The notes under the pieces were generated by a model. The model searched no databases. It saw only the letters and a program-made list of their open reading frames with translations, and was not told where the DNA came from. Below are positions 1 through 64,000 of a stretch of 64,000 nt of DNA, in pieces. Made by a program: the position numbers and the translations under genes. Within the stretch, counting starts at the first letter, position 1. Every line of letters starts with the position of its first letter. The stretch covers positions 12,554 to 76,553 of the forward strand of contig JANRKQ010000129.1 in assembly GCA_033763395.1 (NCBI GenBank), in the 5' to 3' direction. Source of the stretch: Myxococcaceae bacterium. Its GTDB lineage: Bacteria > Myxococcota > Myxococcia > Myxococcales > Myxococcaceae.

Positions 1-1336
1 GCGCATCGCGGGGCTCGAGGTGCTGCGCCTGCTCAACGAGCCGACCGCCGCCGCGATGGCCTATGGCCTGGTGAACTCGTTCCAGGGCCGCGCGCTGGTG
101 TTCGACCTCGGCGGTGGCACCTTCGACGTCTCGGTGCTCGAGATGGAGAACGGCGTGTACGAGGTGCGCGCCACCGGCGGAGACCCCCAGCTCGGCGGCG
201 ACGACTTCGACGCGCGCATCGTGCAGTGGCTCGTGGCGCAGGTGCCCGACCTCTACCGCGACGCCGTCGTGAAGGACCGCGTGTCGATGCAGCGCCTGCG
301 CTACGCCGCCGAGCGCGCCAAGCGCACCCTGTCGGACAAGCCCGAGGCCTACATCTCGGTCGGTGAGCTGGGCGATCACTCGAGCGGTGAGGGGCGCTTC
401 TGCCAGCTCGACACCGCGCTCACGCGGGCGTTCTTCGAGTCGTTGTCCGAGCCCCTCACCACGCGCTGCCTCGACGTCTGCCGGCAGGTGCTCGACGCCG
501 CGAAGCTCACCGCGCAGGACATCGAGGCCGTGATGCTCGTCGGGGGCATGACGCGCATGCCGCTGGTGCGAGAGCTCGTCACCCGCTTCTTCGGCCACCC
601 ACCCGTCACCGGCGTGAACCCCGACGAAGCGGTGGCGCTGGGCGCCGCGGTGCACGCCGCCGAGCTCGCGTCGCGCCAGGGCCAGACGGTGCTCATCGAC
701 GTCGCCAGCCACACGCTGTCGGTGGGGGTGCTCGGCGGCTCGGTGCGCAAGCTGATTCCCCGCAACTCGCCCGTGCCCGCCACCGCGAAGGACGCCTTCC
801 TGCCCGGCCGCACCGGCCAGACGCAGGCCCGCATTCCCGTGTTCCAGGGCGAGAGCGACTTCGCCGACGAGTGCACGAAGCTGGGAGAGGTCGTCCTGCA
901 CGAGCTCAACGTCGTCAACCGCGCCGACGTGCCCATCGAGGTGACCTTCGAGCTGTCGAACGAGGGCACGCTCTCGGTGCGCGCCGTCGACACCACCACC
1001 GGCATGGCCGAGGCCCTGCGCATCGAGGCCCGCACCACGCTGTCGACGAGCGAGGTCGACTCACTCAAGGCCGAGCAGGCGGCGTACTCCGAGGCCCAGG
1101 CCGAGAAGGACAAGGCGCTCGCCATTCAGACGTTCCCCCGGGTGCTCGACAAGGCCGAGCGTCTGGTGCGCCTGCTCGAGAAGAGCGCCGAAGAGAACCC
1201 CAGCCCCGAGGCTGACACCGCCGTGGGGCAGGTGAAGGCGCTGCTGGCGCAGGGGCGGGTGGCGGTGAGGCTGCAGGACACCGGGCAGATGGCCGAGGTC
1301 ACCCGGCTGCTCGAGCGCCTCGTCGCGTTGTCCTGA
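1..1336 (+). CDS. Hsp70/DnaK-family chaperone paralog, 5'-truncated at window edge
   Basis: The frame of ORF 20..1336 stays open back to base 2. Translation shows canonical Hsp70 NBD motifs: [48 protein letters not shown] beta-sandwich SBD-like region follows ([13 protein letters not shown]...[15 protein letters not shown]), then a short helical tail unlike the canonical DnaK C-terminus. Confidence 0.9.
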
Positions 1337-1375
1337 CTCGTCGCTGTGTCCTGACTCGACGAGGGTCCTGACTCG
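1330..1375. repeat. Three direct copies of GTCCTGACTCG filling the convergent intergenic gap
   Basis: Exact 11-mers at 1330-1340, 1348-1358 and 1365-1375 (spacing 18 and 17 nt). The first copy contains the Hsp70 stop codon. CTCGTCG (1337-1343) pairs with CGACGAG (1357-1363) as a possible hairpin. Confidence 0.6.
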
Positions 1376-1383
1376 CCGAGGCG

Positions 1384-2247
1384 TCACTGCATGAACGAGG
1401 GCTGTTCGTTCGTGGCCGTCTCGAGCGCCCGCTTGAGGCGCTGCTTCACGCGCATCTCGATCTGCCGCAGCCGCTCCCGTGAGAGCTGGAAGCGGTCTCC
1501 GAGGTCGGCGAGCGTGGTGTCGTCTTCGTCGGCCATGAGGCGATGCTGCAGCACCGCGCGCTCGCGCTCGTCGAGGGCCTTCCACAGGCGCTGCACCACC
1601 TGGTGGACGAGCTCGTCGCGCTCGGTCGCGCCGATGGCCTCTTCGGGCGATGCGTCGGCGCCGGGGAGCAGGTCGAGCGCGGTCGTCTCACCGTCTTCGT
1701 TCACCTTGACGTCGAGCGACAGGTCGGACGACGAGAGCCGCGCCGAGTGCTGGCGAATGACGTCTTCCGAGACGCCGAACTGCCGGGCGAGCAGCGCGTC
1801 GATGCCCTCGTGGCCGGGCCCGAGCAGCGTCTCGGCCTTCGCCCGCGCCGAGCGGAGCTTGAAGAAGAACTTCGCGCCGAGGGCGCCAGTGGCCACCGTC
1901 ACGATGCTGTTGGCCCGCATCGCGTAGGCGAGCATGTGCGCGCGGATCCAGTACGTCGCGTAGGTCTTGAAGCGCACGCCGCGCAGGTCGAACTTCTCGA
2001 CGGCCCGGAGCAGGCCCACGTTGCCCTCGGCGACGAGCTCGTCCTTCGGCACGCCGTAGCCGCGCAGCCGGTGCGCGAGGTGCACCACCAGCGGCAGGTG
2101 CGCCTCGACGAGCGCCTCGGCCGCCTTCCGGTCCTTCTTCTCGAGCCAGCGGCGCGCGAGGCGGCGCTCCTCGTCTTCCGTCATCTGCGGCTGCCGGCTG
2201 ATTCGTGCGCACTGCCGCTCGAAGTAGGTCGCTTCGCTCATTCCCAT
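1384..2247 (-). CDS. RpoH-like (sigma-32 group) sigma-70 family RNA polymerase sigma factor
   Basis: 287 aa. Region 2 is VAEGNVGLLRAVEKFDLRGVRFKTYATYWIRAHM. An RpoH-box-like element GAKFFFKLRSA is present. The region 4 HTH is TLADLGDRFQLSRERLRQIEMRVKQRL. High GC3. Confidence 0.85.
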   Translation of the reverse strand: MGMSEATYFERQCARISRQPQMTEDEERRLARRWLEKKDRKAAEALVEAHLPLVVHLAHRLRGYGVPKDELVAEGNVGLLRAVEKFDLRGVRFKTYATYWIRAHMLAYAMRANSIVTVATGALGAKFFFKLRSARAKAETLLGPGHEGIDALLARQFGVSEDVIRQHSARLSSSDLSLDVKVNEDGETTALDLLPGADASPEEAIGATERDELVHQVVQRLWKALDERERAVLQHRLMADEDDTTLADLGDRFQLSRERLRQIEMRVKQRLKRALETATNEQPSFMQ

Positions 2248-2403
2248 GGTCAGGCCTCGGTTCGACGGAGAGGAAGGGTGGTGAGCGATGTGTAGTCTTT
2301 GTCGAATGTGAGGAAAATTTGATAATTGGCTGTGCGGACATCGAGAAAACAGATGTTCTGGGCACGGGGCCTCGGCAGCCGGGCTGATCAGCGGGAGGGA
2401 AGA

Positions 2404-2766
2404 TCAGCGCTTGCCGTTGAAGCGGGCGGCCTTCGAGCTGTGCGCCTCGCGCTGCCGCTCGATCTCGCGCGCCACCAGGCGGCCGACCCGGTCGGCCACG
2501 CTGTCGATGATGAACCGCAGGTCGCCATTGCCATCTTCAACCCGGAGCTCATCGCCTCCGTCGAGCTTGACCGTCACGAGGCACTTCTTGTCGGGCCCCC
2601 CCTTCGGGCCGTTCACGTCCTCGAAGACGACCTTCACCGAACGGATCCGGTTCGAGAAGCGGGACAGGGCGAGGTGCAGCCGCTGGTCGGCGTGGGCCTT
2701 CAGCTCGTCTGTCAGGGGCACGTTGCGCCCCCGGATCTCGATGTTCACGGGCCAAGAGGTAGGCAC
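2404..2766 (-). CDS. hpf: Ribosome hibernation promoting factor / RaiA family (short form)
   Basis: 120 aa. VNIEIRGRNVPLTDELKAHADQRLHLALSRFSNRIRSVKVVFED...VKLDGGDELRVEDGNGDLRFIIDSVADRVGRLV matches the beta-alpha-beta-beta-beta-alpha HPF/YfiA pattern. Confidence 0.8.
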   Translation of the reverse strand: MPTSWPVNIEIRGRNVPLTDELKAHADQRLHLALSRFSNRIRSVKVVFEDVNGPKGGPDKKCLVTVKLDGGDELRVEDGNGDLRFIIDSVADRVGRLVAREIERQREAHSSKAARFNGKR

Positions 2767-2815
2767 GTGGGCCCAGCGGGGCTACTTCGAAAAAGCGAAG
2801 TCGCCTGTGAGCCGC

Positions 2816-3631
2816 TCAAGGGTTGCAGCTGTCGCACCGACTGGCAGGTGCCAGCGGCATCTCGGGCGGCAGCTCGACCGTGTGGTGGCAGTGCCTACAG
2901 CTCCGCTCGACGTGGTGAGCGAGGCGGGTCGGGGTCCCGCAGGCCTCGCAGGGGAGCCCGGGCACTGGCGCTCCGCCGACGAAGCCAGGCCAGTCGCAGC
3001 GGGGACAGCGCGTTGCCAGGGCCGAGACGCACCGCTCCAGGGCGCGGCGAATCGATGCCTGCCGCAGCGGGTTCAGGTGCGCGCGCATGTCGGTCTCGAG
3101 GTGAACGGGGCCGCTGCGGAGCGCGTCGGTGACGAGCCTGCTCAGGTGGTTCGGATCGGTCACTGCCTTGTGGGCGCCGACGATGAGGGCATGCGAAGGA
3201 AACCGATGCGCCGCGGCGAAGGCGAGCGCCTCGTCGAGCGATCCGACCAGGGCAGCGCCGAAGTTGGTGTCGCTGGTGAGATCGTCTCCGCGGAGCTCGA
3301 GGCCCGTCTGGCGATCCAAGAGCAGCACCAGCTCGTGGCCCCCGGCGATCCACGGCAGGTGTGGGTGCGGGCCGAATGAGCCCTCGCTGGCGAGCGCGAA
3401 GCGGGCCTGGGGCGCGTGCTCGAGCGCCCAGGTGAGCTTCGTGCGCGCGGCGTCGAGCGCGGTGCCGACACGTGGCCGCTCGCGGGTGAAGGTGCCGAGT
3501 TGGTCCGTGTCGACGTCGCCGAGGTGCACGAGCGCCAGCCCGTGCGGCTCGAGGAGGCCCGCCAGCAGCCGCTCCTTGCCGTGCTTCGTCACCAGCGCCA
3601 CGGTGGCGCCACTGGTCGGAGGAAACCCCAC
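2816..3631 (-). CDS. Hypothetical protein with C-terminal double CxxC zinc-ribbon-like tail
   Basis: 271 aa, high GC3. Tail is CPRCDWPG...CEACGTP and CRHCHH...CDSCNP. I do not securely recognise the N-terminal domain. Confidence 0.6.
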   Translation of the reverse strand: MGFPPTSGATVALVTKHGKERLLAGLLEPHGLALVHLGDVDTDQLGTFTRERPRVGTALDAARTKLTWALEHAPQARFALASEGSFGPHPHLPWIAGGHELVLLLDRQTGLELRGDDLTSDTNFGAALVGSLDEALAFAAAHRFPSHALIVGAHKAVTDPNHLSRLVTDALRSGPVHLETDMRAHLNPLRQASIRRALERCVSALATRCPRCDWPGFVGGAPVPGLPCEACGTPTRLAHHVERSCRHCHHTVELPPEMPLAPASRCDSCNP

Positions 3632-3726
3632 TCAGGCCTCCATGCCGACGAGTGGCCCGCCGTGTCCACCAATCCAGTGGGGCTGAATGATCCGCACCGC
3701 TGCGGAAAGGGCGATACATCGGCGCG

Positions 3727-5223
3727 GTGGGTGTCCGTGAGGTCAAGGAAAAGGCCGCGAAGCTCGTGGCCCAGGGCCAGCTCGACCGCGCCGAAGTGTT
3801 GTTGCGGCAGGTGCTGACGCAAACGCCGCGCGACGCCCAGACCTGGCTCAAGCACGCCGAAGTGCTCAAGCGGCTCTCTCGCCCGGCCGACGCGGTGGCG
3901 AGCTACCGGCTGGCCGCACGCATTCTCGACGACGAGGGGCACCACCCGCGCGCGGCGGCGGCGCTCAAGCTGGCGCTCACGCTCCTGCCGGACGACATCG
4001 ACCTCATCACCGATGTCATCCGCTCAGAGATGAAGACGCGCAAAGGCCAGGCGGCCGTACGCTCGGTGTTCCCCATCTCGTCGCCATCGCAGCTCCTGGC
4101 CGCGGTGCCCGCGTCGTCACCCAGCGCCATCGCGCGCGACGCCGAGGGGCTCCAGCTGGCGTTGCCGAGCGCGCCAGCCCGCGTCGATGCGCTGGGACGA
4201 GAGAGTGACCGACGGGCCAGTGAGACCTCGGGCGCTCTTGTCGACAGCGCGGCTACGGCGAATTCCCCAGGCGACGCACCGAGCGGCGACGCGCGCACGT
4301 TCGACTCCACGCACGCGGGCGATCGCCCCACCGCGGAGGTTGGGCTCGACGAGGTCGTGAACCAGGACGCAGGTGACGGGCGCGGACCACGTGCGCACGA
4401 CTCCACGCGCGCGGGCGATCGCCCCGCCGCGCTGGCTGGGCTCGACCAGGATGTGACCGAGGACACAGGTGACGGGGGGCGCGGACCACGTGCGCACGAC
4501 TCCACGCACGCGGGCGATCGCCCCACCGCGCTGGCTGGGCTCGACCAGGATGTGACCGAGTACACAGGTGACGGGGGGCGCGGACCACGTGCGCACGACT
4601 CCACGCACGTGGGCGATCGGTCCACCGCGCTCGCTGGGCTCGACGAGGTCGTGAACCAGGACGCTGGTGACGGGCGCGCGAGCGGCCCTGCTGATTCGGT
4701 GCGAAGCCCTGGCTCGCACCAGCGGCTCGTGAGCCGCCTTCCTGACGCCGGACTCCCCGAAGGCATCGCCCCTGATGCTGCGGGGGCAGGGCACCTCTCT
4801 CCAGCTGGGAACGGAGACGAGGCCCCCGGCGCGTTCGAGTTGATCGTCCCAGACGTGCTGACGACTTCGCCCGCAGCGAGTCATGGCGCGTCGCACGAAC
4901 CGGTCGCGCCTCGCGATGCGCTCGACCTACTCGTCCGCGACACCCTCGGCGCTCGACGCAGCGAACCTCCCGCGGGCGAGGCACACGTGCGCCCCTCATC
5001 GCCTGTCGGGGCCAGTCCCCAGGACCCCGATGCCGACTCCGGGTTCGCCCTCGAGGTGCGCGCCGGGCCCGACGTCTGGCCTCAGGTCCGACGCCTCTCG
5101 GCACGCGCCGTCGCGATTCGTCCGGCACCGGGCGCCCGGTGGGTCGTCATCTCCGGCGATCTGCTCGAGGTGCGCTTCACCGACGAGCTCGACGTCCCCG
5201 AAGACGCCGAGTGGCTCGAGTGA
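3727..5223 (+). CDS. TPR-like N-terminal domain protein with 32-33 aa acidic tandem repeats
   Basis: GTG start. The N-terminus AKLVAQGQLDRAEVLLRQVLTQTPRDAQTWLKHAEVLKRLSRPADAVASYRLAARIL is TPR-like. The central region holds 4 repeats of GPRAHDSTHAGDRPTALAGLDQDVTE.TGDGGR. Confidence 0.6.
   Translation: MGVREVKEKAAKLVAQGQLDRAEVLLRQVLTQTPRDAQTWLKHAEVLKRLSRPADAVASYRLAARILDDEGHHPRAAAALKLALTLLPDDIDLITDVIRSEMKTRKGQAAVRSVFPISSPSQLLAAVPASSPSAIARDAEGLQLALPSAPARVDALGRESDRRASETSGALVDSAATANSPGDAPSGDARTFDSTHAGDRPTAEVGLDEVVNQDAGDGRGPRAHDSTRAGDRPAALAGLDQDVTEDTGDGGRGPRAHDSTHAGDRPTALAGLDQDVTEYTGDGGRGPRAHDSTHVGDRSTALAGLDEVVNQDAGDGRASGPADSVRSPGSHQRLVSRLPDAGLPEGIAPDAAGAGHLSPAGNGDEAPGAFELIVPDVLTTSPAASHGASHEPVAPRDALDLLVRDTLGARRSEPPAGEAHVRPSSPVGASPQDPDADSGFALEVRAGPDVWPQVRRLSARAVAIRPAPGARWVVISGDLLEVRFTDELDVPEDAEWLE
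4290..4690 (+). repeat. In-frame coding tandem repeat, period 96/99/99 nt, 4 copies
   Basis: The anchor GACTCCAC recurs at 4303, 4399, 4498 and 4597. All periods are multiples of 3, and copies 2-4 are near-identical at the nucleotide level. Confidence 0.85.
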
Positions 5224-5233
5224 GCACGAAGTG

Positions 5234-6046
5234 ATGCGTGCGGGCGCGAGCAGGTTTATGAGGCAGCGCGTGCGGCTCGGAGCGTTCATCGTGGCGGTGC
5301 TGTCGGTGCCCACGCTCGCCCACGCCGAGCGGCCCTTTCCCTTCACGTGGACCTCGGCCACCGAGGCGAAGGGTGCAGCCAGCCCCCAGCTCTGGCTCAC
5401 CATCCGGTCCGGCCGTCAGACGCCGTACGACGCGCTCGAGGCCCGCGGGTGGGTTGGCCTCGGGGTCGCGCGCAACGTCGACGTGCACCTGGGGCTCGAC
5501 GCCGACGTGGCGCTGCGCCGTCGGGAAGAGAAGCAGCTCGACGGCCGGCTGTCGACGCAGGTCCGGTACCGGCTGCTCGAGCCCAACGACGTGGTGGGCC
5601 TGGCGCTGCTCGCGCGCGCGGGCGTGGGCGTGGCCGCCACGCAGCTCGAAGCGCGCCTCATCCTCGACCGGGTGCTGGGTGACGTGCTCCTCGCCGCCAA
5701 CTCGGCCTTCGAGCGCACCATCTTCTGGGACCGCCGTGACGCCATCGAGACGCGCCTCGAGCACTCCTTCGCGCTCCGCCTCGCGGTGACGACCGACGTG
5801 ACGGCGGGCCTCGAGCTGCGCGCGCGGCAGGCGTGGCGGAGCGCCGAGTACCAGGGCACCGGGTTCTACGTCGGGCCGACACTCTCGGTGCGCACGAAGG
5901 TCGCCTGGGTCAGCATCGGCGCCGTCGCGCAGGTGGCGTCGCACAAGGCCGAGGGCGACCGCGGCAACGGCGAGCCGATCATCTTCCGGGACGACGAGCG
6001 GTTCGTCATCCGGCTGGTGGTGGGTGCGCCGACGCCGACGAAGTGA
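5234..6046 (+). CDS. Secreted beta-rich hypothetical protein
   Basis: ATG at 5234 lies in the frame of ORF 4883..6046, just after the upstream stop at 5223. Signal peptide is MRAGASRFMRQRVRLGAFIVAVLSVPTLAHA. Alternating hydrophobic beta-strand-like segments follow. There is no terminal aromatic residue, so an outer-membrane barrel call is not secure. Confidence 0.55.
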   Translation: MRAGASRFMRQRVRLGAFIVAVLSVPTLAHAERPFPFTWTSATEAKGAASPQLWLTIRSGRQTPYDALEARGWVGLGVARNVDVHLGLDADVALRRREEKQLDGRLSTQVRYRLLEPNDVVGLALLARAGVGVAATQLEARLILDRVLGDVLLAANSAFERTIFWDRRDAIETRLEHSFALRLAVTTDVTAGLELRARQAWRSAEYQGTGFYVGPTLSVRTKVAWVSIGAVAQVASHKAEGDRGNGEPIIFRDDERFVIRLVVGAPTPTK

Positions 6047-8690
6047 CGGCTGACGCCTTCCGCAGCAGCTTGAGCGCGTCGACGGCGAGCACGGGTACGA
6101 CGCCGAACGCGCACGCCGACGCGAGGTTCGCGAGCGACTCGTTGGCGAAGCCGAACAGGCGCTGAAGGAACGGGACGAGCGTGACCGCGGCGAGAACGCC
6201 CAGGGTCGCCGTCAGCAGGACCGGCAGGGCCCGGTTGGAACGCGCGAGCCCCTGCCAGAACGGTCCGCGCGCGCGCGCCGACAAGAGGATGGCGAGGTTC
6301 CCCGTCACCAGGGCGACGAAGGCGAGCGTGCGCTGCGACTCGAGCGGTAGGGCGGCGGCGCGGGCCCACCAGGTGACGCCGAGCGCGCCCGCCAGCGCCG
6401 CCGCGCCGAGCGCGAGGCTGAGCGCGATACCCGAGGCCGTGAAGAGGCGCGCGGTGGCACCACGGGGTGGGCGCTCCATCACATCGGGCTCTTCGGGCTC
6501 GGCCTCGAACACGATGGAGCACGAGGGGTCGATGATGAGCTCGAGGAAGACGACGTGCACCGGGCCGAGCACGACGCCCCACCCGAGCAGCGCCGGCACC
6601 AGCGACAGGCCCGCGAGCGGCAGGTGCACCGCGAGGATGTAGCCCACCGCCTTGCGGAGGTTGTCGAAGATGCGGCGCCCCAGGCGCACCGCCGTGACGA
6701 TGGAGCCGAACGCGTCGTCCACCAGCACCAGCGAAGCCGCCTCGCGCGCGACGTCGGTGCCCCGCTGGCCCATGGCGACCCCGATGTCGGCGGCCTTGAG
6801 GGCGGGCGCGTCGTTGACGCCGTCGCCCGTCATCGCCACCACCCGCCCGTCGGCCTTCAGCGCCTGCACGATGCGCAGCTTGTGGGCCGGCACGGCGCGC
6901 GCCACCACCGAGGCCGTCTTCAGGCGACGTTGGAGCGCGTCGTCGGACAACGCCTCGAGCTCCGGCCCGGTCAGCACGTCGTCGGTCGACAGGCCGGCCT
7001 TGCGGGCGATGGCGCGCGCCGTCTCGAGGTGATCTCCGGTGATGACGAGCACCTGGAGCCGCGCTCGCCGGCAGGTCGCGATGGCCTCGGCCACGTCGTC
7101 GCGCAGCGGGTCTTCGAGGCCGACGAGGCCGGCCAGCACGAAGTCGACCTCGTGGGGGTGACGGGGTTCGGCGTCGACCGGCCCCGCGCTGCGCGCCACC
7201 GCGAGCACCCGCAGCCCGTCCGAGGCCAGCGTGCGCACCTCGTCCCGCCAGCGCGCCGCCGTGTCGGGGGAGAGGTGGCAGAGATCGAAGATGGCCTCGG
7301 GCGCGCCCTTGGTGGCCACCACGAGGCGCCCCGTGTCGTCGCCGCGCCAGAGGTGCGTGACGGCGAGCAGCCCCGGCGAGAGGGGAAACTCGCGCGCCTG
7401 CGTCCAGTCCGGGTGGAGGTGCTCGGTGCGCGCGAGCGCGCGCGTGCCCAGCGCGTGAAAGGCCTTCTCCATCGGGTCGAAGGGGTCTCGCGGCGAGGCC
7501 AGAATCCCGAACTCCACCAGCGCGTGAACGGCCTCGGGCAGCTCGGCGCGCTCCTCGAGCAGCTCGAAGGCCACGCCGGGCGTGAGGTCGGCCACCACGC
7601 GCGGGTGCTCCCCTCGCCTCGCCTCGGGAATGGGCCCCTCCGCCGGGACGAGGCGGCGCAGCGTCATGCGGTTCTGCGTCAGCGTGCCGGTCTTGTCGGT
7701 GCACAGCACCTCGGCGGCGCCCAGCGTCTCGACGGCGTTGACGTGTCGGGTCAGCACCTTCACCCGCGACAGCCGCCATGCGCCGATGGCGAGGAAGACG
7801 GTGAGGACGACGGGGAACTCCTCGGGGAGCAGCGCCATCGCCAGCGCGATGCCCGACAGCGCCGACTCGAGCCAGGGCGTGCCAGACAGCCCCCGAATCA
7901 CCACCAGCGCCAGCGACAGCCCCGCGCCCACGAGCGCCATGCGCCGCACGACGACGTCGACCTCGCGCTGGAGCGGGCTGCGACCTCGCTCGAGCTCGGC
8001 GAGCGACGCGCCGATGCGGCCCAGCTCCGACCGCGCGCCCGTGGCCACCACCTCGGCCAGCCCGCGCCCGGACGTCACCAGGGTGCCCGCGAAGAGGCTC
8101 GAGGTGCCGTCGCCACCGGGGCTGGCCGCCGTCGTCGCGGCGCGGTCGGGCTCCTTCGACACGCTCACCGACTCACCCGTCAAGAGGGACTCGTCGACGG
8201 TGAGGGTGCTGCCTTCGCGCAGGAGCGCGTCGGCCGGCACCCGGTCGCCCTCGGCGAGTCGCACGAGGTCGCCGCGCACCACGTGCAGGCCCGCGATGGT
8301 GCGAATCACGCCGTCGCGCACCACCGTCGCCCGCGGCGCCGAGAGATCCTTCAGGGCCTCGAGCGCCCGCTCGGTGCGGCCCTCCTGCACCACGGTGATG
8401 GTGATGACGATGAGGACGAAGCCGAGCAGGGTGAGGCCCTCGCGCACGTCGCCGAGCACGAGGTACAGCGCCGCGGCGCCGAGCAGGAGCAGGAACATCG
8501 GCTCCTTCACCACGCCCAGCACCAGCGCCAGCACGGTGCGCCGCTCCGACTTCGACAGCGCGTTGGGCCCGTCGACCGCCAGGCGTCGTTCAGCCTCGGC
8601 CGAGGTGAGGCCAAGCCACGGCGTGTCGGTTGCCGTCACCACTCCCTGCGGCGCAGAACCTGCGGGGGGCGGTGCGGGCGGTGCCGTCAT
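6006..8690 (-). CDS. Cation-transporting P-type ATPase (P2-type, Ca2+/Mg2+-like)
   Basis: 894 aa with the phosphorylation motif DKTGTLTQN, TGES, the hinge MTGDGVNDAPALKAADIGVAMG, and about 10 predicted TM segments. Confidence 0.9.
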   Translation of the reverse strand: MTAPPAPPPAGSAPQGVVTATDTPWLGLTSAEAERRLAVDGPNALSKSERRTVLALVLGVVKEPMFLLLLGAAALYLVLGDVREGLTLLGFVLIVITITVVQEGRTERALEALKDLSAPRATVVRDGVIRTIAGLHVVRGDLVRLAEGDRVPADALLREGSTLTVDESLLTGESVSVSKEPDRAATTAASPGGDGTSSLFAGTLVTSGRGLAEVVATGARSELGRIGASLAELERGRSPLQREVDVVVRRMALVGAGLSLALVVIRGLSGTPWLESALSGIALAMALLPEEFPVVLTVFLAIGAWRLSRVKVLTRHVNAVETLGAAEVLCTDKTGTLTQNRMTLRRLVPAEGPIPEARRGEHPRVVADLTPGVAFELLEERAELPEAVHALVEFGILASPRDPFDPMEKAFHALGTRALARTEHLHPDWTQAREFPLSPGLLAVTHLWRGDDTGRLVVATKGAPEAIFDLCHLSPDTAARWRDEVRTLASDGLRVLAVARSAGPVDAEPRHPHEVDFVLAGLVGLEDPLRDDVAEAIATCRRARLQVLVITGDHLETARAIARKAGLSTDDVLTGPELEALSDDALQRRLKTASVVARAVPAHKLRIVQALKADGRVVAMTGDGVNDAPALKAADIGVAMGQRGTDVAREAASLVLVDDAFGSIVTAVRLGRRIFDNLRKAVGYILAVHLPLAGLSLVPALLGWGVVLGPVHVVFLELIIDPSCSIVFEAEPEEPDVMERPPRGATARLFTASGIALSLALGAAALAGALGVTWWARAAALPLESQRTLAFVALVTGNLAILLSARARGPFWQGLARSNRALPVLLTATLGVLAAVTLVPFLQRLFGFANESLANLASACAFGVVPVLAVDALKLLRKASAVTSSASAHPPPAG

Positions 8691-8742
8691 TGGAGGACTC
8701 CGGCCGCGCTCGATGCAAACGAGCGACCAGAGGCCGACGACG

Positions 8743-11475
8743 CTACTTCACGACGGCGCCGTCGGCGTCGAGCACCGTCACGGGCCCCAGGTTGAGCGCG
8801 CGCACGCCCGCTTCGATCTTCGCCCGGTCGCCGACGACGACCCACACGAGGCTCTGCGGCTTCACCACCTTGCGCGCGGCGACGTCGTAGTCCTCGCGCT
8901 TGAGCGCGCGCACCTTCGCCGCCCACGTCTGGAAGTAGTCGTCGGGCAGCCCGTAGGTGATGACCTGGCCCATCGCGCCCTGCACGGCGCCGTTCGTCTC
9001 CCACGCGCCCGGGAGCTTCAGCACGCGGTCGGCCTGAATGCGCTCGAACTCCTCGGCGGTGGTGGGGCGCTTGCCGACGAACTCGGTGAGCTCCTTCTGG
9101 ATCTCGGCGAGCGACTCCTTCGTCTTGTCGGTCTGCACCGGCGCCGAGATGCCGAAGAAGCGCTGGCCGCGGGCGTCGCCGAAGAAGGTGCGCACGCCGT
9201 AGCTCCAGTGCTTGTCCTCGCGCAGGTTCATGTTGAGGCGCGAGTTGAAGTCACCGCCCAGCACGGTGTTCATGCCCAGAATCGCGGGCTCGTCGGGGTT
9301 GTTGGTGGGCGGCGCCGGGTGCCCGACGAGAATGACGCTCTGCTGGCTGCCCGGGCGGTCGACGAGCCACACCGAGGGTTTGTCGGCGAGCTTCACCTCG
9401 GGCACCTCGACGCGCGGGGCCGCGCCGCTGGTCCAGCCTGCGAAGGCCTTCTCGAGCTTCGGGAGCAGCTCGGCCAGGGTGATGTCGCCCACGACGCCCA
9501 GGGTCGCGCTCCCCGGCTTGAGTCGCGCCTTCGCGAAGGCCGCCACGTCGTCGCGGGTCAACCGCCCGACGGAGGCCTCGGTGCCGGAGGACGGCAGGGC
9601 GTACGGGTGGCCCTCGCCGAAGAGCAGCCGTGGCGCGAGGCGCGAGGCGATGCCGCCGGGCGAGTTCTTCTCCTGCTTGATGCCGGCGAGGCGCTGGTTC
9701 TTGAGGCGCTCGAAGTCGGCGGCGGGGAAGGTGGGCCTCAGCACCACGTCGGCCATCAGCGCGAGCGAGGGGTCGACGTTCGCCTTGAGCGACGTCATCG
9801 AGATGACCGACACGTCCTGTCCGGCGCCGGTGGAGAGCGTCGAGCCGAGCCGCTGGAGCGCCTCGGACAGCTGAATGGCGTCTCGGGTGCCGGCGCCCTC
9901 GTCGAGCAGATCCATCGCGAGGCTGGCGAGGCCCGCGGTCTGGGCCGTATCGCTCGACGAGCCGCCCTCGAGGCGCAGCCGCAGGTCGAGCACGGGCACG
10001 CCCTTGCGCTCGGCGAGCACCACGGTGAGGCCGTTCTTGAGCGTCGCGCGCTGCAGCGATGGGAACGTCACCTCGGGCGGCGGGCCCAGCGGCGGCAGCT
10101 TCGTGCGGTCGACGCCGTCTTTCGTGTTGGTGAAGGTGCCGAACGGCCGCACCACGAGGTCGAGGCGCGGCGCGCCGAGCCACTCCTTCGCGGCCGCCTG
10201 TACCTGCTTCGGGGTGGCCGTCTCGAGCGTGCGCAGCGAGTCTTTCCACGCGTCGGGGCGGCCCAGGTACACCTGACTTTCGGCCAGCACGTCGCTCTTG
10301 CCGCCGAAGCCGCCGATGCGCTCGAGCCCACGAATGAAGCCGGCCAGCCACTGGGTCCGCAGCCGCGCGAGCTCGTCGTCGGTGGGGCCCTTCTCGAGGA
10401 AGCGCTTGAGCTCCTCGTCGAGCGCCTGCTCCACCTTCGCCAGCTCGACGCCCGGCTTCACCGTGGCGGTGATGATGGCCTGGCCCGCGAGCTCACCGTC
10501 CCAGATGCCGGCCGAGACGTCGGTGGCGATCTGATCGGTGTACACGAGCCGCTTGAAGAGCCGGCTCGTCTTGCCCTGCGCGAGCACGGCGGTGGCGATG
10601 TTGAGCAGGTCGTTGTCGCCGCTGGTGAGCGAGGGCGTCACCCAGAAGCGGTACAGGCGCGTCTGGGGCACGCGGTCTTCGAGCTCCTTGCGCACGTTCG
10701 CGGTGAGCTTCTCGGCCCAGGGTCCCTTTCGCGGCACCGGCGGCCCCGCGGGAATGTGGCCGAAGTACGTCTTCACCTTCTCGTGCACCGCCTTCGCGTC
10801 GACGTCGCCGGCGATGACGAGGGTGGCGTTCGACGGGCCGTACCAGGTCTTGAACCACTCCTGCACGTCCTTGAGCGAGGCGGCGTCGAGGTCTTCCATG
10901 CTGCCCAGCACCGTGCCGCGCGGGTAGGCGTACGGGTGGTGCGAGGGGAAGAGCACCTTGTTGGCCTCGTTGAAGACCTGGCCGTAGGGCTGGTTCTCGC
11001 TCTGCCGCTTCTCGTTCTGCACCACGCCGCGCTGCTCGTCGAGGCGGGCCTGGTCGATGACGCCGAGCAGGTGGCCCATGCGGTCGGACTCGAGGAAGAG
11101 CACGCGGTCGAGCCCGCTCACCGGCACGTTCTGGAAGTAGTTGGTGCGGTCGCGGTTGGTGGTGCCGTTGAGGTCGGTCGCGCCCATGGCGCCGAGCGCC
11201 TTGAAGTAGTCGGTGTTGAAGTGCTCCGAGCCGTTGAACATGAGGTGCTCGAACAGGTGGGCGAAGCCACTCTTGCCGGGCACCTCGTCCTTCGAGCCGA
11301 CGTGGTACCAGACGTTGACGGCGACGATGGGCGCCTTCTTGTCCTCGTGGACGATGAGCGTCAGCCCGTTGTCGAGGACGAACTTCTGGAAGGGCACGTC
11401 GATGCTCTGAGCGAGCGACGGCGCCTTCGACGGAGCCTGGGACAGCACCACTGCAGCGAGCGCGAGTGCGAACAT
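8743..11475 (-). CDS. Secreted M16 (pitrilysin/insulinase) family zinc peptidase, double-length
   Basis: Start chosen at the ATG at 11475, which gives signal peptide MFALALAAVVLSQAPSKAPSLAQS. Inverted zinc motif HLFEHLMFNGSEH. A second M16-like half follows (about 910 aa in total). Confidence 0.85.
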   Translation of the reverse strand: MFALALAAVVLSQAPSKAPSLAQSIDVPFQKFVLDNGLTLIVHEDKKAPIVAVNVWYHVGSKDEVPGKSGFAHLFEHLMFNGSEHFNTDYFKALGAMGATDLNGTTNRDRTNYFQNVPVSGLDRVLFLESDRMGHLLGVIDQARLDEQRGVVQNEKRQSENQPYGQVFNEANKVLFPSHHPYAYPRGTVLGSMEDLDAASLKDVQEWFKTWYGPSNATLVIAGDVDAKAVHEKVKTYFGHIPAGPPVPRKGPWAEKLTANVRKELEDRVPQTRLYRFWVTPSLTSGDNDLLNIATAVLAQGKTSRLFKRLVYTDQIATDVSAGIWDGELAGQAIITATVKPGVELAKVEQALDEELKRFLEKGPTDDELARLRTQWLAGFIRGLERIGGFGGKSDVLAESQVYLGRPDAWKDSLRTLETATPKQVQAAAKEWLGAPRLDLVVRPFGTFTNTKDGVDRTKLPPLGPPPEVTFPSLQRATLKNGLTVVLAERKGVPVLDLRLRLEGGSSSDTAQTAGLASLAMDLLDEGAGTRDAIQLSEALQRLGSTLSTGAGQDVSVISMTSLKANVDPSLALMADVVLRPTFPAADFERLKNQRLAGIKQEKNSPGGIASRLAPRLLFGEGHPYALPSSGTEASVGRLTRDDVAAFAKARLKPGSATLGVVGDITLAELLPKLEKAFAGWTSGAAPRVEVPEVKLADKPSVWLVDRPGSQQSVILVGHPAPPTNNPDEPAILGMNTVLGGDFNSRLNMNLREDKHWSYGVRTFFGDARGQRFFGISAPVQTDKTKESLAEIQKELTEFVGKRPTTAEEFERIQADRVLKLPGAWETNGAVQGAMGQVITYGLPDDYFQTWAAKVRALKREDYDVAARKVVKPQSLVWVVVGDRAKIEAGVRALNLGPVTVLDADGAVVK

Positions 11476-11707
11476 GGGCCGAGGGCATAGCGCCGCTCCG
11501 AGACCGGTGCCGCTGCTTCGTGAGGCGGCGACCTCACCGCTCGGGGTATCCAGCCTCGCGTTGGTGCCGAATCGCGAGCACGTCGATGCGGCCGCGGCGC
11601 ACACGGTAGAGCGCGAGGGACCCCGTCTTGGAGCTTGAGGGTCGTGACGGTCGTCGACATGAGGTCATCCTGAAGGATGACCGAGCGAAACTCGAGGGCG
11701 CGACCGG

Positions 11708-13513
11708 TCAATGTCCCCGACACGACGCCTGCGCCTGGTCGGCGAAGGCGCCCGCTCCCAGCGCGCGGAGCTCGGCGAGCAGGCCCTTCGCCTCGTCACA
11801 TCGCTTCGCCTTCACGGCGGTGAGCGTCAACTGCTGGAGCGCGGCCACGAGGTTGTTGGTGAGCGCCTCGCTGCCAGGCACGTCGAGGAGCCCATGGCGG
11901 GCCTGCGTCACCAGCGCGGCCCACTGCCCGGTCTTCGCGAGGCTGGCGGTGAGGTTGACCCAGCAGGGCTCGAGCACCGCTCGCCACCGCGACGGTGGAA
12001 TGCTCCGGCCCAGCACGGCGCGCGCCTCGTCGCAGGCACCCGTCGTGGAGAAGCCCACCGCGATGTTGAACTCGCTGGCCTCGAGGTTCTTTCGAGCCAC
12101 CTCGTTGGTGGGGGCGAGCGCGAGGGCCCGCCGGAAGCCGGTGGACGCGCCCGTGAAGTCCTGCCGGTCGAAGGCCTCGGCGCCCGCCGCCGCGAAGCAG
12201 AAGACGATCGCGTCCTGCGAGCGCCAGGGCTTCTCGGTGAGCCCAGCCACCACGCGCTCGAGCTCGAGTCCGAGCGCCGCGGCGTCGTCACAGGCCCGCG
12301 CGGCTACGAGGCCCTCGAAGCGCGTCGACTCGACTTCATAGAGCGCGAACCGAGCGCCCTCGTCTCCTGGCGCGAGTGAGAGCGCCTGCCGCGCCGCGGC
12401 CAGGGCGAGCGTCGGCTCATTCGCCTTTCGTTTCGCCGACGACAGCGCGGTGAGGCACGCCACCCGCTCCGCCGTGTTCCCCGACACGCAGGTGTCGAGG
12501 CCGCCCTTGCCCCCGAGCTGGCCCTTCGCTTCGCCGACGAGCGGTCCCGCCTCGGTCAGCCCCGCGGCCTTCGCGGCCTCGGCGTGGCGAAGGGACTCGG
12601 CCCAGTCTCCGCGCTTTCCCGCTTCCTGGGCGAGGGTGAAGTGGTGCACCCCGAGGTTGTGCCGAATGACGGCCCGGTGCTCGCCCGCAGAGTCGACGAT
12701 GCGGTCGAGCAGGTGGAGCGCCTCTTCGTGGCGCCCGGCCTGGGCGAGCGCGCGCGCGGTGTCGTTGAAGAGCGCGGCGCGCCAGGTGGCGAAGCGCTCC
12801 TTCGACTTGCCGGCGGCGAGCTGGGTGGCGCGGTCGATGAGGCCGTCGGCGTCGGCCGAGCGCCCCTGCTGCATGAGGAGCACCGCGCGGTTCGCGTACA
12901 GCCCGGCGATGAGCGACAGCACGGGCACCTCTTCGGCGTCGAGGATCTCCTTCTCGACGCGGGCGAGGTCTTCGCCGGGGCGCGCCACCCGTGACAGGTA
13001 CTCAGCTGACAGCATCTGCTTTCGGGGCATGCCGAAGCCCGAGCGCACCGTCGTCTGCACGTCGAAGGCGCGCCCCTTCACCACCACCTGCACCAGCGCG
13101 TGGCGAACCGAGAGCACCGCGCGCGACGACTCGAGCAGCCCTTCCGCCGCGATGACGTAGGCCACCGAGGACGACAGGCAGTTGTACTCGCCGGTGCGCC
13201 AGAGGTCGGGCAGCGTGGTGGCCTCGAGCCGGTACTGGCGGAAGGCGCCGTCGTGCAACACCTCGAGGAGGCGCGCCGCGCGGGCCTGCGGTTCGGCGAG
13301 CGCGAGCGCCGAGGTGCGCGCGGGGGTCAGCAGCGAGAGGAGCGCGTCGCGCGCGGTGCCGAGCTCTCCATCGGGAACCCCGCTCGCGATGAGCGCCGCG
13401 TCGGTGAAGTCGACCTGGTCGAGCGCGCCGTCCTTCGCGTCGGCGAGGAGCGCGGCCTCGCGAGCTGATGGAGGCGCGAGCGCGAGGGTGAGGCTGACGA
13501 GCGTGATGAACAT
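11708..13513 (-). CDS. Secreted protein with possible transglutaminase-like Cys-His-Asp core followed by TPR-like helical repeats
   Basis: 601 aa with an N-terminal signal-like MFITLVSLTLALAPPSA. The segment TGEYNCLSSSVAYVIAAEGLL...VRHALVQVVVKGRAFDVQTT resembles a transglutaminase-like core (tentative). The C-terminal two thirds are Ala/Leu-rich helical repeats. Confidence 0.6.
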   Translation of the reverse strand: MFITLVSLTLALAPPSAREAALLADAKDGALDQVDFTDAALIASGVPDGELGTARDALLSLLTPARTSALALAEPQARAARLLEVLHDGAFRQYRLEATTLPDLWRTGEYNCLSSSVAYVIAAEGLLESSRAVLSVRHALVQVVVKGRAFDVQTTVRSGFGMPRKQMLSAEYLSRVARPGEDLARVEKEILDAEEVPVLSLIAGLYANRAVLLMQQGRSADADGLIDRATQLAAGKSKERFATWRAALFNDTARALAQAGRHEEALHLLDRIVDSAGEHRAVIRHNLGVHHFTLAQEAGKRGDWAESLRHAEAAKAAGLTEAGPLVGEAKGQLGGKGGLDTCVSGNTAERVACLTALSSAKRKANEPTLALAAARQALSLAPGDEGARFALYEVESTRFEGLVAARACDDAAALGLELERVVAGLTEKPWRSQDAIVFCFAAAGAEAFDRQDFTGASTGFRRALALAPTNEVARKNLEASEFNIAVGFSTTGACDEARAVLGRSIPPSRWRAVLEPCWVNLTASLAKTGQWAALVTQARHGLLDVPGSEALTNNLVAALQQLTLTAVKAKRCDEAKGLLAELRALGAGAFADQAQASCRGH

Positions 13514-13928
13514 GGGCGGACCGAGTATCGCCCAACCCGGCGCTGGCGACCGGTCATCAGGGCAGGGGGCCGACGCTGGAGCATGAAGAGCGTCGTACAG
13601 AGAGGCACAGGCGGCCAGGACTTCATCGGCGCTGCGCCTTCTCGGTCGGATGGGTCAGATGTCGGTGTTCCCCGACTTTCGGCTTCGGTTCCGCTGCGGG
13701 TGCCCTGGCTGATCGAAAGCAGCCGTCGACGGTATCGGAGCAGCGCCGCTCTCTGCCTCCGGGAGGTCGTTGCCCTCCTCCGTCGGGAGCGGGAACGCGA
13801 GCACAGCGGGGGGCGCAACGCCCTGGCGAACAGCCGCACCGGGGGTCGCCCCCGAGCCGTGAACAGCCCTGTTGCAGGGGGCCGCTTCATGGTTCCGCTC
13901 TGGCTGTCTAAGGTCTTGAAATAAATGG

Positions 13929-13946
13929 CGAATCGACGTCGATTCG
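13929..13946. promoter_or_regulatory. 18-bp perfect palindrome CGAATCGACGTCGATTCG in the only AT-richer patch upstream of gyrB; candidate operator overlapping a weak TTGAAA-N17-TCGATT promoter
   Basis: I verified the reverse complement base by base. TTGAAA lies at 13916-13921. The half-site GAATCGAC recurs at 14026-14033, just after the gyrB ATG. Confidence 0.3.
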
Positions 13947-13986
13947 GCAGTCGAAAAGCCACCGATTTCCGCCGGCGAAGTGGTAG

Positions 13987-16536
<2,550 letters not shown>

Positions 16537-16574
16537 CGAAGCGTCGACGGCCTCATGGCTTCGGGGGAACACCG

Positions 16575-17567
16575 GTGCGACTGTTCGTGGTGGTGCTGGT
16601 CCTCGCGGCGATGGGCGCAGCCGCGCAGGGCAAATCGAAGAAGGGCAAGCTGAGCGAGCCTGAAGCCGCGCCGGCCCCCGTCGCGCCCGCGCCCGTCGTG
16701 GAGCCGACGACGCCCAGTCCCGTCGCGCCGACGCCCACGCCCGACCCGCCCGTGCCTGCCGCTCCGAAGCTCACGGTCTCGGCCGACACGAAGCCGCGCC
16801 TCGCCGTCACCGCGCTCGAGGCGCAGGGCGTGACGCCGGCCCAGGCCGCGGCGGTGACGGACGCCGTGGTGGCGGCGCTGTCGGAGCGGGGCCTCTTCGA
16901 CGTCATCTCGGCCCGCGACATCGCCACCGCCCTGTCCGCCGAGCGACAGAAGCAGCTCCTGGGCGTGTGTGAGTCCGACGCCGACGCCTGCAACAGCTCG
17001 CTCGGAGAGGTCCTCTCGGCGCCGTTCATCGTCTCGGGCCAGCTGTCGCGCATCGGCACCGCCTTTCAGCTGACCCTGCAGACGTTCGACGTGGTGAAGG
17101 GCCGGCCCGCGGGGCGCGCGAACCGGGTGGCGTCGTCGCTCGAGGCGTTGCAGCAGGTCATTCCGTACGCAGCCGCCGAGGCGACGGGGTCTCCCCTGCC
17201 GCCGCCCCCGTCGCGGGTCGTGCCGATCACGCTGCTGTCGGCGGGCGCGGTGTCGTTCATCTCGGGCGCCGTCTTCGGCATCATCACGCTGACGCAGGAG
17301 CGGCTGCTCAACGACGAGCTCTGCCCCGGCGGAGTTCCTCCCGACGGGCGCTGCACCGGCACGGCGTTGAGCGAGCGCGCGTTCTACCTGACGCAGAATG
17401 ACGCCCTGGCGCGGCAGAAGTGGGTGAGCGTCGGGCTGATGGCCGCGGGCGCGGTGATGACGGTGCTGGGCGTCGTCGTGATGCCGCCGTTCGAGTCGCC
17501 CGGGCGGGTGTCGCTCAGGGTGACGCCCACGCTGGGTGGGTTCGCGGTGACGGGAGGTTTCTGGTGA
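16575..17567 (+). CDS. Membrane-anchored periplasmic alpha/beta-domain protein (paralog of 32793..33602)
   Basis: GTG at 16575 is preceded by GGGGGAA. Signal/anchor is VRLFVVVLVLAAMGAAAQG, followed by a Pro-rich linker. The domain LAVTALEAQGV...FIVSGQLSRIGTAFQLTLQTFDV is followed by GSPLPPPPSR, two hydrophobic helices and a Gly-rich tail. An alternative ATG at 16491 would overlap gyrB. Confidence 0.65.
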   Translation: MRLFVVVLVLAAMGAAAQGKSKKGKLSEPEAAPAPVAPAPVVEPTTPSPVAPTPTPDPPVPAAPKLTVSADTKPRLAVTALEAQGVTPAQAAAVTDAVVAALSERGLFDVISARDIATALSAERQKQLLGVCESDADACNSSLGEVLSAPFIVSGQLSRIGTAFQLTLQTFDVVKGRPAGRANRVASSLEALQQVIPYAAAEATGSPLPPPPSRVVPITLLSAGAVSFISGAVFGIITLTQERLLNDELCPGGVPPDGRCTGTALSERAFYLTQNDALARQKWVSVGLMAAGAVMTVLGVVVMPPFESPGRVSLRVTPTLGGFAVTGGFW

Positions 17568-19843
17568 GGGGCGTCTGGCCTGCGGTGGTGGTGGCCGTCT
17601 TGACGGGGTGCCCCGGGTTGCTCGTCGGGCCCGGCAACGACTTTCCCTGCGACTTCGCCAGGCCCCCCGGTGAGCGCGACGCCGTCTGCTCTCCCGGCGA
17701 CGTCTGCGGCGTGTCGAACCGCTGCCAGCGGTACGTCGACGAGGGGCCCCAGTTCGAAGGCGCCCCGACGTTTCCACAGTTCACCGCCGAGGTGGGCTCG
17801 GGGGTGGTCGTTCACCCGAAGGTCCTGACGGGAGCCGTCGAGGCCGTCGTCACGGTTCCTCCGAGGGCCGTCTTCGTTCGCACGGCCGACGGGACGTTTC
17901 TCGTGGAAGCCGACTCGCCCGCGCCGACGCGGTTCGACGCGGGCTTTGACGCTCGCGACGTCGCCGACGTCATCGTCTTCCCACGGGACGGGGGCTGGCG
18001 CACCTTCTGGCGCGAGCGCGACGGCGACACCTTCTTCAGAGACTCGAACTCGCCGGGTTCGCCACAGCCTCTCGGCATCAAGGCCGCGCAGTGGCGAAGG
18101 CTGGGGCCGCAGCGCATCGGCGTCATCATCGAAGGCCGACAGGGCTTTGGCGTCGTGGAGCAGGCGTCGATGGTGCCGTCCTTCCAGCGCCTGCTGGACG
18201 ACGCGGGCACTGCGCTGTTCGACGTCGTACCGGGTCCCTCGATACGCCTTGGAGAGCGCCCTGCGGTGCTGCTCGCGCGAGAGGCGCTGCTGGTCGAAGG
18301 GGCCGACGGTGGCTTCGTCTCCGTCGCCGCGGTGTCGTTGCCGCCGCCGCCGATGCTCCCCGCGGAGCGGCGATTTCCTTCGCTCAGCATCGACGAGGCG
18401 GGCGCGGTGGCCGCCGTGCTGTCGAGAACGCCGCCGCTCCTGACGACGCTCGTCACTTCGCGCACCGGGTTCGGGCTCGAGGTGGCCTCAGCGTGGCCTG
18501 ACTGTGTGCCGTGCCCGAGGGCCTTCGTCGCGACGCCTGGTCTCGACCGGGTCGGCCCCTTCGTCGACGTCCTCTGCGAGGGCAGCATTCGCCGTGTTCG
18601 CGGGGCTCTGCCGGGCGGGCGCTGCCTCGAGGAGTTGATCGAGCCACCCTTCGACGTTTCGCAGGTGAGCAATCGCGAGCCGGTGTTGGACACGACGCTG
18701 GCGACGGGCTTCGCGGTGGGCGGGCTCAGTGGGCAAGTCTGGGTCGGCCGAACCGTCGGGACCGCCCAGCCCGTCTTCATGGAGCGGGTGCCCGTCGACG
18801 TCAGCAAGGTGGGCCTCGCTGACGGAACGAGCCCCGTCTTCGCCCTCACGACAGCCGGGCTCTTCGACGGGCGCCCCGAGCGTGGCTACCTGTCCATCGC
18901 GCCCGAGGCGACGTCGCGCATCGCGGCCCTCGTCGGAGAAGGGCAGGGCTGGGTCGTCGGTGAAGGTGGCAACCTGGTGCGGGTCAGCAACGTCGGCAAG
19001 GCGTCGCCCACCGTTCGTTTCGGCCCGCGGCTCATCGATGGCCGCGGTGAGGCGGTGACGCGGCCGCTCCGGGGAGAGGCCTTCGTCGGCGTCGACGCCG
19101 GCGTCGCCTCGATGCTCATCGCCGCCGACGACTCGCTGTATTTCCTCGTGCCGCCGAGGCCGGCCGAGTCAGCGGGCCAGCTGGGCGACCTCGCGCCAGT
19201 GGCCACGCCAGAGCCGTCGTCCTTCATCCGGAGTCTGGCCATCGAGCGCACGCCCGTGGACTCCGACGGCGTGGAGCGCGTGCACGCCTACGTGGTGACG
19301 TCACGAAACGTCTTCGACGTGACGCTCGGTGGCGCGCCGCGCCGATGGACGGCGACGCCGCTCACCTTCTCGGCGGCAGGGCCGCTCGAGGTGTGGTTCG
19401 ACAACCCGCAGAGCCGGCTCGCCCGCGTCGGGTATGTCGACGGCACCGTCTTCTCGATTCCCGGTGGGTTCCAACTCACCGAGCGCCTGCCCGCGGCGAG
19501 CGACGGCTCTCCCATCGCGGTGGTGGACTATGACAACCTGGGCGGTTGGCCTGTCGCCCTCACCGAGCATGGGCTCTTCGTCGCTCGCTACGATGAGGTT
19601 CGACCCGGTCAGCTCGACAACCGCTTCCCAGATGGCGGCGTCAACAAGCCCATGTCCTGGCGGGAAGTGGTCCTGCCCGATGGCTCTCGTCCCTGGCGCC
19701 AGCAAGGCCCTCGCTTCGGCGCGAAACCGGCGAAGATCTTCGTGCTTGCCGAAGCGCCCACGTCGGCGGGCCAGACGTTCCGGCTCCTCGTCTACCTGCC
19801 GACGCAGGTCATCGAGGTGGGTCGACACGTTCGTACCCGCTAG
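17564..19843 (+). CDS. Large uncharacterised lipoprotein (paralog of the C-terminal part of 29875..32796)
   Basis: The GTG start overlaps the upstream stop as GTGA (17564-17567). Lipobox is VVAVLTGC. One Cys-rich module is present (CDFARPPGERDAVCSPGDVCGVSNRC). About 700 aa of beta-rich sequence follow with no family I recognise. Confidence 0.65.
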   Translation: MRGVWPAVVVAVLTGCPGLLVGPGNDFPCDFARPPGERDAVCSPGDVCGVSNRCQRYVDEGPQFEGAPTFPQFTAEVGSGVVVHPKVLTGAVEAVVTVPPRAVFVRTADGTFLVEADSPAPTRFDAGFDARDVADVIVFPRDGGWRTFWRERDGDTFFRDSNSPGSPQPLGIKAAQWRRLGPQRIGVIIEGRQGFGVVEQASMVPSFQRLLDDAGTALFDVVPGPSIRLGERPAVLLAREALLVEGADGGFVSVAAVSLPPPPMLPAERRFPSLSIDEAGAVAAVLSRTPPLLTTLVTSRTGFGLEVASAWPDCVPCPRAFVATPGLDRVGPFVDVLCEGSIRRVRGALPGGRCLEELIEPPFDVSQVSNREPVLDTTLATGFAVGGLSGQVWVGRTVGTAQPVFMERVPVDVSKVGLADGTSPVFALTTAGLFDGRPERGYLSIAPEATSRIAALVGEGQGWVVGEGGNLVRVSNVGKASPTVRFGPRLIDGRGEAVTRPLRGEAFVGVDAGVASMLIAADDSLYFLVPPRPAESAGQLGDLAPVATPEPSSFIRSLAIERTPVDSDGVERVHAYVVTSRNVFDVTLGGAPRRWTATPLTFSAAGPLEVWFDNPQSRLARVGYVDGTVFSIPGGFQLTERLPAASDGSPIAVVDYDNLGGWPVALTEHGLFVARYDEVRPGQLDNRFPDGGVNKPMSWREVVLPDGSRPWRQQGPRFGAKPAKIFVLAEAPTSAGQTFRLLVYLPTQVIEVGRHVRTR

Positions 19844-19940
19844 GGCGATCGCCTTCTTCCGGTGAGTTGCAGCCACGGCCAGTCACCGTTCGACCGGGCG
19901 TTTGGGTTGCGCCGAGCAGAAAGGTGATGATGAAGACGTC

Positions 19941-21083
19941 ATGGGCGCCTCATTCAAGATCGCCACCGTCTTCGGCATCGACCTTCGGCTCCACGTCACC
20001 TTCGTGCTGGTGCTGCTGCTGGGCGCGTGGCCGTGGCTCGTCTGGGGCCCCGCTGGCGGCCTCTTCGGCGTCGTCATGTCGCTCGCCGTCTTCGCGTGCA
20101 TCGCGCTGCACGAGCTGGGGCACTCGCTGGTGGCGAAGGCCTATGGCATTCCCGTCACCGACATCACGCTGACGCCCATCGGCGGTGTGGCGGTGCTGAG
20201 GGATCGACCCAGGACGCCGACGCAAGAGCTCCTCATCGCCATCGCTGGCCCGGCGGTGAACGTGGTGCTGGCGGCCCTCTTCTTCGGCGTTGGGGTGTGG
20301 CTCGAGACGCTCCCCGGCCTCGTCGATGCGCTGCACACGTTCGGGCGTGAGGCGCCGCGGGCCGAGCACATCTGGGTGATGCTCGTCTCGGCCAACATCA
20401 TGCTGGCGCTCTTCAACATGTTGCCAGCGCTGCCGATGGACGGCGGCCGCGTGCTGCGGGCGGTGCTGTCGTATGCGCTCGAGCCGGAGCGGGCGACGCG
20501 CATCGCGGCGGTGGTGGCGCGGGTGGTGGCCATCGGCTTCGTGGCGCTGTGGGCGCTGTCGGACAACGCGAGCCCCATGCTGCCGTTCATCGCGCTGGTG
20601 GTGTACTTCGGCGCTGGCGCCGAGGTGCGCGAGGCGAAGCTGACGCGGGTGTTGTCGCAGATTCCGTCGGGCGACGTCGTCTCGCCCTACGCGCCGCGCT
20701 TCGAGCCCGGCACGACGCTGGGCCAGGCCGTCATGGTGCTCCAGGTGTCTCCGCTGCCCGTCTTCGCGGTGGAGCAGTCGGGGCGCTTCGTCGGTGTCGT
20801 CACAGCGGACGACCTGCTCGAGGCGATTCGGCAGCGCGGTGCCTTCGGGTACGTCTCGGCGGTGGTGCGGCGCGAAGTGCCGGTGGTGCAGTCGACCGAC
20901 TCGCTCGACGTCGCGCGCTCGAAGTTGCAGCGCAGCCCCGTGCGCGCCGCGGCGGTGATGCGCCAGGGCCTCTTCCTGGGGCTCGTCACCGAGGTCGAGC
21001 TCGCCCGCGCGATGGAGGTGTCGGACCGCCTCCAGGCGAAGGTCCAACGGAGCGGCTGGCTCGAGCGGGTGGACCGCCCCTGA
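19941..21083 (+). CDS. Site-2 protease family (M50) zinc metalloprotease with tandem CBS domains
   Basis: HELGHSLVA motif in a TM helix, a downstream NMLPALPMDGG motif, and a C-terminal CBS pair (VMVLQVSPLPVFAVEQSGRFVGVVTADDLL...). Start at ATG 19941; the ORF opens at 19902. Confidence 0.85.
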   Translation: MGASFKIATVFGIDLRLHVTFVLVLLLGAWPWLVWGPAGGLFGVVMSLAVFACIALHELGHSLVAKAYGIPVTDITLTPIGGVAVLRDRPRTPTQELLIAIAGPAVNVVLAALFFGVGVWLETLPGLVDALHTFGREAPRAEHIWVMLVSANIMLALFNMLPALPMDGGRVLRAVLSYALEPERATRIAAVVARVVAIGFVALWALSDNASPMLPFIALVVYFGAGAEVREAKLTRVLSQIPSGDVVSPYAPRFEPGTTLGQAVMVLQVSPLPVFAVEQSGRFVGVVTADDLLEAIRQRGAFGYVSAVVRREVPVVQSTDSLDVARSKLQRSPVRAAAVMRQGLFLGLVTEVELARAMEVSDRLQAKVQRSGWLERVDRP

Positions 21084-21140
21084 CGGGCCGCGCCACGCTT
21101 CCGCGTCGATGACGTCGGTCGCGCTGCGGCTCGCCGAGGC

Positions 21141-22631
21141 TCAGAGTGGATACGTCAGCGTCAGGCCCAGCAGCGTCACCAGCACCAGCACGAGCGGCGC
21201 CAGCACCAGGAACACCAGCATCGTGTAGCCCATGACGTCGCGGGCCTTCAGCCCGAACAGGCCCAGCACTGGCAGCATCCAGAAGGGCTGCAGCAGGTTC
21301 GCCAGCGCCTCACCCAGGTCGTAGACCGCCACCATCCACCCCAGGTGCACCTTGAGCTCGTGCGCGGCCTGCATCACGTACGGCGCCTCGATGACCCACT
21401 TCGAACCGCCGCTCGGCACGAAGATGCCCAGCACCGCCGAGTACGTCGCGATGACGGCGGGGAAGGTCGTGGGTGTCGAGAGGCCCACGAACCAGTGCGC
21501 GAGCTGCTGGGACAGCTGCGTCTTCGTGATGAGCGCCGCGATGCCTGCGTAGAGGGGAAACTGCAGCAGCACGCCCCAGACGCCCGGCGTCGCTTCCTTC
21601 ACCGCGCGCATGAGCCGCGCCGGCGTGCCGTGGAGCGCGACGCCGAGGGTGAGGAAGCCCAGGTTCAACGTGTTGAGCGTGAGCGCACCCAGCGGGTCGG
21701 CCGCTTCGACGAAGGTGAGGGTGAGGAAGGCGCCCGCGAGCGCGACGAAGGCCACCGACAGGGCCGGGTGGTGCTCGAACCACTCACCGGGCGTACCCCT
21801 CGAGGCTGGCGCTGGTGCGTCCAGGGGGCTCGCTCCGAGCTCGAGGCCCAGCGCCTTCGCCGTCACGGCCTTCGCCTCGCTCGGCGCCGCCAGGTACAGC
21901 ACCACGGTGACGACGATGAGCTCGATGGCGACCGACACGAGGCTCTGCCAGAGGAAGATGGTGTGCCGCAGCGGAATGACGCCGCCCTCGACGAGGCCTC
22001 CCGCGGCCACGATGTCGCGAATGTCCTTCTGCAGCATCGACGGCGTCGCCATCTGCAGCGCGGCCGAGCCCGAGAGGCCCTGCGCCCAGATGCTGCCGAG
22101 GCCGAGGAAGGCGCTCGCGCACAGCGCCCGGTAGTCGACGCGCTCCATGCGGCGCGCCACCTCACGCGCCAGCATCGCGCTGAAGATGAGCGAGAAGCCC
22201 CAGTTGAACCAGCTCGACGCCATCGCGAAGAACGTCACCCAGGCGACCGCGCCCTTCGCCGTCGTCGGCACCCGCGCCAGCCACGCGATGAGCCGCGCGA
22301 CGGGCCGTGTCGTGGCCACCACCGAGCCCGTGATGATGACGAGGGCCATCTGCAGGGTGAAGGGCAAGAGCTCCCAGAAGCCGCCACCCCAGGCCCGCAC
22401 GATGCGCCCCGCGGCCGCGGCGGCCGGCACCGTCTGCGAGAGCGAGACGAAGGCCGCCACCACGACGATGACGGTGGCGGCGAGCGCGAACACGTACGCG
22501 TCGGGAATCCAACGCTCGGCCCAGGTGGTGAAGCGCGCGGCGAGGCGGGCCAGGAAGCCGTCGGCGGGCGGAAGCGGCGCGGCCGGAGGCGCGGCACCAC
22601 CCAGCGAGCCCGGCAGGTCGGCCGACGACAT
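21141..22631 (-). CDS. Short-chain fatty acid transporter (AtoE-like) polytopic membrane protein
   Basis: 496 aa, more than 10 TM segments. The N-terminus FTTWAERWIPDAYVFALAATVIVVV and overall layout resemble the AtoE/TIGR00366 family (recognition by eye). Confidence 0.7.
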   Translation of the reverse strand: MSSADLPGSLGGAAPPAAPLPPADGFLARLAARFTTWAERWIPDAYVFALAATVIVVVAAFVSLSQTVPAAAAAGRIVRAWGGGFWELLPFTLQMALVIITGSVVATTRPVARLIAWLARVPTTAKGAVAWVTFFAMASSWFNWGFSLIFSAMLAREVARRMERVDYRALCASAFLGLGSIWAQGLSGSAALQMATPSMLQKDIRDIVAAGGLVEGGVIPLRHTIFLWQSLVSVAIELIVVTVVLYLAAPSEAKAVTAKALGLELGASPLDAPAPASRGTPGEWFEHHPALSVAFVALAGAFLTLTFVEAADPLGALTLNTLNLGFLTLGVALHGTPARLMRAVKEATPGVWGVLLQFPLYAGIAALITKTQLSQQLAHWFVGLSTPTTFPAVIATYSAVLGIFVPSGGSKWVIEAPYVMQAAHELKVHLGWMVAVYDLGEALANLLQPFWMLPVLGLFGLKARDVMGYTMLVFLVLAPLVLVLVTLLGLTLTYPL

Positions 22632-22638
22632 CGACGCG

Positions 22639-23109
22639 TCAGCTGCCGAGATGCGGAGACAGCGTGCGGCCCACGCGCGGCACGGCCTCTTCGACGTGCT
22701 TCTTCGCCTGCGGGCGCAGCTTCTCGTACGCGCTCTTCAGCGTGGCGTTCTTCGCCTTCTTGGCGCGGTCGTCGGTGATGCCCAACAGCGCGTCGGCCAC
22801 CTCGCCGCCGCGGCGCGAGAGCGTGTCGCCGAACTGCGCCGGCGCGCTGCCGGCCTTGCGGTGGTCGGCGTAGAAGGGCTCGAGGCGCTTCACGAAGTCG
22901 TCGAGCAGCATGTCCATCGACTCGCGAATGATGCCCGGCTTCACCGCGCACACCACCTTGTACGCCCCCTTGATGGCGAGGCCCGACAGGCCGCCCTTGC
23001 TCGACACCTCGTCCTCGATGAGGCGCTCGCAGTCGGTGAGAATGCGCGGGCGCTTCGACGTGTCGTCGAGGAGGCGGGCCACGAGGGTGTCGGTGTTGGC
23101 GTCGGTCAT
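22639..23109 (-). CDS. Hypothetical cytoplasmic helical protein
   Basis: ATG at 23109 (MTDANTDTLVARLLDD...), 156 aa, high GC3. It lies 7 nt upstream of the AtoE-like start. No motif recognised. Confidence 0.55.
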   Translation of the reverse strand: MTDANTDTLVARLLDDTSKRPRILTDCERLIEDEVSSKGGLSGLAIKGAYKVVCAVKPGIIRESMDMLLDDFVKRLEPFYADHRKAGSAPAQFGDTLSRRGGEVADALLGITDDRAKKAKNATLKSAYEKLRPQAKKHVEEAVPRVGRTLSPHLGS

Positions 23110-23123
23110 GGCGCCGCGATTTG

Positions 23124-23420
23124 TCACTGACGGGGGCGTTTCGCCAGTTCGGCCTGCGAGGCCCGTCGGGCGAGGTGCGTCACGGCCAGGCTGAGGCCCA
23201 CGCGCAGCGCAGCAAAGGCGACGAGCGCCAGCCACCAGCGCACGAGCGGCCCCAGGGCGAGCTTCACGGCCGCGGTGCCGGCGAGCGCCGAGAGCGTCAA
23301 CAGACGCGGCAGATGAAGCGGCGTGGTGCCCTCGCGCGACGCGAGGAACGCCCGGCGGCCGAACGCGAGGGCGAGCGCGCCGACGACGAGCGCCGCCAGC
23401 AGCGGGACGGCTCGCATCAT
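23124..23420 (-). CDS. Small (98 aa) membrane protein, 3 predicted TM helices
   Basis: ATGATG at 23415-23420 with GGAG 10 nt upstream. Sequence MMRAVPLLAALVVGALALAF...LLTLSALAGTAAVKLALGPLVRWWLALVAFAALRVGLSLAV. The stop is 14 nt before the next gene. Confidence 0.5.
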   Translation of the reverse strand: MMRAVPLLAALVVGALALAFGRRAFLASREGTTPLHLPRLLTLSALAGTAAVKLALGPLVRWWLALVAFAALRVGLSLAVTHLARRASQAELAKRPRQ

Positions 23421-23800
23421 CGAGCCTGACTCCGCACGGCGTGGCGACGCCGTGGCAGGACTTCGAGCGCCCGCATCATCGGGCGTGGCTCCGGACGTCG
23501 TGGCAGGACTTTCGACGTGCGCCTGCAGGAGCACTCGCGTCATCGAGCGCGACTCCGGATGGCGTGGTGGCGCGGTGGAAGGACTTCGACGTGCGCCTGC
23601 GAGAGCGCCCGCGTCATTGAGCGTGACTCCGGACGTCGTGGCAGGACTTCGACGTGCGCGTTCGAGAGCGCTCGCCTCATCGAGCGTGAGGCCAGCCGGC
23701 CTGGCAGGACTTCGACCTGCGTCTGCGGGAGCGCTCGCAACGTCGAGCGTGACTCCGGACGGCGTGGCTGGCCTCGAACGGGACCCGCCGGGCGGCTCCC
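23417..23800. repeat. Six degenerate tandem units (periods 59/64/74/63/63 nt) that reiterate the RBS+ATG region of the small membrane-protein gene
   Basis: The anchor TCATCGAGC (or a variant) occurs at 23417, 23476, 23540, 23614, 23677 and 23740. A second anchor GGACTTCGA occurs at 23458, 23506, 23581, 23644 and 23707. On the minus strand each unit reads ..CCGGAGTCACGCTCGATGA.. . Confidence 0.8.
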
Positions 23801-23926
23801 GTCGTTGAGTACGGCTTGAGTTCGTTCCCGCTGGGCAGTCCGTGCGCGCGTCGTCATCCCCCCACCTCGCCGCGCGAGCAACCCACCCGGACCACGCACG
23901 ACGTCCCGGGTGCCACGCTTGGGCCT

Positions 23927-24349
23927 TCAACGGTCCCTCACCAGACGAACGAGTCGGCGCAAGCCGGGCACTTCTTTCAACGCGCGCGCGACCCTCGGGA
24001 CGTGCCGGAGCACCAGGTGGCTCTGGCGCGGGAGTTCGAGCCGGAGCGCTCCTCGTCGTACGGCCACCACGCGGCCGAGCACTTCGCGCGCCGGAGGGTC
24101 GACGACACCGACGCTCGACACCGTGACGAGTGGAGCGAGGGACTGCACGAGATGCGCGACGAGCTGACCGCGAGGGTTCACCACCAGCGCGATGTCACCA
24201 ATCTTCAGGGCCGTCTCGTCTCCACGCTCGACGTGGAGTTGGTCTTTGTCGAGCACGAGAGGCCACAGGCTTCGCCCACCCGCGCGCAGCCACATCTTCG
24301 CGCCATGGGGGAGCGCGCGGAGCAGGTCCAGGTGGCCAGAGGGCGCCAT
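23927..24349 (-). CDS. Small protein with S24/S26 (LexA/signal-peptidase)-like motif, no DNA-binding domain
   Basis: 140 aa, GC3 about 85% by my codon read-out. GRSLWPLV...LKIGDIALVV...GRVVAVRRG resembles GxSMxP...GD[IL]..V of the S24/S26 fold. No clear catalytic Lys, so the function is tentative. Confidence 0.5.
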   Translation of the reverse strand: MAPSGHLDLLRALPHGAKMWLRAGGRSLWPLVLDKDQLHVERGDETALKIGDIALVVNPRGQLVAHLVQSLAPLVTVSSVGVVDPPAREVLGRVVAVRRGALRLELPRQSHLVLRHVPRVARALKEVPGLRRLVRLVRDR

Positions 24350-24380
24350 CGAGGGAAGAGTCTGACACGACCGCCGGGGC

Positions 24381-25178
24381 TCAGCGCCGTCGCTGCGGCA
24401 GCGGCTTTCCGCCGAGAAGGTCTCCCAGAGATGGCCTCGAGAAGCCTTCTCCAAGCCGGGGCATGGGTGGGAGCGGCGGCGTCGACGCGACGAGCACGCG
24501 CCAGTCGCCCGGCAAGCCAGTTGCGCCGAGCGGCCGCAGGATGATGGCGAACGTCTTGCCGCGGGGCAGGTCGAACTCGCCGCCGCACATGAAGACGCCG
24601 AGTTCGATGACTCCACTGGATTCGGTCGTGAGTCCCACCAGCTCGAAGTCGTCCCCCCGCACGGTGACCTCGACCAGTCCGCTGCGGTCCATCCACGCTT
24701 CCTCGACGCGTACGACGGCGTCAGAGCCACAGCCGAAGCGGGTCTCTGAGAAGCCAGCGGTGCTGGGCATTCCGACGAAGCGAGGCGCCGCCGTCGACGC
24801 GTCGCGGGCAACGACGAGCTCGCCGAGGGGGTGGCCGTTCTGGGCCCGAAAGGCGGCCGTCCCCTTGCGCGGCACGACGACCCAGGTCCCGTCCGACAGC
24901 GGTGTCTCGGGAACCACCACGAACTGACGGATGAGGCGGCCGAGGAGCGAGTGCACCGTGCGAACACCGACGCGTCGGTCGCCCCCCGAAGTGAGCTCGA
25001 CCTGCGTCGTCACGTCCTCAGCCATCAAGTCGCCCTGGTGGTGCACGACGAAGTGAGGCGCCGGTGGCAGCGGCCCCGGCGGAGCGAACATCGAGATGGC
25101 CTCCGTGGGACAGCTCGCGATGGCGACCGAAGGGAGCGTCGATGCACCGAGAATCAGAATGGACACGAGGCGGCTCAT
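24381..25178 (-). CDS. Secreted/lipoprotein hypothetical protein
   Basis: Signal peptide MSRLVSILILGASTLPSVAIASC. 265 aa. The start overlaps the upstream stop as ATGA (25175-25178). Confidence 0.6.
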   Translation of the reverse strand: MSRLVSILILGASTLPSVAIASCPTEAISMFAPPGPLPPAPHFVVHHQGDLMAEDVTTQVELTSGGDRRVGVRTVHSLLGRLIRQFVVVPETPLSDGTWVVVPRKGTAAFRAQNGHPLGELVVARDASTAAPRFVGMPSTAGFSETRFGCGSDAVVRVEEAWMDRSGLVEVTVRGDDFELVGLTTESSGVIELGVFMCGGEFDLPRGKTFAIILRPLGATGLPGDWRVLVASTPPLPPMPRLGEGFSRPSLGDLLGGKPLPQRRR

Positions 25179-26062
25179 CGGTGCGCCTTCTTTCGCTGGG
25201 CGAGCGCGAGGTCGAACAGGTGCTCGCTGAACTGGGCCACCATCTCATGCTCCGTGACGCCCGGCCCCGAAGGCGTGACCTGAACGAACTCGCCGGTCGC
25301 TGGGCTCCTGAAGCGTATCGACTCGAAGAGACCGACCGGGTCCGTTGCCCCCGCGTAGCGGGCTGCACCGTCCGGGAGCTTCCCGAGCTGGCGATTCAAC
25401 GCGGTGTGCGCCCACTCATGAACGAGGGTCTTCGCGGTCTGCTCGATCTCGCGCGCACGCGCCTGATCGAGGTCCACCTGAAAGCGATCAACCGATCGCG
25501 GAGGTGTGAGGCCGTACCTCACGTTCTTCTTCTTGTCCGCCTCAGGCGGTGGCAGCGCCTCGACCGTTTGGGCAAAGGGTGCAGCGGTGAGTTCGACGAG
25601 GGCCTTCTCTTCGCGGACCCGTTGTCGGACCCGGCCCAGCTCATCTTTCTCGAGCGTTACGCGCCGGAATTCGATCTCGTAGGTTCCCTGAATCGCGGGC
25701 AGCAGCTCGTTGGCGAGCGCGATGGCTTCCTTCATGTTGGTGGCCTGCCGAACCGTTGCGTCTGCCGGAACGAGGGCTTGAAGCCCGCGCGCCCTGGGGA
25801 ACGGCGAGACGGTGTGGTCCGGCTGGGCGTCAGACCGGTGGCCCTTCGGCTTCGGACCAAGAGGCGGGGCCTCGGTTGGTTGCGGCTGGGTGATGGTGCC
25901 AGCGGTTGAGCGTCGAACGGGGTCTGCCACGAGCTCCCTCCGGGAGGGGGAAGCGCCCGCTGACTGCACGGCTGGTGACAGTCTCAGATTTACTCGGTTC
26001 TCTCGAGGTGAGTCCAACGCTCTCAGGGCACCACGATGGACGCCGCCTCGAAGCGCTCGCAA
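25175..26062 (-). CDS. HExxH-motif protein (putative zinc metallopeptidase), start uncertain
   Basis: Contains KTLVHEWAHTALNRQ. The farthest start, 26062, overlaps the upstream gene by 40 nt. The alternative ATG at 25735 (MKEAIALANELL) gives 186 aa. GC is lower than in the neighbours. Confidence 0.55.
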   Translation of the reverse strand: MRALRGGVHRGALRALDSPRENRVNLRLSPAVQSAGASPSRRELVADPVRRSTAGTITQPQPTEAPPLGPKPKGHRSDAQPDHTVSPFPRARGLQALVPADATVRQATNMKEAIALANELLPAIQGTYEIEFRRVTLEKDELGRVRQRVREEKALVELTAAPFAQTVEALPPPEADKKKNVRYGLTPPRSVDRFQVDLDQARAREIEQTAKTLVHEWAHTALNRQLGKLPDGAARYAGATDPVGLFESIRFRSPATGEFVQVTPSGPGVTEHEMVAQFSEHLFDLALAQRKKAHR

Positions 26063-27219
26063 CGCCGCGAGTGCACCACCACCTCGCGCGAACCTGCGGC
26101 CACCGACGCCGGCACTTCGCCCGTCCAGCTCGTGCCCGCCGCGTCGGCCCGCCCGCGCGTCAGCGCCACACCACCCACGATGACGTCGAGCACCGAGCCC
26201 AGGTGCTCGCCTTCGACGACCACCGGGGAGAGCCGATCAACCGGCGCCGTCACCGTCGTCACCCGTGGCGTGGGCAGTGACTCGTCACAGACGAAGAGGG
26301 GAAACTCCTTCCATGTCAGCGCGCCGCGGGTGTCGCGCAGCACCGTCCACAGCGTGCCGGTCCGCCGCTCGGGCACGGGGTCGAACGCCTTCTTCCCCGG
26401 GGCGGTGAAGGTGGTCTTCACCTCTTCGCGCATGGCCGTGCGCGTCTCGGAGAAGCGCCCGGCCGTCGAGTACCACGACACGAGAATGCGCTCGGTGCGG
26501 GCTTCGGGCCCGCTCGGCGTGACCGCGGTGAAGGGCTCGAATGCCGAGTCCGCCGCGTCCACGTCGAGCACCACGTCTTGCGCCGGCTTCACCATCACGC
26601 GCGCCCCGGCGGGCCAGTCGACGCCATCGACGACGAGGCGCGCCACCTGGGGGTTCTGGTTGCGCTCCGGGTCCTCCGAGATGCGCACGCGGAAGAGCGA
26701 GATGAGCGAGGCCACCTCGCGGCGCTGCACCCGGCCGAATAGGGCGGCGAGCTCCTCCATGGGCGCCGTCGGAGACACCTCTTCCGCCACCGAGATGGTG
26801 ATGAGGGTGCCGACGGTGCCGAGCGTTCGGCGTGGGTCATCGGCCGCGAGCACGTCGAAGAGGCCCCGCGGGGCCGAGTACGTGGCGGTCGCGTTGAGCC
26901 CCGCGAAGCGCACGCCCGCGGGCAGCGACATCATGTCGCCCAGTCGAGATGGGTCGTTCACCACCGCCGGGTCGGTGCAGGCCGAGCGGTTCTCGTTGAA
27001 AGGGTCGGGGTCGCACGCGATCCAGAAGGTGGTGGTGGCCTGGGTGCGGGTCGGGTCGAGCACGAGCGCCGACAGCTGGGCCGTCTCTCCGGGCGCGAGG
27101 TCGGCCGGGCTCGACGAGATGCCCAGCATGCGCAACCGGTCGACGAGCGACTCGGTGGGGAAGTCCTCGGGCGTGCAGGCCGTCGTCCAGAGCGCGAGGC
27201 CGACCAGGAGCGCGCGCAT
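26023..27219 (-). CDS. Lipoprotein of unknown function
   Basis: Only the last 398 aa of ORF 26023..28992 are coding. The ATG at 27219 shares one base with the receptor stop (TGATG). Lipobox is LALWTTAC. The C-terminal region is Ig-like and beta-rich. Confidence 0.65.
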   Translation of the reverse strand: MRALLVGLALWTTACTPEDFPTESLVDRLRMLGISSSPADLAPGETAQLSALVLDPTRTQATTTFWIACDPDPFNENRSACTDPAVVNDPSRLGDMMSLPAGVRFAGLNATATYSAPRGLFDVLAADDPRRTLGTVGTLITISVAEEVSPTAPMEELAALFGRVQRREVASLISLFRVRISEDPERNQNPQVARLVVDGVDWPAGARVMVKPAQDVVLDVDAADSAFEPFTAVTPSGPEARTERILVSWYSTAGRFSETRTAMREEVKTTFTAPGKKAFDPVPERRTGTLWTVLRDTRGALTWKEFPLFVCDESLPTPRVTTVTAPVDRLSPVVVEGEHLGSVLDVIVGGVALTRGRADAAGTSWTGEVPASVAAGSREVVVHSRRCERFEAASIVVP

Positions 27220-29861
27220 CAGTACTCTCCCCGCAGCCCCAGCACCGGGAGAATCGGCAGCCCGGTGATGAACGTCTGCGCCGAGTAGTCGTACGCGTTC
27301 TGCACCGCCTCGACGTTCGCCCGGTTGGTGACGTTCTGCACGTCGAGGTAGAGCGCCAGCATCCAGTTCTGGAAGACGAAGCGCTTGTCGATGCGGACGT
27401 CGAGCTGGAAGAAGTCGGGCAGCCGCTCGCTGAACTGCGCTCCCTGAATCGGGAAGTAGTAGTTGCCGTTGACGTCGTAGATGGCGCCGACGATGGGCGT
27501 GCGCAGCGGGCCCGAGGTGTAGCGGAGCCGCGCTCCGATGATGAAGTCGAGCGGCAGCTTGTAGCTGGCCACCACGATGAGGTTGTGGGGCTGGTCGAAC
27601 TGCGCGAGCGCCCACACCGTGCCTCCGCGAAAGTCGCGCTCGGTGCGCGACAGGCTGTAGGCGATCCACCCGAAGAAGTTCTTCGTCAGCTGGTGCCGCA
27701 ACAGAATCTCGGCGCCGAAGCTTCGGCCCCGGCCGAAGCTGCCGTACAGCACCGGTGAGCCTCCGCTCGAGAAGTCGCCCGTCGAGCTCGCGAGCGTCGC
27801 GCGCGCCTGGTTGAAGAGGTCCTTGTAGTAGAGCTGCACGTCGAGGCTGATGGCGTCGGTGAAGCGCACCTCGCCGCCCACCATGTACTGGCGCGCGCCC
27901 TCGGGCTGCAGGTCGGGGTTGCCGAACTCCTTCGTGAGCAGCCCCTGCCGGTAGTCCGGAGGCTGGTGGTAGATGCCGACGCCGCCCTTCAGCAGCACGC
28001 GGTCGTGCACCTGCCATAGCGCCGAGAGCCGGGGGTCGACCCACGCCTTGTTCATCAACGAGTTGTAGTCGCCGCGCAGGCCGCCAATGAGCTTGAGGCC
28101 CTGCACCGGCTTCCAGATGGCCTCGCCGAAGAGCGCGGGCTCGGCCATCACCACGTTCGAGCGCACCGACACGAGCCGCCGCGAACCGAACGGGTCGGGA
28201 ATGGCGCCGACGCGGGGCAGCGGCGGAGACTGAATCTCGAGGCCGTAGGGCAGCAGCTGGAAGTCGAGGCCCGTCGCGAAGGCGAGGTTCGCCTCGGGCA
28301 CGTCGATGGTGAAGGTGTTGCGCGAGATGAAGGGGAAGAGCTGGCTGCGCGCGAACAGGTCGCTCCCGGCCGAGAAGCCCACGTTGTCGAGGCCCAACGT
28401 GGTGCGGGTGCGGAAGTCGACGCGCTTCGACAGCTTCGTGTCGTACCCGAAGACGAGCCGGTTGTAGGCGATCGAGGTGCCGAAGGTGCCGCGGCCCTCG
28501 GGGTCGAGAGACGGGTTGGGCAGGGCCGCGACGAGCTGGTCCGACGAGCCGAAGAAGCTGACGAAGAAGCGGCTCTTCCCGGTGGGCGGCTTCCACTCGA
28601 GGCGCGCCTGGTAGTCCCAGTAGCGCGGCGCCACCGTGAAGCCGACCGTCTCGGTCGCCCCGGGGATGAGCGAGAGCACCGCCGGCAGGAAGGCGTCGAC
28701 GTAGCTGCGGCGCGCCGAGACCGCGACCGACCAGCTCTCGTTGATGGGCAGCTCGATGAGGCCCGAGATGTCGGCGATGTTGACGTCGAAGTAGCCGTGA
28801 ACGCCTTTCTTCGAGGGCGTTCGGGCGGTGGCGGTGACGAGGCCGGCGATGCCGCGACCGAACTCGGCGCCGTAGTTGCCCTGCTGAAAGGTGAGCGACT
28901 CGAGCAGGTTCGAGTTGTAGGTCGAGAAGAGCCCGCCGAAGTGGAAGAGCAGGGGCACCGGCGCTTCGTCGACGAAGGTGCGCGTGTCCCACGGCTTGGA
29001 GCCGCGGATGACGAGGAAGCCCAGGCCGAACGGTGAGCGCGCCACGCCCGGAAGGTTCTGCACCACGCGAAAGGCGTCGCCGTTGGTGCCGGGGATGAGG
29101 CGAATCTCTTCCTGCTTGAGGGTGACTTGTGCGACCTCTTTGCGCTCCCTGGGCGCGCGCACCACCGTCTCGAAGCCGCCGTACACCTGCTTGCGGACGT
29201 AATAGGTGGCGTCGGTGCGCTGGCCGGCCGTGACGGTCTCGGTCGTCTCGAACTTCGAGTAGCCGGGGAGCAGCACGACGACGCGCTGGGCTCCCGCGGG
29301 AACGTCCTCGATCGAGAAACGGCCGTCGTCCCCCGTCAGCGTCTCGCGCGCCCCTTCGCCCTCGCCGACGACCACCTGGGCGTTCGCGAGCGGGTCACGC
29401 GTGCCGCGCTCGAGCACCCGGCCCGCGAAGTTGACGACGCCCGTCAGGCCCGCGTCCGGCGCCACCGGCACCTCGACGACCTGCTGGCGGAAGAAGAACT
29501 GGTAGCTGAACTGAATGCGCACCGGCGTGGGGACGAAGTCGACCTCTGCCGGGGTGAAGCGGAACCGGCGAATGGCGGCGAGCGCCTCGCGGTCGAAGCC
29601 CTCACCCGCGCTCTGCACCACCTTCGCGTCGGTGACGGTGCCGTCGACGCCGAGGTCGATCTCCATCACCACGGTGCCGCCCACGCCGGCGTCGAGCAGC
29701 TCTGGCGGGAAGGTGGCCTCGACCCGCTCGACCAGGGTGGGCGCCTTCGTGAGCACGCCCGCGCCTCCATCGCTCTGGGCGAACGCGGAGACGGACGAGA
29801 GGACGACGAGGAGGCACGCGACGCGCACGACGGGCCGGATGTTTAACACCGGCTCGCCCAC
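27219..29861 (-). CDS. TonB-dependent receptor with N-terminal TonB_C-like and carboxypeptidase-regulatory-like domains
   Basis: 880 aa. Signal peptide VACLLVVLSSVSAFAQ. The TonB C-terminal-like segment is VEATFPPELLDAGVGGTVVMEIDLGVDGTVTDAKVVQSAGEGFDREALAAIRRFRFTPA. It is followed by GRVLERGTRDPLANAQVVV...TGDDGRFSIEDVPAG, a plug (IPGTNGDAFRVVQNLPGV, IRGSKPWDT), a beta-barrel, and a terminal ...GLRGEY. Confidence 0.85.
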   Translation of the reverse strand: MGEPVLNIRPVVRVACLLVVLSSVSAFAQSDGGAGVLTKAPTLVERVEATFPPELLDAGVGGTVVMEIDLGVDGTVTDAKVVQSAGEGFDREALAAIRRFRFTPAEVDFVPTPVRIQFSYQFFFRQQVVEVPVAPDAGLTGVVNFAGRVLERGTRDPLANAQVVVGEGEGARETLTGDDGRFSIEDVPAGAQRVVVLLPGYSKFETTETVTAGQRTDATYYVRKQVYGGFETVVRAPRERKEVAQVTLKQEEIRLIPGTNGDAFRVVQNLPGVARSPFGLGFLVIRGSKPWDTRTFVDEAPVPLLFHFGGLFSTYNSNLLESLTFQQGNYGAEFGRGIAGLVTATARTPSKKGVHGYFDVNIADISGLIELPINESWSVAVSARRSYVDAFLPAVLSLIPGATETVGFTVAPRYWDYQARLEWKPPTGKSRFFVSFFGSSDQLVAALPNPSLDPEGRGTFGTSIAYNRLVFGYDTKLSKRVDFRTRTTLGLDNVGFSAGSDLFARSQLFPFISRNTFTIDVPEANLAFATGLDFQLLPYGLEIQSPPLPRVGAIPDPFGSRRLVSVRSNVVMAEPALFGEAIWKPVQGLKLIGGLRGDYNSLMNKAWVDPRLSALWQVHDRVLLKGGVGIYHQPPDYRQGLLTKEFGNPDLQPEGARQYMVGGEVRFTDAISLDVQLYYKDLFNQARATLASSTGDFSSGGSPVLYGSFGRGRSFGAEILLRHQLTKNFFGWIAYSLSRTERDFRGGTVWALAQFDQPHNLIVVASYKLPLDFIIGARLRYTSGPLRTPIVGAIYDVNGNYYFPIQGAQFSERLPDFFQLDVRIDKRFVFQNWMLALYLDVQNVTNRANVEAVQNAYDYSAQTFITGLPILPVLGLRGEY

Positions 29862-29874
29862 CTCGCAGGCCCGA

Positions 29875-32796
29875 CTACTGGCAGGGGCCGATGGTGGTGC
29901 GGAAGACCGTCCCGTTCGCCGTGAAGAGGTAGACGTCGGCGCCGACCGCGTGCAGCGCCCCGTCCGTGAAGTCCGTCAGTGGCGGCACGCCCGCGAGCGA
30001 CAGACGTTCCCACGTGCCCTCGCCGCCATTCGGTTGGCCCACCAGCCGGAAGAGGCCGGCCGGCGACAGCCCGAGCTCGTGCCCACACGCGACGGCGAAG
30101 TCCACGGCCACCGCTTCGGGGAAGGGACCGGCCAGACGAATGCGGCTCGGCAGCCCGTACACGGCTCCGGTCGTCGTCCCGAGGCGCGCACGGTCCGCTG
30201 AGAACCACGTCTCGAGGGGGAGCACGCCGGCGGGCAGGGTGAGGTCGGTGAGCCGGAACCGCGTGGGTGAAGACGCCGTCACCCGCACCACGCTCTGGCT
30301 CGTCACGCCATAGCCCTCGAGCCAGACGCCGGCATCGGGGTTGGTTCGCGTCGGGAAGCTCAGCGATGCGAACGGCGCGGTGCTGGTCGCCCGCAGCTCG
30401 AGGGGAACGAACGTCACCGTTCCGGCCAGCGCGTCGTCGACGTCGGCCGCGAAGAGGTTCGGCCCGCTCGAGAGGACCGCGACGGTGCGCCCGGTGACGG
30501 CCCTCGCGCGGGCCACGCTCACCGGGCGTGCAGGCGCCGACGACAGCACGGCGAAGGTCGACGCCGAGGCGAGTGTCGGGCCCTGGGCCAACGTCGTCAC
30601 GCCAGTGGTGGTGAGCACCCACGAGGGGTCGTTCGTCGCGACGGCGAGCAGGTCGACGCCGGCGGCCGTCAGCAGCCCGACCTGTGGCGCGGGGACGCCC
30701 AGCACTCCGTCGCCGACGGCGATGACGTTGCGTGGGTCGGCGCCGACGGCCGCCAGTCCGACTGGCGCCCGGTCGAAGAGGACAGAGGCCGCCGACTGCG
30801 CGCTCGCGCCGGTCCACAGCTCGCCTCGGGGCCCCGCCGCGACGAAGCGGCCGGGCGCGGTCTGGTCAGGCAGGGTCAGCGCGCCGGCGGACGAGAAGAG
30901 GCCACTGCGGCCGACCAGCGGTCGCCTGTCGCACAGGCCCGAGGTGAAGGGCCGCCTCGAGATGCGGAAGAACCCCGACGAGCCCCCGTCGGCGACGCTG
31001 CACCGCACCTCGAGCTCGGGCGTGGTGGCGCCGGTGATCGGCGTGAGCGAGAGGAGCTGACCGCCGGGGCATGCTTCACAGGGGCCGAGCTCGACGGAGT
31101 AGGGAATCGCGTCGCCTGGCGTGCAGGGCTGGTCGAGGATCGAGGTGCAGTACGAGTCGTAGGGCCCGCCCCCTCGCGCGAGCATCGGCGTCAGGTTCCA
31201 CAAAGCCACCTGCTCCCGGCCGCCATCGCGCGGCGCGGCCGTGATGGCGAGGTGCCGCGGCCCCGCCGACTCGAGGTGCGTCACCTTGAGCCCGGTCGGC
31301 GCGCAGACGTCGTTCCCGAAGAGCGGAGCGTGCACCATCTCGAGGGGCCAGCTGTTGTCCCGCATCAGCTGCTCGACCCACACGCCGGCTTCGTCGAGCG
31401 CGAATACGCACTCGAGCCCACCGTCACGGGTGATGACGTCGGCCATGTCGATGATGCGGTTCCCCGCTCTGTTGCGAATGCGGCTCGGAAAGGCGAACGG
31501 CGCTGCGGCGCGCGGCCCGTCGAAGAGTACGTAGTCGTTGGCCGGGTCGGGCCCGAAGGCGATGGTGGTGGGAAAGAGCCCCGGGTCGGCGGTGCCGTGC
31601 CGCAGCTCGGTGATCGGGGCGTTCACCGAGTACGAGTTGTCGGCCGAGCCCACCCGGAGCCACGCAACCCCTCCATCGTCGAGCAGGGTCGCCGCCTCGA
31701 GTCCGCCGTCGGGCCTCCCGAGGTACACCCGATCAGCGGCGACCTCGACGAAGCGGTCGAAAGGAAACCCCTGGTAGTCGACCGACCTGGGGCTCTGCAC
31801 CAGCAGCGGGCCGCCGAGCGCAGCGCCCAGCTCCACGCTCCGAACGACGCCTCCGCTGGTGATGGTCGTCGCGCGGAGCTGCCCGCCACGCTCGAAGGCG
31901 TACCAGGGCGGAGCGGCGGGCGATGGGAGCGGAGAAATGGCGAGGCGGCCGAGGGGGAGCTGTTCGAGCGGGCTGATCAGCAGGAAGGCCCCGGCGTCGA
32001 GCGGGCCAGCCGGAATCAGCGCGTCGCCAGACGGGTCGGCGCACAGGCCTCCGAGGTCGCAGCGCCAGCCGCCGACGCAGTCGACGTCGGAGAGGCACGC
32101 GTGGGCGCGCGGCGCGGTCGGGTCATGACATTCACGCTGAACGCGGTTCATCGTGAGCCCGCAGCGGAACCCGCCGGCGCAGTCGGCGTCGACGAGGCAG
32201 GGCAGCTCCGAGGGCACCCGGGTGTCGCGGCAGACGCGGTCGACCCGGTTGTCGGCGAGCCGGCACGTCCACCCGCCGACGCAGTCGGAGTCGGCACGGC
32301 ACGGCCACGCCATCGGCTGCGACGGATCGTGACACGCCCGGCCACCCTCCACCGCCAGGCCGCACGACCACCCCGCGACGCAGTCGTCGCTCGTGTCGCA
32401 CGGCCAGTCGGTCGGCGCCGCCGGGTCGTGACAACGTCGGGCCCGCTGGCGGTCGAGGCCGCACCTCCACCCAGCCGAGCAGTCGGCGCTGGTCGCGCAG
32501 CGGTAGTCGGCACCCACCGAGGGATCGTGGCACTCGCGGTCGGCGCCGTTGGCCGCGAGCCCACAGAGGAACCCGGCCTCGCAGTCATCGGCGCTCTCGC
32601 AGCGCCAGGCGGTCGCGGTATCGCCCACGTCGTGGCAGAAGCCCTCGAGGCCGCAGCGGCTGGACCCCGGGCACTGGGCGCTGCCGACGGTGCGGTCCTT
32701 CGCCGGGTCGCACGTGTACCGTCCCGGCGGTACCTCGGGAGCAGGGCACCCGGCGAGCAGGAGCGCGAGGGCGAAGACGAAGCGCGCGCGCGTCAT
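29875..32796 (-). CDS. Large lipoprotein with seven Cys-rich repeats plus uncharacterised C-terminal domain (paralog of 17564..19843)
   Basis: The ATG at 32796 overlaps the upstream stop as ATGA. Lipobox is ALALLLAGC. Seven units fit the pattern C-x(4,5)-DC-x2-G[WF]xCGL-x(6,7)-R-x-CHDP. The C-terminal ~700 aa are alignable by eye with 17564..19843. Confidence 0.7.
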   Translation of the reverse strand: MTRARFVFALALLLAGCPAPEVPPGRYTCDPAKDRTVGSAQCPGSSRCGLEGFCHDVGDTATAWRCESADDCEAGFLCGLAANGADRECHDPSVGADYRCATSADCSAGWRCGLDRQRARRCHDPAAPTDWPCDTSDDCVAGWSCGLAVEGGRACHDPSQPMAWPCRADSDCVGGWTCRLADNRVDRVCRDTRVPSELPCLVDADCAGGFRCGLTMNRVQRECHDPTAPRAHACLSDVDCVGGWRCDLGGLCADPSGDALIPAGPLDAGAFLLISPLEQLPLGRLAISPLPSPAAPPWYAFERGGQLRATTITSGGVVRSVELGAALGGPLLVQSPRSVDYQGFPFDRFVEVAADRVYLGRPDGGLEAATLLDDGGVAWLRVGSADNSYSVNAPITELRHGTADPGLFPTTIAFGPDPANDYVLFDGPRAAAPFAFPSRIRNRAGNRIIDMADVITRDGGLECVFALDEAGVWVEQLMRDNSWPLEMVHAPLFGNDVCAPTGLKVTHLESAGPRHLAITAAPRDGGREQVALWNLTPMLARGGGPYDSYCTSILDQPCTPGDAIPYSVELGPCEACPGGQLLSLTPITGATTPELEVRCSVADGGSSGFFRISRRPFTSGLCDRRPLVGRSGLFSSAGALTLPDQTAPGRFVAAGPRGELWTGASAQSAASVLFDRAPVGLAAVGADPRNVIAVGDGVLGVPAPQVGLLTAAGVDLLAVATNDPSWVLTTTGVTTLAQGPTLASASTFAVLSSAPARPVSVARARAVTGRTVAVLSSGPNLFAADVDDALAGTVTFVPLELRATSTAPFASLSFPTRTNPDAGVWLEGYGVTSQSVVRVTASSPTRFRLTDLTLPAGVLPLETWFSADRARLGTTTGAVYGLPSRIRLAGPFPEAVAVDFAVACGHELGLSPAGLFRLVGQPNGGEGTWERLSLAGVPPLTDFTDGALHAVGADVYLFTANGTVFRTTIGPCQ
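32029..32712 (-). repeat. Coding array of about 7 Cys-rich ~33-aa modules
   Basis: Examples: WRCESADDCEAGFLCGLAANGADRECHDPS / YRCATSADCSAGWRCGLDRQRARRCHDPA / WPCDTSDDCVAGWSCGLAVEGGRACHDPS / WPCRADSDCVGGWTCRLADNRVDRVCRDTR / LPCLVDADCAGGFRCGLTMNRVQRECHDPT. Coordinates are approximate, derived from aa positions. Confidence 0.75.
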
Positions 32797-33602
32797 GGCA
32801 TGAACCCCACGATGGCGAAGCCCTGTGACGTGGGCACGAGCGACGCCCGGACGCCCGTCTGCGGCGCCTCCGGCGGCATCACCACGAGGCCAAGCGTCAC
32901 CAGCGCCGCGCCAGCGACGAGCCCACACAGCGACAGCGTACGCTGGAGGGCGGTTCGCTCGAGCTGGTCGCGGTAGCTGTCAGCAGAGCGGAGCACCACC
33001 GAGCGGTTCATGTCGTCGCTGCGCAGCTCTCCCCGGAGCGCCGCTTCTTCATTGAGCGCGAGGAGCCCGAAGACGGCTCCGGTGATGACCGCCGCGCCAC
33101 CGGCGACGATGAGGGTGATGGGGAGCGCCCTCGACGGCGGCGGGGGCAGCGGCGTGCCGCACGCTTCGGCGACCGCCCACGGCAGCAGGCCACGCAGGCT
33201 CTCGAAGTCCCTGGCCACCTTCGTGCTGCGCGCGGTGACCCGCCCCTTGACCGTGTCGGACACCTGCAGGTTCAACTGGAAGATGCCCTCGAGGCGGGTC
33301 AGCGAGCCGCTCATGACGTAGGGCGCGCCGAGGGCCCCTGCGAGCTCGGCGGTGCAGGAGGCGGCCTCGTCGCCGCAGCCGAGGAGCTGCCGCTGCCGCT
33401 CGACGCCCAGGAGGGTGGCGATCTCAGCCGACGAGATGGGCTCGAAGAAGCCACGCGCGCCGACCTCGGCCGCCAGGCTCTCCGTCATGGCTGCCGCGAG
33501 CGCGGGGTCGACGTCGCCGGCGCCCTGGAGCGAGAGAATGGCGAGGCGCGCCTTCTGTGGAGTAGCCGCGGTTGCCACCGAGACGAGCAGCTCGAGAACC
33601 AT
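32793..33602 (-). CDS. Membrane-anchored periplasmic alpha/beta-domain protein (paralog of 16575..17567)
   Basis: 269 aa. LAILSLQGAGDVDPALAAAMTESLAAEV...YVMSGSLTRLEGIFQLNLQVSD is followed by GTPLPPPPSR, two hydrophobic helices and the tail SQGFAIVGFMP. Identity to 16575..17567 is roughly 40% by eye. Confidence 0.65.
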   Translation of the reverse strand: MVLELLVSVATAATPQKARLAILSLQGAGDVDPALAAAMTESLAAEVGARGFFEPISSAEIATLLGVERQRQLLGCGDEAASCTAELAGALGAPYVMSGSLTRLEGIFQLNLQVSDTVKGRVTARSTKVARDFESLRGLLPWAVAEACGTPLPPPPSRALPITLIVAGGAAVITGAVFGLLALNEEAALRGELRSDDMNRSVVLRSADSYRDQLERTALQRTLSLCGLVAGAALVTLGLVVMPPEAPQTGVRASLVPTSQGFAIVGFMP

Positions 33603-33685
33603 GGCAGACTTGTAGCGCTGATCGAGTCAGCCCCGCAGCGCAACGCAGACGAAGCCCGCCAGCGGCAGCGCGCGCCTGACGGTCG

Positions 33686-34231
33686 TCACTTGTTCGTGGC
33701 CGGCGCCTCGGTCGACGCGCCCGCGGTCGCGGCCGACGCCTCGGCCGGCTTCTTCTGCCACCCGAGGTCCTGGGCGACGTCGGCGATGATGGCGGGGACG
33801 ATGGCCTCGAGCAGTTCGTTCGCCTCGGGCCCGCTGGCGTGAATGAACCAGCTGCCCCGCAGCCCGTTGCCCGGGATCTTCGTCACCAGCAGCGACGCGC
33901 GCATCTGCTCGCGCGCCTCGGTGAGCACCAGCTTCACGCGCAGGCCGGTCGTCTGCTTCGCCTTCACCGTCGCGGCCGAGGCGTCGTCGGCCTCACCGGG
34001 CGGCGCGTAGTCCAGCACGAACCCGTCGAGCGCGGCCTTCATCAACGCGTCCGCCTGCGCGAGCAGCGGCTTGTACGCGTCGGCCTCGGTCTCGGTCGGC
34101 AGCACGCCGAGGTATGGCACCGCCGGCGCCGCGGGCGCGGGCTGCGAAACGGGCTTGTCCTTCTCGCCCTTCTTCGGGCCCGCCCAGGTCACCGACGAGA
34201 CGAGCACCATCACGAGGCAGAGCGGCTTCAT
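33686..34231 (-). CDS. Secreted hypothetical protein
   Basis: ATG at 34231 gives signal peptide MKPLCLVMVLVSSVTWAGP. 181 aa. No motif recognised. Confidence 0.5.
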   Translation of the reverse strand: MKPLCLVMVLVSSVTWAGPKKGEKDKPVSQPAPAAPAVPYLGVLPTETEADAYKPLLAQADALMKAALDGFVLDYAPPGEADDASAATVKAKQTTGLRVKLVLTEAREQMRASLLVTKIPGNGLRGSWFIHASGPEANELLEAIVPAIIADVAQDLGWQKKPAEASAATAGASTEAPATNK

Positions 34232-34278
34232 GAGGCGAAAGGCTCGCCCAGGCCGTCTGCCGTTCTCAATGAAAGAAT

Positions 34279-35694
34279 TCACCTACAGTAGAACCGACGT
34301 CGACCAGCGGCGAAGGCGACGAGCGTCAGCACCCACGCGTCGAGCGCGCCTGCGCCCGCACTGCACCCCGGCCCGGCTGCGCTGGCCTCGGCGACGTCGA
34401 TGCGTGCCTCGACGGTGGCCACGGCGCGGTTGCCGGCGGCGTCGAAGGCGTGCACCTCGAGTTGGGTCGGGCCGGGGGGCTGTCCGCTCGCGTCGAACCG
34501 CAAGCGCCACGGCGGCTCGAGGCGCGTGTCGACGAGTGCGCCGTTGACGAGCAGCTCCACCCGCGTAGCGTCGACGGCCTGGACCTCGACGGCCACCTCA
34601 CCCGCGACGAGCTGCCCGGGCGTCGGCGAGACGATGGAGAGGGCTGGCGGCGTGCGGTCGATGGAGCCCGGCTCGACGATGCGCACCGTCGCGGCGCCCG
34701 AGCGGCCAAGCGCCACCGCCTGTACCACGTGAGGGCCTCCCAGCCGTGGCCCCGCGACGAAGCGCCCTCCACTCGAGACGGTGCCGCCTCCTGTCGTGGA
34801 CCACGCCATGGGCGTTGGCAGGTCCATCGCGCGGCCGAACTGGTCAGCGAAGCGCGCCGAGAACACGACGCTCCCACCGGGCTCGACGTCGGCGGTGGCG
34901 GGCGTGACGGCGATGGTGGTGGCCGTCGCGTTCACTGGCACGTCGACGACGGCGCTCGCGGCCTGGCCCGAGGCGTCGGTGATGACGACGCGCAGCTGGT
35001 GGGCGCCGGCCGCCGAGAACGTCGCGACCGTCTGTTTGGCGGCGTTCGAGCCGTTCGGCGAGAAGGTGACGGCGCCGCCCCGGGTGACGCTCCAGTCGTA
35101 GCGCAGACCGGCCTCGGGCTGGTCGTCGGCGCCCAGCACCTCGACGCGGGTCGCTGCGGTGGTGACGGTCGCAGGGGTGGCCCGGGGTGGCGTCGCGATG
35201 CGGGGCGCGGTGCTGCCGCCCGTCACGTTCACGGTGAGTGTCGTCAGCGCGGCGCGGTCGCCCGACGTTCCACCATTGCCGTTGCACGAGTTGCCGGCCC
35301 CGAAGAGCCTGAGGGCGCCGGAGAAGGGCGGCGCCTTGAGCCTGAACGCGAAGCTGGCGCGCCCGGCCGAGAAGGCCTTCGGCGTGGCCTGGTGGAGCTC
35401 GCCGCTGAAGGCCACCGTGTCTCCAGTGACGCCGAGGAGCTCGGCCTCGGGCACGTCGACGGCGACGTTCAGGCCCGCGCGCACCGCGGCGCCTCCGCTG
35501 ATGGTGAGGCGGTAGTCGCCCACCTGTCCAGCCGAGAGCGTCGTCGGCCCGGTGACGGTCACCATCGGCGCGGCGCCGCCCGAGTGACACCCATTGCAGG
35601 TGGACGCCGAGGTGCCGGCGTAGCCCACGACGCCGAGCTGGTTGGCCAACACCGGCGCGGCCACGACGAGGCCCAGGACACAGAGCAGACGCAT
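34279..35694 (-). CDS. Secreted CxxCH-motif, Ig-like repeat protein with MYXO-CTERM-type sorting tail
   Basis: ATG at 35694. Signal peptide MRLLCVLGLVVAAPVLA. CNGCHSG lies near the N-terminus. Several beta-rich Ig-like segments follow. The C-terminus GCSAGAGALDAWVLTLVAFAAGRRR fits the Cys / hydrophobic helix / Arg-cluster MYXO-CTERM pattern. Confidence 0.65.
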   Translation of the reverse strand: MRLLCVLGLVVAAPVLANQLGVVGYAGTSASTCNGCHSGGAAPMVTVTGPTTLSAGQVGDYRLTISGGAAVRAGLNVAVDVPEAELLGVTGDTVAFSGELHQATPKAFSAGRASFAFRLKAPPFSGALRLFGAGNSCNGNGGTSGDRAALTTLTVNVTGGSTAPRIATPPRATPATVTTAATRVEVLGADDQPEAGLRYDWSVTRGGAVTFSPNGSNAAKQTVATFSAAGAHQLRVVITDASGQAASAVVDVPVNATATTIAVTPATADVEPGGSVVFSARFADQFGRAMDLPTPMAWSTTGGGTVSSGGRFVAGPRLGGPHVVQAVALGRSGAATVRIVEPGSIDRTPPALSIVSPTPGQLVAGEVAVEVQAVDATRVELLVNGALVDTRLEPPWRLRFDASGQPPGPTQLEVHAFDAAGNRAVATVEARIDVAEASAAGPGCSAGAGALDAWVLTLVAFAAGRRRFYCR

Positions 35695-35837
35695 GCTGGG
35701 CGACCCAGAAGCAGGGCGCGTGCCGCCGTCAGCGCGCTCCCATCGGCGTAGGAACACGAGCGCCGCGGGAGGCCGGTGAGGACTCGAGTGGTCAGCCACC
35801 TGCGGCGGTGAAGCTCCACGTGGAGCCTCGTTGACGC

Positions 35838-38800
35838 CTACTCGTCGTGCCGGTGCTCCAGCAGCTTGATGATGGCGCGCCCGAGCTCGTCGCGGGTCGG
35901 CACCTTCGCAGCTGGAGGGGCGGGCGGCGCGCGGCGGAGGGGCTGGCCCGGCTTGAGCGGGAAGTCGTCGTACCGGCCCGAGCCGTCTGCATCGACGAGA
36001 ATGGCGTTCGAGTACGCGACGGCCGGCGTGTTGTGGAAGGGCCGCAGCGGCTGCGAGCCCCGCACCATCACGACGTACCAGGTGTCCCTCGAGGGGCGCA
36101 CCACGAGCTTCTCGACGTGGTGCAGGCGGCGCAGGGGGGTGCCGGGCACCGCCTCGATGGTCGGGGTGGCGATGGCCTTCCGCTCGAGCACGCGGCCCTC
36201 GGGCCACGACGAGTTGCTCTTGCCGTCGACCGACTCGCGCCCGCTCGCGTGGCTGTAGAGCTCGACGCGGTCGACGTGCAGCCAGTCAGGGCCCTGGATG
36301 TCGACGGTGAGCTCGACCGCGTCGTTCGCCGTCACCGCCAGCGTGCCGCCGATGTCGACGATGGGCCCGATGGGCTGCATCGCCGCGTCGAGCTTTCGAG
36401 CGGTGACGGCCAGCACCGGGCCATTCGTGACGTACGCGCGCTGCGTCCGAATCGCCTCGGCGAACTGCCCCGGCTGGAACGTCGTGGGCCCGTCGCCCTC
36501 GACCTTCGCGTAGGTGCGCGCGTAGCCGGGCACGTCGCTGTAGGCCTGGTGCGTGTCCGACACGCCCGTCGCCGTGCGCACCGTGCCGCGCGAGAGGAAG
36601 GTCATCCAGTCGTTGAGAATGGCGTTGCTGGGGTTGGTGCCGTTCGCCGACTCGACGGCGTCGAACCCATCGCCGAAGAGCTTCGTGTCGTCGGCCGTCG
36701 CGTCTGGAGCCGCCTCCATGCCGAACGTCTGCGGCGGCGCGTGGCTGGCCAGCGTCGCGGTGTCGACGCGCAGTTGCGTCAGCACACCGCCCGAGCCGCG
36801 CGGGTGGTTGAGCTGCACGACCGCGCCCGGGTGCTCCGCCTTGATGCCCGAGAAGAGCTGCGGCATGCGCAGCGAGGGCCCGTCTTCGCCGCCGGCATGG
36901 TCGAACGCGCCGCCGTTGGGCAGGTCGGGGTTCCGCTTGAGGGGGAAGGTGTTGAAGTGCCCGTGCGAGAAGCTCGTCACCTCTTCTCCAATCATCGTGG
37001 CGATGAGGTTCTCGGCGTTCAGCGCGCGCACCACGGGCGCAAAGTCGGTGATGACCTCGTGGTCGGTCGACAGGAGCACGTCGACGCCCTCAGCGAGGAA
37101 GTTCGCCACCCGCAATTCGTTGAGCACCGCGCTGTCGGGGCTCGCGACGGCGTGCACGTGGAGGTCGGCCGACACCCAGCCCGGCGTGTCGAGAATGCGC
37201 GCAACGGTCGCCTCGAGTGTGGCGTCGGCGGTGCGCAGGTCGATCGCCGCGCCGCGCGCCGGCCAGGTGTCGGGCCAGGTCGAGTACTCGGGGCCCCGAG
37301 AGACGACCGCCTCGTACTGACCCGGTGGCAGGGTGAGCGTGAGCGTGCCCGTCGGTGGCAGGGAGCCGATGGCGGCCGCGCCCATCGGGAAGCCCTCGAC
37401 GAGCAGGTGCTGTCTCCACGTGTCGGCGTTGAAGGAGCACGGGGCCGGCGTGCAGAAGACGGTCACCTTCGCCGGCACCGCGGCGCCCGAGCGGTCCTTC
37501 GCCGTCACCGTGAGGCGGCGGCCGTCTCCGAGGGTGACGCTCGCTGGGGTGGTGACGTTGGCGGTGACGCTGACGGTGACCGCCGTGCCGACGAGGTGGC
37601 CCTCGCGCGACGCGCTCACGCGGTACTCGCCCGGCGGGAGGTTCGCCCTGGCCTTGCCGGCGTCATCGGCCACCGCGAGCGCCACCATGCCTCCAGTCGC
37701 CGCGTCGACGAAGCTCACCCGCGCGCCCTTCGCGCTCGGCGCCACCCCCGGCTGCACCGAGACGTCGACGGTGCCGGTCACGACGCCATCGAGCGCCGAC
37801 AGCACGTCGCCCACGCCCGCGAGGTCCTTCGCGATGACGAAGTCGCGCACGTAGGTCTTCTGCTGCCGGGCGAGGATGTTGAAGGTCCCCGGCCGCACGA
37901 TGGCCTGCGGGTCGAACCACTTGAGCAGGCCGTCGAGGTTCTCGCCCTCGACGAACGAGCCGACGACGCCCCCGTAGCCGATGACGGCGTTCGCCTTCAC
38001 CGGTTGCCTGGAGTCCCGGAGCGACAGGCTCCGCAGGCCGTACGCCACGCCCTCGGCCTGCGTGCCGATCCACCGGGAGCGGTCGGCGAGGCAGTTGGTG
38101 TCGTCGAGCTTGCTGGTGCCGAGCCCGTTCTGACAGCCGCCCGGGTTGAAGAGCTCGAAGGCCCCGACATCCATCAGCTCGATGAGCGGCAGGTTGATGG
38201 TGCCGTCGGAGTCGTTGCAGAAGGCCGTGACGAGGCGCACCCGCGTCTCACCCGGTGAGAGCGCGAAGTAGGTGGTGGCCCGCACCGGCACCGGCACCGA
38301 GGGGTCGACGACGGGCTCGAGCGGCAGACCGGCGACGCCCGCGATGAGGGACTTGAGGTTGAGCAGGTCATGCGGCACGTCCTTGCCCGAGGCCGCGACG
38401 ATGGCCGGGCCGCCGCTCGAGCCATCAGCGAGAATTTCGACGTCCGTCACGCTGGTGAGCCTTCCGAGCGAGTAGAAGAGGGCCGAGCGGCCGAAGACGT
38501 CGCGGCCCGGCTCGTTCGCGCCGCGCACGAGGTCGGCGTCGATGAGGTTGCCTCCCGAGAGCAGCGGCCCCACCGAGCGGCCCGGCTGCTCGATGATGAG
38601 CTTCACCACGTCGTTCGCCAGCAGCACGTCGCCGACCCGCCCCTGCGCGCCGGGACCTCCGATGAGGTCTGCCGGACCTTCGACCTTCTTCGCCTTCGCC
38701 CCCGTGCCCTCTCCAGCGACCAGGCCCGCTGCCTTCAAGTCGAGCTCACAGCGCCTCGGGTTGACGGTGCCGCCGCCTCCGCCCGGCTTCGGGCACGAGA

Positions 38801-38846
38801 GCAGCGAGAGGGCGACGAGGACGAAGGCGCGACGGGCGTGTTGCAT
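35838..38846 (-). CDS. Large lipoprotein with PHP/CehA-McbA-type metallohydrolase domain
   Basis: ATG at 38846 (alternative 38879). Lipobox is LSLLSC. PHP-like metal motifs are ADLHVHAVASPDS, LLSTDHEV, HGHFNTFPL, VQLNHPRG, VSDTH. A carboxypeptidase-regulatory-like beta-sandwich is also present (ANLPPGEYRVSASREGH). Confidence 0.75.
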   Translation of the reverse strand: MQHARRAFVLVALSLLSCPKPGGGGGTVNPRRCELDLKAAGLVAGEGTGAKAKKVEGPADLIGGPGAQGRVGDVLLANDVVKLIIEQPGRSVGPLLSGGNLIDADLVRGANEPGRDVFGRSALFYSLGRLTSVTDVEILADGSSGGPAIVAASGKDVPHDLLNLKSLIAGVAGLPLEPVVDPSVPVPVRATTYFALSPGETRVRLVTAFCNDSDGTINLPLIELMDVGAFELFNPGGCQNGLGTSKLDDTNCLADRSRWIGTQAEGVAYGLRSLSLRDSRQPVKANAVIGYGGVVGSFVEGENLDGLLKWFDPQAIVRPGTFNILARQQKTYVRDFVIAKDLAGVGDVLSALDGVVTGTVDVSVQPGVAPSAKGARVSFVDAATGGMVALAVADDAGKARANLPPGEYRVSASREGHLVGTAVTVSVTANVTTPASVTLGDGRRLTVTAKDRSGAAVPAKVTVFCTPAPCSFNADTWRQHLLVEGFPMGAAAIGSLPPTGTLTLTLPPGQYEAVVSRGPEYSTWPDTWPARGAAIDLRTADATLEATVARILDTPGWVSADLHVHAVASPDSAVLNELRVANFLAEGVDVLLSTDHEVITDFAPVVRALNAENLIATMIGEEVTSFSHGHFNTFPLKRNPDLPNGGAFDHAGGEDGPSLRMPQLFSGIKAEHPGAVVQLNHPRGSGGVLTQLRVDTATLASHAPPQTFGMEAAPDATADDTKLFGDGFDAVESANGTNPSNAILNDWMTFLSRGTVRTATGVSDTHQAYSDVPGYARTYAKVEGDGPTTFQPGQFAEAIRTQRAYVTNGPVLAVTARKLDAAMQPIGPIVDIGGTLAVTANDAVELTVDIQGPDWLHVDRVELYSHASGRESVDGKSNSSWPEGRVLERKAIATPTIEAVPGTPLRRLHHVEKLVVRPSRDTWYVVMVRGSQPLRPFHNTPAVAYSNAILVDADGSGRYDDFPLKPGQPLRRAPPAPPAAKVPTRDELGRAIIKLLEHRHDE

Positions 38847-38947
38847 GGCTGTGACAAAGCCCAAGAGTCCTGGCGTCACAAGCCAGCGGCATGACGCGAC
38901 CGCTCAGACACGACAACCCGGCCCCGCCTGGGAGACACTCTGGGGCC

Positions 38948-39379
38948 ATGAGCGACGACAGGCACGAAGGCGCGGTGAAGGAGTACTCGAACGGCGAAGT
39001 CACCGTGGTGTGGGAGCCGAAGAAGTGCATGCACTCGGGCATCTGCTTCGCCGGCCTGGGGAAGGTGTTCAACCCGCGGCGTCGCCCCTGGGTCGACCTG
39101 TCACAGGCCAGCACCGAGGCCATCGTGGCGCAGGTGAAGGAGTGCCCGTCGGGCGCGCTCAGCGTCAAGCAGGCTGAAGGCAGCACCACCATCGAGGCCG
39201 AGCGCATCGTCGAGGTGACCCCCAACGGGCCGCTCCTCGTCTACGGCAACGTGACGGTGAAGCGCCCCGACGGGAGCGAGACGAAGCACCACAAGGTGAC
39301 GGCGTTCTGCCGGTGCGGCGCCTCGGGCAACAAGCCCTACTGTGACGGCTCGCATCGCAAGGTGGGCTTCACGGGCTAA
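38948..39379 (+). CDS. Divergent 4Fe-4S mono-cluster domain fused to CDGSH iron-sulfur domain
   Basis: VVWEPKKCMHSGICFAGLGKVFNPRRRPWVDL...VKECPSGALS is followed by CRCGASGNKPYCDGSHRKVGF. Start at ATG 38948; the ORF opens at 38891. Confidence 0.8.
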   Translation: MSDDRHEGAVKEYSNGEVTVVWEPKKCMHSGICFAGLGKVFNPRRRPWVDLSQASTEAIVAQVKECPSGALSVKQAEGSTTIEAERIVEVTPNGPLLVYGNVTVKRPDGSETKHHKVTAFCRCGASGNKPYCDGSHRKVGFTG

Positions 39380-39618
39380 AGCCTGCATCGAACCGGGGGT
39401 CGACCTTCGTCGTTTCGATTGCACCGCTGCACTGGCCGAAACCGCGTCACTCCAGCCGTGTCTCGTGCGTTGACAGAACGCTCTGAGGAAAGGTGGTGCC
39501 GTGTGCAGCCGCGCTCCTTCATCGGCGCACACGGTTCGAAGACGAGTCGCGCGGTTGGGCGTTGGTCGGCGTCCGACCAGCGCGGTGGCCCCGCGCTTGC
39601 GATGGCGCGGGCGTTCTC

Positions 39619-40908
<1,290 letters not shown>

Positions 40909-41026
40909 AGTCGACGGCGCGACTTGCCGTGCTGGTGCTCCACGTGCAAGCAGGCCTCGGCCTCAGTCGCGTCGACGTGCGGGGGAGCGGGGTGAAGGAA
41001 GCTCGAGTCGTCGGTGAGGGGCGCAC

Positions 41027-41500
41027 ATGGCCGGCAAGGTGAAGGTCCTGGTGTACGAGGACCTGGGAGCGAGGAGGGCGACAGGCTCGAAGGAGGTGAA
41101 GGTCTCTGACCCGTCCTGGCATGAGATCGAAACGGCCATCAGGGCCATGGATGGAGCGGAGCGCACCTCCGTCGTCCTGAGGCCGTCGCTCGAGGACCCT
41201 GAGACGATGCTGGTCGTCGGTGGTGGAGAAAACGACCGACGAGTCTGCTTCTTCTACGACGGCGACGAATACAACCTGGTCGACCAGGACAACGACTCGC
41301 AAGAGCCGGTCGAGGTGCTGATGGGCCAGACATCGGTCCGCTCCCGTCGCGAACTCGTGCCGCTCGAGGCCGTCCTGGCCGCGGTCGAGCGCTTCTTCGA
41401 GACGGGCGCAATCCAGGGCGATGCGTGGCTGAAGCAAGAGCTGCCTTCGCTCCAGGTTCACGAGCCCGGGCCGCGAGACGGTTCACCTGGTGGGCGGTGA
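41027..41500 (+). CDS. Small cytoplasmic protein, Imm1-like (polymorphic-toxin immunity family) by pattern; tentative
   Basis: 157 aa. SWHEIETAIRAMDGAERTSVVLRP...MLVVGGGENDRRVCFFYDG...VPLEAVLAAVERFFETGAIQGDAWL resembles my recollection of Imm1. GC is lower: 62% and 53% in the two 60-nt lines counted. Confidence 0.45.
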   Translation: MAGKVKVLVYEDLGARRATGSKEVKVSDPSWHEIETAIRAMDGAERTSVVLRPSLEDPETMLVVGGGENDRRVCFFYDGDEYNLVDQDNDSQEPVEVLMGQTSVRSRRELVPLEAVLAAVERFFETGAIQGDAWLKQELPSLQVHEPGPRDGSPGGR

Positions 41501-41606
41501 GTGGTCGGCCCCGGCGCGGTGGGTATCGCGAGCCTTCGCTTGCTCGAGCACCAGCGCCGATGCCTTCGCACGTCGACGCTCTCGTGGAAGCGGAGCGCGA
41601 AACCGT

Positions 41607-42302
41607 TCAGTGCGCCATCGCACCGTCGACCATCTGCCCGTCTTGAATCTGGAGCGCCCGCCGCGCGTGCTTCACCACTCGCGGATCGTGCGTCGAGAAG
41701 AGGAACGTCACGCCCTGGTCCCGGTTGAGCGCAAGCATGAGGTCGATGATCTGATCGCTCGTCTTCGAGTCGAGGTTCGCCGTCGGCTCGTCCGCCAGTA
41801 CGAGCCGTGGCGTGGTGATGAGGGCCCGGGCGATCGCGACGCGCTGCCGCTGACCGCCCGAGAGCTCGTCGGGCTTGTGGTGCAGGTACGGCTCGAGCCC
41901 CACCGCCTTTGCCAGGGCCTTCACCCGCTCCCGCAGCGCCGATGGTGACTCTCCGCCCGCGCGCACCGCGCACGGGAACTCGATGTTCTCGGCCACGTCG
42001 AGCACGGGAATGAGGTTGAAGCTCTGGAAGATGAAGCCGATCTTCTGGTTGCGCACCTCGGCGAGGTCGTCGAAGTCTCGGTTCGACACGTCGATGCCGT
42101 CGAGCACGTAGCGGCCCGCCGAGGCGCGATCGAGACAGCCGATGATGTTGAGCAACGTCGTCTTGCCGCTGCCCGAGGGGCCGGTCACCACCGTGAACTC
42201 GCCCGCGTCGATGGACAGGTCGACGCCCCGCAGCGCGACGACCTCGGTCAGGCCGAGTTGGTACGACTTCTTGATCCCCGACAGCTCGATGAGGTGCGGC
42301 AT
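41607..42302 (-). CDS. ABC transporter ATP-binding protein (LolD/MacB-type)
   Basis: ATG at 42302. Walker A GPSGSGKTT, Q-loop, signature LSGGQRQRVAIARAL, Walker B LVLADEPT. Confidence 0.9.
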   Translation of the reverse strand: MPHLIELSGIKKSYQLGLTEVVALRGVDLSIDAGEFTVVTGPSGSGKTTLLNIIGCLDRASAGRYVLDGIDVSNRDFDDLAEVRNQKIGFIFQSFNLIPVLDVAENIEFPCAVRAGGESPSALRERVKALAKAVGLEPYLHHKPDELSGGQRQRVAIARALITTPRLVLADEPTANLDSKTSDQIIDLMLALNRDQGVTFLFSTHDPRVVKHARRALQIQDGQMVDGAMAH

Positions 42303-42316
42303 GAAAGTCTCTTTCG

Positions 42317-43873
42317 TCAGAAGAACGCGCGCGCTTCGAACATCGCGCGGAAGGCGAACGGCGAGATGCCGAACTCGGTGACGGGAATGCCCTGCGAGGT
42401 GCGCACGGCCAGCGCGTCGGGACCGGGAATGGGCGCGAAGGCCAGGAGTGACAGGTTGAGCCACTCGGTGGCCGACCAGGTGAGCGAGGCGTTCACGATG
42501 GACGAGAGGTCGCGCAGGTTGGCGATGACGACCGCCTGCAGCGTGAAGTCCTCGAAGATGCGCGGCTTCTGGAAGGTGATGAACCCATAGTGCCGGCCGC
42601 GGGGGTCGAACGCGAAGCGCACGGGCAGGCCGTCAGAGCCGGTCCCTCCGAGGAGCGCGCCGGCGCCAGGAATGCTCGCCGCGTCGAAGCCGAGCTGCCG
42701 CGCCTCGGGGATGAGGCCCAGCACGTTGGCGAAGGTCTGGAAGTGGTCCTGGTTCCAGCCGTCGTGCTGGTAGAGGTACTCGAGCGACAGCAGCGAGTCG
42801 TCCGAGAATTGCCAGCGCGCGCCCACCAGCACCCGCGGCCGCAGGGCCTCTTCGGTCAGCTTCGACTTCGTGGTGAACGGCGTGCGCTGCGCCTGGCACA
42901 CGTTCGCCGTGACGAGGCTCGTCACGCAGTCGGCGTTGATGAAGTCGCGCGGGCTGCCTGTCTGGAACAGCGCCTCGCCGTGCACCTCGAGCGCCTCGAA
43001 GAAGATGCGGCTGAAGCTCAAGCCCACGCGCGGCTTGGCCTCGAAGTCGTCGACGGAGCGGTTGCCGTAGAAGAACATCAGGTTGATGTCGGTGTCCCAC
43101 ACGAGGGCGTAGGCGCGGGCGGCGAGCTGGTAGTGCGCCTGGGTGTCTCGCGCGTCCCACGAAGGCCAGTACAGGAAGTGCGTCGGCAGGCCCGACACCT
43201 GCTTGAGCTGGGTGGGCGCGAAGACGAGCGAGAAGGTGGCGAACGACAGCGGCGCTTCCACCTGCGCGAGCCACACGCCGGAGCGCTGGAACGTCGGGTC
43301 GGTCGGGTCTCTCCGCGGGTTGAGCAGGTCGGTCGGGTTGAAGGCGAGGCCCGGCCCCCACACGATGCGCTTCTTGCCAACGAGCACGTTCAGCTCCGGC
43401 AGGAACTCGTGCGAGACGAAGAACTCGTTGATGCTGACGATGGGCTGCACCTGCGGCGAGCTGCGGTCGGCCAGCGCCACCTCGCGGCCGTTCGTGTCGG
43501 TGCCCCGGTAGAAGCCGCCGAAGTTCGCGATGAGCGAGACGTCGGTCGAGAGGTACGAGTGCCCCTTCACGCTCACCTTCACCTGCGCGTTGAACTCGAG
43601 CAGCTGCTGGAGCTGGGGAATGTCGTTGGTGGGCACCAGCCCCCACGGCCGCGCGCGGGTGAACTGGGTGCGCGACATGCCGTAGCCGGTGACATCGACG
43701 ACCTTCTTGAGCGGGCTCGGAGCCGGTGGTGGCGCGGCGGCGGGCCCTTCTGCGACCGACGGTCCCGCATCAGGAGCCGGCGCCTCAGCCTCGTCGCGGA
43801 CCCCGCCATCGCCGTCCTCGGCGAGGGCGCCCCACGGCAGCCACAGCACCAGCGTGACGAGGGCCGCGCGCAT
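42317..43873 (-). CDS. Predicted outer-membrane beta-barrel protein (DUF1302-like; tentative)
   Basis: ATG at 43873. Signal peptide MRAALVTLVLWLPWGALA. Pro/Ala-rich linker, long alternating beta pattern, C-terminal ...FRAMFEARAFF (aromatic terminus). Confidence 0.6.
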   Translation of the reverse strand: MRAALVTLVLWLPWGALAEDGDGGVRDEAEAPAPDAGPSVAEGPAAAPPPAPSPLKKVVDVTGYGMSRTQFTRARPWGLVPTNDIPQLQQLLEFNAQVKVSVKGHSYLSTDVSLIANFGGFYRGTDTNGREVALADRSSPQVQPIVSINEFFVSHEFLPELNVLVGKKRIVWGPGLAFNPTDLLNPRRDPTDPTFQRSGVWLAQVEAPLSFATFSLVFAPTQLKQVSGLPTHFLYWPSWDARDTQAHYQLAARAYALVWDTDINLMFFYGNRSVDDFEAKPRVGLSFSRIFFEALEVHGEALFQTGSPRDFINADCVTSLVTANVCQAQRTPFTTKSKLTEEALRPRVLVGARWQFSDDSLLSLEYLYQHDGWNQDHFQTFANVLGLIPEARQLGFDAASIPGAGALLGGTGSDGLPVRFAFDPRGRHYGFITFQKPRIFEDFTLQAVVIANLRDLSSIVNASLTWSATEWLNLSLLAFAPIPGPDALAVRTSQGIPVTEFGISPFAFRAMFEARAFF

Positions 43874-43875
43874 CG

Positions 43876-44595
43876 TCACTTGCCGAGGTCGGCCTGCATG
43901 AAGCGCTGCGGCGGCGCCTCGACGTTCAGCTTGAACGCCTTCGTCACCATCTCGGTCTTGCGCGCCTTCACCACCTCGTTCTGCATCACGATGCGCGCCG
44001 GCCGGGTGAAGCCCTTGTCGAACTCCTTCCACTCGCTGAACGTCGCGGAGCGGATGAGCTGGCCCGAGGTGCCGTAGTACTCGCCGCGCACGGGCTGGAG
44101 GTCGGCCTTGCGGACGATGAGGGTGATGGCGTCGTAGGCCGTCTCGGCCGTCTTCGCCTTGAGCTTGAGCGCCCAGGTGTCGGGCAGCGGCGAGTCGACC
44201 AGCTTCGCGTCGTAGTCGGCGCGGTAGTTCACCCGCAGCACGTCGGCGTTGTTGAAGTCTCCGCCCTGGAAGCTGTCGCGGTTGGCGATGCGCGTCGCCC
44301 GCTTGAGGTTGGGCAGGTACACCCAGGCGTTGTCACCCAGGCGCAGCACCTCCTGGCCCTTCACGCTCGCCGGCTCCGAGAACCACACGCGGAACTTGTC
44401 GGCGTCGCGCTTCAAGAACCGCATGCCGTAGGTGCGCGTCGAGCCGTCTTCGCGCGTGGCCGTCATCTCGGCCTGTGACTCGAACGTCGCCGGGCCCATG
44501 ACGGCGTCGTACTTCGACAGAATCTCGTCGGCCGACGGGTCGCCAGCGAGCGCCCACAGGGGCAGGAGCAGCGACGACAGGAGCAGGGTTCTCAT
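43876..44595 (-). CDS. LolA-like outer membrane lipoprotein-sorting protein family
   Basis: The ATG at 44595 overlaps the upstream stop as ATGA. Signal peptide MRTLLLSSLLLPLWALA. ILSKYDAVMGP...FLKRDADKFRVWFSEPASVKGQEVLRLGDNAWVYLPNLKR matches the LolA_like pattern as I recall it. Confidence 0.7.
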   Translation of the reverse strand: MRTLLLSSLLLPLWALAGDPSADEILSKYDAVMGPATFESQAEMTATREDGSTRTYGMRFLKRDADKFRVWFSEPASVKGQEVLRLGDNAWVYLPNLKRATRIANRDSFQGGDFNNADVLRVNYRADYDAKLVDSPLPDTWALKLKAKTAETAYDAITLIVRKADLQPVRGEYYGTSGQLIRSATFSEWKEFDKGFTRPARIVMQNEVVKARKTEMVTKAFKLNVEAPPQRFMQADLGK

Positions 44596-45815
44596 TGGCG
44601 CAGGGCCTCCACGGGGTTGAGACGCGAGGCCCGGAACGCGGGCCACAGGGCAGCGGCGATGGCGCCGAGGGTGGCCACGGCGACGGCCATCGCGGTGAAG
44701 CCGTTCGTCGCGAAGGGGCGCAGCACGTTGGCGCCCGACACGCCCGACAGCTTGAAGACGATGCCCTTCGTCGCGAAGGCGAAGAGGGCCGCTCGCCCGA
44801 CGAGCGCTCCCAGTACGCCGCCCGCCGCGCCGATGACGGCCGCTTCGATGAGGAACATCTGCATCACCTGCCGCCGTCGCACGCCGACGGCCAGCAGCGT
44901 GCCGATCTCGCGCACCCGCTCGAAGACCGACATCAACATGGTGTTGATGATGCCCGTCAGCACGATGACGAAGAGCACGAAGGCGATGGCGCCGAGCACG
45001 AAGTTCTGCCGGTTGATGAGGTCTCGCACGAAGGGCTGCAGCTCGCGCCAGGTGTGCACCTCGAAGTCGGGCCCAAGCGCCGCGCGGAGGGCGTTGGCCG
45101 TGTCGTCGAGCGCCGCCAGGTCGTCGACGGCCACGACGTACTCGGTGACGCGGCCCTCGAGGCCCACGAGCTGCTGCGCCGTCTCGAGGGGGAGCGTCAC
45201 CACCCGCTTGTTCTCGAAGGGGAAGGTCGAGGTGGTGAGGCCCTTCACGGTGAGGTCGATGGCGTTGGAGCGGCCCAGCGGGCTCGTCGACTGGAGCGTC
45301 AGCATCTGGCCCGGCGCGAGCTTGAACGACTCACCCAGCTCCGAGCCGACCAGCGTCACCGCGGCGCCGTCGGCCGCCTCGAGCGGCGCACCCTTCGCGA
45401 TGAGCGTCTTCGCGCGGGGGCAGGCCTCGAGCTCGTGCGAGAGGTCGAGCCCGCGGCCGATGAACATCGTCTGCTGGGCGCCGTTCGAGACGAGGCCGTT
45501 GAAGGTGATGCGCCCGGTGACGCCGGTGACGTGCGGCACCGCGGCCATCTTCGCGCGGAGCGCCTCGTCGTAGGCCAGGTTGAGGCGCGTCGGCACCGAG
45601 TCGACGTTGTCGACGTAGCCCGTGCGGTGCACCTGGATGGCGCCGACCCGGCCGAGCACCACGTCGTCGACCATCAGCTTCGCCATGCCGCCGGTGAAGC
45701 CGCGCACCAGCAGCACCATCGCCACGCCGAAGACGATGGTGACGCCGGTGATGAGGCTGCGGCGGCGGTTCCGCCCGACGTTGCGAATCGCGAGCCTGGG
45801 GAGTCTCGAGCTCAT
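44592..45815 (-). CDS. FtsX-family ABC permease (LolC/E, MacB-like) with large periplasmic domain
   Basis: The ATG at 45815 overlaps the upstream stop as ATGA. LAIRNVGRNRRRSLITGVTIVFGVAM is followed by a ~220 aa periplasmic loop and a C-terminal FtsX 3-TM bundle. Confidence 0.85.
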   Translation of the reverse strand: MSSRLPRLAIRNVGRNRRRSLITGVTIVFGVAMVLLVRGFTGGMAKLMVDDVVLGRVGAIQVHRTGYVDNVDSVPTRLNLAYDEALRAKMAAVPHVTGVTGRITFNGLVSNGAQQTMFIGRGLDLSHELEACPRAKTLIAKGAPLEAADGAAVTLVGSELGESFKLAPGQMLTLQSTSPLGRSNAIDLTVKGLTTSTFPFENKRVVTLPLETAQQLVGLEGRVTEYVVAVDDLAALDDTANALRAALGPDFEVHTWRELQPFVRDLINRQNFVLGAIAFVLFVIVLTGIINTMLMSVFERVREIGTLLAVGVRRRQVMQMFLIEAAVIGAAGGVLGALVGRAALFAFATKGIVFKLSGVSGANVLRPFATNGFTAMAVAVATLGAIAAALWPAFRASRLNPVEALRQ

Positions 45816-47113
45816 GTGTGCGCCAGCGCCTCCACGGGCCGGAGCCGGCTCGCGCGCCACGCGGGCCAAAGCGAGGCCAGCGCGGCCCCGAGCGTGGCCT
45901 GCACCGTCGCCCGCACGAGGAAGGCCACGTCGACGTCGGGCCGGAGCAGGCTGGGCACGTTGGCGCCCGGCGCGGGAATCGAGAGGCCCTTCGCCTTCAT
46001 CCACGACACCCAGGCGAAGCCGAAGAGCGCCCCGAGGGTGCCGCCCACCAGCCCGAGCACCACGCCCTCGGCGATGAAGAGCTGGACGATCTGCCGCCGC
46101 TTCATGCCGACGGCGAGCATGGTCCCGATTTCACGCACCCGCTCGAGCACGCTCATCAGCATCGCGTTGACGACGCCGAGCAGCACCACGAAGAGGAAGA
46201 TGCCGCTGACGATGCCGAAGACGAAGTCCTGGGTGTCGACGATGTCGCGCACGAAGGGAATGCGCTCTTCCCAGGTGTGCACCTCGAACTCGGGCCCGAC
46301 GACGGCCTCGAGCGCGCGCTTCACCTCGAGCAGGTCGGCGCCTTCCTGCACGGCCAGCCCGTACTCGGTGATGCGGCCCTCCATGCGCAGCAGCGCCTGG
46401 GCGGTGCCGAGGGGGATGAGGCCGATGCGGCGGTCGTTCGGCGTGGCCGAGGCGAGCGTGCCCGCCATCACCACGTTGACGCCGTTGAGCGAGCTGTCGC
46501 GGTCGGGGGCCAGCACGGCGAGCTGCTGCTCGATGGGCGGCACGGGCGCCCCCGCCTGCCACAAGGGCACCTCGATGCCCTTCGCGAAGTCGTCGTTGAG
46601 CACCACCTGCTCGTCGGTCGCCGATGCGGGCATCTGGCCCCGCGCCCACGAGACCCACTCCCAGCGCTTGGGGGTGATGGCGCGCTCGGTGACGGGGTCG
46701 ATGGCCGTGAAGAGGAGGAACGACGTCTGGCCCCGGTCGGCTTCGGGCAGCTCGCTCCCGTCGTCGGGCGGCGGCCGCTTGTCGGGCGTCGAGACCTGGG
46801 CGCCGAACTCGATGCGGGGCGACACCGCGATGACCCCCGGCACGGCCGCCAGCTTCGCGCGCAGCTCGCTCGAGTCGGCGAAGTCGAGCGTGAGCGGCGA
46901 CGCCAGCACGTTCTCGACGTAGCCCTTCTTGTGCACCTGCAGCGCGCCGAGGTTTCCCCGCTGCTGGTTCTCGAGGATCTGCCGACGCTGGCCGATCATG
47001 AACCCCTTGATGGCCACCATCGCCCCGACGCCCGCGACGAGGGCGACGAAGGTGATGGCCGTGCGCCGCTTGTTCCGCGCGAGGTTTCGCAGCGCCAGCT
47101 TCAGCAGAGCCAT
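45812..47113 (-). CDS. FtsX-family ABC permease (LolC/E, MacB-like), second copy
   Basis: MALLKLALRNLARNKRRTAITFVALVAGVGAMV is followed by a periplasmic loop and an FtsX C-terminal bundle ending ...WRASRLRPVEALAHT. Confidence 0.85.
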   Translation of the reverse strand: MALLKLALRNLARNKRRTAITFVALVAGVGAMVAIKGFMIGQRRQILENQQRGNLGALQVHKKGYVENVLASPLTLDFADSSELRAKLAAVPGVIAVSPRIEFGAQVSTPDKRPPPDDGSELPEADRGQTSFLLFTAIDPVTERAITPKRWEWVSWARGQMPASATDEQVVLNDDFAKGIEVPLWQAGAPVPPIEQQLAVLAPDRDSSLNGVNVVMAGTLASATPNDRRIGLIPLGTAQALLRMEGRITEYGLAVQEGADLLEVKRALEAVVGPEFEVHTWEERIPFVRDIVDTQDFVFGIVSGIFLFVVLLGVVNAMLMSVLERVREIGTMLAVGMKRRQIVQLFIAEGVVLGLVGGTLGALFGFAWVSWMKAKGLSIPAPGANVPSLLRPDVDVAFLVRATVQATLGAALASLWPAWRASRLRPVEALAHT

Positions 47114-47131
47114 GGGCGCCTTCTCTCAAAC

Positions 47132-47148
47132 GAACGTTCGTTCAATTC
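47132..47148. promoter_or_regulatory. Candidate TetR operator 1 (GAACGTTCGTTCAATTC) between tetR stop and permease start
   Basis: 15/17 identical to the 17-mer at 47825-47841. It overlaps the 14-bp perfect palindrome AACGAACGTTCGTT (47129-47142). It lies 19-35 nt upstream of the permease ATG. Confidence 0.5.
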
Positions 47149-47156
47149 TGGAAAAG

Positions 47157-47810
47157 TCATGAGCGCCTCCTTCGGGGGGGGGAGGGGAGGGGTTTGACGG
47201 AGTCCCAGAAGCCCTCGAGGTGCAGCGTGAGATCGCGGCGCATGGCGGCGAGGTCGGGCGGCCTCGAGAGGTCGGCGAGGTGAATGATGCGAATCATCAT
47301 CATCGGGCCCATGAAGTGCAGCGCGGTGGCCTCGGGGTCGAGCGAGCGGACGATGCCGCGCGTGACGAGGTGCGCGAACAGCCGGCTGAGGCGCGCGCGA
47401 ATGCGGCCGATCTGCGCCTGCAGGTCGAACAGCCCCGCGGCGGCGAGGCGGGGCCACTCGGCCATGAGGAGCCGGAGCGTCTGGCGCTCCCGCGGCGTGG
47501 CCCACAGCTGCGTCGCCATGTCACCGAAGGTGGAGAGGAACTGCCTGGGCCCCAGCGTCTCGACGAGCGACTCGAGCTCGTTCGAGAGGATCATGTTCAC
47601 CTGCCCAGGGCCATTCTCGGCGAGGAGCGCCTCGAGGATCGCGTCCTTGTTCGGGAAGTGGTGGTACAGCGCGCTCTCCCGCACGCCCACGGCCTTCGCG
47701 ATGTCGCGCATCGACGAGCCGGTGAAGCCTCGCTGGGCGAAGAGCTCGAGCGAGCGGTCGAGGATCTCGCGCCTCGTGTCCCTCGCCGCTGACTTCTTCG
47801 GCCGCGCCAT
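47157..47810 (-). CDS. TetR/AcrR family transcriptional regulator
   Basis: The N-terminal HTH is RREILDRSLELFAQRGFTGSSMRDIAKAVGVRESALYHHFPNKDAIL. 217 aa. Confidence 0.9.
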   Translation of the reverse strand: MARPKKSAARDTRREILDRSLELFAQRGFTGSSMRDIAKAVGVRESALYHHFPNKDAILEALLAENGPGQVNMILSNELESLVETLGPRQFLSTFGDMATQLWATPRERQTLRLLMAEWPRLAAAGLFDLQAQIGRIRARLSRLFAHLVTRGIVRSLDPEATALHFMGPMMMIRIIHLADLSRPPDLAAMRRDLTLHLEGFWDSVKPLPSPPRRRRS

Positions 47811-47824
47811 GACGGGCCGTAATA

Positions 47825-47841
47825 GAACAATCGTTCAATTC
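47825..47841. promoter_or_regulatory. Candidate TetR operator 2 (GAACAATCGTTCAATTC) inside a putative tetR promoter
   Basis: The minus strand reads CTTGACA-GTGAATTGAACGATTG-TTCTAT-TACGGCCCGTC-ATG. This gives a TTGACA -35 (47844-47849), a 16-nt spacer containing the operator, a -10-like TTCTAT, and only 11 nt to the ATG, so the transcript may be leaderless. Confidence 0.45.
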
Positions 47842-47845
47842 ACTG

Positions 47846-48976
47846 TCAAGGCGAGATGGCCGTGCGGATGAGGGGCTTGAGGGCCTGCTCGAGGTTGACC
47901 GAGAAGCCGACCACGCCGCTCTCGGCCGACGAGCGCATCTCCTGGGTGACGAGCATCGCGGCGTAGCCGGCCTGGCGGTCGACCCACGGCGTGAAGCCGA
48001 AGGCGCCAGGAGACGAGATGACGTCGCAGCCCTGCCCGGGCGTGTCGCACTCGAGCCAGGCGCCCAGGCCGTAGCGGAACGGGAGCCCGAGCGCCTGCAC
48101 CGGGCTGACGCCGACGGTGACGCCGGGGAAGGGCTCCTTGCCCTGCTCGTCGTACAGCGCCGGGGCGCCGATGACGGTGGTGCCGAGGGTGCCGCGGCCC
48201 GCGTTGACGAGCAGCAGCTTCGCGTACTCGTTCGGCGTGAGGACGAGCCCACCGGCGATGAGGGGGTTCTGTCGGCCGGCGCGCTGCAGGGGCGCGCAGA
48301 AGTACTCGGCCTCGCCCGACAGGCCGAGGGGCTGGCGCGCCACCTCGTCGAAGAGCTGCGGCCACGTCTTGCCCGTCACCACCTCGGCCATGCGCGCCGC
48401 CACGTGCATGTGGGTCGAGCCGTAGTCGTACCGGGTGCCCGGCGGCGCATCGAGGGTGACGCCCGACAGCACGTTGACGCAGGCCGCGAGGGTCGTGAGC
48501 GGGTTCGAGGTGCAGAGGTTCGTCGGTGGCAGGCCCGAGGTGAACGACAGCAACTGTCGCAGGGTGATGGCCGCCCTCGGGCCGGTCCACCCCAGGACCT
48601 GGCCCGTGGTCGAGTCGAGCGAGAGCTGCCCACGCCGAATGACCTCGAACAGCACCATCGCCGACACCAGCTTCGAGGCCGAGGCCACCGCGATGCGCGA
48701 CTCGCCGTTGATGGGCCCGAGGTACTTCTCGAACACCTTCTGCCCCTGGGCGTCGAAGACCACGAGACCCATCGCGCCGCTCCCGCCGTCGCGCGTCGTC
48801 ACCCGCTCGGTGAACAGCGCGTCGACCGCCGCCCACCGGTTCACGCCGCCGTCCGCCAGCCCCGCGTCTTGAACGACGGGTGGCTCGTTGCCGCCTGCGT
48901 CCGGGTCGAACGGAATGGGCGGCATCCTCACGCCACACCCGACGCACAGCAGCACCCAGCCCATGAGCGAACGCAT
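47846..48976 (-). CDS. Serine hydrolase, beta-lactamase/PBP4-like family lipoprotein
   Basis: ATG at 48976. Lipobox LLCVGC. SxxK motif in IAVASASKLVSAMVLF. 376 aa. Confidence 0.8.
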   Translation of the reverse strand: MRSLMGWVLLCVGCGVRMPPIPFDPDAGGNEPPVVQDAGLADGGVNRWAAVDALFTERVTTRDGGSGAMGLVVFDAQGQKVFEKYLGPINGESRIAVASASKLVSAMVLFEVIRRGQLSLDSTTGQVLGWTGPRAAITLRQLLSFTSGLPPTNLCTSNPLTTLAACVNVLSGVTLDAPPGTRYDYGSTHMHVAARMAEVVTGKTWPQLFDEVARQPLGLSGEAEYFCAPLQRAGRQNPLIAGGLVLTPNEYAKLLLVNAGRGTLGTTVIGAPALYDEQGKEPFPGVTVGVSPVQALGLPFRYGLGAWLECDTPGQGCDVISSPGAFGFTPWVDRQAGYAAMLVTQEMRSSAESGVVGFSVNLEQALKPLIRTAISP

Positions 48977-49055
48977 GCGACCTCCAACCCCCGAGCTTGC
49001 CAGAAGTTGTACGACGCCCGTGAAAGACGCGGCCCGCTGTGCGACGGTGAACGAC

Positions 49056-50498
49056 ATGCGGTCCCTTCGCTTCGTCGTCGTCGTGCTCGTCTCGGCCTGT
49101 GCCACCACGCCGCCTCCGCCCACGGAAGCGCCGCCGGGGATCGAGCGGCACGCCAACGCCATCGATTGGGCGAAGGCTGGAGACGAGGCCGCCCAGGTGC
49201 TCGCGGGCTACCTGCGCGTCGACACGTTCAACCCGCCCGGCAACGAGACGCGCGGCGCGCAGTACCTCGCCGACGTGCTCGCGAAGGAAGGCATCACCGC
49301 CGAGCTGCTCGAGTTCGCCCCGGGCCGCAGCAACCTCATCGCCAGACTCCCGGCGACCGGCCCGGCGAAGGACAAGCCGCTGTGCCTGCTTTCGCACATC
49401 GACGTGGTGCCAGCCGAGGCCGACGCGTGGCCGAAGGACAAGGGCCCGCTCTCGGGCGTCATCGACGAGAACGGCGTCATCTGGGGCCGCGGCGCGCTCG
49501 ACATGAAGGGCATGGGCGTGCTCGAGCTGATGACGCTGGTGTGGCTCAAGCGCGCGAACGTGCCGCTGGCACGCGACGTGGTGCTTCTGGCCGTGGGTGA
49601 CGAAGAGGTCGACAACCTCGGCATGAAGCAGCTCGTCGAGCAGCACTGGAGCCGCCTCGACTGCGGCCAACTCGTCAACGAAGGCGGGCTCGGCGTGAAG
49701 AACCTGCTCTTCGAGGGCCAGACGGTGTTCGCCGTGTCCGTCGCCGAGAAGGGCGCGCTGTGGCTGCGCATGACGGCGAGCGGAGAGGCCGGCCACGGGT
49801 CGACCCCCGTGCCAGGGCGCGCGCCCACGCGGCTGGTCGAGGCGGTGAAGGCGCTCTCGACCCGCACGCCGAAGCCGCAGATTCACGCCGCGCTGTACGA
49901 GCTGCTCCGGCGCATCGGCGAGCAGAAGGGCGGGGCGACGGGCTTCATCCTGCAGCGGCCGTTGCTCGTCGACTGGTTCGTCACCGGCCGCCTGATGTCG
50001 AAGCCCCCCACGCGCGCGGGCATCACCAACACCTGCCAGGTGACGGGCTTCGACGGGAAGGGCAGCGCGCCGAACGTCATTCCTTCGCAGGTGGCGGCCA
50101 TCATCGACTGCCGGCTCCTGCCAGGCACCACGCCCGAGGCGGTGCTGGAAGAGCTCAAAGGGCTGGTGAAGGGCGTCGAGGGCATCGAGTTCACGGTGCT
50201 GAACGCCGACAGCGCGAACGAGTCGACGTGGAACGACCCGTTCTTCGACGCGCTCGCCCGCCAGGCAGTGAACGGTCGCACCGACGTCGTCGCGGGCCCG
50301 GTCCTCTCGCCCGGCTACACCGACTCGTTGCTGGCGCGCCCCAAAGGGACGCGGGCGTACGGCATGGTGCCCTTCGAGGTGACGCAGGAAGAGCTCGGCA
50401 CCATGCACGGGCGCGACGAGCGCGTCTCGAAGGCCAACGTCGCGCGCGGCCTCGAGGTGCTCTTTCGTGCGGTCGTCGACGTCAGCGCCGCGCCCTGA
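49056..50498 (+). CDS. M20 family metallopeptidase (ArgE/DapE/CPG2-like), secreted
   Basis: ATG at 49056. Signal/lipobox VVVVLVSAC. Motifs LLSHIDVVPA, GRGALDMKGMG, AVGDEEV. Confidence 0.85.
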   Translation: MRSLRFVVVVLVSACATTPPPPTEAPPGIERHANAIDWAKAGDEAAQVLAGYLRVDTFNPPGNETRGAQYLADVLAKEGITAELLEFAPGRSNLIARLPATGPAKDKPLCLLSHIDVVPAEADAWPKDKGPLSGVIDENGVIWGRGALDMKGMGVLELMTLVWLKRANVPLARDVVLLAVGDEEVDNLGMKQLVEQHWSRLDCGQLVNEGGLGVKNLLFEGQTVFAVSVAEKGALWLRMTASGEAGHGSTPVPGRAPTRLVEAVKALSTRTPKPQIHAALYELLRRIGEQKGGATGFILQRPLLVDWFVTGRLMSKPPTRAGITNTCQVTGFDGKGSAPNVIPSQVAAIIDCRLLPGTTPEAVLEELKGLVKGVEGIEFTVLNADSANESTWNDPFFDALARQAVNGRTDVVAGPVLSPGYTDSLLARPKGTRAYGMVPFEVTQEELGTMHGRDERVSKANVARGLEVLFRAVVDVSAAP

Positions 50499-50504
50499 CG
50501 CCGC

Positions 50505-51392
50505 TCACTTCGGCGCCTTGCCGGTGAGGCACGAGGGCACCCGGTCGACACCGCCGAAGAAGCGCTCCACCAGCTTCGCCCACGCCCGCGCGTTCTGCGG
50601 CGCCTGGCACTTGAAGGGCTTCTTCACCACGCCGCCGCTCATCACCTCGCGCTGCTCCTTGAAGTACCGCAGCGCCAGGTCGGCCGCGTACTCGCGCACG
50701 CCGTTTCCGGGCATGAACGAGTAGTACGTGCCGCCCTTCACGATGAGGGGCTCGGGCACGTAGCGCGTGAGGCAATCGATGGTGGTGCCGCAGCGCTTGA
50801 CGAGGTCGTCGTAGTCCTCCGACAACGCGCGCGTCGACCAGCCGTCGTCGTTCAGGTGGAACACCTCGTGAAAGAGCAGGCCGCGCACCACCGGGAGTGA
50901 GCCGTTCAGCGTGCCGTTGACGTTGTATGAGATGGTCCAATCGATGGCGAAGGCGGCCGGCGTTCGTTTCTTGAGGGAGCGGAAGAAGCGCAGCTCGAGC
51001 GCGCGCCAGCGGTACGCGAGGGGCGCCGCGGCCTTCGCCTCGGTGTCCGAGAGGAACGTGTCGATGTCGAGGAGCGCCTGCGCGGCGAACTCGAGGTGCC
51101 GGCGCTCGGCGCCCACCGGCCGCTGCGGCACGAGGTGAATGACGCCGCGGTAGCCACCTTCGAAGTCCTCCTCGGGGAGCACGCCTACGACGTGGCCGGT
51201 CTTGTCGTACAGCGCCTTCGCGAGCGTCGCCGAGGCCGCGTCGTCGGCGAGGTGCAGCTCGAGCAGACAGCGCACCCGCGTGGGCTCGTCTCCCGTCGGG
51301 CACCGGGGGGCGTCGAGGGCCATCAGCGCCGCCGCACGCTCGACCGAGATGGCCGGAGCCTGAGACAGCAGGAGGAAGACGAGCGCGGACAT
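50505..51392 (-). CDS. Secreted HExxH-motif hypothetical protein
   Basis: ATG at 51392 gives signal-like MSALVFLLLSQAPAISV. Motif LLFHEVFHLNDDGW. 295 aa. Confidence 0.55.
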   Translation of the reverse strand: MSALVFLLLSQAPAISVERAAALMALDAPRCPTGDEPTRVRCLLELHLADDAASATLAKALYDKTGHVVGVLPEEDFEGGYRGVIHLVPQRPVGAERRHLEFAAQALLDIDTFLSDTEAKAAAPLAYRWRALELRFFRSLKKRTPAAFAIDWTISYNVNGTLNGSLPVVRGLLFHEVFHLNDDGWSTRALSEDYDDLVKRCGTTIDCLTRYVPEPLIVKGGTYYSFMPGNGVREYAADLALRYFKEQREVMSGGVVKKPFKCQAPQNARAWAKLVERFFGGVDRVPSCLTGKAPK

Positions 51393-51508
51393 GGCAGGTT
51401 GGACGACCGGGGCGCCGCTCCGGTTCCTGGGCGCAGTCTGGCGCACCACGCCGTCTCACGTCGACTGGCTCACGGCGATGCCCCAGCGCAACGCCGAGTC
51501 GGGCTAGC

Positions 51509-52093
51509 GTGCCCACCCAGATGGGATCCGTCGACCGGCCGGACGACTGGAAGAGCAGCGCCGTGTACCTGGCGGGCCTCGTCAAATCGATTCGGGCGGC
51601 GGGCCTCATCGAGCCGGTGCTCGCGAAGGTGCCACCCGAGACGCGGGCCATCGCCGACAATCCCTACGGGCAACGCTGGCACCCGTGGACCCATGGCGCT
51701 GCGCTCGCGACTGCCGTGCTCGAGGTGGCCGGGCCCCGCGCGCTCGAAGACGTCACCTTCGTGATGGCCCGTGATTCGTTCGGGCCCATTCTCACGCCCA
51801 TGCTGAAGGTCGCGCTGACGCTCATGGGCATGTCGCCCGCCGCCGTCTTCAGCCGGGTCGACCAGTCCATCAAACCGGCGGTGCAGGGCGTCACCGCGCG
51901 CTACGAGTCCACCGGGCCTTCGTCGGGCGTCGTCACCTTCGAGTACCCCATGGTGCCGCCCGTCTTCGCCGACACCTCGTGGCGCGGGGGGCTGCGCTTC
52001 ATGTTCCACCTCGTCGGCCTCGAGGGGCGCATCGCGCCGTGTGAGCGCCTCGAGGGTGGGCGGGTGCTCCGCTACGCCCTGTCGTGGGGCTGA
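51509..52093 (+). CDS. DUF2378 / TIGR02265-like (Myxococcus paralogous family) protein, copy 1
   Basis: GTG at 51509 (alternative ATG 51521). Alignable by eye with 57374..57934, e.g. FGPILTPMLKVALTLMGMSPAAVFSRV vs LGRILTPMFKVALALTGRTPSTLLARV, and WRGGLRFMFHLV vs WRGTLQFLFELI. Confidence 0.7.
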   Translation: MPTQMGSVDRPDDWKSSAVYLAGLVKSIRAAGLIEPVLAKVPPETRAIADNPYGQRWHPWTHGAALATAVLEVAGPRALEDVTFVMARDSFGPILTPMLKVALTLMGMSPAAVFSRVDQSIKPAVQGVTARYESTGPSSGVVTFEYPMVPPVFADTSWRGGLRFMFHLVGLEGRIAPCERLEGGRVLRYALSWG

Positions 52094-52171
52094 CGGCTGG
52101 CCCACTGATGGAACACTCCAGCCCGGCGCGGCGCCCCTTTCCGCGGGCGCCCCGTGTCGCAGGCTGTCGGC

Positions 52172-52486
52172 ATGCGCTCACGGGTCCTGGTGCTGGGTCG
52201 TCACGAAGCCATCATGTCGAAGGTCGTTCAGCTCCTCGGCGCGGAGGGCTTCGACGTCACGCCCGCCCTGACGGATGAGGAGGCGCTGCGCGAGCTCGCG
52301 GGCGGCGCCGTCGCGGCGTTCATCATCGGCGGCGGCGTCGAGGCGGCGTCCCGGCCCGCGCTCCTCGCTGTCGCGCGCCGGCAACGCGTGCCGGTCGTCG
52401 AGCACGCGGGAGGACCGCTCGGCCTGGCCGACGCGCTCAGGCGCACGCTCGCGACGGCGAAGGAGCGCGAGGGCGGCGAGCCCTGA
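52172..52486 (+). CDS. Small hypothetical protein (Rossmann/flavodoxin-like beta-alpha pattern)
   Basis: 104 aa. MRSRVLVLGRHEAIMSKVVQLLGAEGFDV...AAFIIGGGVE. Very high GC3 in my codon read-out. Confidence 0.5.
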   Translation: MRSRVLVLGRHEAIMSKVVQLLGAEGFDVTPALTDEEALRELAGGAVAAFIIGGGVEAASRPALLAVARRQRVPVVEHAGGPLGLADALRRTLATAKEREGGEP

Positions 52487-52656
52487 GCCCACCACGGCCG
52501 CGGAGACGACGAGGAGCTTCCACTTCACCGAGACGGGCATGGGGTCGACGATGCGCATGCCGACTCCGAATGCGCGCCGCGTGCCGGCCACCCGCAGAGG
52601 CGCGTTCACGGTGACTGCGCCGGTCTGGGGCTCGCCGCTGGCCCGGCCGCTCGAAA

Positions 52657-54780
52657 TCAGGGCAGGGAGCCGAGCTGGCGAACGCTCGAGAGCCCGGACG
52701 AAGCGCTGAGCTCGAGCGCGCCGCCTTCGAGGCCATCGTGCCGCACGCGCACCCGGCCGCCCGTCGCGCGGAGGGTCAGCGTCGTGCGGGTGTCCGGGGT
52801 GAGGTGCGCGATCGACAGGACGGGGGCGTGCGCGTCGTTCCACCGGACCTCGACGGTGACGTCGTCAATGCGCCGCAGCTCGACACCTTCGAGTCGAACG
52901 TCCGTCGCCACGTGACGCGCGAGCACTGCGCCGCTGCGCCTCACCTCGGCCGCCACCAGCCCACCCGGGTCCTCGACGATGGCGAAGCCGTGCGCACCGT
53001 CACCCTCCGACACCTGGGCCAACGCGAGCGGGACGTCGACGTGGCGCCCCTCGCGCAGCACGAGGCGCACTGTCAGGTCATTCTCCTGCGGCAGGGTACG
53101 CGCGGCGTGCAGCCGGTGAATGGGCTCGAGCGTCACCTGTGTCCCCCGCACCGCGACCGCGACCAGGAGCGAGGGCTCGAGCACCATCGCGGCGGGCGGC
53201 GTCGGGCCGTAGTCACGCGCCCGCTCGAGGAAGGTCTGCGCGGCGCGGTAGGTGTAGTCGCTCACCCACGTCGGGTTGCAGTAGCTCATGAGGTCGACGA
53301 ACTGCGCCGGGTTGAGGAGCGCTCGCCCATTCCAGCCCCACGAGCCGATGCGCCCGCCCGCGTACGGGTAGGACGGGTCGACGCCGGCGGCGCCTCCACA
53401 GGGCGCGTGCGGCCGGCCGAAGTTGTGGCCCAGCTCGTGTGACGCGACGTCGTCGCTGTCGTCTCGCCCCACCGCGGTCGGCTGGCCGATGTACCCGATG
53501 CCCGCGACGCCGAAGGAGGCCACCCGCACGAGCCCGTAGTAGTGCCGCTGGCTGCCGTCGGCCCCCCGCACCTGCGCCAGCTGGGAGAGGAGCGAGCTCC
53601 ACGCGCCGACGTCACTCCCGCTCGGCACCACGTTCGTCGTGTAGGGGGCGCGCGTGCGCGTGGTGACCTCGGCGAAGGGCCACTGCTCCACCATCGTGGT
53701 GCGCAGGTCGAGCACGCTCGCCGTGACGCCGCCTGCCACCACGGGCACCACGGTGAGGTGGAGGCCGTTTCGCCGGGTCACCTGGGGCGTCAGGCGCGCC
53801 TCGTTGTTCGTCTCGTTCGACTCGGGCACCGTCTCCATCGCGTCGGCGCGCACGGTGAGCTCGAGGCCCGGCAGCACCCACTCGGCTGGCACCGTCGCGC
53901 GGTACTGCCGCGTGGGGTCGACCATCGCCGTGGGGACGGTCGCCGGCCCCGTCATCGTCACCCGGCCGAGCTCGACGCCGCTGCGCCGAGCGATGAGCTG
54001 CACGACGTTCGACAGGCCTGCCGTGTCAGCAAGCACCTGCGCCAGCACGAGCGCGGGCTTGCCTTCGACGAGCCGCACGTTCGAAGCCACCACCGTCTGG
54101 CCGAGCAAGAGGGCCTCGACGCGCAGGTCACCGACGGGAGCGACGCCACGCAGCGTCACGGTTCGGGTCGCGACGCCGCCGCGCTCGTCGCGCGCCTCGA
54201 GCGTCACCGTCAGCGCGCCCTGCGCAGTGACCTCGATCGTCTGCTCGCCGAGCGCGCACGGCACCACGCCGCCCGGTGACAGCGTGCAACGCAGCGTCGT
54301 CGAGTCCGGGTCCACCGCGGACACGCGGAGCCTCGCGGTGAAGGGCGTGACGCCAGTCGCCGGCGTCGCGCTGAAGTCGTCGATGCGGGGCAGTTGGTTG
54401 GGTGGCAGGCGAACGTCGATGGACACCTGCCGCTCGATGCTCTGCCCTTCGTCGTCCACCACGACGAGCCGCACCGTCGCCGGGCCCGGCGTGGTGAAGC
54501 GGACGGCCTGCTCCCGCGGCGCCGAGCAGTCGCCGAGCTCGATGCGTTCGCCGGTGGAGGACTCGAGGCGACACGACAACCCTGCGCCTCGCGGGTGACT
54601 CGCGCCCGCCGTACAGGTGAGCGGCACCGTCGCCTCGACCTCGGCGGCGGCACAGCCGAACTGCGTCACCCGCGGCGCGCCGCTCTGTCCCAGCACGCCG
54701 TCGACGGGACCCGCCTCGAGCTGAATGGGCGCCGTGCCCTCACAGGCCACCAGCAGCAAGCAGGAGAGCCATCGCGACAT
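52657..54780 (-). CDS. Metzincin-type zinc metalloprotease lipoprotein with N-terminal Ig-like/CARDB-like domains
   Basis: Lipobox LLLVAC. The segment ESNETNNEARL is CARDB-like. Zinc motif HELGHNFGRPH (HExxHxxGxxH). 707 aa. Confidence 0.75.
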   Translation of the reverse strand: MSRWLSCLLLVACEGTAPIQLEAGPVDGVLGQSGAPRVTQFGCAAAEVEATVPLTCTAGASHPRGAGLSCRLESSTGERIELGDCSAPREQAVRFTTPGPATVRLVVVDDEGQSIERQVSIDVRLPPNQLPRIDDFSATPATGVTPFTARLRVSAVDPDSTTLRCTLSPGGVVPCALGEQTIEVTAQGALTVTLEARDERGGVATRTVTLRGVAPVGDLRVEALLLGQTVVASNVRLVEGKPALVLAQVLADTAGLSNVVQLIARRSGVELGRVTMTGPATVPTAMVDPTRQYRATVPAEWVLPGLELTVRADAMETVPESNETNNEARLTPQVTRRNGLHLTVVPVVAGGVTASVLDLRTTMVEQWPFAEVTTRTRAPYTTNVVPSGSDVGAWSSLLSQLAQVRGADGSQRHYYGLVRVASFGVAGIGYIGQPTAVGRDDSDDVASHELGHNFGRPHAPCGGAAGVDPSYPYAGGRIGSWGWNGRALLNPAQFVDLMSYCNPTWVSDYTYRAAQTFLERARDYGPTPPAAMVLEPSLLVAVAVRGTQVTLEPIHRLHAARTLPQENDLTVRLVLREGRHVDVPLALAQVSEGDGAHGFAIVEDPGGLVAAEVRRSGAVLARHVATDVRLEGVELRRIDDVTVEVRWNDAHAPVLSIAHLTPDTRTTLTLRATGGRVRVRHDGLEGGALELSASSGLSSVRQLGSLP

Positions 54781-55056
54781 GGGGAGCGTGACTGCAAGCC
54801 GTTCGCCGGTGACGCTCGGGCGTCGAATCAGCCACTTGAGGTGGTGAAGCCCTGAGGACCGCGGTGTTCAGCGGTGCGCCCGCGCGCACCAGAGGCGCTG
54901 CATTCTCAGTTCCTGAGAGGTGCGGTGTGCATCGGCGTGCACGGGTTGGTGTCGAGACGCTGGCGCGTCCCCCTCCTCGCGACCGGCGAGCGGCTCGTTC
55001 GACCACCCGTGGGCGCTCCGATGTCGGGTGGCTCATCACGGGCGACGTCGAGGTCC

Positions 55057-56781
55057 CTACGGGCAACACCACGACCGCGCGAGCGCCCGAGGCACTCCGG
55101 GCCCGGGCACGTACAGGTACGCCGGGCTCGCGACGAGCGCCTGGCAGAGCGGCTCGCTCGTGGTGTCCCACGCCGCCGACGTTCCGACACGCAGGTGACG
55201 CGCCGCGAACTCGGTGCAGACCTCACACGTCGCCGCGCGCGCTTCGGTGTCGAGCGTGGCGTCACGGGCCCGCGCTCGGAGCGCCTCGAGCTGCACGAGC
55301 GTCGTGGCCTCGCACCAGTCCTTCGCGTGCGCGACGTGAAAGGTGCGGGCCAGGCTCGCCGCGCGGAACGACCCCGTCGGTGTCCACGGGAGCGGTGGGT
55401 CTTCAGAGGTGGCGCTCGTGGCGTACCGGCCGTTCGGCAGCACGCCGAGGAAGTCACCGAGCCCACCCTCGGCGAGCGACGTGCCCCCGGGGGCGTCCTT
55501 CGCGACGAAGCGCGCCATCGTCGCCACGCGCTCGAGCGACAGGCGAAACGCGTTCTTCGTCGTGTTCGGCACCGGCACCTTTCCAGACTGCCGGGCGACC
55601 TGCGGCACCATCCACGAGGCGAAGCGCGCGTCGAGGGGAATGGCCGTCTGCACGCCCACCACCTTCAGCTGAATGGCCATGCCCCGCACGATGGCCTCGT
55701 TGGTGGCGCGCTGCCCGAAGCAGCCCTCACCCGAGGGGTCGATCGACGAAAGCCCGGGTGCGGGGTTGCCGAGCGGCCCGTGGGCCTGCGCCGTCGCGCG
55801 GTACACCTCGAGGAGCCCCGAGGTGGCGCAGTCGAAGAAGCGGCGCGACTGCTCGGGGGTGAGCTGCGAGACGTAGAGGTCTCCGACGGCCTGCGACGTC
55901 ACCCCGTCCTTCGCGACGAAGCGCACGTCGTCCCACGGAGCGCACATCGCGTCGTTCACGTCGTAGCTCGTCCACGTGGGGAGGGCCTGCAACACGCCGC
56001 GCGCGCCGTGAATGAAGCCAGCTACCAGCGCCGTCAGCACCGCGCGGTCGCGCTTCTCGTCGACGGTCGCGCCCGGGAAGTCGTCGAGGTTGGCCGAGCC
56101 CCAGCGCTCCCACATGTGGCCCATGCTCCACGCGTCTTGCAGGAAGTGCTGGGCCATCGCCTCGAGCGCCAACGCCTCGACCTCGCACGCGCGCGTCACC
56201 TCGCTGAAGCGGCCCGCCAGCGACTCGGACAGGCGTCGACAGTCGGCGGCGCGGACCAGCGCGAGGGCGTGCGCTCGTCGGTAGGCCCCCTGCGCCTGCG
56301 GAACGAAGTGGTTCGAGTTCACCGGGCCCATGTGGCTCGCGAAGTCGTGACAGAGCGTCGCGTCGGTGCCGTCACCCAGCGGGCACGTCTCGTGGCCGCT
56401 CGCCCAGTCCCACAGCGCGTACGAGAAGTCTGGCAGCTGCGCGAGCTCGCCCACGGTGAAGGTGCGCCGCCGCACCCGGGCGACCTCGTCGAGCGCCGAG
56501 GGCTGGAGCGTGAAGGCCGCCTGGCCCGTGATGTCGACGGTGCTGGCCGAGGTGAAGATGGTCAGCGACTGCTCCGCCGAGACCGAGAACGGCAGGCCCG
56601 CCTTCTCGCGCGTCTGCTCGAAGAGCTGGCGGTGCTCGTCGCTGGGGCCCACCCACCGGTTCCGCGCGGTCTGGGGGCCGGCGAACGGGGTACACGCGCG
56701 GCCCGGGCGCTCGAAACACACCGAGTCCCACGCGAGCGCCAGCGACGGAGCCAGGGCGAGGGCGAAGAGCGCGGCTCTCAT
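55057..56781 (-). CDS. Secreted hypothetical protein (574 aa)
   Basis: Signal peptide MRAALFALALAPSLALA, with the mature N-terminus starting WDSVC. The start overlaps the upstream stop as ATGA (56778-56781). No secure family call. Confidence 0.6.
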   Translation of the reverse strand: MRAALFALALAPSLALAWDSVCFERPGRACTPFAGPQTARNRWVGPSDEHRQLFEQTREKAGLPFSVSAEQSLTIFTSASTVDITGQAAFTLQPSALDEVARVRRRTFTVGELAQLPDFSYALWDWASGHETCPLGDGTDATLCHDFASHMGPVNSNHFVPQAQGAYRRAHALALVRAADCRRLSESLAGRFSEVTRACEVEALALEAMAQHFLQDAWSMGHMWERWGSANLDDFPGATVDEKRDRAVLTALVAGFIHGARGVLQALPTWTSYDVNDAMCAPWDDVRFVAKDGVTSQAVGDLYVSQLTPEQSRRFFDCATSGLLEVYRATAQAHGPLGNPAPGLSSIDPSGEGCFGQRATNEAIVRGMAIQLKVVGVQTAIPLDARFASWMVPQVARQSGKVPVPNTTKNAFRLSLERVATMARFVAKDAPGGTSLAEGGLGDFLGVLPNGRYATSATSEDPPLPWTPTGSFRAASLARTFHVAHAKDWCEATTLVQLEALRARARDATLDTEARAATCEVCTEFAARHLRVGTSAAWDTTSEPLCQALVASPAYLYVPGPGVPRALARSWCCP

Positions 56782-57227
56782 GGCGCCTCCAGCGCGGCGC
56801 GCACGCCGGGGAAGCAGTCGGGCTCGAGGAAGAGCACCTTCTCGACCGCGGCGGCGGGAGACAGGCCCTTGTTCACCTCGTCGACGAAGGCGTCACGGCA
56901 GGTGACCGGGCAGCAGGGCTCCTCCGTCCACGGCGTCTGCGTCTGGCACTCGCGCGCGCGGCCCCAGCACATGGCGATGGTCACCTCAGGTGGCGCGTAG
57001 CAGTACGACAAGAGGTCGGCGCAGGCCCCCAGGGCCGTCAGCGCGTCCTGCTGGGTCGGGTCGAGTTCGACCCGCGCGTTGCCGACGTCGGCGAGGAGCC
57101 GCCGCGCCGAGCTGCCGACCGACGTGAAGAACGTCAGGTTCCCGGTGGGGAGCTTCGTGGTGTCGTTCGACGGGAGCAGGGGACAGCTCGACAAGCCGAT
57201 GACGGCGAGCCAACCAAGACGTCTCAT
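56778..57227 (-). CDS. Small Cys-rich lipoprotein
   Basis: Lipobox IGLSSC. 149 aa with 9 further Cys (LGACADLLSYCY, MCWGRARECQ, EEPCCPVTC, PDCFPG). Confidence 0.55.
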   Translation of the reverse strand: MRRLGWLAVIGLSSCPLLPSNDTTKLPTGNLTFFTSVGSSARRLLADVGNARVELDPTQQDALTALGACADLLSYCYAPPEVTIAMCWGRARECQTQTPWTEEPCCPVTCRDAFVDEVNKGLSPAAAVEKVLFLEPDCFPGVRAALEAP

Positions 57228-57373
57228 GAAGCGGGGCCTCGTGCGAAGAGCGGGCCGTCAGAGTGTGGCACCAAACGCCGCGTGAGGCCCGCGCCGCCTG
57301 CGCAGAACGCCGCGCACCCGGGCATCATTGTCCGGGCGAAGGTGTCGTGGCCTTCGGTACACTCCGTGGGGCC

Positions 57374-57934
57374 ATGGCCGCTCCCGGCTTCGAAGTCACC
57401 GCTGTCTACGTCTCCGGGTTCCGCAAGGCGCTCGTCGACCTGGGCCAACTCGACGCTGTCGTGGCGCGAATCACCCCCGAGACCCGCGCCGTGCTCGAGC
57501 GCCCGTTCTCGGCGCGCGCCCACTCGGCCGACGTGCTGCGCGACCTGTCAGATGCGCTGCTCGCCGTCGCCGGCCCCGAGGTGTTCCGACGGCACGCCTA
57601 CCTCATGGCGCGCGACGCGCTCGGGCGAATCCTGACGCCCATGTTCAAGGTGGCGCTCGCCCTCACCGGGCGCACGCCCTCGACGCTGCTCGCCCGCGTC
57701 CCCGACTCGGTGCAGCAGGCGATGCGCGGCGTCACCGTCACGTGGACACCCGCTGGCCCCACTGCTGGCGCGCTCGCGGTGAAGTACCCCGAGGCCGTCA
57801 ACCGCACCGCCGAAGAGGGCTGGCGCGGCACCCTGCAGTTCCTCTTCGAGCTCATCGAGGGCGCACCCGGCACCATCGCCCGCACCGAGTGGCTCGAGGC
57901 CGACACCCGGCTCGTCCTCCACATCACCTGGTGA
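57374..57934 (+). CDS. DUF2378 / TIGR02265-like protein, copy 2
   Basis: ATG at 57374. 186 aa. Paralog of 51509..52093. Confidence 0.7.
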   Translation: MAAPGFEVTAVYVSGFRKALVDLGQLDAVVARITPETRAVLERPFSARAHSADVLRDLSDALLAVAGPEVFRRHAYLMARDALGRILTPMFKVALALTGRTPSTLLARVPDSVQQAMRGVTVTWTPAGPTAGALAVKYPEAVNRTAEEGWRGTLQFLFELIEGAPGTIARTEWLEADTRLVLHITW

Positions 57935-57937
57935 CGC

Positions 57938-58954
57938 ATGCGGCCCATCGACCTGCGCAGCGACACCGTCACCAGGCCCACCGCGGGCATGCGCCGCGCG
58001 ATGGCCGAGGCCGAGGTGGGCGACGACGTGTGGGGTGACGACCCGACGGTGCAGCGGCTCGAGCGCTCCGTGGCCGAGCGCCTGGGCTTCGAGGCCGCGC
58101 TCTTCTTCCCGTCGGGTACGCAGTCGAACCTCGCGGCGCTCCTCACCCACTGTGCCCGGGGCGACGAGGTGCTGCTGGGCGACCGGTCTCACACCTTCGT
58201 GCACGAGGGCGGGGGCGCCGCCGCGCTGGGGTCGATTCACTCGCACCCGCTGCCGAACCAGGCTGACGGCTCGCTCCGCTCGGAGGACATCGCCGCGGCC
58301 ATCAAGCCCGATGACGTGCACTTCGCGAAGACGCGGCTGCTCTGTCTCGAGAACACCATCGAGGGCAAGGTGGTGCCGCAGCCGCTCGTCGACGCAGCGT
58401 GCGCGGTGGCGCGGCGGAGCGGGCTGTCGACCCACCTCGACGGCGCGCGGCTCTTCAACGCGGCGGTGAAGTCGCGCGTTTCGGCGGCCGACCTCACGCG
58501 GCCGTTCGACTCGGTGAGCGTGTGCTTGTCGAAGGGGCTCGGCGCGCCGGTGGGATCGCTGCTCGTGGGCGCACGGGACTTCATCTCGTCGGCCCGCCGG
58601 TGGCGCAAGGTCCTCGGTGGGGGCATGCGGCAGGTCGGCGTGCTCGCAGCCGCGGGCCTCTTCGCCCTGGAGCACCACGTCGCGCGCCTCGAGGAGGACC
58701 ACGCCAACGCCGCGCTCCTCGCCGAGCTGCTGTCGTCGGTGCCGGGCCTCGAGCCCGAGCCGGTGCAGACCAACATGGTGTGGGTGCGCGTAGCGCCGAC
58801 GCTCGCGAGCGGCTTCGTCGACCGCCTCGCCCGCGCTGGCGTCCTGGCGTCTGGGCAACGGGTGCTGCGCTTCGTCACCCACCTCGACGTGAGCCGCGAC
58901 GACGTGCGGCAGGCGGCGAGCCGCATTCGAGAGGTCGCGTCGGGGGCGTCATGA
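57938..58954 (+). CDS. ltaE: Low-specificity L-threonine aldolase (PLP-dependent)
   Basis: MRPIDLRSDTVTRPTAGMRRAMAEAEVGDDVWGDDPTV...FFPSGTQSNL...SVCLSKGLGAPVGS (PLP Lys). Confidence 0.85.
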   Translation: MRPIDLRSDTVTRPTAGMRRAMAEAEVGDDVWGDDPTVQRLERSVAERLGFEAALFFPSGTQSNLAALLTHCARGDEVLLGDRSHTFVHEGGGAAALGSIHSHPLPNQADGSLRSEDIAAAIKPDDVHFAKTRLLCLENTIEGKVVPQPLVDAACAVARRSGLSTHLDGARLFNAAVKSRVSAADLTRPFDSVSVCLSKGLGAPVGSLLVGARDFISSARRWRKVLGGGMRQVGVLAAAGLFALEHHVARLEEDHANAALLAELLSSVPGLEPEPVQTNMVWVRVAPTLASGFVDRLARAGVLASGQRVLRFVTHLDVSRDDVRQAASRIREVASGAS

Positions 58955-60039
58955 GTCCGAAGACGGCCGAGGCGTGGGTGAAGGAGGGCCTCGAGCACCT
59001 CGAGCTTGCTCACGGCGCCGACTCGGCTTCGCAGCTGCAAGACGACTACCGGCGGGCGCTCGAGGCCTTCGAGCAGGCCCTCGTGCTGGCGCCGGGGAAC
59101 GTCGACGTCGCGCGGCACCGGGCGAAGACGCTCCTCGCGCTGGACGAATGGGCCGAGGCCCTCGACGCGCTCGTCGAGCTGCGCGCGCGGGGCGACGGTG
59201 GCGCGTGGCTCCACGAGGCCGTGGCTCGCTGCCATCGCGCCCGGGGCGAGCTGGTCCAGGCGGTGGACGAGGCGACGCTGGCGCTGCAACTCCAGCCGGG
59301 CCACCTCGAGCTCGCGGCCTCTCGCGCGCACGACCTGCTCGCCCTCGCGCGGTTCGCCGAAGCCCGAGAGGCCTTCATTCAGCTGCTCAGCGACAGCGCG
59401 TCGCAGGGCTCGACGCGGCTGGGCGCCCGCATCGGCTACGCCCGGGCGCTCGAGGGGCTCGGCGAAGACGCGAGCGATGCCTGGTTCGCCCTGGTGAGCG
59501 AAGAGGAGAACCAGGTGACGGGCGGCTTCGCGGAGCGTGGCTTCGTCGAGGCGCTGGCCTCGAGCGACTCGCTCCTCTCGGCGCTCGAGGTGTGGCTCGC
59601 GTCCGTCGACGCGTCGGCGACGCGGCTGCGGCGGGTGGGTGACGTACTGCTGCGGGCGCGTCGGTCGACCCGGGCCGTCACCGTGGCCCAGCGGCTCGTC
59701 GCGGTCGCGCCTCGAGACGCGCACGCGTGGCACCTGCTCGGGGAGGCGCTCGCACAGGCCGGCCGCGTCGACGAGAGCCTCGACGCCTTCGAGACGGCCC
59801 TCGACGTCTGGCCCGACTTCCTCGGGGCCGCGGCCCGCCTCGCCGTCGTGCGCAGACAGAGCGGCCGCCCGGTGGAGCGCTGGCGCCTCATGGGCACCGA
59901 CACCTTCGCCCGGGAGGACTTCGTCCTCGGCGTCTTCGACTCGAAGCGGGCCGCGCTCCGGGCGCTCAAGGTGAAGGAGGCGGCGCCGTGGGTGGGCGAC
60001 GAGGCGCTGCGCGACACGTACTGGGTCGAGCCGGCCTGA
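58951..60039 (+). CDS. TPR-repeat protein
   Basis: The ATG at 58951 overlaps the ltaE stop as ATGA. Repeated A..A/L..P helical hairpins (ALEAFEQALVLAPGNVDV, LLGEALAQAGRVDESLDAFETALDVWPD). The upstream part of ORF 58399.. is a frame shadow over ltaE. Confidence 0.65.
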   Translation: MSPKTAEAWVKEGLEHLELAHGADSASQLQDDYRRALEAFEQALVLAPGNVDVARHRAKTLLALDEWAEALDALVELRARGDGGAWLHEAVARCHRARGELVQAVDEATLALQLQPGHLELAASRAHDLLALARFAEAREAFIQLLSDSASQGSTRLGARIGYARALEGLGEDASDAWFALVSEEENQVTGGFAERGFVEALASSDSLLSALEVWLASVDASATRLRRVGDVLLRARRSTRAVTVAQRLVAVAPRDAHAWHLLGEALAQAGRVDESLDAFETALDVWPDFLGAAARLAVVRRQSGRPVERWRLMGTDTFAREDFVLGVFDSKRAALRALKVKEAAPWVGDEALRDTYWVEPA

Positions 60040-60046
60040 GGGCGCC

Positions 60047-63000
60047 TCAGGGGGTGAGCGCCGCCTCGAGCGCGCGGGCGGCGATGCGCACCTCTTCGCT
60101 CTGGGCGGTGCGGGCGCGACGGCTCCCGCGCGCGGCGCGCACGTCGGCCAGCATCGCGCGGGCCTCCTTCGCGCCGGCTTCTTTCCCCAACACGTCGAGG
60201 TGCAGGCGTCGGAGCGCCAGCGCGGTGAGCGACAAGGGGTCCTTCACGGCCTCGAGCCGCACCTGCGCCGCCGACAGCGTCACCCGGGCCTGCGAGAGGT
60301 GCCCGCGCTGGCCCTGCAGCGCGCCCAGGTAGGTGAGGAAGAGGCCTTCGTGACGCAGGTCGCCCACCTCGGCGAGGTGCGTGATGGCCTCTTCCAGCGG
60401 GCCGCGCGCGGCGTCGAGCTCTCCCTTGGCGAGCAGCACCCCGGCGTGTTTCCCGGTGAAGTAGCCCTCGAGCCGCACGTCGCGAACTGCGTGCGCCCGG
60501 CCGATGGCCTCGTGGAAGAAGGCCTGCGCGAGGTCGAGCTTCTCCTGCTCCTGGTAGACGGTGCCAAGGCTGCCCAGCAGGCGCGCCTCGTTGGTGGGGT
60601 CGCCCCGCTTCCGCGCGAGCGGCAGGCCTTCGTCGCAGCAGATGGCCGCCTCGTCGAGGTCGCCCATCGCCACCTGTACGATGGCGAGCGACGACAGCAC
60701 CTGTACCACCAGCGCCTCGTCCCTCGACGTCCGCGCCGCGGTGAGGGCGCTCACCAGCCAGTCGCGCGCCGACTCGACGTCGCCCGAGACGAAGCGCGCG
60801 ACGGCGAGATCCCTTCGAATGCGGCCCTCGAGGGCGGGCGTCTGCGCCGACTCGACGATGGACATCGCGCGCGACAGCTCCTCGACGGCCTGCGCGGGGC
60901 GCCCCAGCGTGCGCAGCAGGTTGCCGCGTTGCTGCAGCGCCCGGGCGACGGTGGCGGGCTTCACGCCCACGGCGCGGGCCTGGTTCAGCGCGTCGTCCAG
61001 CAGGGCGAGGTGGGCGGTGAAGGGGCCCTTGCGCAGGAAGACGGGCTCGAGCGCCTCGAGGGCCCCCAGCGCGTTCGTCGACGACACGATGGAGGCGGGC
61101 ATCGACGCCAGCGCGCGGTCGAACACCTCGGTGAGGTTCTCGCGCTCGACCTCGAGGTGCGTCAGCGCGTCGAGTGACGTGCCGTTCGCCACCTCGCCGG
61201 CCCAGCCGCGGCCCACGTGCAGGTAGTAGCCCGCGTGTCGGCGCCGCGCGGGCCCGGCCTCGCCCGACGCCTCGAGCTGCTCGGCCGCGAACTCGTGAAT
61301 CGACTCGAGCATGCCCAGCCGCAGCTCCCGCGGGAGCGCCGGCAGCACCGACGAGCGCACCAGCGACTTGCGGTGCAGCGCGCGCACGAGGTCGACGTTC
61401 GACCTGGCGCCCGACAGCCCGGACACGTCGATGACGGCGGTCGCGGCCTCGAGGGTGAAGCCGCCGCGGAAGACCGAGAGCTGCGCCAGCGCGCGCTGCT
61501 CCGCTGGCTTGAGGAGCTGCCACGACCAGTCGATGGCGCTCCACAGCGTGGCGTGGCGGTGCGACGGGCCGGGGCCGCGGCCACCGAGCAGCTCGAAGCG
61601 CTCGCGCAGGCGGTCGCGCACCTCACGCACGGTGAATTCGCGCAGGCGCGAGGCGGCGAGCTCGAGCGCGAGCGGGTGGCCCTCGAGGCGCTCGCAGATG
61701 ACCTCGACGTCTTCGAGCTCGGCCTTCGTCAGCGCCTTGTCGCGCACCTGCTCGGCGCGCGCGCGGAAGAGCTGCACCGCCGGCGCCTGGGCCCCGCCGA
61801 CGGGGAGCGGCTCGAGCGGCTGTACCACCTCACCCTCGACGGACAGCGCCTCGCGGCTGGTGACGAGCACGCGCAGCTCGCTCGCCAGCGACAGCCAGGT
61901 GCCCACCGTCTGGTCCGCGTGGGGGACGAGCTGCTCGAAGTTGTCGAGCACCACCAGCGCGCGCCCCAGCGCCTTGAGCTGCCGCGCGGTGTGGGTGATG
62001 GCCGCGTCGCGCGAGGCGTTCACCGGCGCCTGGAACCCCACGGCGTCGGCGACGGCCTTCACGAGCTGGTCGATGGAGCGCACCTCGGACAGGTCGACGA
62101 ACCACACGCCGCCAGCGGCTTCGAAGGCCGGCAGCTGCGACGCAGCCCACGCCGAGGCGAGCCGCGTCTTCCCCATGCCGCCGAAGCCGACCAGGGTGAC
62201 GAGCCGAGCGCCTTCGTCGAACGAGGCCGAGAGGGCGCGCAGCTCGGCCTCCCGGCCCACCAGCGGCGTGCCGGCTGGGACGAGGTTGGTGCTCCGGCGC
62301 TTGTCGCCCTGGAGGAACTGCTCGACCGCGCCGAGGAAGTCCGACGCGCCGTCGAGCGGCGCGCTCTTCTTCGCCGCGCCCTTCACCTTGCGGGTGCGGG
62401 TCTTCTCGTCCTTGAGGGGCGCCGTCACCACCGTGGGCGCCGAGGGGTCGAAGAGCGTCGCCATCCACCTTGTGAGCCGCGTGGGCGATGAGGGCGTCTT
62501 CAGCTCGACGAGGTAGTCCTCGAGCGCGGTGGCGAAGGCCTCACAGTCGGGGAACCGTTTGTTCCGGTCGAGCGCCACGGCCTTCAGCACGAGGGCGTCG
62601 AGCTCCTTCGGCAGGCCCTTGCGCTTCGACGACGGCGCCGGCACGCGCCCCTCGATGATGGCGCGCAGCACCTCGGCGTCCGAAGCGCGGGCGAAGAGCC
62701 GCTCGAGCACCAGGAATTCCCACAGCACCACGCCCAGCGAATAGAGGTCAGAGCGGCCGTCGAGCTCGAGGCCGTCGAGCTGCTCTGGCGACACGTAGCC
62801 GAGCTTTCCCTTCACCACGCCGACCTCGGTCTTCGAGCTGCGGAAAGCCGAGCGCGCCACGCCGAAGTCGAGCACCTTGGTGAGGCCGTGGTGGGTGACG
62901 AAGAGGTTCTGCGGCGAGATGTCGCGGTGGACGATCTGCAGCGGCCGGCCCGAGAGGTCGGTCTTCACGTGCGCCGCGTGCAGGCCCCGGGCGGCGTCGG

Positions 63001-63361
63001 CCACCACCTGCAGCGCCACCGCCACCGGCACCTCGGCGGTGCGGGCATGCGACTGGCGGATGAGGGCCGCGACGTCGTGGCCCTCGAGGTACTCCATGGC
63101 GATGAAGTAGGTGCCGCTGCTCTCGCCAGCGTCGAAGACGTTGACGAGGTTCGGGTGACGCAGGTCTGCCGCCACGCGCGCCTCGTCGATGAACATGCGC
63201 ACGAAGTCGGCGTTGTCGGCATAGCCGGGCAGAATGCGCTTGAGGCAGACGAGCTTCTCGAAGCCCTTGAGGCCCTGTTGCCGCGCCAGGAAGACCTCGG
63301 CCATGCCGCCCGAGGCCAGCTTCTTCAGCAGGTGGTAGCGCCCCGCGACGAGGTCGGTCAT
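60047..63361 (-). CDS. Ser/Thr protein kinase fused to P-loop NTPase (NB-ARC/STAND-like) and TPR array
   Basis: 1104 aa. Kinase motifs GGMAEVFLA, VCLKRI, HRDISPQNLF, DFGVARS, SPEQ. Walker A GFGGMGKTRLA, Walker B-like LVVLDNFEQL. The C-terminal ~450 aa are TPR-like. Confidence 0.85.
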   Translation of the reverse strand: MTDLVAGRYHLLKKLASGGMAEVFLARQQGLKGFEKLVCLKRILPGYADNADFVRMFIDEARVAADLRHPNLVNVFDAGESSGTYFIAMEYLEGHDVAALIRQSHARTAEVPVAVALQVVADAARGLHAAHVKTDLSGRPLQIVHRDISPQNLFVTHHGLTKVLDFGVARSAFRSSKTEVGVVKGKLGYVSPEQLDGLELDGRSDLYSLGVVLWEFLVLERLFARASDAEVLRAIIEGRVPAPSSKRKGLPKELDALVLKAVALDRNKRFPDCEAFATALEDYLVELKTPSSPTRLTRWMATLFDPSAPTVVTAPLKDEKTRTRKVKGAAKKSAPLDGASDFLGAVEQFLQGDKRRSTNLVPAGTPLVGREAELRALSASFDEGARLVTLVGFGGMGKTRLASAWAASQLPAFEAAGGVWFVDLSEVRSIDQLVKAVADAVGFQAPVNASRDAAITHTARQLKALGRALVVLDNFEQLVPHADQTVGTWLSLASELRVLVTSREALSVEGEVVQPLEPLPVGGAQAPAVQLFRARAEQVRDKALTKAELEDVEVICERLEGHPLALELAASRLREFTVREVRDRLRERFELLGGRGPGPSHRHATLWSAIDWSWQLLKPAEQRALAQLSVFRGGFTLEAATAVIDVSGLSGARSNVDLVRALHRKSLVRSSVLPALPRELRLGMLESIHEFAAEQLEASGEAGPARRRHAGYYLHVGRGWAGEVANGTSLDALTHLEVERENLTEVFDRALASMPASIVSSTNALGALEALEPVFLRKGPFTAHLALLDDALNQARAVGVKPATVARALQQRGNLLRTLGRPAQAVEELSRAMSIVESAQTPALEGRIRRDLAVARFVSGDVESARDWLVSALTAARTSRDEALVVQVLSSLAIVQVAMGDLDEAAICCDEGLPLARKRGDPTNEARLLGSLGTVYQEQEKLDLAQAFFHEAIGRAHAVRDVRLEGYFTGKHAGVLLAKGELDAARGPLEEAITHLAEVGDLRHEGLFLTYLGALQGQRGHLSQARVTLSAAQVRLEAVKDPLSLTALALRRLHLDVLGKEAGAKEARAMLADVRAARGSRRARTAQSEEVRIAARALEAALTP

Positions 63362-63473
63362 CGGCTCGACGTCGATGTACCACGCGGCGCTTCGGGTGCT
63401 GCCCGTGAAATCCCCAGGTCGTCAGCGGGAGCGGCCCGGCTGGCGTCGCTGGCCCCCACGACTGGCGTGCCGT

Positions 63474-64000
63474 TCAGGGCCTCCGGCCGGTGACGCCGAG
63501 GCGCTTCATCATCACCCGCACCGTGCCGCCGGGGTCCTTCGCCGCGCCGCGCCCCACCGCGCCGAGGAGCCGTGCCGCTTCGGCTGCGGAGCCCCCGGCC
63601 CGGGTGAGCGCAAGCTCGAGCGCCACCCGCTCGAGCTGCTCGAGCTCGGCCTTGAGGTTCATCGTGCCCGAGGCGAGGCGGGCCTCGAGGGCGCGTCGGT
63701 TCACCACGTCATCGGCAGCCGCCTCGTCACGCCGGCGCTCGAAGCGGGCGAGCGGGAGGTCGGCGGGCAGCAGGGCGCCGCCGCGGCGCTTGTGGACGAG
63801 CGCGGAGAAGATGACGTTGCGCAGCTCGCGTACGTTCCCCGGCCACGGGTAACTGCGCAAGAGCTCGAGCGCCTCGTCGGTGACGTCCTTCACCACGCCG
63901 CGACGCGAGGCGCCGGGGTCCTCGCGGTAGTACCGCTCGATGAGCTGCCGTGTCAGCGCCGGCAGGTCGTCGAGGCGCTCGCGCAGCGGAGGCAGCTCGA
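63474..64000 (-). CDS. Sigma-54-dependent transcriptional activator (NtrC/Fis family), 3' part only
   Basis: The frame continues past the GTG at 63896 to the window edge (ELPPLRERLDDLPALTRQLIERYY...). YPWPGNVRELRNVI marks the end of the AAA+ domain, and the C-terminal Fis-type HTH is AAEAARLLGV. Confidence 0.85.
   Translation of the reverse strand, partial: ELPPLRERLDDLPALTRQLIERYYREDPGASRRGVVKDVTDEALELLRSYPWPGNVRELRNVIFSALVHKRRGGALLPADLPLARFERRRDEAAADDVVNRRALEARLASGTMNLKAELEQLERVALELALTRAGGSAAEAARLLGAVGRGAAKDPGGTVRVMMKRLGVTGRRP

Follow-up and report, generated by a model that had tools for sequence, protein, structure and literature searches.

Few tethers and activators that act across the bacterial envelope are known, such as Tol-Pal, Lpo-PBP and RcsF-IgaA, and the coordination of outer membrane, peptidoglycan and inner membrane in myxobacteria is poorly understood. 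LpoB, anchored through a lipid at its N-terminus and a disordered linker, binds PBP1B via UB2H and activates it. PelC, a dodecamer, is a lipoprotein of the outer membrane whose gene belongs to the pelA-G operon. TolB brings an alpha/beta domain (TolB_N) and a propeller together in the periplasm, in the context of tolQRA and pal. The BT4663 and BT4673 sensors, which belong to hybrid two-component systems of Bacteroides, carry tandem periplasmic propellers. DUF3280 (PF11684) is an uncharacterised family.

The window, a stretch of 64,000 nucleotides from a Myxococcaceae bacterium, carries a two-gene module twice, as paralogous copies, the module having been inherited and duplicated as a unit. In both copies, a gene for a small protein with an LpoB-type fold and two transmembrane segments is followed by a coupled gene for a lipoprotein of 700-1050 aa. 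No described system corresponds to these cassettes, and what they do we infer from the features below. Literature on DUF3280, LpoB-like, PelC-like and TolB-like proteins together with Myxococcus contained no description of the pair that we could find. The genes and their junctions are:

16575..17567, plus strand: small1 (S1 type), 330 aa by translation, 100% identical to NCBI protein P0001
17552..17567, plus strand: junction of copy 1, with GGGAGG at 17552-17557 and the GTG start of large1 (17564) overlapping the small1 stop TGA (17565-17567)
17564..19843, plus strand: large1 (L1 type), lipoprotein of 759 aa, 100% identical to NCBI protein P0121
29875..32796, minus strand: large2 (L2 type), lipoprotein of 973 aa by translation
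32793..32796, minus strand: junction of copy 2, ATGA, the large2 start overlapping the small2 stop
32793..33602, minus strand: small2 (S2 type), 269 aa by translation

The sequence-only reading had proposed a duplicated cassette, and both halves of the proposal hold. The small proteins share 43% identity over 256 aa (BLASTP, E=1e-62), close to the 40% or so estimated by eye, and the alignment runs from the soluble domain through the GSPLPPPPSR/GTPLPPPPSR motif and the pair of hydrophobic helices into the tail. The large proteins share 25% identity over 314 C-terminal residues (BLASTP, E=1e-7), a match that contains the segments formerly quoted as alignable. In addition, a profile of the L1 family aligns large2 from the CxxC module on (profile positions 308-660, domain E=2.5e-10), and the first four Cys past the lipid Cys occupy the same positions in both proteins (29, 42, 48 and 54). 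Homology between large1 and large2 thus comprises three parts: the N-terminal 4-Cys module, the CxxC module in the middle and some 310 residues at the C-terminus. The overlap of 4 nt claimed for both loci was confirmed by reading the DNA: GTGA at 17564-17567 for copy 1 and, for copy 2, ATGA at minus-strand positions 32796..32793. Upstream of the large1 GTG, at a distance of six nt and inside small1, lies GGGAGG, and the start and length of both copy 1 ORFs agree with the NCBI proteins. Translation of the second gene is coupled to that of the first by an overlap of 4 nt or, as seen in a third type of pair, of 1 nt, together with an internal Shine-Dalgarno sequence. Promoter and terminator scans gave nothing exceeding shuffled sequence, and there was no match in Rfam and tRNA scans of the window.

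The small protein consists of a signal peptide, a domain with the PelC/LpoB/TolB-N fold, a rigid PLPPPPSR linker and a two-helix membrane hairpin, after which a tail of about 27 aa returns to the periplasmic side. In small1 these parts are:

residues 1-17: signal peptide
residues 18-72: Pro/Ala-rich extension
residues 73-205: PelC/LpoB-like alpha/beta domain (AF2, Foldseek)
residues 207-214 (17193..17216, plus strand): PLPPPPSR motif, P207-S213 invariant in the small-protein alignment
residues 215-240: TM1, uncharged hydrophobic helix of 26 aa
residues 241-282: loop of 42 aa with a Cys pair
residues 283-303: TM2, uncharged hydrophobic helix of 21 aa
residues 304-330: beta-hairpin tail, ending in GGFW

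Small2 has the same architecture minus the Pro-rich extension and the Cys pair of the loop. The AF2 model of small1 has a pLDDT of 80 overall and above 90 within the alpha/beta domain. Its best structural match in Foldseek is PelC (5t11 chains, E=5.5e-6 to 5.9e-5, target-normalised TM-score 0.55-0.61). LpoB was also found (4q6z_A, E=2.4e-5, target-normalised TM-score 0.55; 4q6l, E=2.0e-5), as were CsgG and TolB at about 1e-3 (7mx5 for TolB, E=1.2e-3), and GNA1162 and FlgT are further matches. The TolB-N/LpoB/CsgG-like fold, proposed in the sequence-only reading, is therefore borne out, and Pfam matches below threshold concur: TolB_N (PF04052) reached 16.3 bits against 22.4 (E=0.011), and LpoB (PF13036) scored 11.9 bits for small1 against a gathering score of 22.3 and had no match in small2. 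DUF3280 scored 26.0 bits for small2 (E=1.3e-5, gathering score 30.1) and 13.9 bits for small1, and one homologue (P0107) carries a precomputed PF11684 match; this model covers only the alpha/beta domain and excludes the hairpin and the partner gene. The signal peptides of the small proteins contain no Cys, and there is no lipobox. Whereas LpoB and PelC are lipoproteins, the LpoB-fold domain here sits on the putative inner-membrane partner, joined through the 8-aa PLPPPPSR linker to a C-terminal two-helix hairpin.

The large protein is built from a lipid anchor, one or more adjoining disulfide-type 4-Cys modules and two beta-propellers. Both lipoboxes noted in the sequence-only reading were found again, and the features are:

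large1, VLTGC: lipobox, lipid Cys C16, near-invariant in the L1 alignment
large1, C29, C42, C48 and C54: 4-Cys module
large1, residues ~76-360: propeller 1, containing C314-x2-C317, C338 and C354
large1, residues ~380-759: propeller 2
large2, LLAGC: lipobox, lipid Cys C17
large2, Cys 29, 42, 48 and 54: first 4-Cys module, homologous to that of large1
large2, residues 66-252 (32041..32601, minus strand): six more CX5CX5CX5-10C modules
large2, Cys 573, 576, 599 and 622: CxxC..C..C module
large2, C-terminal region: putative propeller, homologous to large1 from 308 on

The AF2 model of large1 is all-beta (pLDDT 86.3, pTM 0.83), and its best Foldseek matches are tandem propellers with BT4673 and BT4663 at the top (3ott and 4a2l, E ~1e-12 to 1e-11). 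As modelled, large1 is thus a tandem beta-propeller lipoprotein, and its fold is not exotic. Large2 probably has the same fold, given its homology to large1. Comparison with Pfam and NCBIfam gave no match past threshold for the small or the large proteins, Pfam returning only noise at E<=1 for the large ones, and searches of PDB sequences with the small and large profiles gave no match; the large proteins indeed fit no characterised family in these collections, as had been suspected. TolB differs from this arrangement in that here the alpha/beta domain and the propellers are on separate, individually membrane-anchored chains, there are two propellers without a PD40 match in the large proteins, and tolQRA and pal are absent from the context. 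Conservation in L1 peaks in the N-terminal Cys module and in residues 549-670 of propeller 2, the regions held jointly with L2. A lipobox-type N-terminus is present in almost all large orthologues. The number of 4-Cys modules ranges from about 1 to 9 across large2 orthologues, and TRF detected no DNA-level repeat beneath the Cys modules of large2. The N-terminal region of L1 is short (~60 aa), so L1 has no long stalk.

Both hydrophobic segments of the small proteins have zero charges, and the mean number of Lys plus Arg is 5.0 in the loop versus 1.0 and 1.9 in the flanks. The conserved Cys pair of the S1 loop is odd for a cytoplasmic location. Localisation of the large proteins was predicted by applying to these uncultured relatives the sorting rule of M. 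xanthus, in which Lys at +2 is the inner-membrane retention signal (PMC3222651). Of 64 large proteins only 8 have Lys there, and both copies in the window have Pro; most large proteins would therefore be routed to the outer membrane.

The PLPPPPSR motif, used as a scan pattern, recovered 69 loci. In other genomes a small gene is followed by a detectable large homologue at 63 of 71 scorable loci, and in 60 of these 63 pairs the start codon overlaps the preceding stop. This recurrence shows that the arrangement is more than chance, and the pairing, order and overlap expected for related genomes are thus kept. Cognate pairing is strict (S1-L1 42/42, S2-L2 21/21), with zero mixed pairs. Eight small genes have no detectable large homologue immediately downstream, and two or three of them resemble true orphans (L046, L069 and the S2 gene of L039). 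Copies number two to four per genome. All matches are in metagenome-assembled genomes of Myxococcaceae or Archangiaceae, and the family is found only in uncultured lineages, not across myxobacteria generally. The large family forms 239 clusters among 1.84 billion representatives.

A third, more distant type of small gene is likewise followed by a gene for a lipoprotein, of 685-737 aa, with a 1-nt overlap and in two unrelated contexts. The type-3 large protein has a linker of ~100 aa rich in Gly and Pro, and profile-profile comparison of L1 with it gave a probability of 0.3, a level at which homology of L3 is no longer detectable. The large partners are far more diverged than the small ones. 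The alpha/beta domain and the C-terminal tail are common to all three small types, and no type-specific docking element was identified. PLPPPPSR was considered as a docking site for the large partner and rejected, because type-3 small proteins lack the motif and still precede a coupled large lipoprotein.

The neighbours of the two copies include gyrB, an M50 protease gene, recF and a TonB-dependent receptor gene. The type-1 cassette is syntenic beside gyrB and recF and looks vertically inherited. We rejected gyrB, recF and the M50 protease as functional clues, as this is housekeeping synteny that differs among subclades, and also the TonB_C-Plug-barrel gene downstream of large2 as part of the module, since it is missing beside type-2 cassettes elsewhere. 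No conserved neighbour gene that would indicate a pathway was found among the cassette loci compared, and no PBP, pel, csg, polysaccharide-export, secretion, tol or pal genes are conserved near the cassettes.

All parts of the sequence-only reading that could be put to the test were borne out, and none of the three outcomes named there as refuting it occurred: the loci are significantly similar, the large proteins do not fall into a well-characterised family, and the pairing is kept in related genomes. Its idea that a protein of the inner membrane anchors a scaffold or sensor of the outer membrane is still one that we infer. We tentatively favour, at a little short of an even chance, an envelope complex of fixed stoichiometry in which the outer-membrane lipoprotein reaches an inner-membrane anchor and which acts as scaffold or tether and not as enzyme. 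A structural role seems the likeliest because enzymatic and classical signalling domains are missing from both proteins. The small protein would be an inner-membrane protein whose alpha/beta domain lies near the periplasmic face, while the large protein would reach back across the periplasm from the outer membrane on a stalk of variable length, made of 1-9 Cys modules in type 2 or of the Gly/Pro-rich linker in type 3. This stalk would offer the propellers to the anchor, much as LpoA and LpoB reach inner-membrane partners; a spacer-borne lipoprotein contacting an inner-membrane partner is the principle proposed for both systems. The propellers may bind an envelope polymer or protein, and the conserved loop of 42 aa would be the sole possible cytoplasmic link.

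A bolder version, which is possible but on balance doubtful, is a lineage-specific family of trans-envelope connectors of uncultured Myxococcaceae and Archangiaceae. The outer-membrane propeller lipoprotein, on a disulfide-rich or Gly/Pro-rich stalk of adjustable length, would dock on a possibly ring-forming, helix-anchored PelC/LpoB-fold protein of the inner membrane and couple both membranes, and perhaps also the cytoplasm by way of the conserved loop, in bacteria without a tether of the Braun lipoprotein type, with at least three paralogues serving different envelope ligands. Such a connector would be a new architecture beside the few known ones, its novelty being a hairpin-anchored LpoB/PelC-fold domain whose partner is a propeller lipoprotein with a stalk that varies, and several hundred "hypothetical" proteins of environmental Myxococcota would gain names and testable partners. 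Should the pair prove no more than a structural lipoprotein complex of this lineage, the result is a solid annotation and no surprise.

Among the alternatives, a periplasmic ligand sensor fares best, although we hold it to be rather unlikely. The propellers would bind a soluble or polymeric ligand, and the small protein would relay the signal via hairpin and loop to an unlinked cytoplasmic partner. The sensor domains BT4673 and BT4663 at the top of the large1 matches point this way, as do the invariant residues of the small-protein loop (E248, L249, Y271, Q274 and Q281 in small1) and one MAG in which genes for a PocR histidine kinase and an Arf-like GTPase precede a type-3 pair by 25 nt. However, this linkage is not kept at other loci, and the loop has merely ~42 aa. 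The large1 matches have TM-scores of 0.25-0.35 at 8-12% identity (0.25-0.28 and 11-12% for BT4663 and BT4673), a generic double-propeller likeness. Large1 is lipid-anchored, with no Y_Y_Y domain, and Pfam and NCBIfam detected no Reg_prop, kinase or receiver domain.

Since PelC (dodecamer), CsgG (nonamer) and FlgT are ring formers, the small protein might instead form a helix-anchored ring that guides a polymer or organises a machine for export or assembly, with the propeller lipoprotein as outer partner. The amphipathic C-terminal hairpin with its terminal aromatic residue, conserved in all three types, is consistent with this. LpoB and TolB-N, however, have the same fold without forming rings, and genes for pel, csg, polysaccharide export or secretion do not accompany the cassettes, so that we regard such a ring accessory as improbable.

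Regulation of a peptidoglycan synthase is very unlikely in our view; here the small protein would be the analogue of LpoB and would activate a class A PBP from the side of the inner membrane, with the propeller lipoprotein as modulator. Foldseek matched the C-terminal domain of LpoB and NCBI gives the name LpoB to one homologue, but the Pfam score for LpoB stays below its cutoff, no PBP gene is linked, and the small protein has neither a lipobox nor a long disordered linker between membrane and domain.

We give the same slight credence to a fast-evolving surface receptor or polymorphic module, in which the large protein would be exposed at the surface and diversify under phage, kin-recognition or toxin-like selection and the small protein would be chaperone, immunity factor or anchor. 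The much faster divergence of the large partners, the variable number of Cys modules and the multiple copies per genome would agree with it. Against it stand the synteny and apparently vertical inheritance of the type-1 cassette, the small-first gene order, which is the opposite of toxin-immunity pairs, and the absence of toxin, PA14 or MYXO-CTERM domains; only 4 of 64 large proteins have the Ala at +7 that serves as an extracellular-matrix sorting signal. That these two envelope genes have no more than an operon in common and form no functional complex is hardly credible, given the strict co-diversification of the pair types (63/63 matched) and a stop/start overlap maintained over three anciently diverged types in varied genomic contexts.

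A long ORF at L069, where the small gene starts near 6000, was considered as a large-small fusion of the Rosetta stone kind and rejected, the ORF being Arg-rich, out of frame and an artefact of high G+C content. Whole cassettes occur in tandem at two loci (L023 and L029) in the order S2-L2-S1-L1, and L039 has the variant order L2-like, S2, S1, L1.

The window (G+C content 70.8%) matches a Myxococcaceae metagenome-assembled genome, or MAG (NCBI locus tags SFW67_19425 and SFW67_19430, on a 140,885-bp contig). It carries two cassettes 13 kb apart on opposite strands, each consisting of a gene for a small membrane-anchored protein followed by one for a large lipoprotein. Both junctions were read directly in the DNA.

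16575..17567, plus strand: small1, 330 aa; start agrees with that of the identical NCBI protein P0001
17564..19843, plus strand: large1, 759 aa; start agrees with that of the identical NCBI protein P0121
17564-17567, plus strand: copy 1 junction GTGA, with GGGAGG upstream at 17552-17557
32793..33602, minus strand: small2, 269 aa
29875..32796, minus strand: large2, 973 aa
32796..32793, minus strand: copy 2 junction ATGA

By sequence comparison, the two loci are paralogues. The pairwise alignment suggested in the sequence-only reading was significant for the small proteins (BLASTP, 43% identity over 256 aa, E=1e-62), spanning the soluble domain, the G[ST]PLPPPPSR motif, both hydrophobic helices and the tail, and for the large proteins (25% identity over 314 C-terminal residues, E=1e-7). 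With both junctions confirmed, its description of a duplicated, translationally coupled pair was correct. Furthermore, positions 308 to 660 of a profile of large1 orthologues (type L1) align to large2 with a domain E-value of 2.5e-10. Four cysteines after the lipidated one (Cys 29, 42, 48 and 54) occupy the same positions in large1 and large2, and a C-x2-C..C..C module is common to L1 (Cys 314, 317, 338 and 354) and to L2, the type of large2 (573, 576, 599 and 622). The extra length of large2 consists mainly of six further repeats of the N-terminal 4-Cys module (residues 66-252). No DNA-level tandem repeat was found under these modules with TRF, and the repeats are therefore old.

The pairing is conserved in related genomes, as the earlier proposal of a conserved pair had anticipated. 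A scan with exact peptide patterns, in which each GTDB species was represented by one genome, found 69 loci; every one is in a MAG labelled Myxococcaceae, Archangiaceae, Archangium sp. or Myxococcales. Pairing was scored by running phmmer on every ORF at these loci, with a threshold of E<1e-5 for a large homologue, and by a junction script. A detectable large homologue follows directly on the same strand after 63 of the 71 scorable small genes, always of the matching type (S1 followed by L1 in 42/42, S2 by L2 in 21/21), and in 60 of these 63 pairs the stop and start codons overlap, by either 4 nt or 1 nt. In most of the eight exceptions (for example L053, L063 and L066) a downstream large lipoprotein ORF is present and is too divergent for the threshold; true orphans appear to be L046, L069 and the S2 gene of L039. 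The copy number is 2-4 in several MAGs. Tandem cassettes occur in the order S2-L2-S1-L1 in L023 (1635..8599) and L029 (1582..9299), and in the variant order L2-like, S2, S1, L1 in L039 (2208..9290). These arrays indicate duplication of whole cassettes and point to a tandem origin of types 1 and 2. Type 1 lies near gyrB, whose stop is 38 nt from the small1 start in the window, and adjoins recF in Archangium-like MAGs. No conserved neighbour genes of type 2 were found among the loci compared.

A third, more distant cassette type was also detected.

L073, 8001..11008: type-3 cassette
L074, 6001..8876: type-3 cassette
L024, L028, L031, L042 and L071, minus strand: further type-3 ORFs

Its small proteins share the signal peptide, an ERQ..GC..C domain, two hydrophobic helices and an aromatic-ended tail, and lack PLPPPPSR. 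In two unrelated contexts the next gene overlaps the small gene by 1 nt and encodes a 685-737 aa lipoprotein that combines a Gly/Pro/Thr-rich linker of ~100 aa (GGGxPTGGG-type) with propeller-like repeats. The type-3 large proteins share only weak similarity among themselves; no homology to L1 (hhalign probability 0.3) or L2 was detectable.

In a word-indexed set of 5.8 billion proteins we found 197 homologues of the small protein and 51 of L1, and all that are named come from MAGs, under the labels "hypothetical", "TolB-like" and, in one case, "LpoB". When 1.84 billion representatives were searched exhaustively with HMMER and the L1 profile, only 239 clusters reached E<=1e-3. All 44 homologues of the type-3 small protein come from MAGs or metagenomes. 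As far as seen, the family is confined to uncultured Myxococcaceae and Archangiaceae. No cultured myxobacterium is among the matches; the genome scan relied on exact peptide patterns, so divergent relatives may exist there.

No Pfam or NCBIfam model reached its cutoff in any of the four window proteins, these searches leaving the large proteins without a match, and profile searches of PDB sequences gave none. The small proteins match TolB_N, LpoB and DUF3280 weakly, below the Pfam cutoff (small2 on DUF3280, 26.0 bits against 30.1). The AlphaFold2 model of small1 (pLDDT 80 overall, above 90 in the alpha/beta domain) contains a signal-peptide helix, a disordered Pro-rich segment (16-72), the alpha/beta domain (75-204), two 35-residue helices (215-249 and 268-302) and a low-confidence beta-hairpin (312-329). 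Foldseek placed the domain closest to PelC (E=5.5e-6, TM-score 0.55-0.61 normalised to target), then to LpoB (2.4e-5), GNA1162, CsgG, the TolB N-domain and FlgT. The TolB-N/LpoB/CsgG-like fold guessed from sequence was thus the right one. The hydrophobic helix cores (26 and 21 residues) contain no charged residue across 21 aligned sequences, and Lys+Arg averages 5.0 in the 42-aa inter-helix loop versus 1.0 and 1.9 in the flanks; both features fit a predicted topology in which the two termini are outside and the loop is inside. Being strongly hydrophobic, the helices would arrest translocation at the inner membrane.

The S1 loop carries a nearly invariant Cys pair (ELCPGGVPPDGRCTG, window 17322..17354, small1 residues 250-260), absent from S2 and S3. 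The predicted topology would not be compatible with a disulfide at this site; the pair may bind metal or have a redox function. A Pro/Ala-rich N-terminal extension of ~55 aa, predicted to be disordered (window 16626..16790, small1 residues 18-72), is present only in the subclade of the window, with forms of about 330 aa versus about 280 aa in Archangium-like MAGs.

The large1 model is all-beta (pLDDT 86.3, pTM 0.83) and matches hundreds of tandem beta-propeller proteins in Foldseek, led by the periplasmic sensor domains of Bacteroides BT4673 and BT4663 and followed by DDB1 and WD40 double propellers; at TM-scores of 0.25-0.35 and 8-12% identity this assigns the fold class only. Each large protein begins with a signal peptide of the lipoprotein kind. 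Lys at +2 is typical of the inner-membrane lipoproteins of M. xanthus, and Ala at +7 of its matrix lipoproteins (PMC3222651). Here Lys is at +2 in 8 of 64 large proteins and Ala at +7 in 4 of 64, and both window copies have Pro at +2; by analogy, this predicts the outer membrane as the default location. Between the lipid anchor and the propellers there is one Cys module in L1, about 1-9 in L2 orthologues and a Gly/Pro-rich linker in L3. Two parts are conserved both within the L1 orthologues and from L1 to L2: the N-terminal Cys module, and residues 549-670 of propeller 2, with many invariant Trp, Tyr, Asp, Arg and Gly. They are candidates for sites of contact or ligand binding.

An envelope complex of the two proteins in fixed stoichiometry is supported by their strict co-inheritance, by the matched diversification of the pair types, by duplication of whole cassettes and by overlap-coupled translation in three ancient types. 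In the predicted locations, the large lipoprotein would be suspended from the outer membrane and contact the small protein anchored in the inner membrane, and the variable region before the propellers may be a periplasm-spanning spacer. LpoA and LpoB span the periplasm by such a design. As neither protein has a catalytic or signalling domain, we infer a scaffold or tether role as the most economical reading. The chain as a whole, from stoichiometric complex through trans-envelope reach to scaffold or tether, is tentative and falls a little short of probable.

Alternatively, the pair may be a sensor that signals via the conserved cytoplasmic loop of the small protein; the sensor domains lead the large1 matches, but the propellers are not of the type of hybrid two-component sensors (Reg_prop). 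An accessory of a PelC/CsgG-like ring, or an LpoB-like PBP regulator, would agree with the fold of the small domain. The large lipoprotein might be a fast-evolving surface receptor. Least favoured is the absence of any complex; the strict matching of pair types and the retained overlap speak against it.

In working, the closest systems to the proposed tether are the trans-envelope partnerships Lpo-PBP and TolB-Pal, but the cassette falls outside each family: its sequences score below the Lpo and TolB thresholds, the small protein lacks a lipobox, the propellers belong to neither the PD40 nor the Reg_prop type, and the cassettes have no linked tol, pel, csg or PBP genes. The individual folds are already familiar. 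In the families and literature searched, no description was found of their combination, in which a C-terminal helical hairpin carries the LpoB/PelC-fold domain and the coupled partner is a propeller lipoprotein on a variable stalk. The cassette pair is real, conserved and undescribed, while its function is what we infer.

The surroundings of copy 2 contain the following genes.

27219..29861, minus strand: TonB-dependent receptor fusion, 880 aa (TonB C-terminal domain, CarboxypepD_reg, Plug and barrel)
33686..34282, minus strand: ORF directly upstream of small2, 198 aa

The receptor gene starts 14 nt after the large2 stop, and the N-terminus of its product matches the model of the myxochelin receptor MxcH. 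It was rejected as part of the type-2 cassette, being absent beside type-2 cassettes in other genomes. Both strands of a region of ~4 kb (23124..27268) hold ORFs of 240-410 aa without a Pfam match at E<=0.001; GC3 is below that of the surrounding genes, and DUF6918 (22639..23235) is the only neighbour with a match. The 198-aa ORF has no Pfam or NCBIfam match and no homologue beside type-2 cassettes elsewhere. Further upstream (34279..36207 and 35838..38879, both minus strand) are an MXAN_6652-family choice-of-anchor V protein, with Big_7/PKD domains and a MYXO-CTERM-like end, and a CehA/McbA-type metallohydrolase. These two ORFs overlap by ~370 nt as listed, and the true start of the first (34279..36207) is therefore probably further downstream.

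What the first reader, a model, noticed from the sequence alone, without database searches (positions are those of the whole stretch)
29875..33602. Cassette copy 2 heads a long same-strand envelope operon and carries a Cys-rich expansion absent from copy 1
The second copy lies convergent to copy 1, with about 10 kb between their 3' ends. It is followed after only 13 nt by the TonB_C-fused receptor gene (start 29861). Its large lipoprotein has about 230 extra residues of Cys-rich repeats inserted directly after the lipobox, where copy 1 has a single such module. This suggests a modular N-terminal stalk or ligand-binding region that expands and contracts between paralogs while the C-terminal domain is kept.
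Basis: partly seen in the sequence, partly recalled or inferred. Interest (0 to 1): 0.6.

Follow-up and report, generated by a model that had tools for sequence, protein, structure and literature searches.

The report
Variable cysteine stalk on propeller lipoprotein
A second, diverged copy of an uncharacterised two-gene envelope module from uncultured myxobacteria carries seven small disulfide-type modules between its lipid anchor and a double beta-propeller; the module number varies from 0 to 11 across the family, and this copy was recently inserted in front of a TonB-dependent receptor gene, so the two are probably not functionally linked.

Summary
A 269-aa two-helix membrane protein (33602-32793, minus strand) overlaps by ATGA a 973-aa lipoprotein (32796-29875). 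That lipoprotein has seven tandem 33-34-aa four-cysteine modules, followed by an all-beta body predicted as a tandem beta-propeller. Copy 1 (16491-19843) is a true paralog with only the first module.

A homolog survey supports the idea of a modular stalk:
- Ten copy-2 orthologs have 7, 8 or 9 modules.
- In four orthologs checked (all 9-module) the central modules are still a 102-bp DNA tandem array.
- All 50 full-length copy-1-type proteins scored have exactly one module.
- 132 more distant relatives have 0-11 modules, most often 3.

The stalk is the best conserved part of the protein. The first propeller is the most variable part. This fits a spacer better than a ligand-binding array.

The operon reading is not supported. 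None of 12 related receptor loci carries the cassette. None of 9 ortholog loci with downstream sequence carries a receptor gene. In the nearest relative (receptor 96% identical) the 3.83-kb cassette is missing and 38 nt stand in its place. Copy 2 is therefore a recent insertion into an existing operon. Co-transcription with the receptor is plausible but incidental and untested. Function is only inferred.

The parts
32793..33602 (-). Small partner gene of copy 2 (269 aa). It has an N-terminal alpha/beta domain with two invariant Cys, a PPPP linker, two predicted transmembrane helices and a short tail.
   Evidence: Translation. It is 43% identical to the copy-1 partner. The Pfam match to PF11684 is below threshold (26 bits, cutoff 30.1). 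A homolog lies directly upstream of the lipoprotein gene in every ortholog locus that has upstream sequence. Alignment.
32793..32796 (-). ATGA overlap between the stop codon of the small partner and the start codon of the lipoprotein, implying translational coupling.
   Evidence: Coordinates. The same 4-nt overlap is called in ortholog loci L001-L008 and L065.
29875..32796 (-). Large lipoprotein gene of copy 2 (973 aa, P0006).
   Evidence: Translation, with lipobox LLAGC17. It has no Pfam or NCBIfam family. Orthologs are 49-53% identical. AF2 model has mean pLDDT 71.
32023..32718 (-). Cys-rich stalk: seven tandem four-Cys modules, residues 27-258.
   Evidence: Module table. The stalk-only AF2 model has pLDDT 84.5, with one beta-hairpin plus a short turn per module. 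There is no significant PDB fold match and no PDB sequence match. No DNA-level tandem repeat is detected in the window.
32272..32280 (-). Approximate position (residues ~173-175, inside module 5) where orthologs carry one extra module (P0064) or two (P0007-P0010).
   Evidence: There is a 34-aa gap against P0064 and a 68-column gap against P0007-P0010. A contig from the independent run X3 spans this point without a gap.
29878..32022 (-). All-beta body (residues 259-973), predicted to be a tandem beta-propeller with four invariant Cys (573, 576, 599, 622).
   Evidence: Secondary structure. The best Foldseek PDB hits are DDB1, the Utp21 tandem WD domain, AIP1 and the BT4663 periplasmic double propeller (E 1e-11 to 1e-7). 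Invariant columns.
29853..33683 (-). Segment of 3.83 kb (the cassette plus ~81 nt upstream and ~22 nt downstream) that has no counterpart in the three nearest relatives. It is a lineage-specific insertion.
   Evidence: blastn against L052, L053 and L054. Junction alignments. By eye, flank homology reaches to about 33660 and 29870.
29850..29874 (-). Spacer of 25 nt between the lipoprotein stop codon and the conserved receptor start. It contains GAGGTGG, a possible ribosome-binding site.
   Evidence: Sequence. Conserved GTG. No terminator-like or promoter-like site was found here.
27219..29849 (-). TonB-dependent receptor gene with an N-terminal TonB_C domain and a CarboxypepD_reg domain. The conserved start is GTG 29849.
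   Evidence: Pfam: TonB_C 4.7e-14, CarboxypepD_reg 1.3e-11, Plug 1.1e-4 (23.2 bits, just under the 23.9-bit cut-off), barrel 9.8e-22. Twelve orthologs are 63-96% identical.
26023..27222 (-). Lipoprotein of 399 aa that is the conserved downstream partner of the receptor (4-nt overlap).
   Evidence: ORF. It lies downstream of the receptor in 12 of 12 related loci. It has no family match.
33686..34282 (-). Upstream gene of 198 aa. In relatives it lies directly in front of the receptor gene.
   Evidence: tblastn 68-71% identity in L052 and L053, at 7333-7875, just before the receptor gene at 8001. blastn.
16491..17567 (+). Small partner gene of copy 1. The start is uncertain, and similarity to copy 2 begins near residue 95.
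   Evidence: Conserved synteny gyrB, small partner, lipoprotein.
17564..19843 (+). Lipoprotein gene of copy 1 (759 aa; GTGA overlap with its partner), with a single Cys module.
   Evidence: All 50 full-length copy-1-type proteins scored have one module.

Best explanation
Copy 2 is a genuine, old paralog of a conserved two-gene envelope module. The module is a small membrane protein with two predicted transmembrane helices, translationally coupled to a large lipoprotein.

Architecture of the lipoprotein: lipid anchor, then a stalk of tandem 33-34-aa four-cysteine (probably two-disulfide) hairpin mini-domains, then a tandem beta-propeller head.

How the stalk changes length: it gains or loses whole modules, most likely by unequal recombination or slippage between 102-bp units. 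This gives 1 module in the copy-1 clade, 7-10 in the copy-2 clade and 0-11 in the wider family.

Inferred function: the stalk is a rigid, conserved spacer. It sets how far the fast-evolving propeller head stands from the membrane that holds the lipid anchor. The head is the part that binds something, and the small partner is its membrane-side contact.

Position: copy 2 sits in front of the TonB-dependent receptor gene because a 3.83-kb cassette was recently inserted precisely into an intergenic spacer of a pre-existing operon. In the nearest relatives that operon reads: 1013-aa gene, 198-aa gene, receptor, lipoprotein. The cassette is probably now transcribed with the receptor, but the link is incidental.

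Shown here: the architecture, the paralogy, the module-number variation, the DNA tandem arrays in orthologs, the pair conservation and the insertion.

Inferred only: the disulfides, the rigidity, the cell compartment, the binding role of the head, the contact with the partner, and co-transcription.
For: - Paralogy.
- Coupling: ATGA overlap here and 4-nt overlaps in orthologs.
- Pair conservation: the partner lies directly upstream in all copy-2 loci and in every copy-1 locus that has upstream sequence (about 30).
- Module counts.
- Whole-module gaps: 34 aa against P0064 and 68 aa against P0007-P0010.
- 102-bp tandem arrays at 74-84% identity in four orthologs, and nearly identical neighbouring modules in P0008.
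- A tree of stalk-less bodies places the window protein with the 8-module P0064 (support 0.99) inside a 7-10-module clade. Successive sister groups have 5/4, 6/3 and 5/4 modules. The copy-1 clade is fixed at one.
- Fold: the stalk modules are predicted at pLDDT 75-90, each a hairpin plus turn. The body matches tandem propellers.
- Conservation: stalk 57-73% identity against 35-48% for the first propeller.
- Insertion.
- Not an artefact.
Against: - No experiment or RNA data exist for any member. All known members come from metagenome-assembled genomes.
- The compartment (periplasmic or surface-exposed) is unknown. The residue after the lipid-modified Cys varies among orthologs (P, K, Q, R), so sorting cannot be read from sequence.
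- The topology of the small partner is ambiguous. It has a very short N-terminal hydrophobic segment, and conserved Cys pairs lie both in the N-domain and, in copy 1, in the loop between the helices.
- The full-length AF2 model is only moderate (pLDDT 71, pTM 0.54).
- Loss of the cassette in three relatives, rather than gain here, cannot be formally excluded. It is less parsimonious, because all 12 receptor loci lack the cassette.
- No target-site duplication or mobility gene marks the insertion.
Confidence: 0.7

Rival explanations
1. Functional operon. The cassette and the TonB_C-fused receptor work together, for example with the lipoprotein acting as a surface substrate-capture protein that feeds the receptor, in the manner of SusD/SusC or HasA/HasR pairs.
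For: The genes share a strand and are separated by a 25-nt spacer with no terminator-like site. Both products are envelope proteins.
Against: None of 12 related receptor loci carries the cassette, while all 12 keep the downstream 399-aa lipoprotein. None of 9 copy-2 ortholog loci with downstream sequence carries a receptor gene; 8 have a convergent gene and 1 has an ATP-grasp gene. The nearest relative shows an empty site. Copy 1 sits next to gyrB with no receptor gene nearby.
Confidence: 0.08
2. Periplasm-spanning regulator. The lipoprotein is anchored in the inner leaflet of the outer membrane, and the stalk lets the propeller reach the periplasmic domain of the small inner-membrane partner. 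This resembles LpoA and LpoB reaching PBP1A and PBP1B. Stalk length would be tuned to the distance to be spanned.
For: The pair is obligate and translationally coupled. The partner has a TolB_N/DUF3280-like domain at weak scores, followed by membrane helices. An earlier follow-up on copy 1 named LpoB/LpoA as the closest known system.
Against: Module number ranges from 0 to 11 in the family, and from 1 to 7 in one genome. That is hard to reconcile with one fixed periplasmic width. The head evolves very fast while the partner is conserved: 58% against 92% identity for copy 1 in the nearest relative. This is unusual for a housekeeping regulator. There is no sequence similarity to LpoA or LpoB.
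Confidence: 0.25
3. The Cys-rich region is an array of protease inhibitors or ligand-binding knottins, not a spacer.
For: The Pfam match to CarbpepA_inh reaches 25.3 bits against a cutoff of 25. Single modules superpose on squash trypsin inhibitors at 0.7-1.0 A over 24-26 residues.
Against: The Pfam score is the sum of four partial stretches covering 16 of 46 positions. The modules have four Cys, not the six of a cystine knot. The Foldseek E-values are 2-4, which is not significant. The modules lack hypervariable loops and are the most conserved segment of the protein.
Confidence: 0.07
4. The Cys-rich region is an assembly artefact or an unrelated fused gene.
For: Tandem repeats are prone to collapse in short-read assemblies. 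This copy has fewer modules than most orthologs.
Against: It is one continuous frame with high third-position GC. At least 14 relatives share the same architecture. Module 1 is homologous to the single module of copy 1. Contigs from two runs, one from a different sample, match across the junctions and the indel point. The modules are too diverged at DNA level to collapse.
Confidence: 0.03

Closest known systems
TraA of Myxococcus xanthus: a polymorphic surface receptor with a PA14 head, Cys-rich tandem repeats (TIGR04201) and a MYXO-CTERM tag (PMC3325183, PMC6372800)
   Same: It is a myxobacterial envelope protein whose variable recognition head is carried on tandem Cys-rich repeats. Those repeats were proposed to form a rigid stalk (PMC3325183, read). 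It is encoded with a partner gene (traB). The head is polymorphic and the stalk conserved.
   Different: The order is reversed here: lipid anchor at the N-terminus, then stalk, then head, whereas TraA has the head first and a C-terminal sorting tag. The head here is a tandem beta-propeller, not PA14. The repeat does not reach the TIGR04201 threshold (14.1 bits against 25). The partner here is a two-helix membrane protein, not an OmpA-domain protein. No role in outer-membrane exchange is known or implied.
LpoA and LpoB of Escherichia coli: outer-membrane lipoproteins that reach across the periplasm to inner-membrane PBPs (from general knowledge)
   Same: A lipoprotein with a long N-terminal spacer that places a globular domain at a distance from its anchor. 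It works with an inner-membrane partner.
   Different: The LpoB spacer is disordered rather than disulfide-rich, and is not made of repeats that vary in number. There is no sequence similarity. The head here evolves fast.
Knottin, Dickkopf and EB-type small disulfide-rich modules (PF02977, PF04706, PF01683), and follistatin-like arrays of such modules
   Same: Each module is a short hairpin held by disulfides with a D-C-x2-G-[WF]-x-C core. The sequence and fold matches are marginal.
   Different: There are four Cys per module, not six or more. All matches are at or below threshold. No significant fold match was found (best E 0.047). The context is bacterial.
Periplasmic tandem beta-propeller sensor domain of Bacteroides hybrid two-component system BT4663 (PDB 4a2l), and eukaryotic tandem propellers such as DDB1 and Utp21
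   Same: The predicted fold of the body is two consecutive beta-propellers.
   Different: Sequence identity is only about 10% and TM-scores about 0.2 for the whole chain. There is no kinase or signalling domain, and the protein is lipid-anchored.

Membership tests
Bacterial lipoprotein (Lgt/LspA substrate) | A short N-terminal signal peptide ending in a lipobox [LVI][ASTVI][GAS]C | tested here: met
   The N-terminus reads MTRARFVFALALLLAGC17. Equivalent lipoboxes occur in most orthologs and in copy 1; the script pattern matched 35 of 47 sequences. Lipid modification itself was not tested.
TIGR04201 Myxo_Cys_RPT (TraA-type Cys-rich repeat) | HMM score at or above the curated cutoff of 25 bits | tested here: not met
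   Score 14.1 bits, E 0.038, three short stretches of about 13 residues. The full protein gave no NCBIfam hit at E 0.1.
PF02977 CarbpepA_inh (cystine-knot inhibitor) | A six-Cys, three-disulfide knot with a full-length match to the 46-position model | tested here: not met
   The summed score is 25.3 bits against a cutoff of 25, but it comes from four partial stretches and the best covers model positions 11-26 only. There are four Cys per module.
PF04706 Dickkopf_N / PF01683 EB module / PF23416 DUF7107 | HMM score at or above the gathering threshold | tested here: not met
   Scores are 17.7, 19.6 and 16.6 bits against cutoffs of 25, 24.3 and 24.6.
Tandem beta-propeller fold | Two consecutive propellers of four-stranded blades | tested here: met
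   The AF2 body is all-beta. In Foldseek, 140 PDB matches have E<=0.001, and the top matches are all multi-propeller proteins with probability 1.00. Model confidence is moderate (pLDDT 71), and the blade count was not determined.
PF11684 (DUF3280), for the small partner | HMM score at or above 30.1 bits | tested here: not met
   Copy 2 scores 26 bits, E 1.3e-5. Copy 1 scores 13.7 bits. The resemblance is below threshold.
Conserved operon of the cassette with the TonB-dependent receptor | Adjacency kept in related genomes | tested here: not met
   Adjacency is seen in 0 of 12 receptor loci and 0 of 9 copy-2 loci with downstream sequence. The nearest relative has an empty site.
TonB-dependent receptor with fused TonB_C domain (the neighbouring gene) | Plug and 22-strand barrel domains, plus an N-terminal TonB_C domain | tested here: met
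   PF00593 9.8e-22; PF07715 1.1e-4 (23.2 bits, marginally below the 23.9-bit cut-off); PF03544 4.7e-14 at residues 49-122; PF13620 1.3e-11. The N-terminus resembles the myxochelin receptor MxcH over 92 residues only.
LpoA/LpoB-type PBP activators | Sequence or fold similarity to LpoA or LpoB, and a PBP partner | tested here: not met
   No Pfam or NCBIfam match. The partner is not a PBP. The functional analogy was not tested.

The most novel reading that the evidence does not exclude
These pairs may define an undescribed family of surface-displayed recognition proteins in uncultured Myxococcaceae and Archangiaceae. A fast-diversifying double-propeller head would be held on a disulfide-module stalk whose length is adjusted by adding or removing modules. 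Different paralogs in one cell (1 and 7 modules here) would then present their heads at different heights above the membrane, for cell-cell, prey or phage-related recognition. The small membrane partner would relay or anchor the complex.
Probability: 0.25. Interest if true: 0.7.

Novelty: new variant of a known kind. Interest (0 to 1): 0.45.

Why it matters
If the stalk is a rigid spacer of adjustable length, the family offers a natural series of 0 to 11 modules on one head. That series could be used to ask how far an envelope protein must reach to work. The family is large: 412 clusters at 50% identity. It has no domain annotation, and every member whose source was traced here is metagenomic and, where named, assigned to uncultured myxobacteria. 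Its head evolves much faster than its neighbours, which is the pattern seen in recognition proteins such as TraA.

The result also carries a practical caution. A 13-25-nt same-strand junction looked like an operon link, but comparison with a 93%-identical relative shows it to be a recent insertion.

Tried and rejected
- Pfam and NCBIfam on the whole lipoprotein gave no family.
- A PDB sequence search with the stalk gave nothing, even at E 10.
- A PDB fold search with the stalk gave nothing significant.
- Tandem Repeats Finder on the window stalk gave no array, so repeat turnover is not recent in this copy.
- The promoter and terminator scan of 25500-34600 found nothing at either junction, and the counts did not exceed shuffled controls.
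- The search for sequencing runs found only DNA metagenomes, so operon continuity could not be tested.
- The search for related loci with P0006 alone found no close relative among species-representative genomes.
- The 196-aa gene that lies divergently upstream of the orthologs is not related to the window's 198-aa upstream gene.
- The 804-aa gene in L001 is not a copy-1 homolog.
- The literature hits for 'DUF2380' concern PF09533, the SitA6 toxin family. That family is unrelated to PF11684 despite the shared label.
- Upstream regions of the small partner share only a TA[GC]AA[CG]-like hexamer 7-9 nt before the ATG. No convincing -35 element was found.
- The genome search and the fetch from genomes were shut for the whole session. 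Further paralogs in the window's own genome could therefore not be counted.

Full report
**Setting.** The window has about 70% GC. Its relatives are all metagenome-assembled genomes labelled Myxococcaceae, Archangiaceae or Myxococcales. gyrB lies at 14023-16536.

**The observation.**
- On the minus strand, a 269-aa ORF (33602-32793) ends in a TGA that overlaps the ATG of a 973-aa ORF (32796-29875).
- The longer 1017-aa reading from GTG 32928 only adds a non-signal leader. The ATG at 32796 gives MTRARFVFALALLLAGC, a standard lipoprotein signal with the lipobox Cys at residue 17.
- Residues 28-258 hold 28 cysteines in seven modules of four. In Cys-to-Cys position differences, module 1 is 13/6/6, modules 2-6 are 6/6/10-11 followed by CHDP, and module 7 is 6/6/6.
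- Copy 1 is at 16491-17567 (small protein) and 17564-19843 (759-aa lipoprotein, GTGA overlap).
- The small proteins are 43% identical (E 2e-57). The large ones are 26% identical over the last ~300 residues and also match at the first Cys module.
- Copy 1 has only that first module, with the same 13/6/6 spacing.
- The excess in copy 2 is therefore six modules, about 198 aa. The whole proteins differ by 214 aa.
- The two 3' ends are 10.0 kb apart and convergent. No third copy is present in the window.

**Not an artefact.** Two short contigs built from public reads support the sequence. One, from run X1, covers 29705-29910 without a difference, so the lipoprotein-receptor junction is real. The other comes from a different sample (X3). 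It covers 31966-32392 with one difference and no gap, and this span includes the point where orthologs have extra modules. The modules in the window are too diverged to register as a DNA tandem repeat, so assembly collapse is unlikely.

**What the proteins are.**
- Neither large protein matches any Pfam or NCBIfam model.
- An AlphaFold2 model built on a 47-sequence alignment has mean pLDDT 71. It shows one beta-hairpin and a short turn per module (pLDDT 75-85), followed by an all-beta body.
- Foldseek places the body with multi-propeller proteins: DDB1, the Utp21 tandem WD domain, AIP1 and the periplasmic double propeller of BT4663. E-values are 1e-11 to 1e-7 at about 10% identity.
- A model of the stalk alone reaches pLDDT 84.5 but has no significant PDB match. 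The best is follistatin at E 0.047. Single modules superpose on squash knottins at about 1 A, but with E 2-4.
- The stalk has only marginal sequence matches: CarbpepA_inh 25.3 bits from four partial stretches, and EB, Dickkopf_N and DUF7107 below threshold. The TraA-type repeat TIGR04201 scores 14.1 bits against a cutoff of 25.
- The module is therefore an unclassified four-Cys mini-domain with a D-C-x2-G-[WF]-x-C core.
- The small partner has an N-terminal domain with two invariant Cys and a sub-threshold PF11684 match (26 bits against 30.1). It continues with a PPPP linker, two hydrophobic helices and a short tail.

**Homolog survey: the stalk.**
- Ten copy-2 ortholog loci were recovered.
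- Their module counts are: 9 in P0007-P0010, L013, L014 and L015; 8 in L009 and P0064; 7 in L012 and in the window.
- Against P0007-P0010 the window lacks exactly 68 residues, two modules.
- Against P0064, its nearest relative in the body-only tree with a 73%-identical stalk, it lacks exactly 34 residues, one module.
- In four orthologs checked (L001-L004, all 9-module) the central modules still form a 102-bp tandem array at 74-84% DNA identity. In P0008, modules 6 and 7 are almost identical. This is the footprint of unequal recombination or slippage between units.
- All 50 full-length copy-1-type proteins scored (of 51 found) have exactly one module.
- A profile search of 1.84 billion representative proteins found 412 relatives at E<=0.001. 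Among the 132 long ones in the best 150, module counts run from 0 to 11, most often 3.
- A maximum-likelihood tree was built from the bodies with the stalks removed. It groups the window protein with P0064 (support 0.99) inside a clade of 7-10 modules. Successive sister groups have 5/4, 6/3 and 5/4 modules. The copy-1 clade is fixed at one.
- Module number therefore follows phylogeny, with copy 2 at the expanded end and copy 1 at the minimal end.

**Stalk or binding site?** Region-by-region identity shows the stalk to be the best conserved part. In copy 2 it is 57-73% identical, and module 1 of copy 1 is 73-84%. The first propeller is the least conserved, at 35-48% in both paralogs. In the nearest relative genome, gyrB is 99% identical, the copy-1 partner 92% and the downstream gene 92%. 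The copy-1 lipoprotein is only 58% identical, and part of it has no blastn match at all. This fits a conserved scaffold carrying a fast-evolving head, not a variable ligand-binding array.

**The pair.** A homolog of the small protein lies directly upstream of the lipoprotein gene in all copy-2 loci and in every copy-1 locus that has upstream sequence (about 30 loci). Where genes were called, the two overlap by 4 nt. Seven genomes carry both paralog pairs on different contigs, so the duplication is old.

**The operon claim.**
- The downstream gene is a TonB-dependent receptor with an N-terminal TonB_C domain and a CarboxypepD_reg domain.
- Its first in-frame GTG (29861) is not conserved. The GTG at 29849, within CCGGTGTTAA, is conserved in the three nearest relatives. 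The spacer is therefore 25 nt, and it carries GAGGTGG ahead of the start.
- No terminator-like or promoter-like site lies there, so read-through is plausible.
- The adjacency is not conserved. Of the nine copy-2 ortholog loci with downstream sequence, eight have a convergent gene and one has an ATP-grasp gene. None has a receptor gene within up to 8 kb.
- Conversely, twelve related receptor loci all keep the 399-aa downstream lipoprotein, and none has the cassette.
- In the nearest relative (L052; receptor 96% identical in protein and 93% in DNA) the order is 1013-aa gene, 198-aa gene, receptor, lipoprotein. Window positions 33683-29853 have no counterpart there, and 38 nt stand in their place.
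- The junction alignments place the insertion between the stop codon of the 198-aa gene and the receptor start. It begins some 60-80 nt before the small partner's ATG and ends within a few bases of the lipoprotein stop.
- No duplication of the target, and no transposase or integrase gene, is visible.
- Because all twelve receptor loci lack the cassette, gain in the window's lineage is the simpler reading. The origin could be another place in the same genome, since relatives keep copy 2 elsewhere.
- The cassette also does not head the same-strand run. Three minus-strand genes lie upstream.
- The same comparison shows two further indels in this operon: 35837-34295, and 26022-24394. The region is a hot spot of gene gain and loss.

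**Function.** Nothing is known experimentally, and every member found is annotated as hypothetical. The most likely mechanism has four elements:
- a disulfide-stabilised stalk that sets the distance between the lipid anchor and a propeller head that does the binding;
- a translationally coupled membrane partner;
- stalk length set by whole-module gain and loss;
- a head that is diversifying.

Two settings remain open. One is display on the cell surface, with TraA as the closest analogue. Its Cys-rich repeats were proposed to be a rigid stalk for a polymorphic head (PMC3325183). The other is a periplasm-spanning arrangement like LpoA and LpoB. The wide range of stalk lengths and the fast-evolving head favour the first, but only weakly.

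**Earlier notes of this scan.**
- They agree on the paired cassette and the propeller fold (e1-3060888) and on the seven modules (e1-3060890).
- The notes on the receptor operon (e1-3060892), the MYXO-CTERM gene (e1-3060899) and the low-GC HExxH gene (e1-3060893) are complemented here: the last two are also indels relative to the nearest relative.

**Limits.**
- The genome search and the fetch from genomes were shut, so paralogs elsewhere in this genome were not counted.
- No RNA data exist.
- Disulfides, topology and localisation are inferred only.

Noticed in passing
window 17564-19843 (copy-1 lipoprotein), especially 17892-18528: Compared with the nearest relative (L016), the copy-1 lipoprotein is only 58% identical. 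Flanking gyrB is 99%, the small partner 92% and the downstream gene 92%. blastn finds no match at all for 17892-18528. The first propeller is a local hypervariable region between near-identical genomes.
   Followed up: partly
window 34295-35837: The gene for a MYXO-CTERM-tailed protein is absent from the syntenic locus of the nearest relative L052, where 45 nt stand in its place. It is a second indel in the same operon.
   Followed up: partly
window 24394-26022: The lower-GC stretch with the HExxH-type gene and its neighbour has no counterpart in L052 or L054 but is present in L053 (55-56% protein identity). Its presence is patchy among close relatives.
   Followed up: partly
window 33603-33625 and ortholog loci L001, L003, L009, L013, L014: A TA[GC]AA[CG]-like hexamer lies 7-9 nt upstream of the small partner's ATG. 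In the window it reads TACAAG, and in five of nine ortholog loci it reads TAGAAC or TAGAAG (L004 has a looser TACGCT). It may be the -10 element of a promoter that gives a nearly leaderless mRNA and travelled with the cassette.
   Followed up: partly
window 29849-29861: The receptor gene's first in-frame GTG (29861) is not conserved in relatives. The GTG at 29849 is conserved, so annotations that start at 29861 are probably four codons too long.
   Followed up: yes
window 16491-17567 and 32793-33602 (small partners): Copy-1-type partners have a conserved Cys pair (CPGG...RC) in the loop between the two hydrophobic helices, and copy-2-type partners lack it. Both types keep a Cys pair in the N-terminal domain. 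The membrane topology therefore cannot be settled from sequence.
   Followed up: no
Pfam PF11684: The Pfam entry named DUF3280 carries the description 'DUF2380'. The real DUF2380 (PF09533) is the SitA6 lipoprotein toxin family of Myxococcus (PMC12077181). The two should not be confused when reading annotations of the small partner.
   Followed up: yes
loci L001, L004, L012, L015 (upstream of copy-2 orthologs): Ser/Thr protein kinase genes lie within a few kb upstream of the cassette in four ortholog loci. Such kinases are very common in myxobacteria, so this may be chance.
   Followed up: no
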